From: Clostridia bacterium | GTDB lineage: Bacteria > Bacillota > Clostridia > Christensenellales > Aristaeellaceae | Assembly: GCA_045599485.1 (NCBI GenBank) | Contig: JAZRWA010000001.1 | Coordinates: 1 to 20,545 of the forward strand | Length of the DNA: 20,545 nt | Direction of reading: 5' to 3' | Part shown: positions 1 to 20,545 of the stretch, one piece after another | How positions within the stretch are numbered: the stretch's first letter is position 1 | Layout: every line of letters starts with the position of its first letter | Notes under the pieces: generated by a model | Database searches by the model: none | Told to the model about the DNA's origin: nothing | What the model saw: only the letters and a program-made list of their open reading frames with translations | Made by a program: the position numbers and the translations under genes

Positions 1-1128
1 GTGAAGTGCGGTGTGACCGGCAGCCATGTGCGTGTGCTTGTCCACGGCGATGAAGAAGTATCGCAGGATGTACACGATCATCCGCACAGTCACGCCCACG
101 ATCATCACCACCATGACCACGATCATCACCACGACGACCACGGCTCTTCGCCGGAACATCCGCACAGTCATGCCCATGCTTCCCTACAGGATGTCACAAA
201 CATCATCAATTTCCTTCCCGTTTCCGATCAAGTCAAGGCAGATGCCCACGCTGTTTATCAGATCATCGCCGAGTCGGAAAGCCGTGTCCACGGCCATCCC
301 ATCAGCGATATTCACTTTCACGAGGTCGGCACCTTGGATGCAGTGGCCGATGTAGTCGGTGTCTGCCTGCTGATGAAACAGATCGGAGCCGATCAGGTCA
401 TTGCCTCCCCCGTGCATGTCGGCAGCGGCTTTGTTCGCTGTGCACATGGCATTCTGCCTGTTCCCGCGCCGGCAACCGCCCTGATTCTGATGGATGTGCC
501 TACCTACGGCGGTCAGGTGAAGGGCGAGCTGTGCACCCCCACCGGCGCTGCGCTGCTCAAATACTTTGTTTCTTCCTTTGGGGAGCGTCCTGTGATGAAA
601 ACCACAGCCATCGGCTATGGCATGGGCAGCAAGGATTTCGAAAGGCTCAACTGCATCCGTGCATTCCTTGGTGAAACTGAAGGCAAACGGGAAGAGATCG
701 TACGCCTTGAATGCAACCTGGACGATATGACAGGAGAAGCCCTGGGCTTTGCCATGGAAGTCCTTTTTGCCAACGGCGCCAGGGATGTATACACCGCCCC
801 GATCGGCATGAAAAAAAGCCGTCCCGGAGTGATGCTGAGCGTCATCTGCCTGCCCGATGACGCCGACCGCTTGGCTGCCCTGATGCTGAAGCACACGACC
901 ACGCTTGGCGTGCGCCGTCAGGATTGCAGCCGTTATGTGCTGGAGCGTACCGTGGAAACGGTTGAAACCGTTTACGGTCCCCTCCGTATCAAGCGTGCAA
1001 ACGGTCAGGGCATTACCAAAGCCAAACCCGAATATGATGATGCCGCCGCCGCGGCACTTCAGCATCACGTGAGCCTCCATCAGGTGATGGCTGCCGCGAT
1101 GGACGTCGCCTCCAAACCCTCTCTCTGA
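1..1128 (+). CDS. larC: Nickel-pincer cofactor biosynthesis / nickel insertion protein LarC (DUF111 family), 5'-truncated by the window edge
   Basis: The frame is open from base 1. It has a His/Asp-rich tract (HDHPHSHAHDHHHHDHDHHHDDH...HPHSHAHA) followed by FHEVGTLDAVADVVG and GELCTPTGAALL motifs typical of LarC. Stop is TGA at 1126-1128. Confidence 0.85.
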   Translation: MKCGVTGSHVRVLVHGDEEVSQDVHDHPHSHAHDHHHHDHDHHHDDHGSSPEHPHSHAHASLQDVTNIINFLPVSDQVKADAHAVYQIIAESESRVHGHPISDIHFHEVGTLDAVADVVGVCLLMKQIGADQVIASPVHVGSGFVRCAHGILPVPAPATALILMDVPTYGGQVKGELCTPTGAALLKYFVSSFGERPVMKTTAIGYGMGSKDFERLNCIRAFLGETEGKREEIVRLECNLDDMTGEALGFAMEVLFANGARDVYTAPIGMKKSRPGVMLSVICLPDDADRLAALMLKHTTTLGVRRQDCSRYVLERTVETVETVYGPLRIKRANGQGITKAKPEYDDAAAAALQHHVSLHQVMAAAMDVASKPSL

Positions 1129-1146
1129 TTTTTTCAACAAACAAAA

Positions 1147-1189
1147 GCGAGAGCTCCCGCCGTTTCAGCGGAATGCTTTCGCCTTTTTT
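1147..1189 (+). terminator. Rho-independent terminator between the convergent larC and aminotransferase genes
   Basis: GCGAGAGC (1147-1154) pairs with GCTTTCGC (1175-1182, one G-U pair). An inner CCGC/GCGG stem (1157-1160 / 1168-1171) sits inside, and CTTTTTT follows. Confidence 0.5.
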
Positions 1190-1213
1190 GTATCATTCTA
1201 TTTGGCTGTCAGG

Positions 1214-2380
1214 TCATAGGATGGCACGAAGCACATCACAGCATTCCGTCACATCCGCCTCAGTCAGCACCAGGGGTGTGCGCATCACGATGCGGTTACC
1301 CGCTTTGCCAAGCAGGATACGGTGAGTCTTTGCCCCCCGGCAAATACTGTCCGCCATCCCTTCGGGCAGCTCCAGACTAAAAAACAACCCCTTGCCGTGA
1401 ATTTTGCCCGGGATGTCTTTCTGCTTCAAAATACTCATTAGCTGCCCGGCAAAAATAGCACCCGTATTTCTGACATGCTCCAGGATTTTTTCATCGCGAA
1501 TGATGTCAAATACCAGATTGACGATACTGCACATCAGGTTGTTATCCGCGCTTCCGCCGGACAAATGCCCTGCCTTCACGCAGGAAGCCACTTCTTTCGT
1601 CATCAACAGAGCGCCCAGTCCAAAGCCGTTGGACATACCCTTGCCCGCCAGCAGCATATCGGGAACGATGCCGCACTCCTCATAGGCAAAGAAGGAACCC
1701 GTTTTGCCAAAGCCCGTCTGAATCTCGTCCAGAATCAGCACGATTCCATTCTATTGGGTATATGCCCTCAGCCACTGCCAATATTCACGACTCGGCGTAT
1801 CCATGCCGCTGAGTGCCTGATACGGTTCTATGATCACCGCCGCGATCTTATGTCCATCCCCTGCGGCCGGCTCAAATGCGCGCCCATCGGCGGGATCATC
1901 CCAGAACCGTACATGCTGCAGACCGGAACCGAACCCGTCCTTCCGGTGAGGTGTATCGCTGATGAAGGCGCCTGCAAAGCTGCGTCCATGCAGCGCGTTA
2001 CGGAAACTGACGATTTCCTCCCTACCGGTATACCTGCGGGCAATTTTGATTGCCCAGTCCACCGTTTCGCCGCCGCTACCGGCGATCATGATCTTGTCAA
2101 AATCGTGATGGGTGACCTCCATAAAATTGCGGATCAGTTTTTCCTTGGCTTCACTGAACATTCCCGCATGACAGAGCAGCTGTGTCTGCATCAATTCCGC
2201 TGTACCGGCGGTAAAGCGGGGATGCCGATACCCCAGAATACAGGAAATATCATTCAGGCACAGATACTCCTCCCCTTTTTCATCCACAAACCGCGCGCCG
2301 TGTGCGTCGGTAAACACAGGCTGATCGCCCATTTCGGTATACGTGGCAAGGTGCTGTTGGATATTCTCAAATCGCTCCAT
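1214..2380 (-). CDS. Class-III PLP-dependent aminotransferase (acetylornithine/GABA aminotransferase-like), read through one in-frame TAG
   Basis: ORFs 1751-2440 and 1214-1741 share one frame and are separated only by TAG (1751-1753). The joined protein reads ...WLRAYTQ[TAG]NGIVLILDEIQTGFGKTG..., which is the conserved DE(I/V)QTGFGRTG block. SGGETVDWAIKIAR, ALHGRS and the PLP-lysine region LLAGKGMSNGFGLG are also present. AGGAG lies 9 nt before the ATG at 2378-2380. Stop is TGA at 1214-1216. Confidence 0.8.
1751..1753 (-). other. In-frame TAG codon (putative sense codon) in the aminotransferase
   Basis: cta on the + strand is TAG on the coding strand, with context acc caa TAG aat gga. The same frame continues on both sides. 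Confidence 0.85.
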
Positions 2381-3278
2381 CGGTTTTTTCTCCTTCGTCC
2401 GCCTTCTTCTGCCAAAGCATGCGGTTGTCCTTAAATTCAAAGGTCACCTTGCCCGTTTCATACAACCAGGACAGATAGGACCTGACCGTGCTGCCGATCA
2501 GCACATACTGCTGTGCGGACATCGTCAGTGTATACCGGTCAAACAGCGCCTTCAAAAGCTCTTCAAAGGAAATCGGCGTTTTGCAAAGGCCGGCGATGCA
2601 TTCTTTTACCTGTTCGATGGCTGCAATGTTGATATCGGCCAATGCATCCATGCTGTCCGTCACCGCCGCGTGGGAAGGAACAAAGACGTTTCCATTGACG
2701 GTCTTCAGCATCTCAAGGCTTTCCAACGCTTTTCCGGGATGCCACATATAGCCGATCCCGTATTTGTTCAGCGTCTCTTCGGAAGAAACACTGTCGGCTG
2801 CATAGACCGTACCTTCCGCCGTTTTGAAACCGACCATGTCGAAGCTGTGACCGGGCAGGCGGATGATCTCCCATCCCTCCGGCAGCACGGCTGCAGTCAG
2901 CGGAGCCGCGTCACTCGGCTGTGCCATCAGAAATTTGTTCTGCAGTTCCCTGAACGGAAACCCGCCATAAAGGCCCATCGATTCCAGCTCAGGCTTGACC
3001 GTATACACGCACTCCATCCCCGGTGCAAACACCCGGCAGCCCGTTTTTTCCTGCAAAAAGTGATTGCCGCCGATATGATCGGCATGGGAATGCGTATTGT
3101 AAAGGGCCTTCAGCTGCCATCCGTTCGCGTTCAGGATCTTGAGGACTTTCTTCCCCGCATCCTTGTCATTGCCGCTGTCAATCAAGGCGACTTCGTTTTC
3201 GCCGATCCTCACAAGACCGATCTTTGCCGGGCAATCAATATAATAATCATGCTCCGAAACCTGAATCAGCTCGTACAT
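2367..3278 (-). CDS. MBL-fold metallo-hydrolase
   Basis: It carries the HxHxDH motif (THSHADHIGG) and the later LPGHS. The start is placed at MYELIQ with an upstream purine-rich RBS. TGA stop is at 2367-2369, and the gene overlaps the downstream aminotransferase start by 14 nt. Confidence 0.85.
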   Translation of the reverse strand: MYELIQVSEHDYYIDCPAKIGLVRIGENEVALIDSGNDKDAGKKVLKILNANGWQLKALYNTHSHADHIGGNHFLQEKTGCRVFAPGMECVYTVKPELESMGLYGGFPFRELQNKFLMAQPSDAAPLTAAVLPEGWEIIRLPGHSFDMVGFKTAEGTVYAADSVSSEETLNKYGIGYMWHPGKALESLEMLKTVNGNVFVPSHAAVTDSMDALADINIAAIEQVKECIAGLCKTPISFEELLKALFDRYTLTMSAQQYVLIGSTVRSYLSWLYETGKVTFEFKDNRMLWQKKADEGEKTDGAI

Positions 3279-3436
3279 TGTTTCTTTCCGCCTTTCTTCT
3301 TTTACGCACTTCAACCGTCTGCCGTGCAAAACAAATATTTTTCTCAAGCTTCTATATTATATATGATTTCATCTCATTAAAAAACCTTTATTATTCTATT
3401 ATCCATGCACTCTTTTTTCGCCTCATGGTCATTCGC

Positions 3437-3465
3437 TTGCATATTTTGCAAGAAATATGTAAAAT
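3437..3465 (+). promoter_or_regulatory. Candidate sigma-A promoter for the RmlD-like/GNAT/UvrA-like operon
   Basis: TTGCAT (3437-3442), a 17-nt spacer, then TAAAAT (3460-3465), about 45 nt upstream of the ATG at 3512. The inverted repeat CTTGCA-N5-TGCAAG (3436-3452) overlaps the -35. Confidence 0.35.
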
Positions 3466-3511
3466 AGCGATATAGAATGCCAAATGATTCTTAACGTGAA
3501 GGAGCAGCATT

Positions 3512-4291
3512 ATGAGAATACTGGTCACCGGCCCGGATGGATTTGTTGGAAAACATGTGATGAAAGCGATCCCGGAAGCGATCGCAGTGCCAAAGCTTCG
3601 CGGCGGCAAAGAAGAAGTCGCCGAGCGTGTAAAAGATGCCGATGTGATCATTCACACCGCCGCTATTGCAAGGATGGCGTTGTGTGAGGCGGATCCCGAG
3701 GCGGCTTATAAAGCCAATGTTCTCCTTCCGATGTGGATCGCCGAGGCAGCGCCGAAAGCGAAACTGTTTATGCTATCTTCCGATCAGGTTTACAACAACA
3801 GTAAAGAAAACGGCCCCTTCCGTGAAGAAATGGCCTGCCCCGGCAATGTCTATTCCAGATTAAAGTTGGAGATGTAGCAAAAGGTTCTGGCGATTTCTCC
3901 TTCAGCGGTAATGCTTCGCGCAACATGGATGTTTGATCGGGAATGGGGATATTTGGCCAATATGCAGTCCTCGCAAGGTGATATCGTTGTCCCCGATCAG
4001 TACCGTGCGGTGACGTATATCCGCGAAGTAGCAGAAAACATTGCAAAAATGGTGCAGATGGAAAAAGAAGGGCATGGCGTTCGCGGCGGTGTATACAACT
4101 TTGGCAGTGAGACTGATCTTCCTATGATGTCCTTGATGCAGGAGACCGCAAAACTGATGGGGCTCCGCAAAAAGCTGGTGCCGGGCGAACGAGCGCATGA
4201 CCTGTGGATGGATTGCAGCGCATTGCGTGCACAGGGCATCTCCTTCAGTAACAGTCTGGATGGGATCAAACGTTGTTTACAGGAAGAATGA
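3512..4291 (+). CDS. RmlD-like NAD(P)-dependent sugar-nucleotide reductase/epimerase (extended SDR), read through one in-frame TAG
   Basis: ORFs 3512-3877 and 3911-4291 share one frame and are joined by TAG at 3875-3877. It has an N-terminal Rossmann motif (ILVTGPDGFVG), and the catalytic YxxxK block reads NVYSRLKLEM[TAG]QKVL...MLRATWMF (compare RmlD YGxTKxxGE...RTSWVY). GAAGGAG RBS precedes the start. Stop is TGA at 4289-4291. Confidence 0.8.
3875..3877 (+). other. In-frame TAG codon (putative sense codon) in the RmlD-like gene
   Basis: Context is gag atg TAG caa aag. It falls at the position of the conserved Glu four residues after the catalytic Lys of the YxxxK motif. Confidence 0.85.
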
Positions 4292-4428
4292 TCGAAGAAA
4301 AAATACTTATCCAAACCACACTCCTCTTTGAGATGTTATTTGGATGATATTGCGACAACGAATAAAAACAATCTGTAATTTCGCAGTGTTATGATGGACA
4401 TGGCATCCCCACTTTTAGAGCAAACACC

Positions 4429-4869
4429 ATGAATATACAAATCAGGAAAATGATCCCGGATGATTACCCTTCTTTGCACAGACTGCTGTCCGATTCCCGG
4501 GTGATGAAGTATCTTGAAGCACCGTTTTCAAAAGAGCAAACAAAACGGTTTTTGGCAGAAGCCGGGCTTGGCGATCCACCGCTTATCTATTCCATTGAAG
4601 CAGAAAAACAATTTATCGGCTATGTCATTTATCATGCTTATGATGATGATTCTGTGGAGATCGGTTGGGTCATCCTTCCGGAATATTGGGGAAAAGGATA
4701 TGCGTCCGAAGCGACCTGCATGATGATTAAGCGCGCCAAAAGAGACGGGAAGCACGTTATCATTGAGTGTGACCCCCGACAGGCAGTCAGCAAACATATC
4801 GCGCAGAAGTATGGTTTTGCATATATGGGCAACGTTGCGGGATTGGATATTTTTCGTTTGGATGAATGA
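4429..4869 (+). CDS. GNAT family N-acetyltransferase
   Basis: 146 aa, with a typical GNAT core (IGWVILPEYWGKGYASEA, acetyl-CoA-binding-like segment). The upstream in-frame stop is TAA at 4363 with no earlier start codon. The RBS is weak. Stop is TGA. Confidence 0.8.
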   Translation: MNIQIRKMIPDDYPSLHRLLSDSRVMKYLEAPFSKEQTKRFLAEAGLGDPPLIYSIEAEKQFIGYVIYHAYDDDSVEIGWVILPEYWGKGYASEATCMMIKRAKRDGKHVIIECDPRQAVSKHIAQKYGFAYMGNVAGLDIFRLDE

Positions 4870-4882
4870 TGGAGCCACTTTG

Positions 4883-7399
4883 ATGAATAATGACATTCAA
4901 AACCCGCCGGAGAAAATCAAAATCCGGGGCGGGCGGGTGCACAATCTGAAAAATATTGATGTGGATATCCCGCTGCACAAGATCGTAGGCATCGCCGGCG
5001 TGTCCGGTTCCGGAAAATCCTCTTTAGCGCTTGGTATTCTGTACGCAGAGGGCTCCAGGCGCTATCTGGAATCCCTGTCAACCTACACGCGCAGAAGGAT
5101 GACGCAGGCCGAAAAAGCCCAGGTGGATGAAGTTCTCTATGTTCCCGCCGCACTGGCGCTTCGTCAGCGTCCCGGGGTTCCCGGTATTCGCAGCACATTC
5201 GGTACAGGCACAGAGCTGCTGAACAGCCTTCGTCTGATGTTCTCCCGCCTTGCTTCTCATCGCTGCCCGAATGGACATTATGCACCGCCCTCTTTGAATG
5301 TTGCTGCCGGGCTGGACCTTGTCTGCCCGTTGTGCGGCATACATTTCTTTGCCCCCGGCGCGGAAGAACTGGCCTTTAACAGTCAGGGCGCCTGCAAACG
5401 CTGCGACGGCACCGGCGTGGTACGCACCGTAGATGAAACAACCCTTGTTCCGGATGATTCCCTCACGATCGATGAGGGCGCAGTGGCCCCATGGCAGACG
5501 CTGATGTGGTCGCTGATGAAGGATATTGCCCGCGAAATGGGGGTGCGTACGGATGTCCCCTTCCGTGAGCTGACCGAAGAAGAAAAAGCCATCGTATTCC
5601 ATGGCCCCGCGGTCAAGAAAAAGATCATCTACCAGAACAAAACCAGCGGCGCCGCGGGCGATATGGATTTTACCTATTTCAATGCCACCTATACCGTGGA
5701 AAATGCCCTGTCAAAGGTCAAAGACGAGAACGGTATGAAGCGGGTGGAAAAATTTTTGCGTCAGGATGTGTGTCCTGATTGCGGCGGCACAAGGCTGAGT
5801 GACGCTGCCCGAGCACCGAAGCTTCGGGGAATCTCCTTGGCGGATGCCTGCACCATGACGCTCTCCGATCTGGTGCAGTGGGTGGACGGCATTCCCGCTT
5901 CACTTCCCGAAGAGATGCGCCCGATGGCATTCAGCATATGCGAATCGTTCATGAACGCTTCAAAACGGCTGACCGATCTGGGGTTATCCTATCTGACGCT
6001 GGATCGTGCCGCTTCCACGCTTTCCACCGGTGAAAGACAGCGGATGCAGCTGGCCCGCGCCGTGCGCAACCGTACGACCGGCGTTCTTTATGTTCTGGAT
6101 GAACCGTCCATCGGTCTGCATCCTTCCAACCTGGAAGGACTTACAGGCGTGATGCATGATCTGCTCAATGACGGCAATACCGTTATTCTGGTCGACCACG
6201 ACACCAACGTGCTGAAGGAAGCGGACTGGCTCATTGAAATGGGACCGGATGCCGGTGCGGGCGGCGGAACGATCATCGCCCAAGGGACGCTTGAGCAAGT
6301 GGAAAAAGATCCGAATTCCCGGATCGGCGGTTTTCTGAGCGGTGAAACGACGATCAACATACGAAACCCTGTTTCCGCGGAAAAGATGTTCGAACTGGGG
6401 ACGATCCACCTTTCGACCGCTCCGATTCATACGGTCAAGCCGCTGGAGGCAGACTTTCCCAAAGGCAGATTGATCGTCATCACAGGTGTTTCCGGTTCCG
6501 GCAAAACAACTTTGATACTCGAAAGCCTGATTCCCGCGCTGAAAGCTTCCATCGAAGGCAGCAAACTGCCCGGTCACGTGAAGAGCATCTCCGCTGAGGG
6601 GATTTCTCAGGTCAAGCTGATCGACGCCACCCCTATCGGCATCAATGTGCGTTCCACAGTGGCAACCTATGCCGATGTTCACGATGAACTCCGCAAGGTG
6701 TTCGCGCGCACCCCGGACGCAAGGGAACGCGGCTATAAGGCCGGAGATTTTTCCTATAATACCGGTTCACTGCGCTGTCCCACCTGTGACGGCACCGGCA
6801 GCATCAGTCTGGACGTGCAGTTTCTCCCGGATGTGGATATTCCCTGCCCCAATTGCCGCGGCTCCCGATACAGCAAGGATGCCGGGCTCGTGCGCCGTAT
6901 TCCGAAAAAGGGCGGACAGGCAAACACGCTGCCCGAGCTGATGGATATGAGCGTGACCGAAGCCCTGGCCGCTTGTGCCGATCTGCCGCTGGTATCCCGC
7001 CGTTTGCAGGTGCTGCAGGACCTGGGGCTGGGCTACCTGACGCTGGGTGAAGAAACGCCAAGTCTTTCCGGCGGCGAAGCACAGCGCCTCAAGCTGGCCA
7101 GTGAGATGGGCAAAGGACAGTCTGACTCGGTATTTGTCTTTGATGAACCCACCATCGGTCTGCATCCCCTGGATGTGAAAACGCTGCTGGGTGTATTCAG
7201 CCGACTGATTGAAAACGGTGCAACCGTCATCGTCATCGAGCATGATCTGGATGTCATCAAAAATGCGGACTATATCATCGATATGGGGCCCGGCGGCGGT
7301 GTCCTCGGCGGACAGATCATTGCCCAGGGAACACCTGCGGATGTTTGCAAAAATCCGTAGAGCCTGACCGGAAAATATCTGAAGGATCAAAAAGTATAA
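4883..7399 (+). CDS. UvrA-like ABC ATPase (excinuclease A paralog lacking the UvrB-binding domain), read through TAG near the C-terminus
   Basis: It has two ABC modules: Walker A GVSGSGKSS twice, signatures LSTGERQR and LSGGEAQR, and Walker B LYVLDEPS and VFVFDEPT. CxxC zinc modules are present. GGAG lies 8 nt before the ATG at 4883. The standard-code ORF ends at TAG 7358-7360, but the conserved UvrA tail SLTGKYLK follows in frame to TAA at 7397-7399. Confidence 0.85.
7358..7360 (+). other. In-frame TAG codon (putative sense codon) near the UvrA-like C-terminus
   Basis: Context is aat ccg TAG agc ctg. Twelve further codons (SLTGKYLKDQKV) then lead to TAA. Confidence 0.75.
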
Positions 7400-7476
7400 T
7401 TTTGATGCGGTTGAAATACAGGCAAGCCAAGAACCGTTGTTTGCGCGGCAAAGGAAGAAGTGTACCAATTTGAAAT

Positions 7477-7506
7477 GGAGCGGGACAAGCATCCCGCTCC
7501 TTTCTT
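7477..7506 (+). terminator. Rho-independent terminator downstream of the UvrA-like gene
   Basis: GGAGCGGGA (7477-7485), loop CAAGCA, then TCCCGCTCC (7492-7500), followed by TTTCTT. Confidence 0.6.
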
Positions 7507-7708
7507 GCATAATCTGTCTCATATTCCTGAATAAATCCCTTCGCTTTCAAGGAAAACGATGGATTGCCCTTACCTTGCAATGCTTCCTTCGGTAACGAAA
7601 TTCAATAACAATCGCCTTTCGAGCGTTCCGTATTGCAGATTCTGTTCAATTACGGTCTTAGGCGTCCTTGCATAAGCATATGCTAATGATTGCAGTTAGA
7701 TTATCTAT

Positions 7709-7736
7709 TTGACTTATCGCAATTCTGAAATATAAT
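7709..7736 (+). promoter_or_regulatory. Candidate sigma-A promoter of the ABC transporter operon
   Basis: TTGACT (7709-7714), a 16-nt spacer, then TATAAT (7731-7736). GAGGAGG RBS precedes the ATG at 7785. Confidence 0.5.
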
Positions 7737-7784
7737 GAAAACAAAAGTGGAACGATCCACATCATTTTTGAGGAGGAACCTGAT

Positions 7785-9032
7785 ATGAAAAGAATCATGT
7801 GTCTTTTGCTGGCGATCCTGATGATGGCAACACTCGCGGTCGCTTCTGCGGATGAAGAAGTGAAAATCACCTTCTACACCGAGAACGCGACGAATGGTGC
7901 CAACGAAGCTCGTCTTGCCGCCTTTAACGCCCTGTACCCCAACATCAAGGTTGAGCTGGTGGAAATGCCCGCCGGTTCTACGGATCGTATGCAGATGCTG
8001 AGCACTGTCCTGCAGGCGAAGGATGCCAGCCTGGATGTGTTCATTGTCGACTGCACCTGGCCTGAGACTTTTGTGGCTGCCGAATGGCTTGCCAATCTCG
8101 ATGGCATGCTCACCGAAGAAGAGCTCTCCGTGTTCTCCACCGGCGCCCTCGAGGGCTGCATGATCGATGGCAGCCTGTACTGCCTGCCGCTGTTCGTCAA
8201 CACCGGTGCGATGCTGTATCGTGCCGATCTGCTTGAAAAGTATGGCTTTGAACCCGCGAAGACCTGGGATGAGCTGATTGCGCAGTCCAAGGTCGTCATG
8301 GCGGGCGAAGAGAACGTGTATGGTTATGCCGCTGCCTGGATGCAGGCGGAAGCTCTGACCTGCTGCGCGATGGAGCATATCTGGAACGCCGGCGGTGAGG
8401 TTATGGAAAACGGCAACCCCTCCTTCAACAATGATCAGGTGATTGCCGGCATCTCCGAGATGAAGAAGATGATTGATTCCGGCGTCTGCATCGACGGTAT
8501 CCTCGGCATGGCTGCGAAGGATGTCCGTGCGGCTTTCTTTGCGGGCCAGGTCCTGTATGCCCGTGACTGGTCCGTTCAGATCGGCAATGCAAACAATCCT
8601 GCGACCTCTTCCGTGGCCGGCAATGTCAAGCTTGCGCCTCTGCCGACCTCCGGTGAGGAATATCCCAGCTACAACTGCAACGGCGGTTGGAACATCGGCA
8701 TCTCCTCCTTCTCCGCTCACAAGGAAGAAGCGCTTGCCCTGGTCAAGTTCTGGACCGGCAGCGAATCCCAGCTCTACAATGCTGTAATGAACAGCAAGAT
8801 GCCCTCCCTGCCCGAGCTGTATGCCAATGCCGAACTCGTCGAAGCTCAGCCCGATATGGCCACCATGCTTGACTTCGCCGCCAACTGCAAGAACAGGCCG
8901 AATTCCGCTTACTATGAAGAGGTCTCCGCCGCCATGCAGCAGGCTGTGATGGATGTTCTCATGGGCACCAAGGATGTTGTGACGGCCGTCAACGACATGC
9001 AGGCTGTCGAGGAAGACATCTACACCTGGTAA
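7785..9032 (+). CDS. ABC transporter extracellular solute-binding protein (family 1, carbohydrate/CUT1 type)
   Basis: It has an N-terminal signal peptide (MKRIMCLLLAILMMATLAVASA), a size of about 415 aa and composition typical of sugar-binding proteins. Two MalF/MalG-type permeases follow. Stop is TAA. Confidence 0.9.
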   Translation: MKRIMCLLLAILMMATLAVASADEEVKITFYTENATNGANEARLAAFNALYPNIKVELVEMPAGSTDRMQMLSTVLQAKDASLDVFIVDCTWPETFVAAEWLANLDGMLTEEELSVFSTGALEGCMIDGSLYCLPLFVNTGAMLYRADLLEKYGFEPAKTWDELIAQSKVVMAGEENVYGYAAAWMQAEALTCCAMEHIWNAGGEVMENGNPSFNNDQVIAGISEMKKMIDSGVCIDGILGMAAKDVRAAFFAGQVLYARDWSVQIGNANNPATSSVAGNVKLAPLPTSGEEYPSYNCNGGWNIGISSFSAHKEEALALVKFWTGSESQLYNAVMNSKMPSLPELYANAELVEAQPDMATMLDFAANCKNRPNSAYYEEVSAAMQQAVMDVLMGTKDVVTAVNDMQAVEEDIYTW

Positions 9033-9046
9033 TCGCAGACAATCAT

Positions 9047-9096
9047 GCGGCACCGGATATGACAGAGCCAACCGTCGTATTCGGTGCCGCTTTTTC
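9047..9096 (+). terminator. Intercistronic stem-loop / partial terminator between the binding-protein and permease genes
   Basis: GCGGCACCG (9047-9055) pairs with CGGTGCCGC (9082-9090). The stem extends via ATATGAC/GTCGTAT (9057-9063 / 9075-9081, one G-U pair) around an 11-nt loop, and TTTTTCT follows. Confidence 0.55.
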
Positions 9097-9108
9097 TAAG
9101 GAGTCAAA

Positions 9109-9996
9109 ATGAGAAACAAACAGAGAATCATGCTGGGATATCTCTTTCTGATACCTGCATTGATCTTGTTCCTTGTATTTGTAGCCTACCCTGTTTATAA
9201 CACGATCCGCACAAGTTTTATGGCGCTTCGCATCCAGACGCTCAGTAAGGGCGGTCGATTCATCGGCTGGGACAACTATGTAAAACTGTCCAAGGATGCA
9301 ACGATGTGGCGCAGCCTGCAGTTCACGGTCCTGTTTACGGTCATCGCCGTCGCTTTGGAAACAGTCATCGGTATGGCCTGTGCGCTGATCATGAACCGCA
9401 GATTTCCGGGCAAAAATCTAATCTGTGCGATCATTCTTATTCCCTGGTGCATCCCGACCGTTGTTTCCGCCCTGATGTGGTCGTATATGTTTGCCGAAAC
9501 CTATGGCGCGATCAATCAGTTCCTTCGGATCATCGGCCTCACAGAAGCGCCTATCCACTGGATCACGGAATCCTCCAGCGCCTTTGTGGCGATCGTGATC
9601 TCGGATGTCTGGAAAACGACGCCGTACATGTCCCTCCTGCTGCTTTCCGGTCTCAAGACCGTCCCCGATGAACTGTACGAGGCCGCTTCCATCGACGGAG
9701 CCAACCCGGTGCAGAGCTTTTTCTCGATCACCTTGCCGTCCATCAAATCCGTTCTGGTGGTCGCCGTCATGTTCCGTACCATTGCCAGTTTCCGCATCTA
9801 TGATCTGATCAAGGTCCTCACCAACGGAGGCCCCGGCCAAGCCACAACAAGTCTGACCATGTATACGATGCAGCAATATTTCTCCTTCGGCAATTACGGA
9901 TACGGTGCCGCGCTGGCCGTTGTGACATTTATCGTCTCGCTGATCATCGCATTCTTCTTCTACGACGGTATGAAGTCGAAACTGGAGGTACAGTAA
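9109..9996 (+). CDS. Carbohydrate ABC transporter permease (MalF/UgpA-like)
   Basis: It has multiple hydrophobic helices and the EAA loop EAASIDGANPVQSFFSITLP. Stop is TAA. Confidence 0.9.
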   Translation: MRNKQRIMLGYLFLIPALILFLVFVAYPVYNTIRTSFMALRIQTLSKGGRFIGWDNYVKLSKDATMWRSLQFTVLFTVIAVALETVIGMACALIMNRRFPGKNLICAIILIPWCIPTVVSALMWSYMFAETYGAINQFLRIIGLTEAPIHWITESSSAFVAIVISDVWKTTPYMSLLLLSGLKTVPDELYEAASIDGANPVQSFFSITLPSIKSVLVVAVMFRTIASFRIYDLIKVLTNGGPGQATTSLTMYTMQQYFSFGNYGYGAALAVVTFIVSLIIAFFFYDGMKSKLEVQ

Positions 9997-9997
9997 A

Positions 9998-10837
9998 ATG
10001 AAAAAAACAACTGCAAGACGCATCACGTCCGCAGTCATTGTACTGTTCTTCTTCCTGTTTGCACTGATCATCCTGTTTCCGTTTTTGTGGCTCGTCCTCG
10101 GATCATTCAAATCCGTCCGTGAGCTGTTTGCCGTGCCGCTCAAATTCTGGCCGGAGCAGTGGAATTATATCAATTATATCGAAGCCTGGAACAATCAGCC
10201 TTTCGGTCGCTATATCCTCAACAGCCTGATCGTCTCGGGTTTGTCGACAGCCGTCGTGGTATTTGTCTCCTGTTTGGGCAGTTATTCCCTGGCAAGGACC
10301 CCCATCCACGGGAAAAAGCTGGTGTTGATCCTCCTGCTGACCGTATCGCTGCTTCCGCCGGTCACGCTGATCAATCCGATCTATCAGATGTTCAGCAACC
10401 TTCGTCTGCTCAACACCACCGTAGGTTTGGGGCTCGTACTGGCAGCAACCGAACTGCCGACCGCGATCTGGCTTCTGACCAGCTTTTTTCAGGCAGTGCC
10501 CTTTGAGTTGGAGGAAAGCGCCATGCTGGATGGTGCAACTGTGCTGAAAACCTTCGTTTCGATCGTGATTCCGCTGGTGACCCCGGGCATGTTCACGGTC
10601 TGCATCATGACGTTTATTACATCTTGGAACAATTACATTTTTGCGGCAGTTCTCAACCAGATGCCCGTCGCAAGAACGGTGCCTGTCGCATTGACACTGT
10701 TTGAAACAGAAAGCTATACACCATGGCATCTGATCTCCGCCGCTGCGGTCTTTGTTTCACTGCCGCTGGTCCTTATTGTCATGATCATGCAGAAACGTAT
10801 CGTTTCCGGTCTGATCACAGGCGGTGTAAAAGGATAA
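9998..10837 (+). CDS. Carbohydrate ABC transporter permease (MalG/UgpE-like)
   Basis: It starts 2 nt after the preceding stop. EAA loop is ESAMLDGATVLKTFVSIVIP. Stop is TAA. Confidence 0.9.
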   Translation: MKKTTARRITSAVIVLFFFLFALIILFPFLWLVLGSFKSVRELFAVPLKFWPEQWNYINYIEAWNNQPFGRYILNSLIVSGLSTAVVVFVSCLGSYSLARTPIHGKKLVLILLLTVSLLPPVTLINPIYQMFSNLRLLNTTVGLGLVLAATELPTAIWLLTSFFQAVPFELEESAMLDGATVLKTFVSIVIPLVTPGMFTVCIMTFITSWNNYIFAAVLNQMPVARTVPVALTLFETESYTPWHLISAAAVFVSLPLVLIVMIMQKRIVSGLITGGVKG

Positions 10838-10838
10838 A

Positions 10839-11756
10839 TCAATCCGCAGGTGAACGGAAAAACTGCTGTGCATATTCTATGAAGCAGCGCATCGCATTCG
10901 TGATGTATTTGCGATGATGATGTGCGATCGCTACCTTCATTGTCTGGTCCTCATGGCCCTCCAGAATACAGTAGACAGGCTTACGGAGCTTTGTCGGTTC
11001 GATCCATGTGGATACTTCGCCAATAAAGGCGCAGCCGATGTTGGCCGCTACCAGCAGATGGACCAAACCGGGATTGGACGTTTCCAGTGCTGTGTACATC
11101 GGGACTTCGTATTTCCGAAAGACTTCCTGTGTATATTCGCGAAGATATCCCGACGTACCGATGATAAAGGGCTCATTGCGTATAGCATCAAACGTGATGA
11201 TCGGATACGGAGCGGAATCGGCCGTCCGGACATGGGCAAGCGCGTTTGATTCCGGTGGGAGTGCCAGCAAAATCGGCTCGTGATGAATGATGTAATAGGT
11301 CAGTTTGGTGTCATTGGAGTTATAGCTGAAACCTATATCCCCTTCTCCGTTCAGCAGCAAAGTTTCGACTTCATAGGAATCGACCTCCCGGATATGAACC
11401 TGGATATCCGGATATCTGCTCATAAACCCCGGCAGCAGATAAGACAACGTAATGAAGGACTTTGCTTTTGTTACGACCAGGGTCAGCTCGTTTTTTTCAT
11501 TGGCGATCTTCATCTCACTGATGGAATTATGATACTAAAGGAGCATGTTCCGGGCGCGTGACAGAAATGCTTTGCCCGCCTCGGTGAGCGCAATGCGGTT
11601 ACCGTTTCGGATAAAGAGCTGAACACCCATCTCCCGCTCAAGATGTGACAACTGCTGACTGAGCGCAGATTGCGTGATGAACAGCCGGTCTGCCGCTTTG
11701 GTGATACTTCCACAGTCACAGATGCGGATAAAATACTCAATCTGTGTAAGATTCAT
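10839..11756 (-). CDS. LysR family transcriptional regulator, read through one in-frame TAG
   Basis: ORFs 11535-11762 (HTH: LTQIEYFIRICDCGSITKAADRLFITQSALSQQLSHLEREMG) and 10839-11513 (substrate-binding domain) share one frame and are joined by TAG at 11535-11537. AGGAG lies 8 nt before the ATG at 11754-11756. Stop is TGA at 10839-10841. Confidence 0.85.
11535..11537 (-). other. In-frame TAG codon (putative sense codon) in the LysR regulator linker
   Basis: Coding-strand context is ctc ctt TAG tat cat. It lies between the HTH domain and the effector-binding domain. Confidence 0.85.
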
Positions 11757-11778
11757 GAACAAGTCTCCTTGCAGTCAA

Positions 11779-11788
11779 TTCATATGAA
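11779..11788. promoter_or_regulatory. Perfect 10-bp palindrome in the LysR / FAD-oxidoreductase divergent intergenic region (candidate LysR box core)
   Basis: TTCATATGAA lies 23 nt upstream of the LysR start codon, inside the 86-nt divergent region. Confidence 0.3.
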
Positions 11789-11842
11789 GTGTATCAAACC
11801 TCAACGCAAAATGCAACCGAACCAAAGGAGTGAATACAAAAA

Positions 11843-13150
11843 ATGAAAACAATTAAAAGAGCAGAAAGGAATATTCCTGTCATTGCCGAAACACAGGTAC
11901 TGGTGGTCGGCAGCGGTCCCGCGGGCATTTCCGCGGCTGTCGCCGCGGCGAGAACGGGTGCCAAGACAATGCTTGCCGAAAAATACGGCTGCTTCGGCGG
12001 CGCACTTTCCGTCGGTCAGGTCGAATCGTATAACTGGTATTTCAACGACAAGACATATACTTCCTGCGGAATCAGCTCCGAGATCGAACAGCGAATGCTC
12101 GCAATGGGCGGCACGCAACACGATGACCGGGGCATCGGACATTTTCTGAATGCCGAGATCTATAAGATCATGCTGGATCGCTGGGTAGAAGAAGAAGGCA
12201 TCACGCCCCTTCTGCATGCTTTGGCTGTCGATGTGGTGAAAGACGGAGACAACGTCCGTGGTGTCATCTTCGAAAGCAAATCCGGCTGCGGCGCGGTGCT
12301 TGCAGACTGCGTGATCGACGCCACCGGTGACGGTGACGTAGCAGCCCTTGCCGGAGCGCAGTATAATATCGGCGGAACCGATGCCAGGGATGTGCTTCCG
12401 GTGACGATGGTGTTTGGTGTCAGCGGCGTGGATGTCAAAACCTTCAGAGAATATGTTGCGGCACACAAAGAAATGATCACACCGGAAACACACGGTCTTA
12501 AAAAAGTATTCCTTGATGCACAGAAAGCCGGAAAATGGCCTTACAGCCGTGAAGGCGGCGCATGGAAGACCCTCACCCCCTCCGGCGATTTCACAAGCCT
12601 CAACATCACGCGCGAATTCGGCATTGACGGTACCGACGTCTGGGATCTGACCCGTGCGGAGATCAGCGGACGCAAGCAGGCACTTCAGGCAATCGAATGC
12701 ATGCGTGAATTCGGCGCGGAAATGGGACTTGCAAATTGTACGCTTCGCTCCTTCGGCTATCAGATCGGCATCCGTGAGACCCGCCGCATCATCTGCGAAT
12801 ATAACATGACTCGCGCGGACATCATGGGCAAGGCAGAATTCGAGGATAACATCGGTGTCTATACGCGTTTCATTGACGGCGAAGTGATCTCACACGATGA
12901 CAGCCGCTTCCAGCTGCCGTATCGCATGATTCTGCCCGTAAAAATCGACAATCTGCTGGTTGCTGGACGCTGCGCCGGGTGTGAAAAAGATGCTGTGCAG
13001 ACGATCCGCATGATGGTCTGCTGTGCAGCTACCGGCCAGGCCGCCGGAACAGCAGCGGCACTCAGCGCCATGCAGGGAATCGCGCCGCGTGATCTGTCGG
13101 TCGCCTGTCTGCAGGAGAAATTGCGGGCCGACCGCATGATTCTGGAGTAA
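11843..13150 (+). CDS. FAD-dependent oxidoreductase (FAD_oxidored / GidA-like fold family)
   Basis: It has an N-terminal dinucleotide-binding motif (VLVVGSGPAGISAAVAAARTGAKTMLAEK) and a C-terminal AGRCAG motif. Stop is TAA. Confidence 0.85.
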   Translation: MKTIKRAERNIPVIAETQVLVVGSGPAGISAAVAAARTGAKTMLAEKYGCFGGALSVGQVESYNWYFNDKTYTSCGISSEIEQRMLAMGGTQHDDRGIGHFLNAEIYKIMLDRWVEEEGITPLLHALAVDVVKDGDNVRGVIFESKSGCGAVLADCVIDATGDGDVAALAGAQYNIGGTDARDVLPVTMVFGVSGVDVKTFREYVAAHKEMITPETHGLKKVFLDAQKAGKWPYSREGGAWKTLTPSGDFTSLNITREFGIDGTDVWDLTRAEISGRKQALQAIECMREFGAEMGLANCTLRSFGYQIGIRETRRIICEYNMTRADIMGKAEFEDNIGVYTRFIDGEVISHDDSRFQLPYRMILPVKIDNLLVAGRCAGCEKDAVQTIRMMVCCAATGQAAGTAAALSAMQGIAPRDLSVACLQEKLRADRMILE

Positions 13151-13192
13151 CAGAATGCAATTGCGGAATTCTGAAGAGAGAAGGTCATCACC

Positions 13193-14137
13193 ATGAAAAA
13201 AATTGTGGTTCTGGACGGATATACAGAAAACCCAGGCGATCTGAGCTGGGATCAGCTTGCAGAGCTGGGGAACTTGACGGTCTATGATCATACCCCCGCC
13301 AGCGAGATTGACGCACGCATCGGGGATGCAGAAATCGTCTATACCAACAAGACACCGCTCAACGCACAGACGCTGGAAAACCATCCAAAGATCGAATTCA
13401 TCGGTGTGCTGGCAACCGGTTATAATGTCGTGGATGTTGTGGCTGCCAAGGCTCACGGCATTGCGGTTTGCAATGTGCCGACCTACGGCACGACAGCGGT
13501 CGCTCAATATGTCTTTGCACTGCTGCTGGAAATCTGTCACCATGTAGCACACCACAGCAACGCAGTAAAGGAAGGCCGTTGGTCCAACTGCCGCGATTTC
13601 TGCTTCTGGGACTACCCACTCATTGAGTTGAAAGGCAAGACGATGGGCATTGTGGGTTACGGACGCATCGGCCGCGCCACGGCAGACATCGCCAGAGCCT
13701 TTGGTATGCGGGTGCTGGCCTATGATGTCCATGGCGAAGGTGAAGAGCTGACAACGCTGGAGAACCTTCTGGCCAACAGCGATGTCGTCTCCCTGCATTG
13801 TCCGTTGTTCAAGGAGAACACGGGCATGATCAACCGTGAGACGATCGCCGGCATGAAGGACGGCGCCATCCTGATCAACACCTCCCGTGGTCCGCTCATC
13901 AACGAGATGGACCTGCGCGAAGCACTGCTTTCCGGAAAGATCATGGCCGCGGCAGTGGATGTCCTTTCCGTTGAACCGGCCCGCATGGACAATCCGCTCA
14001 TGGACCTGCCGAATTGCATCATCACGCCGCATATCGCCTGGGCGAACAAGGAAAGCCGCCAGCGCCTCATGGATGTGGCGGTCGGCAACCTGCGCGAGTA
14101 TCTGGCAGGAAATACGATCAACAACGTAGCAAAGTAA
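13193..14137 (+). CDS. D-isomer-specific 2-hydroxyacid dehydrogenase (glycerate/hydroxypyruvate reductase-like)
   Basis: It carries the NAD-binding motif GIVGYGRIG, plus LINTSRGPLI and ITPHIAW, which is the catalytic His region of this family. Stop is TAA. Confidence 0.9.
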   Translation: MKKIVVLDGYTENPGDLSWDQLAELGNLTVYDHTPASEIDARIGDAEIVYTNKTPLNAQTLENHPKIEFIGVLATGYNVVDVVAAKAHGIAVCNVPTYGTTAVAQYVFALLLEICHHVAHHSNAVKEGRWSNCRDFCFWDYPLIELKGKTMGIVGYGRIGRATADIARAFGMRVLAYDVHGEGEELTTLENLLANSDVVSLHCPLFKENTGMINRETIAGMKDGAILINTSRGPLINEMDLREALLSGKIMAAAVDVLSVEPARMDNPLMDLPNCIITPHIAWANKESRQRLMDVAVGNLREYLAGNTINNVAK

Positions 14138-14302
14138 CCAACACCTGGCGTCATCGCCACCATATGAATCGATCAATGACCAATATGGATTGCAATTGCC
14201 GAAAATGTGCGCGCTATTAATGTCGTTCTGAAAAATCACATGGATCTACACTTCGGTACAGCAAAAACAATCAATGACGCTTCTCTCCGCTCATCAGCAA
14301 AC

Positions 14303-14325
14303 AACCACCCGCCAAGCGGGTGGTT
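14303..14325. terminator. Hairpin between the convergent dehydrogenase and CotH genes (possible bidirectional terminator)
   Basis: AACCACCCGC (14303-14312), loop CAA, then GCGGGTGGTT (14316-14325). T-rich sequence follows on the + strand, and TTGTTTG follows on the - strand. Confidence 0.45.
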
Positions 14326-14416
14326 TTCATATTGCATAACCGACCGAATATTCATTGATTCTTGCCTTGTTCCCTCTTGAATGATGATTCGTAAACGCAA
14401 CCTTCCTTTGTATCGC

Positions 14417-16117
14417 TTATTCTGTCATCCAAATCGAATCCAGATATTCCATGCGCATAGCCAAGAATGTGCGGATATATTCGATATTTGCAATAAAATC
14501 TTCTCCCGTTTGTCCCGGAAAATCAGGATTATTAAAAGTTGGCCATCTCAGAAAGTTCATGTTTGCCGCTGCGGTCAAGAAGTCGCGATATGCATCCAGT
14601 GAACGCAGACGGACATTCTATTCCGACAATCGATAGGACAGCAAAACCTCCATCAAGGGACGGTAGGTGGTCACATACGCCTCCTTAACGGCTTCTACAA
14701 ATTCCGGATGTGTATACAACTGTGCAAACCAGCATGTGTTGCGGGAATCTTTCTATGCAGCAAACAGGCCATAGGGATCGTTCAGCGTGCCATATAATGG
14801 GTCCATTTCTGCTGAACTGTATAATCCATATGCGTTATCATAATCCCAAACCGGTCCGAAAAACAACTTCTCACTGATATAATCATTATACTTGTATAAA
14901 TAATAGCTTGTGCGGTTCGCATCCAGGTTTTTACTGATTTCTTCAATTAGATACTTCCCGACAAGTGAATCCTTGTCGGCAATTTCAAAAAAGTGTTTAC
15001 CGGATTCCGGATCAATGCCGTCATCCGCCATAATTGCATTTTCAAAACGCTGCACCAACGAACTGATATAGCGCACCTGCGCCCTTGAAGCATATTCCGG
15101 CGTCTTTAACAGCACAGCCTGACCTCCCTTGGTAACGAAGCCGCTGCCGCTGTCAGTATATCGATAACTGAGTTCAAGCGTCATCAAATAGCCGCCAGTA
15201 ATATCTTCCGGATTAACGGGGATGTCGTAGTATTTAATTGTATCGGCTCGGTACTTCAAGGTACCCAGATGATCGTAGCTGCTGATTCTCTTTTTATTGA
15301 CTTTTTGGGTCTCCTATTGAAGATCGATAATGTTTACCCGTTTCTTCCCCTGCTAAACTTTTTCGGTCAGCAAATACGTTCCATAATAAATACGATTCGC
15401 ATAAACATCAACAAAGCGATAGTCCGTAGTATACTTCATATTCGCCGCCTCAGCCATATCATAGGTGATCGCATTGCGAATCATGGAATTATCACGGTAA
15501 GATGGAATAAGCAGCCATACTTTAGCAGAATCCATATCCAAAATCGGAGATTTTTCAAGCAATTTCACCTGGAACGGCGTTTTTTCCCATTTGAACGATG
15601 AATTTCCTCTTCCACGGATATACTCAAAACTGCCAGAATGGAAAACCATGCCGTCTTCATCCATCACGACCCACTATCCCGGCTCTTTATTTGTTTTCCT
15701 CACTTGCAAATAATCAAGATTGCCGCTCTTCGTACGAAAAAACACAGCACCGATATTTTGGCTTTGCAAAATATTTAATGTATATGTCTCATCTTTACAC
15801 TGAACCAGTAATTTTTCTCCGGGTACGAATGCATCCGTAACCGTATCATTTTTTATTATTTTGCCATTAATCGTAACCGACTATGCCCCTCCTGTAAGAT
15901 GCATGTGCAGTTTTGATGTGTCAAACCCGGAAGGAAGAAACAAATAATACTCACCTTGATAGCGATACCACCGAACTGCCGCGGTCGGAATGGGATCTTT
16001 TGTACTCCATGTTGGAATTGCGTCCCAAACATAGATAAAATTCAATTCTGCAGCATAACAATTCCACGAGATTAGCAAAAGTAAAACCGTTACGAAAAAA
16101 ACAATATATCGTTTCAT
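14417..16117 (-). CDS. CotH kinase family protein (secreted), read through six in-frame TAG codons
   Basis: One frame is open for 567 codons if TAG is read as sense. The standard-code fragments 15881-16117, 15353-15667 and 14753-15259 are all in this frame. It has a signal peptide (MKRYIVFFVTVLLLLISWNCYAA), the CotH hallmark YYLYKY...GPVWDYDNAYG, and AGGAG 6 nt before the ATG at 16115-16117. The true stop is TAA at 14417-14419. Confidence 0.8.
14618..14620 (-). other. In-frame TAG codon 6 in CotH
   Basis: Coding context is tcg gaa TAG aat gtc (SYRLSE[TAG]NVRLRSLDAY). The frame stays open for 66 more codons to TAA. Confidence 0.75.
14753..14755 (-). other. In-frame TAG codon 5 in CotH
   Basis: Coding context is gct gca TAG aaa gat (YGLFAA[TAG]KDSRNTCWF). 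Confidence 0.8.
15314..15316 (-). other. In-frame TAG codon 4 in CotH
   Basis: Coding context is ctt caa TAG gag acc (NIIDLQ[TAG]ETQKVN). Confidence 0.8.
15353..15355 (-). other. In-frame TAG codon 3 in CotH
   Basis: Coding context is aaa gtt TAG cag ggg (YLLTEKV[TAG]QGKKRV). Confidence 0.8.
15674..15676 (-). other. In-frame TAG codon 2 in CotH
   Basis: Coding context is ccg gga TAG tgg gtc (NKEPG[TAG]WVVMDEDG). Confidence 0.8.
15881..15883 (-). other. In-frame TAG codon 1 in CotH
   Basis: Coding context is ggg gca TAG tcg gtt (LTGGA[TAG]SVTINGK). Confidence 0.8.
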
Positions 16118-16213
16118 GCAATTCTCCTTCCGGGATGATTGAAATCAGTCCTGCACCCGTTTCACCGACCGAAGCAAAAACCATCAGCCTCCCTTCAGAA
16201 CGATCTCAAGCAT

Positions 16214-17170
16214 TCAAAAAGGGATAAAAACATTGCTTCGAAACATTTCACGAATTTTCTCGTATCGTTCGCCTTCTCGCCATCCTCCCTGCGTTACGTA
16301 CGATGTTGAATCCACCCGACAATGCGGCAGCGCCTTTTTAATCGTCTTCACCTTATCGGGATTTACGGGATATCTTTCGTCATAACAGTTGCTGTTATAC
16401 ATCCAGAGTCGCTCCAATGACTTCAAACCATACAATGGTGTAAAATCGGATATCTTATTGAAGCATATGTTCAAATCAAGCAAATTCTGTAACTCCGATA
16501 GTGCCGAGAGATCTGTAATAACATTGGTAAAAAGTTCCAAGTACTGCAATTCGTGCAAAGAAGAGATTGGAGTAATATCCGCCACCGAATTTCTTCCAAT
16601 GATCAGGACCCGCAAATTCGGCATACTGTAAAGAAACGAAAGGTCGGCACAAGCATTATGTCCGATGTCCAAAGCCATCATGTTTTTGCAAAACCGAAGA
16701 GCAGCAAAATCTCGGTCCGTATGTTCCGGTGACTTATTGCTATGCAGTGTCGAGAAAACCAGGTCATCCGTTCTCACTACGTGATTGTGTTTTGAATTGC
16801 CGATATATATCGTCCATCCAAACTCTACTTTAGGATACCGTTCCGCCAGATACTCCACTTTATCAACGGGAATGACCGTGGAAAACATATCCACCTTTTT
16901 CAAAAAGGGCATACCATCCAAAAACTTAATAAAAGATGCGTAATCGCTGACGATGGTATCCCCCATATCAATAAATTCTGAATTACGCACAACCGTCACT
17001 GATTCAAAGGTGACATAGTCATCAAAGCTCGGCACAAGCGAATTTAATTCCGTCAAAGGCTCCGGCCCCGTTTGCCACATACGTGAAAGAAGTTCCATAT
17101 CAATATCTTCAATCGCCAATGCCGGAATTGCAGATGCCAGAAAAAGCAATAAGACCAATAACTTTTTCAT
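16214..17170 (-). CDS. Secreted leucine-rich repeat (LRR) domain protein
   Basis: It has a signal peptide (MKKLLVLLLFLASAIPALA) and tandem ~22-aa LRRs (LDIGHNACADLSFLYSMPNLRVLIIGRNSVADITPISSLHELQYLELFTNVITDLSALSELQNLLDLNICFNKISDFTPL). Stop is TGA. Confidence 0.8.
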   Translation of the reverse strand: MKKLLVLLLFLASAIPALAIEDIDMELLSRMWQTGPEPLTELNSLVPSFDDYVTFESVTVVRNSEFIDMGDTIVSDYASFIKFLDGMPFLKKVDMFSTVIPVDKVEYLAERYPKVEFGWTIYIGNSKHNHVVRTDDLVFSTLHSNKSPEHTDRDFAALRFCKNMMALDIGHNACADLSFLYSMPNLRVLIIGRNSVADITPISSLHELQYLELFTNVITDLSALSELQNLLDLNICFNKISDFTPLYGLKSLERLWMYNSNCYDERYPVNPDKVKTIKKALPHCRVDSTSYVTQGGWREGERYEKIREMFRSNVFIPF

Positions 17171-17187
17171 AACCGATCCAACGTTTT

Positions 17188-18042
17188 TTATTTAACGGAA
17201 AAAGTGCCATTGGCAATGCTCTGCTGTCCTTTGCTGTTGATTATCTTTCCTTCTGCTTCCACATAAATTTTGCCGCCGGTAATGGAAAGATCAGTGGCGG
17301 ACTGAATGCCGTCATCCCCGCTCGTGATGATGATGTTACCGCCCGCAATATACACATAGCCCTTGCCGGTCTTATCATCCGTATCCGCCTTGATGCCATC
17401 TCCTGTGGCGTTCAGCACCAGCGTTCCATCCTTGATGGCAACGGAGTCATTGCCCTTGAGGGCATTCTTGGCAGCGTTTACAGTGATCATGCCTGAAACA
17501 ATATGCAGATCGTTCTTGGTGCCGATGCCATTGCCCATGTTGCCGTTCACCACCAGCTCGCCGCTGCCGTTGATGCACAGGTCATCTTTTGCATACACGC
17601 AGGCATTGGGCTGCTTTTCCAGCACCATCGTGTACACCGCGGCATCTGTCAGCGTATTGACAGACCCCTCCGCCAACGTGACCTTGCACTTGTCCGCGGA
17701 AACAACGTAAATGGGAGCGCTGTTGGTGCAGGTAAGCGTCAGACCGTTGAGCACCAGATGCACCTTGTCATTCTTGTCAACCTCTACCTGAACGCTGCCA
17801 TTGGCGCACTCACCGCTGAGCAGATAGGTACCCGCAGCATGGATGTACACGGTGGTGCCATCCACAGCAGCGCCGCTGCCGTTCACGAGCACACCGCTTT
17901 GGGAAAACGTGATGGTGACCGCATCTTTCCAGGAAGCGTCCAGATCGTATTTTGTGAAGACATCGGAGTAGTCTGCTGCGATAGCGGTGCTGAGCATCAT
18001 GCAGGAAAAGAGAATACTAATAATGGCACTCAGTTTTTTCAT
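17188..18042 (-). CDS. Secreted carbohydrate-binding beta-helix protein (Cthe_2159 / PF14262-like)
   Basis: GGAGG lies 7 nt before the ATG at 18040-18042. It has a signal peptide (MKKLSAIISILFSCMMLSTAIA) and repetitive G/N/V/T-rich beta-strand repeats (VVNGNMGNGIGTKNDLHI, GDGIKADTDD, GDDGIQSATDL). This family commonly neighbours CotH genes. The family assignment is from memory of its sequence character, not from a search. Confidence 0.65.
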   Translation of the reverse strand: MKKLSAIISILFSCMMLSTAIAADYSDVFTKYDLDASWKDAVTITFSQSGVLVNGSGAAVDGTTVYIHAAGTYLLSGECANGSVQVEVDKNDKVHLVLNGLTLTCTNSAPIYVVSADKCKVTLAEGSVNTLTDAAVYTMVLEKQPNACVYAKDDLCINGSGELVVNGNMGNGIGTKNDLHIVSGMITVNAAKNALKGNDSVAIKDGTLVLNATGDGIKADTDDKTGKGYVYIAGGNIIITSGDDGIQSATDLSITGGKIYVEAEGKIINSKGQQSIANGTFSVK

Positions 18043-18123
18043 TGGGAATCCTCCGCACTCATCCATTTGGCTTTTTATGTGATTGCCTTTTATTATTCGT
18101 TCGCAAGAACTGCTCACCGGGGC

Positions 18124-19581
18124 TTAGTCTTTTTGTAGAAAACCCATCATGCTGGAAATATCACGGCACTCCGAATCGGTCACATTTTCGACGCGGTTGA
18201 TCAGGTCGCCCTGAAACCACATGAAGATGCTTCTGCCGCCATCCAGGTTGAAGGCCTCCACGCTGCCCATGTCCAGCATGTGCTCCGCCAGCCAGGCCGG
18301 CGTACAGCCCTTGGAGGTCGTAATACGCCCTCGAACTAGCAGGATCTGATAATGACAGGGTTCAACCATACCAATGGCCATTCTTGGATGTTTTTCGGTA
18401 AAGTAAGCACCCTTTTCTGTGTACAGGGAAGGATTGATCTCTCCATCCCGAATCAGGATCGGACCGAAGGCATAAGTATCCTTCACACCCATTGCAATGT
18501 ATTCATCGGCGGTGTGTTCATCATTGATATAAGTTTTCATCGTACCATCGGGATAGATAGCAAGCACATCCAGACGCGGCCAGCTTTTTGTTGTGGCACT
18601 GAGAGTTTTGCTGTTGAGAATGACTCCGTCCCGGATGACAATGCCGTTTTTGCTTCCGTATTCCGCGCGATAGCCAAACACGTCATCGCTGATGGCAAAG
18701 ATGGCGTCATATTGTTTCATGATTTCCTGTGGGCCTACAAGGTTGTAGCCGTCCGCCTTTTTTCCTTTAGCCAGCATGGAGGTGGGCAGATTGTCCGGTG
18801 TACAGTAAATCTCGCACTCCAGATAGGTCATCAGCGGTTCCAGCGTTTTATAATTGCGGATCTCGATATGCAGATCCTGGGAAATGTAATACCACAGACC
18901 ATCATCGCGGTCAGCGTAAACAAAAGGCTCTGCGTCAGGATCTGCAAGGAAATGCTCGCTGTTCATTTCCGGCAGCTCGACCACGGTGGTCGGTCCCTGC
19001 GGAATGGCTGCCGGGTTAGGCAGAGTAAAAAGCGACTCCAGATCCTCGCTTGTCAGGTAACCGGTCACATCGACACCCAAATACTTCTGAAACTGTTTGA
19101 AGACATCCAAAGTGTAATCATTCAATTTTACGCTGGTCGCTTTATCGGTAAAAAATTTCCAATCAAACAGCATTTGCTTGGCTGCCAGCACATCATCGCC
19201 ATAGCAGCCTGCATAAAAATCACGGTAGCCGTTGGCATCCGTTTCTGCCAGTTCAACCGCTTGTCCGTTCAGGGTATCACCGTTCTTTTTGCTGTATGCA
19301 TTATCCGAAAAAATCAGTTCCTGTAAGGCCGGGGATACCTCCTCCGTTTCCTCCAATCCACAGTCACTTTCAAACTGTTTGATGCGTTTGAGTGTATCCG
19401 CGGTAAACTTTTCATCAAGGTCGTTCGATTTATAATAGCCGAGCGTATACAGACGCTGCTTCAGCTTTTTGACGTCATCGCCATTGTTGCCCACTTTAAG
19501 CGTGCGGTAAGTTGCTGCCGTAGCAATGCTGCACAAGAGCAACAAAATTGCGATAATACACAACATCATGATCTTTTTCAT
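18124..19581 (-). CDS. Secreted protein with two peptidoglycan-binding (PG_binding_1-like) repeats and a C-terminal phosphodiester glycosidase (NAGPA/DUF2233) domain
   Basis: It has a signal peptide (MKKIMMLCIIAILLLLCSIATA). The two PG-binding-like repeats read LKVGNNGDDVKKLKQRLYTLGYY... and YAGCYGDDVLAAKQMLFDWKFF.... The C-terminal FNLDGGRS motif is typical of the phosphodiester glycosidase family. Stop is TAA. Confidence 0.8.
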   Translation of the reverse strand: MKKIMMLCIIAILLLLCSIATAATYRTLKVGNNGDDVKKLKQRLYTLGYYKSNDLDEKFTADTLKRIKQFESDCGLEETEEVSPALQELIFSDNAYSKKNGDTLNGQAVELAETDANGYRDFYAGCYGDDVLAAKQMLFDWKFFTDKATSVKLNDYTLDVFKQFQKYLGVDVTGYLTSEDLESLFTLPNPAAIPQGPTTVVELPEMNSEHFLADPDAEPFVYADRDDGLWYYISQDLHIEIRNYKTLEPLMTYLECEIYCTPDNLPTSMLAKGKKADGYNLVGPQEIMKQYDAIFAISDDVFGYRAEYGSKNGIVIRDGVILNSKTLSATTKSWPRLDVLAIYPDGTMKTYINDEHTADEYIAMGVKDTYAFGPILIRDGEINPSLYTEKGAYFTEKHPRMAIGMVEPCHYQILLVRGRITTSKGCTPAWLAEHMLDMGSVEAFNLDGGRSIFMWFQGDLINRVENVTDSECRDISSMMGFLQKD

Positions 19582-19627
19582 CAATCGTTATCCCCCACAC
19601 ACAGAAGAAATCTCTGCATATCTTTGA

Positions 19628-20545
19628 TTACTTACTTTGAAAAACCCATTCGCTCTGAATGCGGAAATTGAGCAGATACATGACCACATCGATCACGCAT
19701 TTGAGCAGCAGGTGCAGGAAGGCGGCACCGGTCACAAAGTGATCCAGAACGGCAAACAAAAGCGTGGTCAGGATCAGGCAGACGGCTGCCAGCACAGCAT
19801 AGCGCCCCGCCGCCCCCTTGGAGGATTTGACCTGGAAGGAAAAGCTTTTGTTCATCAGGAAGTTGAACGGGGAGGAGCACAGGCGGGCGATGGGGGTGGC
19901 ATACAGCGCTTTTGCGCTGAAGACGATGCCAAGCAGCTTCACGTCGGCTGTGTCTCTGAACACCAGGAAGTACAGCAACGACAGCACCGCGTAATCGATA
20001 AGAAAGCTCACGATGCTGACCGCCGCGAAGCGGAAGAAGGAGCCCAGCATCAGCTTGTAAATGCGCCAGGAATCGCGGATGGGGTGGAAGTGGGAGGATT
20101 TGTTTTCCTCCAGATAGATCGTTTCGATGGGGATGACCTTGAATGCGATCTTGTGGTGGGAGCAATAGATCAGCTGGTTCATCTCATATTCAAAACGGTC
20201 ACCGGCAATGTTGAGCATATCGGCAAACACATTGCGGGTAAAGCCGCGCAGACCGGTCTGTGTATCGGGCAGGTAGGAGCCGTAAAGCAGCTTGAACACC
20301 GCCGAGGTGGTGCGGTTGCCAAAGCGGCTGCGGGAGGGAATGTTGGTGTTGGCCGGCGAAAAATCGCGGCTGCCCAGCAGCAGTTCCCGGGAGTTTTCCT
20401 GCATGGCTTCCGCCAGCAGCAGCGTATCGGGGGCGGTATGCTGACCGTCGGCGTCGGCGGTGATGACGCCCTTGCAGCTTGTTTTATTCAAAAGATACTC
20501 CACGCCGGTACGCAGCGCCTGACCCTTGCCGCGGTTGACCTCATG
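19628..20545 (-). CDS. Bifunctional glycosyltransferase family 2 / GtrA-like membrane protein, 5'-truncated by the window edge
   Basis: The frame is open to the window end (HEVNRGKGQALRTGVEYLL...ADADGQHT...QTGLRGF). The C-terminal four hydrophobic helices resemble GtrA (FFRFAAVSIVSFLIDYAVL...). Stop is TAA at 19628-19630. Confidence 0.85.
   Translation of the reverse strand, partial: HEVNRGKGQALRTGVEYLLNKTSCKGVITADADGQHTAPDTLLLAEAMQENSRELLLGSRDFSPANTNIPSRSRFGNRTTSAVFKLLYGSYLPDTQTGLRGFTRNVFADMLNIAGDRFEYEMNQLIYCSHHKIAFKVIPIETIYLEENKSSHFHPIRDSWRIYKLMLGSFFRFAAVSIVSFLIDYAVLSLLYFLVFRDTADVKLLGIVFSAKALYATPIARLCSSPFNFLMNKSFSFQVKSSKGAAGRYAVLAAVCLILTTLLFAVLDHFVTGAAFLHLLLKCVIDVVMYLLNFRIQSEWVFQSK

What the first reader, a model, noticed from the sequence alone, without database searches (positions are those of the whole stretch)
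1214..16117. TAG appears to be a sense codon in this organism (amber stop-codon reassignment in a bacterial chromosome)
Five unrelated, well-conserved genes look broken in the standard-code ORF track: the class-III aminotransferase, the RmlD-like reductase, the UvrA paralog, the LysR regulator and CotH.
- All 10 interruptions are TAG. None is TAA or TGA, and none is a frameshift.
- The reading frame is preserved across every TAG.
- Family motifs resume immediately afterwards: DEIQTGFGKTG, the YxxxK-xxx[TAG] block followed by RATWMF, the UvrA tail S-x-TG-x-YLK, the LysR effector domain, and the CotH WDYD block.
- All 17 genes in the window terminate at TAA (10) or TGA (7).

If the interruptions were random nonsense mutations, 10 of 10 being TAG has probability about (1/3)^10, roughly 2e-5. 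If TAG made up an assumed ~20% of stops, seeing 0 of 17 has probability about 0.02.

The gene content here is housekeeping and metabolic, not phage. To my knowledge, amber-to-sense recoding is described mainly for phages, for some eukaryotes, and for sparse pyrrolysine use, not as a general sense codon in a Clostridia-like chromosome. RF2 alone can read UAA and UGA, so this pattern predicts loss or alteration of RF1 and a tRNA with a CUA anticodon elsewhere in the genome.
Basis: partly seen in the sequence, partly recalled or inferred. Interest (0 to 1): 0.95.

Follow-up and report, generated by a model that had tools for sequence, protein, structure and literature searches.

The report
Bacterium reads TAG as glutamate
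This gut Clostridia-type bacterium, and at least one relative, uses the stop codon TAG inside essential genes at positions where other bacteria have glutamate, which points to a natural bacterial genetic code (UAG = Glu) that I could not find described anywhere.

Summary
Five conserved genes in the window carry 10 in-frame stops, all TAG, and Pfam domains run across them. All 17 genes end in TAA (10) or TGA (7).

The same pattern occurs in a related contig from another sample (L094). There, DnaA, ParB, ScpA and six other genes are interrupted by 15 TAGs and by nothing else. One DnaA TAG is present in five independent sequencing runs. This rules out pseudogenes and assembly error.

The TAG positions align with glutamate:
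- 138/141 homologues in the RmlD-like reductase.
- 119/119 in DnaA ('NIR-E-LEG').
- 'F-E-GPLD' in ScpA.
- GAG or E in the ~90%-identical LysR and CotH orthologues.
- Conspecific strains carry GAA where L094 carries TAG.

Summed log-odds over 10 alignment columns are +12.4 nats for Glu and −6.7 for Asp, the next best.

The best reading is UAG reassigned to Glu in a Clostridia lineage. A tRNA(CUA) and loss of RF1 are inferred, not shown, because neither could be looked for in the sequence available.

No bacterial UAG reassignment appears in the literature I searched.

The parts
1214..2380 (-). Class-III aminotransferase gene, 388 codons, one in-frame TAG, ends in TGA
   Evidence: Pfam Aminotran_3, E=1.5e-68, covers residues 22-388 across the TAG.
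1751..1753 (-). In-frame TAG, codon 210 of the aminotransferase, just before NGIVLILDEIQTGFGKTG
   Evidence: Aligns with E in the two best distinct solved ArgD structures: 3nx3 'CDEKDILLIADEIQ' and 4jey 'CDEHQALLVFDEVQ'.
3512..4291 (+). RmlD-like NAD-dependent reductase/epimerase gene, 259 codons, one in-frame TAG, ends in TGA
   Evidence: Pfam RmlD_sub_bind, E=6.6e-26, covers residues 1-221 across the TAG.
3875..3877 (+). In-frame TAG, codon 122, in 'YSRLKLEM-TAG-QKVL'
   Evidence: This column is E in 138 of 141 homologues aligned there.
4883..7399 (+). UvrA paralogue gene (~838 codons), TAG 13 codons before the TAA stop
   Evidence: Pfam ABC_tran and UvrA_DNA-bind. 80 homologous loci all continue past this point with the motif S-x-TG-x-YLK.
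7358..7360 (+). In-frame TAG in 'CKNP-TAG-SLTGKYLKDQKV*'
   Evidence: This column is variable; E is the commonest residue (30/80), then D with 14.
10839..11756 (-). LysR-family regulator gene, 305 codons, one in-frame TAG, ends in TGA
   Evidence: Pfam HTH_1 and LysR_substrate lie on either side of the TAG. dN/dS against the 89.5%-identical orthologue is 0.065 upstream and 0.069 downstream of the TAG.
11535..11537 (-). In-frame TAG, codon 74 of LysR
   Evidence: The orthologue in L001-L010 has GAG (Glu) at exactly this codon: 'NMLL-E-YHNS'.
14417..16117 (-). CotH-family gene, 566 codons, six in-frame TAGs, ends in TAA
   Evidence: Pfam CotH, E=2e-34, covers residues 167-559. 120 full-length homologues of about 565 aa align end to end.
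15881..15883 (-). CotH TAG, codon 79
   Evidence: Column composition: D 36, E 23, S 15, K 13.
15674..15676 (-). CotH TAG, codon 148 ('EPG-TAG-WVVMDE')
   Evidence: Column is S/T/A in distant homologues and E in P0256, 'GGEWCVYDE'.
15353..15355 (-). CotH TAG, codon 255
   Evidence: Column composition: Q 61, E 45.
15314..15316 (-). CotH TAG, codon 268
   Evidence: Column composition: K 68, E 33.
14753..14755 (-). CotH TAG, codon 455
   Evidence: Variable column: T 40, N 13, E 11.
14618..14620 (-). CotH TAG, codon 500
   Evidence: Variable column: D 30, P 23, A 20, G 12, E 9.

Best explanation
The organism that carries this contig, and a related lineage represented by contig L094, translates UAG as glutamate instead of stopping there. 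Translation ends at UAA and UGA.

Shown here:
- TAG sits inside functional, selectively constrained and partly essential genes.
- The positions it occupies are glutamate positions in homologues.

Inferred, not shown:
- UAG is read by a tRNA with anticodon CUA that is charged with Glu. This tRNA could be a mutated tRNA-Glu. Alternatively, in a Bacillota cell that lacks GlnRS, it could be a tRNA-Gln derivative that the non-discriminating GluRS charges with Glu and that escapes amidation by GatCAB. This alternative rests on general knowledge of Bacillota tRNA charging, not on any test here.
- RF1 has been lost or no longer recognises UAG, leaving RF2 to terminate at UAA and UGA.

TAG stops are already rare (about 6%) in standard-code relatives, which would have made it easy for the codon to be captured. 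TAG is now a rare Glu codon: 10 against 232 GAA and 137 GAG in the window.
For: In the window:
- 10 of 10 interruptions in 5 genes are TAG, and domains span them.
- The RmlD-like TAG column is E in 138/141 homologues.
- The aminotransferase TAG aligns with E in the best solved homologues.
- The LysR TAG is GAG in the 89.5%-identical orthologue, and dN/dS is 0.07 on both sides of it.
- The UvrA column is most often E, and a conserved tail follows the TAG.
- For the six CotH columns alone, E scores best: +3.9 nats against +0.9 for K.

In relatives:
- L094 shares orthologues with the window: the NAGPA and LRR proteins at 65% identity and CotH at 52%.
- It has 15 in-frame TAGs in 9 genes, and no TAA or TGA breaks.
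- The second DnaA TAG column is E in 119/119 homologues.
- Four other sequencing runs hold the same DnaA with the first TAG conserved and GAA at the second site, so Glu codon and TAG interchange within one species.
- The ScpA TAG aligns with E of 'FEGPLD' in three solved structures.
- One ParB TAG aligns with E in L095 and in B. subtilis Spo0J.
- The L094 CotH TAG aligns with E in the 91%-identical P0256.

Overall:
- Summed log-odds over 10 alignment columns: E +12.4 nats, D −6.7, K −7.5, Q −11.0.
- There is no shared sequence motif around the 25 TAGs.
Against: - No tRNA(CUA), prfA or prfB could be examined. There are no tRNA genes in the window or in L094, and no other contig of either genome could be reached.
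- The absence of TAG stops (0 of 36 genes in the window plus L094) is expected by chance about 11% of the time at the 6% background rate. Dual use of TAG as stop and sense is therefore not excluded.
- Several TAG columns are variable. Two close-orthologue comparisons give D and N rather than E.
- A screen of about 2.7 million NCBI assemblies (10.64898/2026.04.02.715157) reported no bacterial TAG reassignment. If this MAG was in that set, it was either missed or dismissed.
Confidence: 0.8

Rival explanations
1. UAG is only partly suppressed. RF1 is still present, a suppressor tRNA or near-cognate reading competes with it, and TAG has a dual stop/sense meaning (an ambiguous-intermediate stage).
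For: TAG is rare: 1.6 per 1000 codons in the window. It is concentrated in a few genes, with 6 of the 10 in CotH. The lack of TAG stops is not statistically significant.
Against: TAGs lie early in DnaA domain III/IV, in ParB and in ScpA. Inefficient read-through of these genes should be very costly. No gene in 36 shows homology ending at a TAG.
Confidence: 0.1
2. UAG encodes pyrrolysine genome-wide, a bacterial counterpart of the archaeal 'Pyl code'.
For: Genome-wide UAG-to-Pyl is the only prokaryotic UAG reassignment in the literature I read, cited as Kivenson et al. 2025 in 10.64898/2026.05.24.727570. Screening tools that leave Pyl out of their reference would miss it. From my own knowledge, some Bacillota carry pyl genes.
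Against: TAG falls on invariant or near-invariant glutamates (119/119 in DnaA, 138/141 in RmlD-like, and ScpA FEGPLD), where a bulky lysine derivative is unlikely to be tolerated. TAG and GAA/GAG interchange between strains and close orthologues. No methylamine methyltransferase or pyl gene is seen in the 42 kb available.
Confidence: 0.04
3. UAG encodes glutamine, as in recoded gut phages and many eukaryotes.
For: A tRNA-Gln change from CUG to CUA is a single mutation. One CotH column is Q in all of the 50 closest homologues. E and Q are often interchangeable.
Against: Q scores −11.0 nats against +12.4 for E. The invariant columns are E, never Q. Close orthologues have GAG, GAA or E at the TAG sites, not CAG.
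Confidence: 0.04
4. The TAGs are real nonsense mutations (pseudogenes), or they are sequencing or assembly errors in a MAG.
For: MAG consensus sequences can carry errors. All the window evidence comes from a single assembly.
Against: P(10/10 TAG) is about 3e-4 under random nonsense mutation and about 6e-6 under G-to-T changes only, because GAA is commoner than GAG and yet there is no in-frame TAA. The same pattern appears in a different organism, sample and assembler. The DnaA TAG is identical in five runs. DnaA, ParB and ScpA cannot all be pseudogenes. There is no common motif around the TAGs. Purifying selection continues downstream of the LysR TAG.
Confidence: 0.01
5. The contig is a phage, a plasmid or eukaryotic contamination that uses a known alternative code (phage TAG=Gln, or peritrich/Blastocrithidia UAR=Glu).
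For: Known TAG recoding is mostly in phages and protists. UAR=Glu is known in protists (PMC12153298).
Against: The gene content is bacterial housekeeping and metabolism in operons. TAA is the commonest stop here, so it is not a UAR code. The related contig carries the dnaA-parAB origin region. There is no plasmid match, and the only phage-collection match is the UvrA paralogue.
Confidence: 0.01

Closest known systems
UGA-to-Trp (code 4) and UGA-to-Gly (code 25) reassignments in bacteria (Mycoplasmatales, insect endosymbionts, Absconditabacteria/Gracilibacteria, some Eggerthellaceae)
   Same: A stop codon becomes a genome-wide sense codon in a bacterial chromosome. The trait is clade-wide. The expected mechanism is a tRNA with a mutated anticodon plus loss of the matching release factor (PMC13462651, PMC8629427).
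   Different: Here the codon is UAG, not UGA, and the dispensable factor would be RF1, not RF2. The amino acid is Glu. The sequence is about 51% GC and shows no sign of the low-GC, reduced-genome setting of most UGA cases. Shulgina and Eddy state that all known bacterial stop reassignments involve UGA.
UAG-to-Gln recoding in gut bacteriophages (crAss-like, Lak and others; 'code 15')
   Same: The codon is the same and the habitat is the animal gut. In-frame TAGs break gene calls made under code 11.
   Different: Those are phage genomes carrying their own suppressor tRNAs and infecting standard-code hosts (10.1101/2021.08.26.457843; PMC10879173). Here the TAGs are in chromosomal genes including dnaA, parB and scpA, and the residue is Glu.
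Genome-wide UAG-to-pyrrolysine code in some archaea (cited as Kivenson et al. 2025 in 10.64898/2026.05.24.727570)
   Same: A prokaryote in which every UAG is sense. Coding density under code 11 changes little, so the trait is easy to miss.
   Different: That case is in archaea, uses a 22nd amino acid and has dedicated pyl machinery. Here the TAG positions match a canonical amino acid.
UAR-to-Glu codes of peritrich ciliates and Blastocrithidia (codes 30 and 31)
   Same: UAG means glutamate (PMC12153298).
   Different: Those are eukaryotic nuclear codes in which UAA is reassigned as well. Here UAA is the main stop codon.
Engineered RF1-free E. coli with UAG freed for reassignment (C321.deltaA and later 'one stop codon' strains; PMC11903333)
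   Same: A bacterium in which UAG no longer terminates and can be given to an amino acid. It shows that RF2 alone can suffice.
   Different: Those strains are synthetic, and their TAGs were removed by design. The case here would be a natural outcome of the same logic.

Membership tests
Genome-wide stop-to-sense codon reassignment (alternative genetic code) | The codon occurs in frame inside conserved genes, with homology continuing on both sides | tested here: met
   10 TAGs in 5 window genes and 15 TAGs in 9 genes of L094; Pfam domains and homologue alignments span them.
Genome-wide stop-to-sense codon reassignment (alternative genetic code) | The codon's positions align consistently with one amino acid in homologues | tested here: met
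   Glu scores +12.4 nats and every other residue is negative. Invariant E columns occur in DnaA and the RmlD-like protein. Close orthologues and strains have GAG or GAA.
Genome-wide stop-to-sense codon reassignment (alternative genetic code) | The codon is no longer used as a terminator | tested here: inconclusive
   0 of 36 genes (window plus L094) end at TAG, but standard-code relatives use TAG stops in only 5 of 84 genes.
Genome-wide stop-to-sense codon reassignment (alternative genetic code) | A cognate tRNA is present (anticodon CUA) with identity elements of the new amino acid | not testable with these tools
   There are no tRNA genes in the window, L094 or L095-L100. Scans of public contigs for a tRNA-Glu anticodon arm carrying CUA gave only chance matches.
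Genome-wide stop-to-sense codon reassignment (alternative genetic code) | The matching release factor (RF1/prfA) is lost or altered | not testable with these tools
   prfA is not in the 42 kb available, and the source assemblies could not be retrieved.
Genome-wide stop-to-sense codon reassignment (alternative genetic code) | The trait is shared by a phylogenetically coherent clade | tested here: met
   It occurs in two organisms about 65% identical in orthologous proteins, plus strains of one of them in four further runs. The nearest DnaA relative, L095 (61% identity, same synteny), has no in-frame TAG.
Pyrrolysine decoding of UAG | pylT and pylSBCD genes are present | not testable with these tools
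   They are not seen in the window or L094. The rest of the genome is unavailable.
Pyrrolysine decoding of UAG | UAG occupies positions with no consistent canonical counterpart, classically in methylamine methyltransferases | tested here: not met
   The positions match Glu, including invariant Glu. No methyltransferase genes are involved.
Phage-type TAG-to-Gln recoding (code 15) | A phage genome with TAG aligned to Gln | tested here: not met
   The gene content is chromosomal. Q scores −11 nats. There is no phage-like similarity beyond the UvrA paralogue.

The most novel reading that the evidence does not exclude
This is the first natural bacterial genetic code in which UAG is a sense codon for a canonical amino acid (glutamate). 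It is fixed across a lineage of gut-associated Clostridia with ordinary GC content. It would be accompanied by loss or respecification of RF1 and by a Glu-accepting tRNA(CUA). The sister lineage L095, which has no TAG at all in 16 genes, may preserve the 'unassigned codon' stage of codon capture.
Probability: 0.6. Interest if true: 0.95.

Novelty: new variant of a known kind. Interest (0 to 1): 0.9.

Why it matters
Every bacterial stop-codon reassignment described so far involves UGA. UAG reassignment is known only in phages, eukaryotes, organelles and, as pyrrolysine, in archaea.

A free-living-type bacterium with UAG = Glu would:
- Add a new translation table.
- Show that RF1 can become dispensable in nature, as it is in engineered E. 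coli.
- Offer a natural Glu-specific amber-decoding system.
- Give a test case for codon capture versus ambiguous-intermediate models in a genome of balanced GC.

Practically, genomes of this lineage are mis-annotated under code 11. DnaA, ParB and ScpA are called as fragments. That distorts completeness estimates, protein databases and phylogenies. A different code should also act as a barrier to incoming genes and phages.

Tried and rejected
1. I tried to retrieve the window's own genome. Exact look-ups of two window proteins and of the identical database entry P0001 found no contig. P0256, a close relative of L094's CotH, was not on record either. No tRNA or release-factor test was therefore possible.

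2. I fished for a tRNA-Glu(CUA) with the conserved bacterial tRNA-Glu anticodon arm changed to CUA (CCGCCCTCTAACGGCGG). The search found 52 matching stretches in JGI metagenomes and 3 in IMG/VR. None lies in a tRNA gene. The assumed arm sequence came from my memory of E. coli and B. subtilis tRNA-Glu and may simply be wrong for this lineage.

3. The genome-contig scan with the UvrA paralogue gave 80 loci but no synteny with the window. That gene is widely transferred between lineages. The loci were useful only for the column at the UvrA TAG.

4. I ran a naive screen of all fetched loci for stop codons flanked by 100 or more open codons. High-GC non-coding frames swamped it, so I discarded it.

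5. The Rfam scan of the window, L094 and L095 found nothing.

7. I considered a methylation-motif base-calling artefact and rejected it. The 25 TAGs share no context beyond never being preceded by C.

Full report
**What is in the window.** The window is a whole 20.5-kb MAG contig of about 51% GC. It carries 17 genes of ordinary bacterial type:
- LarC.
- A class-III aminotransferase.
- A metallo-beta-lactamase-fold protein.
- An RmlD-like reductase.
- A GNAT acetyltransferase.
- A UvrA paralogue.
- An ABC sugar-uptake operon.
- A LysR regulator.
- An FAD oxidoreductase.
- A 2-hydroxyacid dehydrogenase.
- CotH.
- An LRR protein.
- A Cthe_2159-family protein.
- A PG-binding/NAGPA protein.
- A GT2/GtrA protein.

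Five of these genes are interrupted under code 11 by 10 stop codons. Every one is TAG, the frame is always kept, and a single Pfam domain alignment spans each interruption. The 17 genes end in TAA (10) or TGA (7).

**Is it more than chance?** With this window's codon usage, 45% of single-step nonsense mutations would give TAG. Ten of ten then has P of about 3e-4. If only G-to-T changes are allowed, P is about 6e-6, because GAA (232) outnumbers GAG (137) and yet no in-frame TAA exists.

In standard-code relatives, TAG ends only 5 of 84 genes. '0 of 17' therefore has P of about 0.35.

**Not a pseudogene or an artefact.** The LysR gene lies in a 6.5-kb block that is 88% identical in DNA to human-gut contigs. 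Against that intact orthologue, dN/dS is 0.065 upstream and 0.069 downstream of the TAG.

In the UvrA paralogue, the conserved C-terminal motif S-x-TG-x-YLK lies after the TAG, and all 80 homologous loci have it.

A contig from a different sample and assembler shows the same pattern. This is L094 (Logan SRR27361835, 42 kb), which I found through a CotH fragment. Gene calls there are fragmented, and reading TAG through restores full-length genes:
- DnaA.
- ParB.
- ScpA.
- A REC-GGDEF-EAL protein.
- An M50 peptidase.
- A metallophosphoesterase.
- A PG-binding/NAGPA protein.
- CotH.
- One unannotated ORF.

Together these nine genes carry 15 in-frame TAGs and no TAA or TGA break.

L094 is related to the window organism. 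The NAGPA and LRR proteins are 65% identical and CotH is 52% identical. L094 also carries the chromosomal parB-parA-dnaA region, which is syntenic with the standard-looking assembly GCA_963614755.1. The identical DnaA fragment, ending at the same TAG, is present in four further sequencing runs.

The 25 TAGs share no sequence context, except that none is preceded by C. The window matches no plasmid record. Its only phage-collection match is the UvrA paralogue.

**Which amino acid?** Every informative comparison points to glutamate.

In the window:
- The RmlD-like TAG ('YSRLKLEM-x-QKVL') sits in a column that is E in 138 of 141 homologues.
- The aminotransferase TAG aligns with E in the best solved ArgD structures.
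- The LysR TAG is GAG in the 89.5%-identical orthologue.
- The UvrA column is most often E, 30 of 80.
- The six CotH columns are variable, but E still scores best across them: +3.9 nats against +0.9 for K.

In L094:
- The second DnaA TAG ('NIR-x-LEG') is in a column that is E in 119 of 119 homologues. The first is E in the three closest homologues.
- The conspecific strains have GAA at the second site while keeping the first TAG. TAG and a Glu codon therefore interchange within one species.
- The ScpA TAG is the E of 'FEGPLD' in three solved structures.
- One ParB TAG is E in L095 and in B. subtilis Spo0J.
- The CotH TAG is E in a 91%-identical protein.

Exceptions exist at variable sites: D in the NAGPA orthologue and N at the second ParB site.

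A simple Codetta-like sum over the 10 columns for which I had large alignments gives E +12.4 nats, D −6.7, K −7.5 and Q −11.0.

**Mechanism.** What is shown is that UAG is decoded as sense, at glutamate positions, in at least two related organisms.

What is inferred from how other reassignments work (PMC13462651, PMC8629427):
- A tRNA with anticodon CUA carries Glu.
- RF1 is lost or altered, and RF2 covers UAA and UGA.

Many Bacillota make Gln-tRNA through a non-discriminating GluRS plus GatCAB (general knowledge, not tested here). In such a cell, a tRNA-Gln-derived CUA tRNA that escapes amidation would also deliver Glu. So the tRNA could descend from either tRNA-Glu or tRNA-Gln.

I could not test any of this. 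No tRNA gene lies in the 42 kb available, the source genomes were not retrievable, and pattern scans for a tRNA-Glu arm with CUA gave only chance matches.

The rarity of TAG stops in relatives (about 6%) fits an easy codon capture. The nearest DnaA relative, L095, has no TAG at all in 16 genes, neither as sense nor as stop. That is suggestive but could be chance.

**Rivals.**
- *Partial suppression with RF1 retained* cannot be excluded. It is hard to reconcile with TAGs inside dnaA, parB and scpA.
- *Pyrrolysine* is unlikely, given TAG at invariant glutamates and the interchange of TAG with GAA and GAG.
- *Glutamine* is disfavoured by the column statistics and by the orthologue codons.
- *Pseudogenes, sequencing error, phage or plasmid origin, or eukaryotic contamination* are each contradicted by several independent results, set out under rival explanations.

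**Comparison with what is known.** In the literature I searched:
- The 2021 Codetta screen states that all known bacterial stop reassignments involve UGA.
- A 2026 screen of about 2.7 million assemblies lists the same known cases plus new sense-codon changes.
- The 2026 gTranslate preprint and an August 2026 paper on Eggerthellaceae give the same picture. The only prokaryotic genome-wide UAG change they mention is archaeal UAG-to-Pyl.
- Further searches found no bacterial UAG-to-Glu report.

UAG = Glu is known only together with UAA = Glu in peritrich ciliates and Blastocrithidia (PMC12153298). The case here works like the bacterial UGA reassignments but uses a different codon, a different release factor and a different amino acid. 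I file it as a new variant of a known kind.

**Verdict.** It is also sharpened: TAG most probably means glutamate.

My confidence:
- About 0.9 that TAG is read as sense.
- About 0.8 that it is read as Glu.
- The tRNA(CUA) and RF1 parts of the mechanism are untested.

Noticed in passing
window 7663-14137: This 6.5-kb block holds the ABC sugar transporter, LysR, the FAD oxidoreductase and the 2-hydroxyacid dehydrogenase. It is 88% identical in DNA (proteins 90-97%) to human-gut contigs, where it sits between changing, mobile-looking neighbours (resolvase, TnpV, reverse transcriptase). It is probably a horizontally transferred island, and it carries only 1 of the 10 TAGs.
   Followed up: partly
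window 4883-7399: The UvrA paralogue has 74-87% protein identity in MAGs assigned to Clostridia, Bacteroidota, Treponema, Gastranaerophilales, Akkermansia and Acidaminococcaceae. It also matches an unannotated 'Bacteriophage sp.' record at 73% DNA identity. It looks like a widely transferred gene.
   Followed up: partly
window 14417-16117: Six of the ten TAGs are in CotH alone (binomial P of about 8e-5). This is also the lowest-GC stretch of the window (0.42-0.45). In L094, four TAGs sit in one GGDEF-EAL gene. TAG may accumulate in weakly expressed or long-resident genes; this is unexplained.
   Followed up: partly
whole window; L094: The tetranucleotide CTAG occurs once in 20.5 kb, where about 80 would be expected from equal base use. 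None of the 25 in-frame TAGs is preceded by C.
   Followed up: partly
L095 1-21317 (GCA_963614755.1): This is the nearest DnaA relative of L094 (61% identity, same PAP2-ParB-ParA-DnaA-aminotransferase order). It has no TAG in any of 16 genes, either in frame or as a stop. It may be a lineage in which TAG is unassigned, or the result may be chance.
   Followed up: partly
window 14417-19584; L094 4873-11236: A cluster of secreted or surface proteins is shared between the window and L094 in rearranged order: CotH, an LRR protein and a PG-binding/NAGPA phosphodiester glycosidase. The window also has a Cthe_2159-family protein in the cluster. Its function is not known.
   Followed up: no
window 1-200: The LarC (nickel-insertion) gene runs off the left end of the contig. 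It has a long histidine-rich tract (HDHPHSHAHDHHHHDHDHHHDDH...).
   Followed up: no
L001, L002, L004-L007 and L010, 12769-13305 (L007: 9240-9776): In most human-gut relatives of the island, a DegT/DnrJ/EryC1 aminotransferase is split into 97-aa and 75-aa calls, while L003 and L008 have a single 222-aa call. It is probably a decaying gene in a standard-code genome, and it gives a contrast to the TAG-only breaks studied here.
   Followed up: no

What the first reader, a model, noticed from the sequence alone, without database searches (positions are those of the whole stretch)
3512..4291. Conserved-position evidence on which amino acid TAG encodes: Glu (or Gln) favoured
Four TAG positions can be compared with remembered homologue sequences.
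- **RmlD-like protein:** TAG sits at NVYSRLKLEM[TAG]QKV. That position aligns with the strongly conserved Glu of the extended-SDR/RmlD block Y-G-x-T-K-x-x-G-E-x-x-(V/L).
- **UvrA paralog:** TAG precedes S-L-T-G-K-Y-L-K. Bacillus-type UvrA has E-S-Y-T-G-R-Y-L-K there.
- **Aminotransferase:** TAG aligns with Q in E. coli ArgD (CDQHQALLVFDEVQ) and with E in GabT (CDEHGIMLIADEVQ).
- **LysR linker:** TAG falls where E or Q is common (ARxIL-x-E/Q).

GAG and CAG are both one substitution from TAG. A tRNA-Glu(CUC) or tRNA-Gln(CUG) could become a CUA suppressor with a single anticodon change.
Basis: partly seen in the sequence, partly recalled or inferred. Interest (0 to 1): 0.75.

Follow-up and report, generated by a model that had tools for sequence, protein, structure and literature searches.

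The report
Bacterial TAG codon read as glutamate
In this uncultured Clostridia-like bacterium and at least two relatives, the stop codon TAG sits inside intact conserved genes exactly where close relatives have glutamate codons, so TAG almost certainly encodes glutamate, a genetic-code change I could not find reported for any bacterium.

Summary
The RmlD-like gene (3512-4291) is one 259-codon reading frame interrupted only by TAG at 3875-3877. The window holds 10 in-frame TAGs in 5 genes. It has no in-frame TAA or TGA, and none of its 17 genes ends in TAG.

The amino acid is glutamate, not glutamine.
- **RmlD column:** E in 138 of 141 homologues, and E in 4 of 4 orthologues that are 89-91% identical.
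- **Aminotransferase column:** E in both 94%-identical orthologues.
- **LysR:** TAG faces GAG in 6 of 6 loci (88% DNA identity).
- **All near-identical comparisons:** across three recoded genomes (window, L036, L001), 8 of 11 sites show only Glu. The other three are hypervariable. None shows Gln. Where DNA is available the partner codon is GAG (3 sites) or GAA (1).
- **Profile test on 9 window columns:** P(Glu) = 0.99. Columns of true Gln or Lys codons never reach the same Glu-over-Gln score (0 of 5000 draws each).

L001 carries TAG in dnaA, parB, scpA and scpB, so the change is genome-wide and shared by a clade.

The mechanism is inferred only: a tRNA(CUA) charged with Glu, plus loss of release factor 1. 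I could not retrieve the tRNA or the rest of the genome.

The parts
3512..4291 (+). RmlD-like extended short-chain dehydrogenase gene. It has 259 sense codons including one TAG, and ends in TGA at 4289-4291.
   Evidence: Pfam RmlD_sub_bind, E = 6.6e-26, residues 1-221. The best solved-structure match is 9gpi, a putative dTDP-4-dehydrorhamnose reductase, aligned over residues 3-255. Orthologues 89-91% identical are uninterrupted 259-aa proteins.
3875..3877 (+). In-frame TAG, codon 122 of the RmlD-like gene. It sits four residues after the Lys of the YxxxK motif and is read as Glu.
   Evidence: The column is E in 138 of 141 homologues and in 5 of 5 displayed solved-structure alignments (two distinct RmlD proteins plus MAT2B). 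It is E in P0652-P0655. The codon is GAG in L036.
1214..2380 (-). Class-III aminotransferase gene, 388 codons, ending in TGA.
   Evidence: Pfam Aminotran_3, E = 1.5e-68, residues 22-388.
1751..1753 (-). In-frame TAG, codon 210 of the aminotransferase, eight residues before the DEIQ motif. Read as Glu.
   Evidence: The column is E 62, D 38, Q 3 of 120 homologues. Among the 21 full-length orthologues of 55-78% identity it is E in 17. It is E in the 94%-identical P0658 and P0659. The codon is GAG in L036, L002 and L003.
4883..7399 (+). UvrA paralog, 838 codons, ending in TAA at 7397-7399.
   Evidence: Pfam UvrA_DNA-bind and ABC_tran. There are 118 orthologues at 83-91% identity.
7358..7360 (+). 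In-frame TAG 12 codons before the true stop of the UvrA paralog. Read-through restores the conserved C-terminal S-x-T-G-x-Y-L motif.
   Evidence: The motif after the column is present in 117 of the 118 other proteins listed and in solved UvrA structures. The column itself is variable (N 35, S 31, R 16, D 13, E 8). The public gene call P0501 is cut to 825 aa at this TAG.
10839..11756 (-). LysR-type regulator gene, 305 codons, ending in TGA.
   Evidence: Pfam HTH_1 and LysR_substrate lie on either side of the TAG. Orthologues in L023-L028 are uninterrupted, 305 aa long and 89.5% identical.
11535..11537 (-). In-frame TAG, codon 74 of LysR. Read as Glu.
   Evidence: The orthologous codon is GAG in 6 of 6 loci.
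14417..16117 (-). CotH-family gene, 566 codons, ending in TAA. It has six in-frame TAGs, at 15881-15883, 15674-15676, 15353-15355, 15314-15316, 14753-14755 and 14618-14620.
   Evidence: Pfam CotH, E = 2.1e-34, residues 167-559. 120 full-length homologues have no interruption. The columns are polar and variable, with E present in each. One column is Q 61 / E 45.
7663..14137 (.). Six-gene cassette: sugar-binding protein, two permeases, LysR, FAD oxidoreductase and 2-hydroxyacid dehydrogenase. It is shared at 88% DNA identity with a mobile-element region of standard-code gut bacteria.
   Evidence: blastn against L023-L028. The proteins are 89.5-97% identical. In those loci the cassette is flanked by recombinase, HTH_17 and TnpV genes.

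Best explanation
The organism that carries this contig is an uncultured Clostridia-class bacterium. It and at least two related organisms use a genetic code in which UAG is a sense codon for glutamate, and only UAA and UGA terminate translation.

**Shown:**
- TAG lies inside intact, conserved genes.
- TAG never ends a gene in the loci examined.
- TAG stands where very close relatives have GAG or GAA.

TAG is a rare synonym of the Glu codons: 10 of 377 Glu-type codons in the window, about 1.6 per 1000 codons. It appears to arise from GAG by a G-to-T change at the first position.

**Inferred, not shown:**
- A tRNA with anticodon CUA is charged with glutamate. The simplest origin is a duplicated tRNA-Glu (CUC to CUA is one base change), accepted by the GluRS of a lineage that lacks GlnRS; such enzymes already tolerate variation at anticodon position 36.
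- Release factor 1 has been lost or no longer acts on UAG.
For: **1. Anatomy.** The window has 10 in-frame TAGs in 5 genes, no in-frame TAA or TGA, and 0 of 17 genes ending in TAG. Pfam domains span the TAGs.

**2. The same pattern in relatives.**
- L001 is a 42-kb contig from sample SRR27361835. It has in-frame TAGs in dnaA (2), parB (2), scpA (2), scpB and about seven more positions. None of about 19 genes ends in TAG.
- L036 comes from the same sample and is 85% identical in DNA to window 2-4292. It has three in-frame TAGs of its own.

**3. Near-identical orthologues** (85-97% identical, 11 TAG sites):

| Site | Residue or codon in orthologues |
|---|---|
| Window RmlD | E in 4 of 4; GAG |
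| Window aminotransferase | E in 2 of 2; GAG |
| Window LysR | GAG in 6 of 6 |
| L036 aminotransferase | window has GAA |
| L001 CotH | E |
| L001 DnaA site 1 | E |
| L001 ScpA site 1 | E |
| L001 M50 protease | E in 4 of 4 |

That is 8 of 11 sites with Glu only, and no Gln at any site. With Glu at about 7% of residues, the binomial probability is about 1e-7 (my calculation).

**4. Deep alignments.**
- RmlD column: E in 138 of 141.
- Aminotransferase column: E 62, D 38, Q 3.
- DnaA site 2 is the Glu of the SN(I/V)R-E-LEG motif.
- ScpA site 1 is the Glu of the F-E-GPLDLL motif.

**5. Profile-HMM likelihood over 9 window columns.**
- P(E) = 0.988, K 0.008, Q 0.0003.
- The log-likelihood difference lnL(E) - lnL(Q) is 8.2 for TAG.
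- It was reached by 0 of 5000 random sets of 9 Gln-codon columns and 0 of 5000 Lys sets.
- It is typical for true Glu codons, whose mean is 10.8.
Against: - No tRNA(CUA), GluRS or release-factor gene could be examined. None lies in the window, L001 or L036, and the rest of the genome was out of reach. The mechanism therefore rests on inference.
- Three of the 11 near-identical sites do not show Glu only. The UvrA paralog column has K, K, E, D and N in the closest orthologues. The L036 metallo-beta-lactamase-fold (MBL) hydrolase gene has TAG where the window has CCG, Pro. An L001 hypothetical protein has R and G in its orthologues. All three sit in locally variable sequence.
- One CotH column is Q in the 50 closest homologues (36-57% identical) and E only in more distant ones.
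- Profile inference alone separates E from Q poorly. In the same test CAA was miscalled as E.
- A pattern search of 185,579 representative genomes for a canonical tRNA-Glu anticodon arm carrying CUA found only terminator hairpins.
Confidence: 0.88

Rival explanations
1. TAG encodes glutamine, as in TAG-recoded phages and many ciliates. It would be read by a tRNA-Gln(CUA) of the supE type, charged with Glu and then amidated by GatCAB.
For: - One CotH column (window 15353-15355) is Q in all 50 closest homologues.
- E and Q are hard to separate with profiles alone.
- CAG to TAG is a single transition.
Against: - None of the 11 near-identical orthologue sites has Q, and 8 have E only.
- The partner codons are GAG (3 sites) and GAA (1 site), never CAG or CAA.
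- The RmlD column has 0 Q in 141 sequences.
- No set of 9 true Gln-codon columns reaches the TAG score (0 of 5000).
Confidence: 0.04
2. TAG encodes pyrrolysine or another non-standard residue throughout the genome, as recently reported for some archaea.
For: - Genome-wide TAG-to-Pyl is documented in archaea (bioRxiv 10.1101/2024.09.30.615893, listed; cited in 10.64898/2026.05.24.727570).
- Several TAG columns in CotH and the UvrA paralog are variable and often hold K.
Against: - TAG replaces nearly invariant Glu residues: RmlD 138 of 141, the DnaA R-E-LEG motif, and the ScpA F-E-GP motif.
- TAG alternates with GAG and GAA in near-identical orthologues.
- In the profile test K is about 120 times less likely than E.
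- No pyl or methylamine methyltransferase gene appears in about 54 kb of recoded sequence.
Confidence: 0.03
3. There is no dedicated tRNA. Release factor 1 is lost or weak, and UAG is read through by near-cognate tRNAs, which gives a mixture of residues or ambiguous stop/sense decoding.
For: - No tRNA(CUA) was found.
- TAG is rare, at 1.6 per 1000 codons.
- From my own knowledge, not checked here: E. coli strains without RF1 read UAG with near-cognate tRNAs.
Against: - TAG is tolerated at essential, invariant Glu positions in housekeeping genes such as dnaA and scpA.
- TAG alternates specifically with Glu codons, which implies faithful Glu insertion.
- Near-cognate read-through in E. coli mainly inserts Gln, Tyr, Lys or Trp (my own knowledge).
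- The tRNA searches were blind guesses. They could not target this genome, so their failure carries little weight.
Confidence: 0.04
4. The interrupted genes are pseudogenes, or the TAGs are sequencing or assembly errors, and TAG is an ordinary stop.
For: Public gene calls treat these genes as fragments: P0242, P0501, P0651 and P0657.
Against: - Only TAG interrupts genes. TAA, TGA and frameshifts never do.
- The sequence after each TAG stays conserved.
- No gene ends in TAG in the window or L001, and in L036 the only TAG-ending gene calls are in-frame interruptions.
- The same TAGs recur in independent assemblies. Four separate records end the DnaA fragment at the same codon, and a fifth ends at the second TAG.
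- Essential genes are affected (dnaA, parB, scpA, scpB).
Confidence: 0.01

Closest known systems
Peritrich ciliate and Blastocrithidia nuclear codes (NCBI translation tables 30 and 31; table numbers from my own knowledge): UAA and UAG read as Glu
   Same: A stop codon of the UAR family is reassigned to glutamate. In Blastocrithidia it is read by tRNA-Glu with a matching anticodon. PMC12153298, listed, states UAR = Glu for Blastocrithidia nonstop.
   Different: Those are eukaryotic nuclear codes that reassign UAA and UAG together and involve eRF1. Here only UAG is reassigned, UAA remains the commonest stop (9 of 17 genes), and the organism is a bacterium with the RF1/RF2 system.
TAG-to-Gln recoding in gut phages (crAss-like, Lak and others)
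   Same: UAG alone becomes a sense codon in a prokaryotic translation setting, and a suppressor tRNA(CUA) is involved. Examples of such tRNAs turned up in L029-L031.
   Different: Those are phage genomes, the amino acid is Gln, and recoding is often confined to late genes. The window is chromosomal: it carries no phage genes and gave no meaningful phage match. The amino acid is Glu, and housekeeping genes are affected.
Genome-wide UAG-to-pyrrolysine code in some archaea (Kivenson et al.; bioRxiv 10.1101/2024.09.30.615893)
   Same: All TAG codons are sense and TAG is not used as a stop. Coding density under table 11 falls only slightly, so the change is easy to miss.
   Different: That code is archaeal and the residue is Pyl, supplied by pylTSBCD. 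Here TAG corresponds to a standard amino acid and alternates with GAG and GAA.
Bacterial UGA reassignments (table 4, UGA = Trp; table 25, UGA = Gly)
   Same: A bacterial stop codon is captured by a tRNA with a mutated anticodon and the cognate release factor (RF2) is lost. This is the expected parallel for mechanism.
   Different: The codon, release factor and amino acid all differ. The literature I could search states that all known bacterial stop reassignments involve UGA (PMC8629427; PMC13462651).

Membership tests
Genome-wide stop-codon reassignment (alternative genetic code) | The codon occurs in frame in many unrelated, conserved genes, with conservation continuing after it | tested here: met
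   There are 10 TAGs in 5 window genes, about 16 in L001 including dnaA, parB, scpA and scpB, and 3 in L036. Pfam domains and homologue alignments span them.
Genome-wide stop-codon reassignment (alternative genetic code) | The codon is no longer used to terminate genes | tested here: met
   0 of 17 window genes and 0 of about 19 L001 genes end in TAG. In L036 all three TAG-ending gene calls are in-frame interruptions. The nearest standard-code relatives do use TAG as a stop, for example the CobO gene in L032.
Genome-wide stop-codon reassignment (alternative genetic code) | One consistent amino acid at aligned positions | tested here: met
   Glu only at 8 of 11 near-identical sites. RmlD column 138 of 141 E. 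Profile posterior 0.988 for E, with controls.
Genome-wide stop-codon reassignment (alternative genetic code) | A tRNA whose anticodon reads the codon and whose identity elements match the new amino acid | not testable with these tools
   No tRNA lies in the window, L001 or L036 (L036 by its gene table). Two blind pattern scans found only terminators or unrelated phage-like tRNAs. The rest of the genome could not be fetched.
Genome-wide stop-codon reassignment (alternative genetic code) | Loss or alteration of the release factor that reads the codon (RF1, prfA) | not testable with these tools
   This needs the complete genome. Only one 20.5-kb contig of this assembly was available.
Pyrrolysine decoding of UAG | pylT and pylSBCD genes, and TAG in methylamine methyltransferase genes | not testable with these tools
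   None was seen in about 54 kb of recoded sequence, but absence from the genome cannot be shown.
Pyrrolysine decoding of UAG | TAG positions do not correspond to one standard amino acid | tested here: not met
   TAG corresponds to Glu and alternates with GAG and GAA.
Phage TAG-to-Gln recoding | A phage genome, with Gln at aligned positions | tested here: not met
   The gene content is chromosomal. The only phage-collection match is the UvrA gene, at 73% identity to an unannotated record. No near-identical site has Q.
RmlD / dTDP-4-dehydrorhamnose reductase family (the gene at 3512-4291) | Pfam RmlD_sub_bind above its curated cut-off, an N-terminal glycine-rich NAD(P) motif, a YxxxK catalytic pair, and Glu four residues after the Lys | tested here: met
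   The score is 91.5 bits against a cut-off of 27. The motifs VTGPDGFVG and Y-SRL-K are read directly from the sequence. The Glu position is the TAG itself. The protein is shorter than typical RmlD (259 against about 290 aa), and its substrate was not tested.

The most novel reading that the evidence does not exclude
A clade of uncultured Clostridia-class bacteria uses a previously undescribed bacterial genetic code in which UAG is a glutamate codon and only UAA and UGA are stops. It would be carried by a tRNA-Glu-derived CUA tRNA and accompanied by loss of RF1. This would be the first bacterial reassignment of UAG, and the first stop-to-Glu reassignment outside eukaryotes.
Probability: 0.8. 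Interest if true: 0.9.

Novelty: new variant of a known kind. Interest (0 to 1): 0.85.

Why it matters
- **A new code for bacteria.** As far as the searchable literature shows, every known bacterial stop-codon reassignment involves UGA (PMC8629427; PMC13462651). A 2024 preprint counts only three codes in Bacteria. A bacterial UAG = Glu code would add a new translation table.
- **A natural RF1-independent cell.** It would provide a free-living organism with a glutamate-inserting amber suppressor.
- **Annotation errors.** Current pipelines miss the change. Public databases hold these genes as fragments, for example P0242, P0501 and P0651. Essential genes such as dnaA look broken in such genomes, which distorts completeness and pseudogene estimates.
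- **Gene flow across a code boundary.** A six-gene cassette 88% identical to one in standard-code gut bacteria sits in this recoded genome. It has acquired one GAG-to-TAG change, so transfer into the recoded lineage still occurs.
- **Phage-host conflict.** TAG = Gln phages and a TAG = Glu host would decode each other's genes differently.

Tried and rejected
**1. Finding the source genome.**
- Exact look-ups of window proteins in the gene-position index failed.
- The cluster look-up showed only that the window is a complete 20,546-bp NCBI contig, with no name attached.

**2. Hunting the tRNA(CUA).**
- A scan of the representative-genome collection for the canonical tRNA-Glu anticodon arm carrying CUA (ACCGCCYTCTAAMGGCGGT) gave 19 hits. 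All were terminator hairpins or coding sequence, and none was a tRNA.
- A scan of metagenome contigs for a tRNA-Glu-type D-arm, CUA anticodon and T-arm gave three real tRNA(CUA) genes. They lie on low-GC (27-34%) contigs; two carry phage-like tRNA arrays, and one tRNA has a Gln-like U1. They are unrelated to this roughly 50% GC lineage.
- ARAGORN and Rfam found no RNA gene in the window or L001.

**3. Phage or plasmid origin.** Rejected. There is no plasmid match, and the only phage-collection match is the UvrA gene at 73% identity.

**5. Profile inference alone.** It gives E, but the control showed it miscalls CAA as E and ATG as L with this few genes. I therefore rest the E-versus-Q decision on near-identical orthologues and on the subsampling control.

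**6. The UvrA column as evidence for Glu.** Rejected as uninformative, because the column is hypervariable.

**7. Are the nearest CotH relatives also recoded?** L032 and L034 have intact genes, and L032 has a genuine TAG stop, so they use the standard code.

**8. Literature.** Five full-text searches and three papers read found no report of a bacterial UAG reassignment. Subscription-only papers are not covered.
Full report
**What is in the window**

The 20,545-base window is a complete contig of an NCBI metagenome-assembled genome; its proteins are on record from a 20,546-bp NCBI contig. It carries 17 ordinary bacterial genes:
- a LarC-like nickel-insertion protein;
- a class-III aminotransferase;
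- a metallo-beta-lactamase-fold hydrolase;
- an RmlD-like reductase;
- a GNAT acetyltransferase;
- a UvrA paralog;
- a sugar ABC transporter;
- a LysR regulator;
- an FAD oxidoreductase and a 2-hydroxyacid dehydrogenase;
- a CotH protein and several cell-surface proteins.

Named homologues are annotated as coming from Clostridia or Clostridiales bacteria. There is no plasmid match. The only phage-collection match is the UvrA gene, at 73% identity to an unannotated record.

ORFs 3512-3877 and 3911-4291 are in one frame and are separated only by TAG at 3875-3877. Read through, they give a 259-residue protein. Pfam RmlD_sub_bind matches residues 1-221, and the solved putative dTDP-4-dehydrorhamnose reductase 9gpi aligns over residues 3-255.

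The window has 10 in-frame TAGs: one each in the aminotransferase, the RmlD-like gene, the UvrA paralog and LysR, and six in CotH. It has no in-frame TAA or TGA in 6310 codons. None of the 17 genes ends in TAG; 9 end in TAA and 8 in TGA. TAG is therefore a sense codon here.

**The change is genome-wide and shared by relatives**

- **L001.** A truncated CotH homologue led to this locus, part of a 42-kb Logan contig from run SRR27361835.
  - Its proteins are 52-65% identical to the window's CotH, leucine-rich-repeat and peptidoglycan-binding proteins.
  - It has in-frame TAGs in dnaA (2), parB (2), scpA (2), scpB, an M50 protease, a GGDEF-EAL protein (4) and others.
  - No gene there ends in TAG.
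- **L036.** A second contig from the same run is 85% identical in DNA to window 2-4292. It has three in-frame TAGs at positions different from the window's.
- **Standard-code neighbours.** The nearest CotH relatives on long contigs (L032, L034), and the organisms that carry the closest aminotransferase (L002) and the shared cassette (L023), use TAG as a stop or have uninterrupted genes.

**Which amino acid: near-identical orthologues**

The strongest evidence comes from orthologues so similar that the aligned residue should almost always be the same amino acid.

| TAG site | Orthologue identity | Residue or codon facing the TAG |
|---|---|---|
| Window RmlD-like, 3875-3877 | 89-91% | E in 4 of 4; GAG in L036 |
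| Window aminotransferase | 94% | E in 2 of 2; GAG in L036 (also GAG in L002 and L003) |
| Window LysR | 88% DNA | GAG in 6 of 6 loci |
| L036 aminotransferase (its own TAG) | 93% | GAA in the window |
| L001 CotH | same 90%-identity cluster | E |
| L001 DnaA site 1 | same 90%-identity cluster | E |
| L001 ScpA site 1 | same 90%-identity cluster | E |
| L001 M50 protease | same 90%-identity cluster | E in 4 of 4 |
| Window UvrA paralog | 88-91% (five closest) | K, K, E, D, N |
| L036 beta-lactamase-fold gene | 87% | CCG (Pro) in the window |
| L001 hypothetical protein | 92-95% | R and G |

Eight of eleven sites show Glu only. None shows Gln. The last three sites lie in locally variable sequence. 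With Glu at about 7% of residues, 8 of 11 has a binomial probability near 1e-7 (my calculation).

**Which amino acid: deep alignments**

- The RmlD column lies four residues after the Lys of YxxxK. It is E in 138 of 141 homologues from an exhaustive search, with no Q.
- The aminotransferase column is E 62, D 38, Q 3 of 120.
- DnaA site 2 is the Glu of the SN(I/V)R-E-LEG motif in the Bacillus and Aquifex structures.
- ScpA site 1 is the Glu of F-E-GPLDLL in three bacterial structures.
- ParB site 1 faces E, R, K and E in four structures.
- The six CotH columns are polar and variable. One is Q in the 50 closest homologues and E in 45 more distant ones.

**A Codetta-style test and its control**

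I built profile HMMs from the homologues of four window genes and summed log emission probabilities over the 9 aligned TAG columns. The result is P(E) = 0.988, K 0.008, Q 0.0003.

The same procedure recovers 59 of 61 sense codons but miscalls CAA as E and ATG as L. Profiles alone therefore separate E from Q poorly. I then drew random sets of 9 columns from true codons and compared lnL(E) - lnL(Q) with the TAG value of 8.2:

| Codon class | Draws reaching 8.2 |
|---|---|
| Gln | 0 of 5000 (maximum 5.1) |
| Lys | 0 of 5000 |
| Asp | 7% |
| Glu | 90% (mean 10.8) |

TAG columns behave like Glu-codon columns.

- **RmlD:** correct and strong.
- **Aminotransferase:** the column is E/D-rich and Q is rare. 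Close orthologues show E.
- **LysR:** the direct orthologue has GAG.
- **UvrA:** Geobacillus UvrA does have E, but the column is hypervariable. It supports read-through only, because the S-x-TG-x-YL tail after the TAG is conserved.

**Mechanism (inferred)**

By analogy with every documented stop-codon capture, I expect a tRNA with anticodon CUA that is charged with glutamate, and loss of RF1.

Several facts fit a tRNA-Glu origin (CUC to CUA is one change). Wherever DNA is available, TAG pairs with GAG (three sites) or GAA (one). TAG is rare, at 2.7% of Glu-type codons, and it is absent as a stop.

From general knowledge, not tested here: many Firmicutes lack GlnRS and use a non-discriminating GluRS that already tolerates C or G at anticodon position 36. 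This could ease acceptance of A36.

None of this could be checked. No tRNA or Rfam family occurs in the window or L001. Two blind pattern scans failed: one returned only terminator hairpins, the other unrelated tRNA(CUA) genes on low-GC contigs, two with phage-like tRNA arrays.

**Rivals**

- **Gln:** excluded by the near-identical sites, the partner codons and the control.
- **Pyl or another non-standard residue:** does not fit TAG at invariant Glu positions or its alternation with GAG and GAA.
- **Near-cognate read-through without a dedicated tRNA:** hard to reconcile with TAG at essential Glu positions in dnaA and scpA.
- **Pseudogenes or sequencing errors:** excluded. Only TAG interrupts genes, and the same TAGs recur in independent assemblies.

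**Novelty**

- The eLife screen of 250,000 genomes states that all known bacterial changes reassign UGA (PMC8629427).
- A 2024 preprint counts three codes in Bacteria.
- 2026 papers still list only UGA reassignments in bacteria and UAG-to-Pyl in archaea.
- I found no report of UAG = Glu in a bacterium. Subscription-only literature was not searchable.

The kind of event, stop-codon reassignment, is known. The codon, amino acid and domain combination appears new.

Noticed in passing
window 7663-14137: A six-gene cassette (sugar-binding protein, two permeases, LysR, FAD oxidoreductase, 2-hydroxyacid dehydrogenase) is 88% identical in DNA to a region indexed in 259 blocks of the public assembly collection, including a 3.3-Mb genome. 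There it is flanked by recombinase, HTH_17 and TnpV genes, so it looks like a mobile element that moved between a standard-code host and this recoded lineage. All six genes end in TAA or TGA in both the window and L023.
   Followed up: partly
L036 1-12369 (Logan SRR27361835 contig 94429) and L001 (same run, contig 47192): One sequencing run holds two different recoded organisms. One is a close relative of the window's organism (85% DNA identity). The other is more distant (52-65% protein identity). The run would be a good source for the missing tRNA and for proteomics.
   Followed up: partly
window 14417-16117: CotH carries 6 of the window's 10 TAGs. It lies in the lowest-GC part of the contig (42-45% against 47-57% elsewhere). 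TAG density is very uneven among the genes.
   Followed up: no
window 3512-4291, 4883-7399, 1214-2380, 14417-16117: Public protein collections hold these genes as fragments cut at TAG: P0651 and P0242 for the RmlD-like gene, P0501 for the UvrA paralog, P0657 for the aminotransferase, and P0656 for CotH. In L001, parB and scpB were even called on the wrong strand.
   Followed up: yes
window 4883-7399: The UvrA paralog is 83-91% identical to proteins annotated from Lachnospiraceae, Ruminococcaceae, Roseburia and Butyrivibrio genomes. That is far more conserved than its neighbours, which suggests horizontal spread. It has the UvrA DNA-binding domain, and at 838 aa it is shorter than canonical UvrA (about 940-970 aa in solved structures).
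   Followed up: no
window 1-1128: The LarC-like nickel-insertion gene runs off the contig start. It contains a histidine-rich stretch (HDHPHSHAHDHHHHDHDHHHDDH).
   Followed up: no
L029 2239-2311; L030 4426-4499 and 5249-5322; L031 2236-2309: Four tRNA(CUA) genes lie on low-GC metagenome contigs. Two of the contigs carry phage-like tRNA arrays. ARAGORN labels them tRNA-Pyl only because of the anticodon. Three have a tRNA-Glu/Gln-type D-arm (GGTTAAGAC), and one starts with U1 like tRNA-Gln.
   Followed up: partly
L032 and L034 (nearest standard-code CotH relatives): TAG is a rare stop in these relatives: 1 of 16 and 0 of 19 genes. This could reflect a decline of TAG stops before capture. The sample is too small to tell.
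   Followed up: partly

What the first reader, a model, noticed from the sequence alone, without database searches (positions are those of the whole stretch)
7358..7399. Conserved UvrA C-terminal tail lies beyond the apparent TAG stop
Under code 11 the UvrA paralog ends at ...GTPADVCKNP-TAG. The next 12 in-frame codons encode SLTGKYLKDQKV and then TAA. The S-x-T-G-x-Y-L-K motif is the usual extreme C-terminus of UvrA proteins. Finding it in frame after a supposed stop is independent evidence for read-through. It does not rely on a gene looking split.
Basis: partly seen in the sequence, partly recalled or inferred. Interest (0 to 1): 0.7.

Follow-up and report, generated by a model that had tools for sequence, protein, structure and literature searches.

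The report
Bacterial TAG stop codon read as glutamate
The UvrA-like gene does not end at its TAG; this uncultured gut Clostridia-type bacterium (and a related one) appears to read TAG as glutamate throughout its genome, a genetic-code change I could not find reported for any bacterium.

Summary
TAG at 7358-7360 is followed in frame by SLTGKYLKDQKV and TAA (7397-7399). That tail aligns with the C-terminus of solved UvrA structures, and 75 of 75 orthologue loci matched by the motif search keep it. All 75 have a sense codon at the TAG column, most often Glu (30 of 75).

The cause is not gene-specific read-through. The window has 10 in-frame TAGs in 5 genes, no in-frame TAA or TGA, and no TAG terminator among 17 genes. 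A related chromosomal contig (L089/L097) has 15 more in-frame TAGs and no TAG terminator among 17 genes.

TAG sits at conserved glutamates: DnaA RELEG, ScpA FEGPLD, CotH E145 (invariant in 101 sequences) and RmlD YxxxKxxxE. It swaps with GAA/GAG between close relatives. A log-odds score over 18 columns gives Glu +26.8 bits, Asp -3.9 and Gln -16.8.

Syntenic standard-code relatives almost lack TAG terminators (1 of 55).

The decoding machinery, presumably a tRNA(CUA) charged with Glu plus loss of RF1, could not be examined.

In the literature I could search, bacterial stop reassignments all involve UGA. TAG recoding is reported only in phages (Gln), archaea (Pyl) and eukaryotes.

The parts
4883..7399 (+). 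Class II UvrA paralogue (UvrA2-like, no UvrB-binding domain), 838 codons including one internal TAG, true stop TAA
   Evidence: Pfam ABC_tran and UvrA_DNA-bind. PDB 2vf7 (D. radiodurans UvrA2) aligns end to end, query 12-834 to chain 16-838; class I UvrA 2r6f aligns in two blocks that skip its residues 144-268. Orthologues are 835-842 aa.
7358..7360 (+). In-frame TAG codon, proposed to be read as Glu
   Evidence: Sequence. The column is a sense codon in 75 of 75 matched orthologues, with Glu commonest at 30 of 75 (GAG 16, GAA 14).
7361..7399 (+). Conserved C-terminal tail SLTGKYLKDQKV followed by the real stop TAA (7397-7399)
   Evidence: Aligns with the C-termini of solved UvrA structures and of orthologues.
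7477..7510 (+). Intrinsic-terminator-like hairpin (9 pairs, 7 G-C) with a T-rich tail, 78 nt after the TAA
   Evidence: A consensus match only, but it is placed after the extended ORF.
3512..4291 (+). RmlD-like NAD-dependent reductase with an in-frame TAG at 3875-3877
   Evidence: Pfam RmlD_sub_bind spans residues 1-221 across the TAG. The TAG aligns with the Glu of YxxxKxxxE in every printed PDB alignment: 9gpi, 1vl0 and three MAT2B chains.
10839..11756 (-). LysR-family regulator with an in-frame TAG at 11535-11537
   Evidence: Pfam HTH_1 and LysR_substrate lie on either side of the TAG. Orthologues with 88% DNA identity (L081, L087, L088) are uninterrupted, 305 aa, with GAG (Glu) at that codon.
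1214..2380 (-). Class III aminotransferase with an in-frame TAG at 1751-1753
   Evidence: Pfam Aminotran_3 spans residues 22-388 across the TAG. The column in 135 homologues is E 46, K 20, Q 16, and the nearest homologues have E.
14417..16117 (-). CotH-family protein, 566 codons, with six in-frame TAGs (first bases at 15883, 15676, 15355, 15316, 14755, 14620)
   Evidence: Pfam CotH spans residues 167-559. Full-length homologues are 561-578 aa.
7663..14137 (+). Six-gene cassette (SBP, two ABC permeases, LysR, FAD oxidoreductase, 2-hydroxyacid dehydrogenase), 88% identical in DNA to a cassette on standard-code gut contigs; used here as the orthologue control for the LysR TAG

Best explanation
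The organism this window comes from is an uncultured Clostridia-like bacterium. It uses TAG (UAG) as a sense codon throughout its genome, most probably for glutamate, and terminates only at TAA and TGA. The UvrA2-like gene is therefore a normal full-length gene of 838 codons. Its TAG at 7358 encodes one residue, probably Glu, in front of the conserved SxTGxYLK tail, and translation ends at TAA 7397-7399.

Shown here: TAG occurs in frame inside conserved genes; it is never the terminator in 34 genes from two related organisms; it lies at glutamate-conserved positions; and it interchanges with GAA/GAG between close relatives.

Inferred, not shown: UAG is decoded by a dedicated tRNA with anticodon CUA that is charged with Glu, and release factor 1 has been lost or no longer acts at UAG.

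The near absence of TAG terminators in syntenic standard-code relatives suggests that TAG stops first became rare in the wider clade and the freed codon was then captured for Glu.
For: 1. In the window, 10 in-frame TAG against 0 TAA and 0 TGA in 6,310 codons, spread over 5 genes. All 17 genes end in TAA or TGA.
2. Pfam domains and full-length homologues span the TAG positions.
3. A related chromosomal contig (L089/L097, carrying dnaA, parAB and scpA) has 14 in-frame TAGs in 5,935 codons, one more in a TPR gene, no in-frame TAA or TGA, and terminators TGA 10, TAA 7, TAG 0.
4. Zero of 34 TAG terminators, against 179 of 1,156 in control loci (Fisher p = 0.006).
5. Amino-acid identity: TAG aligns with the Glu of DnaA RELEG and ScpA FEGPLD in solved structures, with CotH E145, invariant in 101 sequences, and with the RmlD YxxxKxxxE Glu. 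The LysR orthologue has GAG there. The syntenic relative L090 has E, E, E and N at four L089 TAG positions. The UvrA column is Glu in 30 of 75. The log-odds sum over 18 columns is Glu +26.8 bits, Asp -3.9, Lys -6.3 and Gln -16.8.
6. DnaA codon 297 is TAG in five independent assemblies from five sequencing runs. Codon 302 is TAG in one strain, GAA in four sister strains at about 93% DNA identity, and GAG in L090.
7. The TAGs share no flanking nucleotide motif.
8. Syntenic intact-gene relatives L090, L098 and L099 have 1 TAG terminator in 55 genes (p = 0.003 against controls).
Against: No tRNA(CUA) was found in the window or in L089/L097. A pattern for a tRNA-Glu anticodon arm carrying CUA found nothing in the viral or JGI metagenome collections. 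The presence or absence of prfA (RF1) could not be examined, because only about 50 kb of the two recoded organisms was accessible. Several TAG columns are not Glu in homologues (CotH columns with S/A, T/V/I or D/A; ParB with N), although these are variable columns. One CotH column is Gln in all 50 nearest homologues and Glu in 33 more distant ones. There is no proteomic evidence. With 34 genes, occasional use of TAG as a terminator cannot be excluded.
Confidence: 0.85

Rival explanations
1. TAG is genome-wide sense but ambiguous, or read as Gln or a Glu/Gln mix. A tRNA(CUA) could be charged with Glu by a non-discriminating GluRS and partly amidated by GatCAB. Alternatively it could be a code-15-like TAG to Gln change, as in gut phages.
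For: One well-conserved CotH column is Gln in all 50 nearest homologues. TAG to Gln is the known phage recoding in gut communities (papers listed). From general knowledge, many Clostridia make Gln-tRNA by the transamidation route.
Against: Gln scores -16.8 bits against +26.8 for Glu over 18 columns. TAG sits at Glu positions that are invariant in CotH (101 of 101) and Glu in most solved DnaA, ScpA and RmlD homologues. It swaps with GAA/GAG, not CAG/CAA, between close relatives. The contigs are chromosomal, carrying dnaA and parAB, not phage.
Confidence: 0.05
2. TAG keeps a dual meaning. RF1 is still present and TAG is suppressed with partial or context-dependent efficiency, so the UvrA protein exists both as an 825-aa truncated form and as the 838-aa full form.
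For: The release-factor status is unknown. Ambiguous intermediates are a recognised route to reassignment, and ambiguous amber usage is described in Pyl-encoding archaea (abstract of PMC12626013, listed). The relative L099 still uses TAG as a true stop.
Against: None of 34 genes in the two recoded organisms terminates at TAG. Essential genes carry TAG in their cores: two in dnaA, one of them conserved in five assemblies. One CotH gene carries six TAGs, which would give almost no full-length product unless decoding were efficient.
Confidence: 0.07
3. TAG encodes pyrrolysine genome-wide, a bacterial counterpart of the archaeal Code 34.
For: UAG to Pyl is the only genome-wide UAG reassignment reported in prokaryotic cells. 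Some Clostridia-class bacteria carry pyl genes (general knowledge).
Against: No pyl genes lie in the window or in L089/L097, though this is a weak argument given the small sample. TAG columns are specifically Glu and not Lys-like (Lys -6.3 bits). TAG interchanges with GAA/GAG in an invariant catalytic-site motif. None of the TAG-bearing genes here is a methylamine methyltransferase.
Confidence: 0.02
4. The TAGs are ordinary nonsense mutations (pseudogenes, and a tolerated 12-residue truncation of UvrA), or sequencing or assembly artefacts such as G-to-T errors.
For: GAG to TAG is a single G-to-T change. MAG assemblies can contain errors.
Against: 25 in-frame TAGs but no in-frame TAA or TGA and no frameshifts in about 12,000 codons, although GAA, which would give TAA, is commoner than GAG. 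TAG is absent as a terminator. The same dnaA TAG appears in five independent runs. Affected genes include essential dnaA, scpA and parB. There is no shared sequence motif.
Confidence: 0.01

Closest known systems
Bacterial UGA reassignments (table 4, UGA to Trp in Mycoplasmatales, some endosymbionts and Eggerthellaceae; table 25, UGA to Gly in Gracilibacteria/Absconditabacteria)
   Same: A genome-wide change of a stop codon to a standard amino acid in bacteria. Only two stop codons remain. It is recognised from in-frame stops at conserved positions and the absence of that codon as a terminator.
   Different: The codon is UAG rather than UGA, so the release factor expected to be dispensable is RF1 rather than RF2. 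The amino acid is Glu. G+C is about 51-52%, not low, and the contigs show no sign of genome reduction. Coding density under code 11 barely drops, because TAG is rare (1.6-2.4 per 1,000 codons).
Code 15-type recoding in gut bacteriophages (TAG to Gln; crAss-like and Lak phages)
   Same: The same codon is reassigned, in the same kind of habitat. Those phages carry suppressor tRNA(CUA) genes.
   Different: Here the recoded DNA is a bacterial chromosome (dnaA, parAB, scpA). The amino acid inferred is Glu, and Gln fits poorly (-16.8 bits). All genes are affected, not only late phage genes.
Archaeal Code 34 (all TAG read as pyrrolysine; Kivenson et al., bioRxiv 10.1101/2024.09.30.615893)
   Same: A genome-wide UAG reassignment in prokaryotic cells that is hard to detect from coding density.
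   Different: Bacteria rather than archaea, a standard amino acid rather than Pyl, and no link to methylamine metabolism.
Eukaryotic UAR to Glu codes (peritrich ciliates, table 30; Blastocrithidia nonstop, table 31)
   Same: UAG is assigned to glutamate and decoded by cognate tRNA-Glu with altered anticodons (abstract of PMC12153298 as listed, and general knowledge).
   Different: Nuclear eukaryotic translation with a single eRF1. UAA is reassigned too. There is no evolutionary connection.
Engineered E. coli C321.deltaA and related recoded strains (all TAG stops removed, RF1 deleted, TAG reassigned)
   Same: The same logical route: TAG terminators are removed first, after which RF1 becomes dispensable and TAG is free to be reassigned. 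The TAG-poor relatives (1 of 55 terminators) look like a natural version of the first step.
   Different: Natural rather than engineered. The assignment is to a canonical amino acid.
Class II UvrA proteins (D. radiodurans UvrA2, PDB 2vf7; drug-resistance UvrA-like proteins such as Ecm16, PDB 7sh1)
   Same: The gene that carries the finding aligns end to end with UvrA2, has two ABC modules and lacks the UvrB-binding domain.
   Different: Nothing unusual about the protein itself once TAG is translated. Only its annotation is truncated.

Membership tests
Genome-wide stop-codon reassignment (alternative genetic code) | The codon occurs in frame inside conserved genes, with homology continuing on both sides | tested here: met
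   10 TAGs in 5 window genes and 15 in L089/L097. Pfam domains and homologues span them.
Genome-wide stop-codon reassignment (alternative genetic code) | The codon is not used as a terminator | tested here: met
   0 of 17 genes in the window and 0 of 17 in L089, against 15% in control loci (Fisher p = 0.006). The sample is small, at 34 genes.
Genome-wide stop-codon reassignment (alternative genetic code) | The codon aligns consistently with one amino acid in conserved columns | tested here: met
   Glu +26.8 bits against -3.9 for the next best over 18 columns. Direct TAG to GAA/GAG swaps occur between close relatives.
Genome-wide stop-codon reassignment (alternative genetic code) | A tRNA with the cognate anticodon (CUA) is encoded | not testable with these tools
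   No tRNA genes in the roughly 50 kb of lineage DNA available. A guessed tRNA-Glu(CUA) anticodon-arm pattern gave 0 hits in collections that also appear to lack this lineage.
Genome-wide stop-codon reassignment (alternative genetic code) | Loss or alteration of the release factor that reads the codon (RF1, prfA) | not testable with these tools
   This needs the whole genome. The window's own assembly and the 54-kb NCBI contig of the L089 lineage were not retrievable.
Pyrrolysine decoding | pylT/pylS/pylBCD are present and TAG lies in methylamine methyltransferases or at Lys-like positions | tested here: not met
   No pyl genes in the sequence available. The TAG-bearing genes are UvrA, RmlD, LysR, an aminotransferase, CotH, DnaA, ScpA and ParB, and their TAG columns are Glu. 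A genome-wide absence of pyl genes was not testable.
Phage code 15 (TAG to Gln) | A phage genome, with TAG columns enriched in Gln | tested here: not met
   Chromosomal origin-region genes carry TAG. Gln scores -16.8 bits.
Class II UvrA (UvrA2-like) | Two ABC ATPase modules with zinc modules, no UvrB-binding domain, and a C-terminal SxTGxYL segment | tested here: met
   2vf7 aligns 12-834 to 16-838. Alignment to class I 2r6f skips its residues 144-268. The tail is present once TAG is translated.

The most novel reading that the evidence does not exclude
This is the first natural bacterial genetic code in which UAG is a sense codon for a standard amino acid, glutamate. It is present in at least two deeply diverged members (52-65% protein identity) of an uncultured gut or rumen Clostridia clade. 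It arose by codon capture after TAG terminators had nearly disappeared from the wider clade, and it is decoded by a novel tRNA-Glu(CUA) in cells that have lost RF1.
Probability: 0.6. Interest if true: 0.92.

Novelty: new variant of a known kind. Interest (0 to 1): 0.86.

Why it matters
Every bacterial stop-codon reassignment in the papers I could search involves UGA (PMC8629427, PMC13462651, the gTranslate preprint, and Kivenson et al.: "three [codes] are known in Bacteria"). A free-living-type bacterium with 51-52% G+C that reads UAG as Glu would add a fourth bacterial code. It would also be the first natural bacterial case in which RF1, rather than RF2, is predicted to be dispensable.

It would provide a natural tRNA(CUA)/GluRS pair of interest for genetic-code engineering. 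It would give a natural parallel to RF1-deleted recoded E. coli. With its TAG-poor relatives, it would offer a testable case for the codon-capture model.

There is a practical consequence too. Genes of these organisms are currently truncated or split in public databases: the UvrA here is stored as 825 aa and DnaA as 297 + 114 aa. Coding-density heuristics will not flag them, because TAG is rare.

Tried and rejected
1. An ORF-extension detector, which measured how far a frame stays open past each stop type. It did not discriminate at about 50% G+C, with controls at 30-45% for all three stops.
2. A codon-usage coding-potential test downstream of stops. It worked on L089 (4 of 5 TAG against 0 of 22 TAA/TGA; controls 6-8%) but had too little power on the window's short fragments. 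I therefore relied on homology.
3. A search for a tRNA-Glu-like anticodon arm with CUA (CACCKCCCTCTAACGGMGGTA). It gave 0 hits in viral contigs and in JGI metagenome contigs. This is uninformative, because the window's NAGPA protein also found no relative in the metagenome collection.
4. ARAGORN on the window, L089, L097 and 43 other loci found no tRNA(CUA).
5. Attempts to identify the window's own assembly by exact protein look-up failed three times. The 54-kb NCBI contig of the L089 lineage was likewise not indexed.
6. The closest UvrA orthologue's contig (L096) shares no neighbours with the window, so it says nothing about the host.
7. Rfam found no RNA family in the window.
8. A motif-specific sequencing artefact was rejected, because the ten TAGs share no flanking motif.
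9. The genome-contig scan did not return the window's own species; the best UvrA hit was 87% identical.
Full report
**1. The observation**

The sequence at 7340-7399 reads AAA AAT CCG TAG AGC CTG ACC GGA AAA TAT CTG AAG GAT CAA AAA GTA TAA. This is the end of a 2.5-kb ORF (4883-7399, + strand), and it translates as ...GTPADVCKNP*SLTGKYLKDQKV*.

The protein is a class II UvrA paralogue:
- Pfam finds ABC_tran and UvrA_DNA-bind.
- D. radiodurans UvrA2 (2vf7) aligns end to end, query 12-834 to chain 16-838.
- Class I UvrA (2r6f) aligns in two blocks that skip its residues 144-268, which is the UvrB-binding region.

The same phmmer alignments continue through the TAG column into the tail: 2r6f ...KESHTGRYLK, 3pih ...NPHSYTGRFLKN, 9ga5 ...PASYTGKFLA. 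The protein database holds this very gene as an 825-aa product cut at the TAG (P0002). More than 100 orthologues at 84-91% identity are 835-842 aa long and carry the tail.

A motif search matched 75 of them. All 75 have a sense codon at the TAG column and continue with S-x-T-G-x-[YF]. The residues at that column are E 30 (GAG 16, GAA 14), D 11, N 8, R 7, A 7, Q 5, K 3, S 2, H 1 and F 1. None ends there.

A terminator-like hairpin lies at 7477-7500, after the TAA of the extended ORF.

**2. The effect is not confined to this gene**

With TAG treated as sense, five genes in the window become full length:

| Gene | Coordinates (strand) | In-frame TAG (first base) |
|---|---|---|
| UvrA2 paralogue | 4883-7399 (+) | 7358 |
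| RmlD-like reductase | 3512-4291 (+) | 3875 |
| LysR regulator | 10839-11756 (-) | 11537 |
| Class III aminotransferase | 1214-2380 (-) | 1753 |
| CotH protein | 14417-16117 (-) | 15883, 15676, 15355, 15316, 14755, 14620 |

Pfam domains span the TAGs: Aminotran_3 over residues 22-388, CotH over 167-559 and RmlD_sub_bind over 1-221. The 566-aa CotH product matches homologues of 561-578 aa.

Across 6,310 codons there are 10 in-frame TAG, 0 TAA and 0 TGA. All 17 genes end in TAA or TGA. The ten TAGs share no flanking motif.

**3. A second organism shows the same pattern**

A truncated CotH hit (P0191) led to a 42-kb Logan contig, SRR27361835, held here as L089 and L097. Its code-11 gene calls are visibly fragmented. 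Reading TAG as sense merges them into full-length genes:
- a GGDEF-EAL protein (4 TAGs)
- ScpA (2)
- ParB (2)
- DnaA (2)
- an M50 peptidase (1)
- a metallophosphatase (1)
- NAGPA (1)
- CotH (1)
- a TPR protein (1)

Over 17 genes and 5,935 codons there are 14 in-frame TAG, 0 TAA and 0 TGA. The terminators are TGA 10, TAA 7 and TAG 0. This contig holds the chromosomal origin region (parA, parB, dnaA), so the chromosome itself is recoded, not a phage.

The window organism and L089 share a NAGPA/LRR/CotH gene cluster at only 52-65% protein identity, so they are deeply diverged.

Together, 0 of 34 genes terminate at TAG, against 179 of 1,156 long ORFs in control loci (Fisher p = 0.006).

**4. Which amino acid**

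The TAGs fall at conserved glutamates:
- The RmlD TAG aligns with the Glu of YxxxKxxxE in every printed PDB alignment.
- The LysR TAG corresponds to GAG in orthologues 88% identical in DNA. These are intact 305-aa genes on standard-code gut contigs.
- In L089, DnaA reads SNIR*LEG where B. subtilis has RELEG and Aquifex has REIEG.
- ScpA reads F*GPMDMLL where three solved homologues have FEGPLDLL.
- The L089 CotH TAG aligns with E145, invariant in all 101 aligned sequences.
- A syntenic relative with intact genes (L090, NCBI GCA_963614755.1) has E, N, E and E at the four TAG positions of ParB and DnaA.
- The aminotransferase column in 135 homologues is E 46, K 20, Q 16, and the nearest homologues have E.

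The six window CotH columns are more variable: D/E/S/K; S/A; Q 59/E 33; K 61/E 25; T/V/I; and D/A/P.

A log-odds sum over all 18 columns gives Glu +26.8 bits, Asp -3.9, Lys -6.3 and Gln -16.8.

The most direct evidence comes from the L089 species itself. Its DnaA was assembled independently from four other runs, at about 93% DNA identity to L089. Codon 297 is TAG in all five assemblies. Codon 302, the E of RELEG, is TAG in L089, GAA in the other four and GAG in L090. This also rules out sequencing or assembly error.

**5. Evolutionary context**

Three syntenic relatives with intact genes share the order ParB, ParA, a 158-164-aa ORF, DnaA and an aminotransferase. Their TAG terminator counts are L090 0 of 16, L098 0 of 19 and L099 1 of 20. 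The single L099 case is a genuine stop.

One in 55 is well below the control rate (Fisher p = 0.003). My inference is that TAG terminators became rare in the wider clade before the codon was captured for Glu.

TAG now makes up about 2.7% of Glu codons in the window (10 of 377) and about 4.2% in L089 (14 of 331).

**6. Mechanism: what is shown and what is inferred**

Shown: TAG is a sense codon in these genomes, it behaves as a Glu codon, and it is not used as a terminator in the sample available.

Inferred from how known reassignments work (tables 4 and 25, phage code 15): a tRNA with anticodon CUA charged with Glu, and loss or disabling of RF1.

I could test neither. The roughly 50 kb of lineage DNA I could reach contains no tRNA genes. 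A guessed tRNA-Glu(CUA) anticodon-arm pattern found nothing in the viral or JGI metagenome collections. That null result says little, because the window's NAGPA protein also found no relative in the metagenome collection.

From general knowledge, bacterial GluRS uses the anticodon as an identity element. A CUA-bearing tRNA-Glu may therefore need compensating changes or a second GluRS. The non-discriminating GluRS/GatCAB route in Clostridia leaves some room for Gln. The column evidence argues against Gln as the main reading.

**7. Rival explanations**

- Nonsense mutations, pseudogenes or G-to-T artefacts are excluded. The interruptions are TAG only, essential genes are involved, and the same TAG is reproduced in five runs.
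- Pyrrolysine is unlikely. The columns are Glu-specific, TAG swaps with GAA/GAG, and no pyl genes were seen in the small sample available.
- Phage-type TAG to Gln fits the columns poorly, and the DNA is chromosomal.
- Dual stop/sense use with RF1 retained cannot be excluded without whole genomes. It is hard to reconcile with six TAGs in one gene and two in dnaA.

**8. Comparison with what is known**

In the literature I could search, bacterial stop reassignments are all UGA: to Trp or to Gly (PMC8629427; PMC13462651). The May 2026 gTranslate preprint adds only the archaeal genome-wide UAG to Pyl.

Kivenson et al. state that three codes are known in Bacteria. They also say that in bacteria, outside a few Pyl proteins, "TAG is read as a stop codon". 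[quoted passage not shown] I read that as a loose reference to phages, but it is ambiguous.

TAG to Gln is known in gut phages, and UAR to Glu in some eukaryotes. Seven targeted searches found no report of a bacterial UAG to Glu code. The library covers only open-access papers and bioRxiv, so an existing report cannot be excluded.

I therefore class this as a new variant of a known kind of phenomenon, stop-codon reassignment.

**9. Verdict**

The underlying cause is most likely a lineage-wide UAG to Glu genetic code (confidence about 0.85). The decoding machinery is still to be shown.

Noticed in passing
window 7663-14137; L081-L088: A six-gene cassette (sugar-type ABC transporter SBP plus two permeases, LysR, FAD-dependent oxidoreductase, D-2-hydroxyacid dehydrogenase). 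It is 88% identical in DNA to a cassette seen on at least 195 gut-metagenome contigs, one of them a 3.3-Mb contig. There it sits among mobile-element genes (HTH_17, TnpV, resolvase, ParA, Y-family polymerase). Gene lengths and stop codons are identical in both versions. The only GAG-to-TAG change among 31 ancestral GAG codons is the one in LysR.
   Followed up: partly
window 4883-7399; L001-L080, L096: The class II UvrA paralogue is 75-87% identical to copies in MAGs labelled Clostridia, Bacteroides/Alistipes, Treponema, Akkermansia, Gastranaerophilales and Acidaminococcaceae. In L096 it lies next to a phage-type integrase, with no synteny to the window. It looks like a widely transferred gene, possibly a drug-resistance type UvrA-like protein.
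   Followed up: partly
L090, L098, L099 (syntenic dnaA regions of relatives at 59-63% DnaA identity to L089): These intact-gene, apparently standard-code relatives use TAG as a terminator in only 1 of 55 genes, at 54-58% G+C. That is far below the control loci at about 15%. It may be a TAG-depleted stage that preceded reassignment.
   Followed up: partly
window 14417-16117 (-): The CotH gene holds 6 of the window's 10 in-frame TAGs in 566 codons, where about 0.9 would be expected from the window average. Most of them lie in variable columns. This may reflect fast evolution of the gene or low expression; it is unexplained.
   Followed up: no
window 1-1128 (+): The C-terminal part of a LarC/DUF111-like nickel-insertion protein, judged from its sequence and not scanned against Pfam. 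It has a very His- and Asp-rich stretch (HDHPHSHAHDHHHHDHDHHHDDHGSSPEHPHSHAH) near the start of the window. The gene runs off the window edge.
   Followed up: no
P0001, P0018, P0029, P0060, P0069 (UvrA hits of 1167-1433 aa): Several database UvrA-paralogue hits are much longer than 840 aa and look like internal duplications, or fusions of a class II UvrA with a class I UvrA. They may be real fusions or assembly or gene-calling chimeras.
   Followed up: no
cluster members P0546/P0550 and P0547/P0548: In an NCBI MAG contig of 54,469 bp and an ENA contig of 12,151 bp from the L089 lineage, the LRR protein is stored as two pieces (212 plus 107-110 aa), whereas L089 has it intact (327 aa). This is probably another strain-specific TAG. 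The NCBI contig was not retrievable.
   Followed up: no
L089 378-2675 (-): The GGDEF-EAL protein of L089 has a degenerate GGDEF motif, read as RL*DDHF, with the TAG at the position of the first Gly. The diguanylate cyclase half is probably inactive.
   Followed up: no
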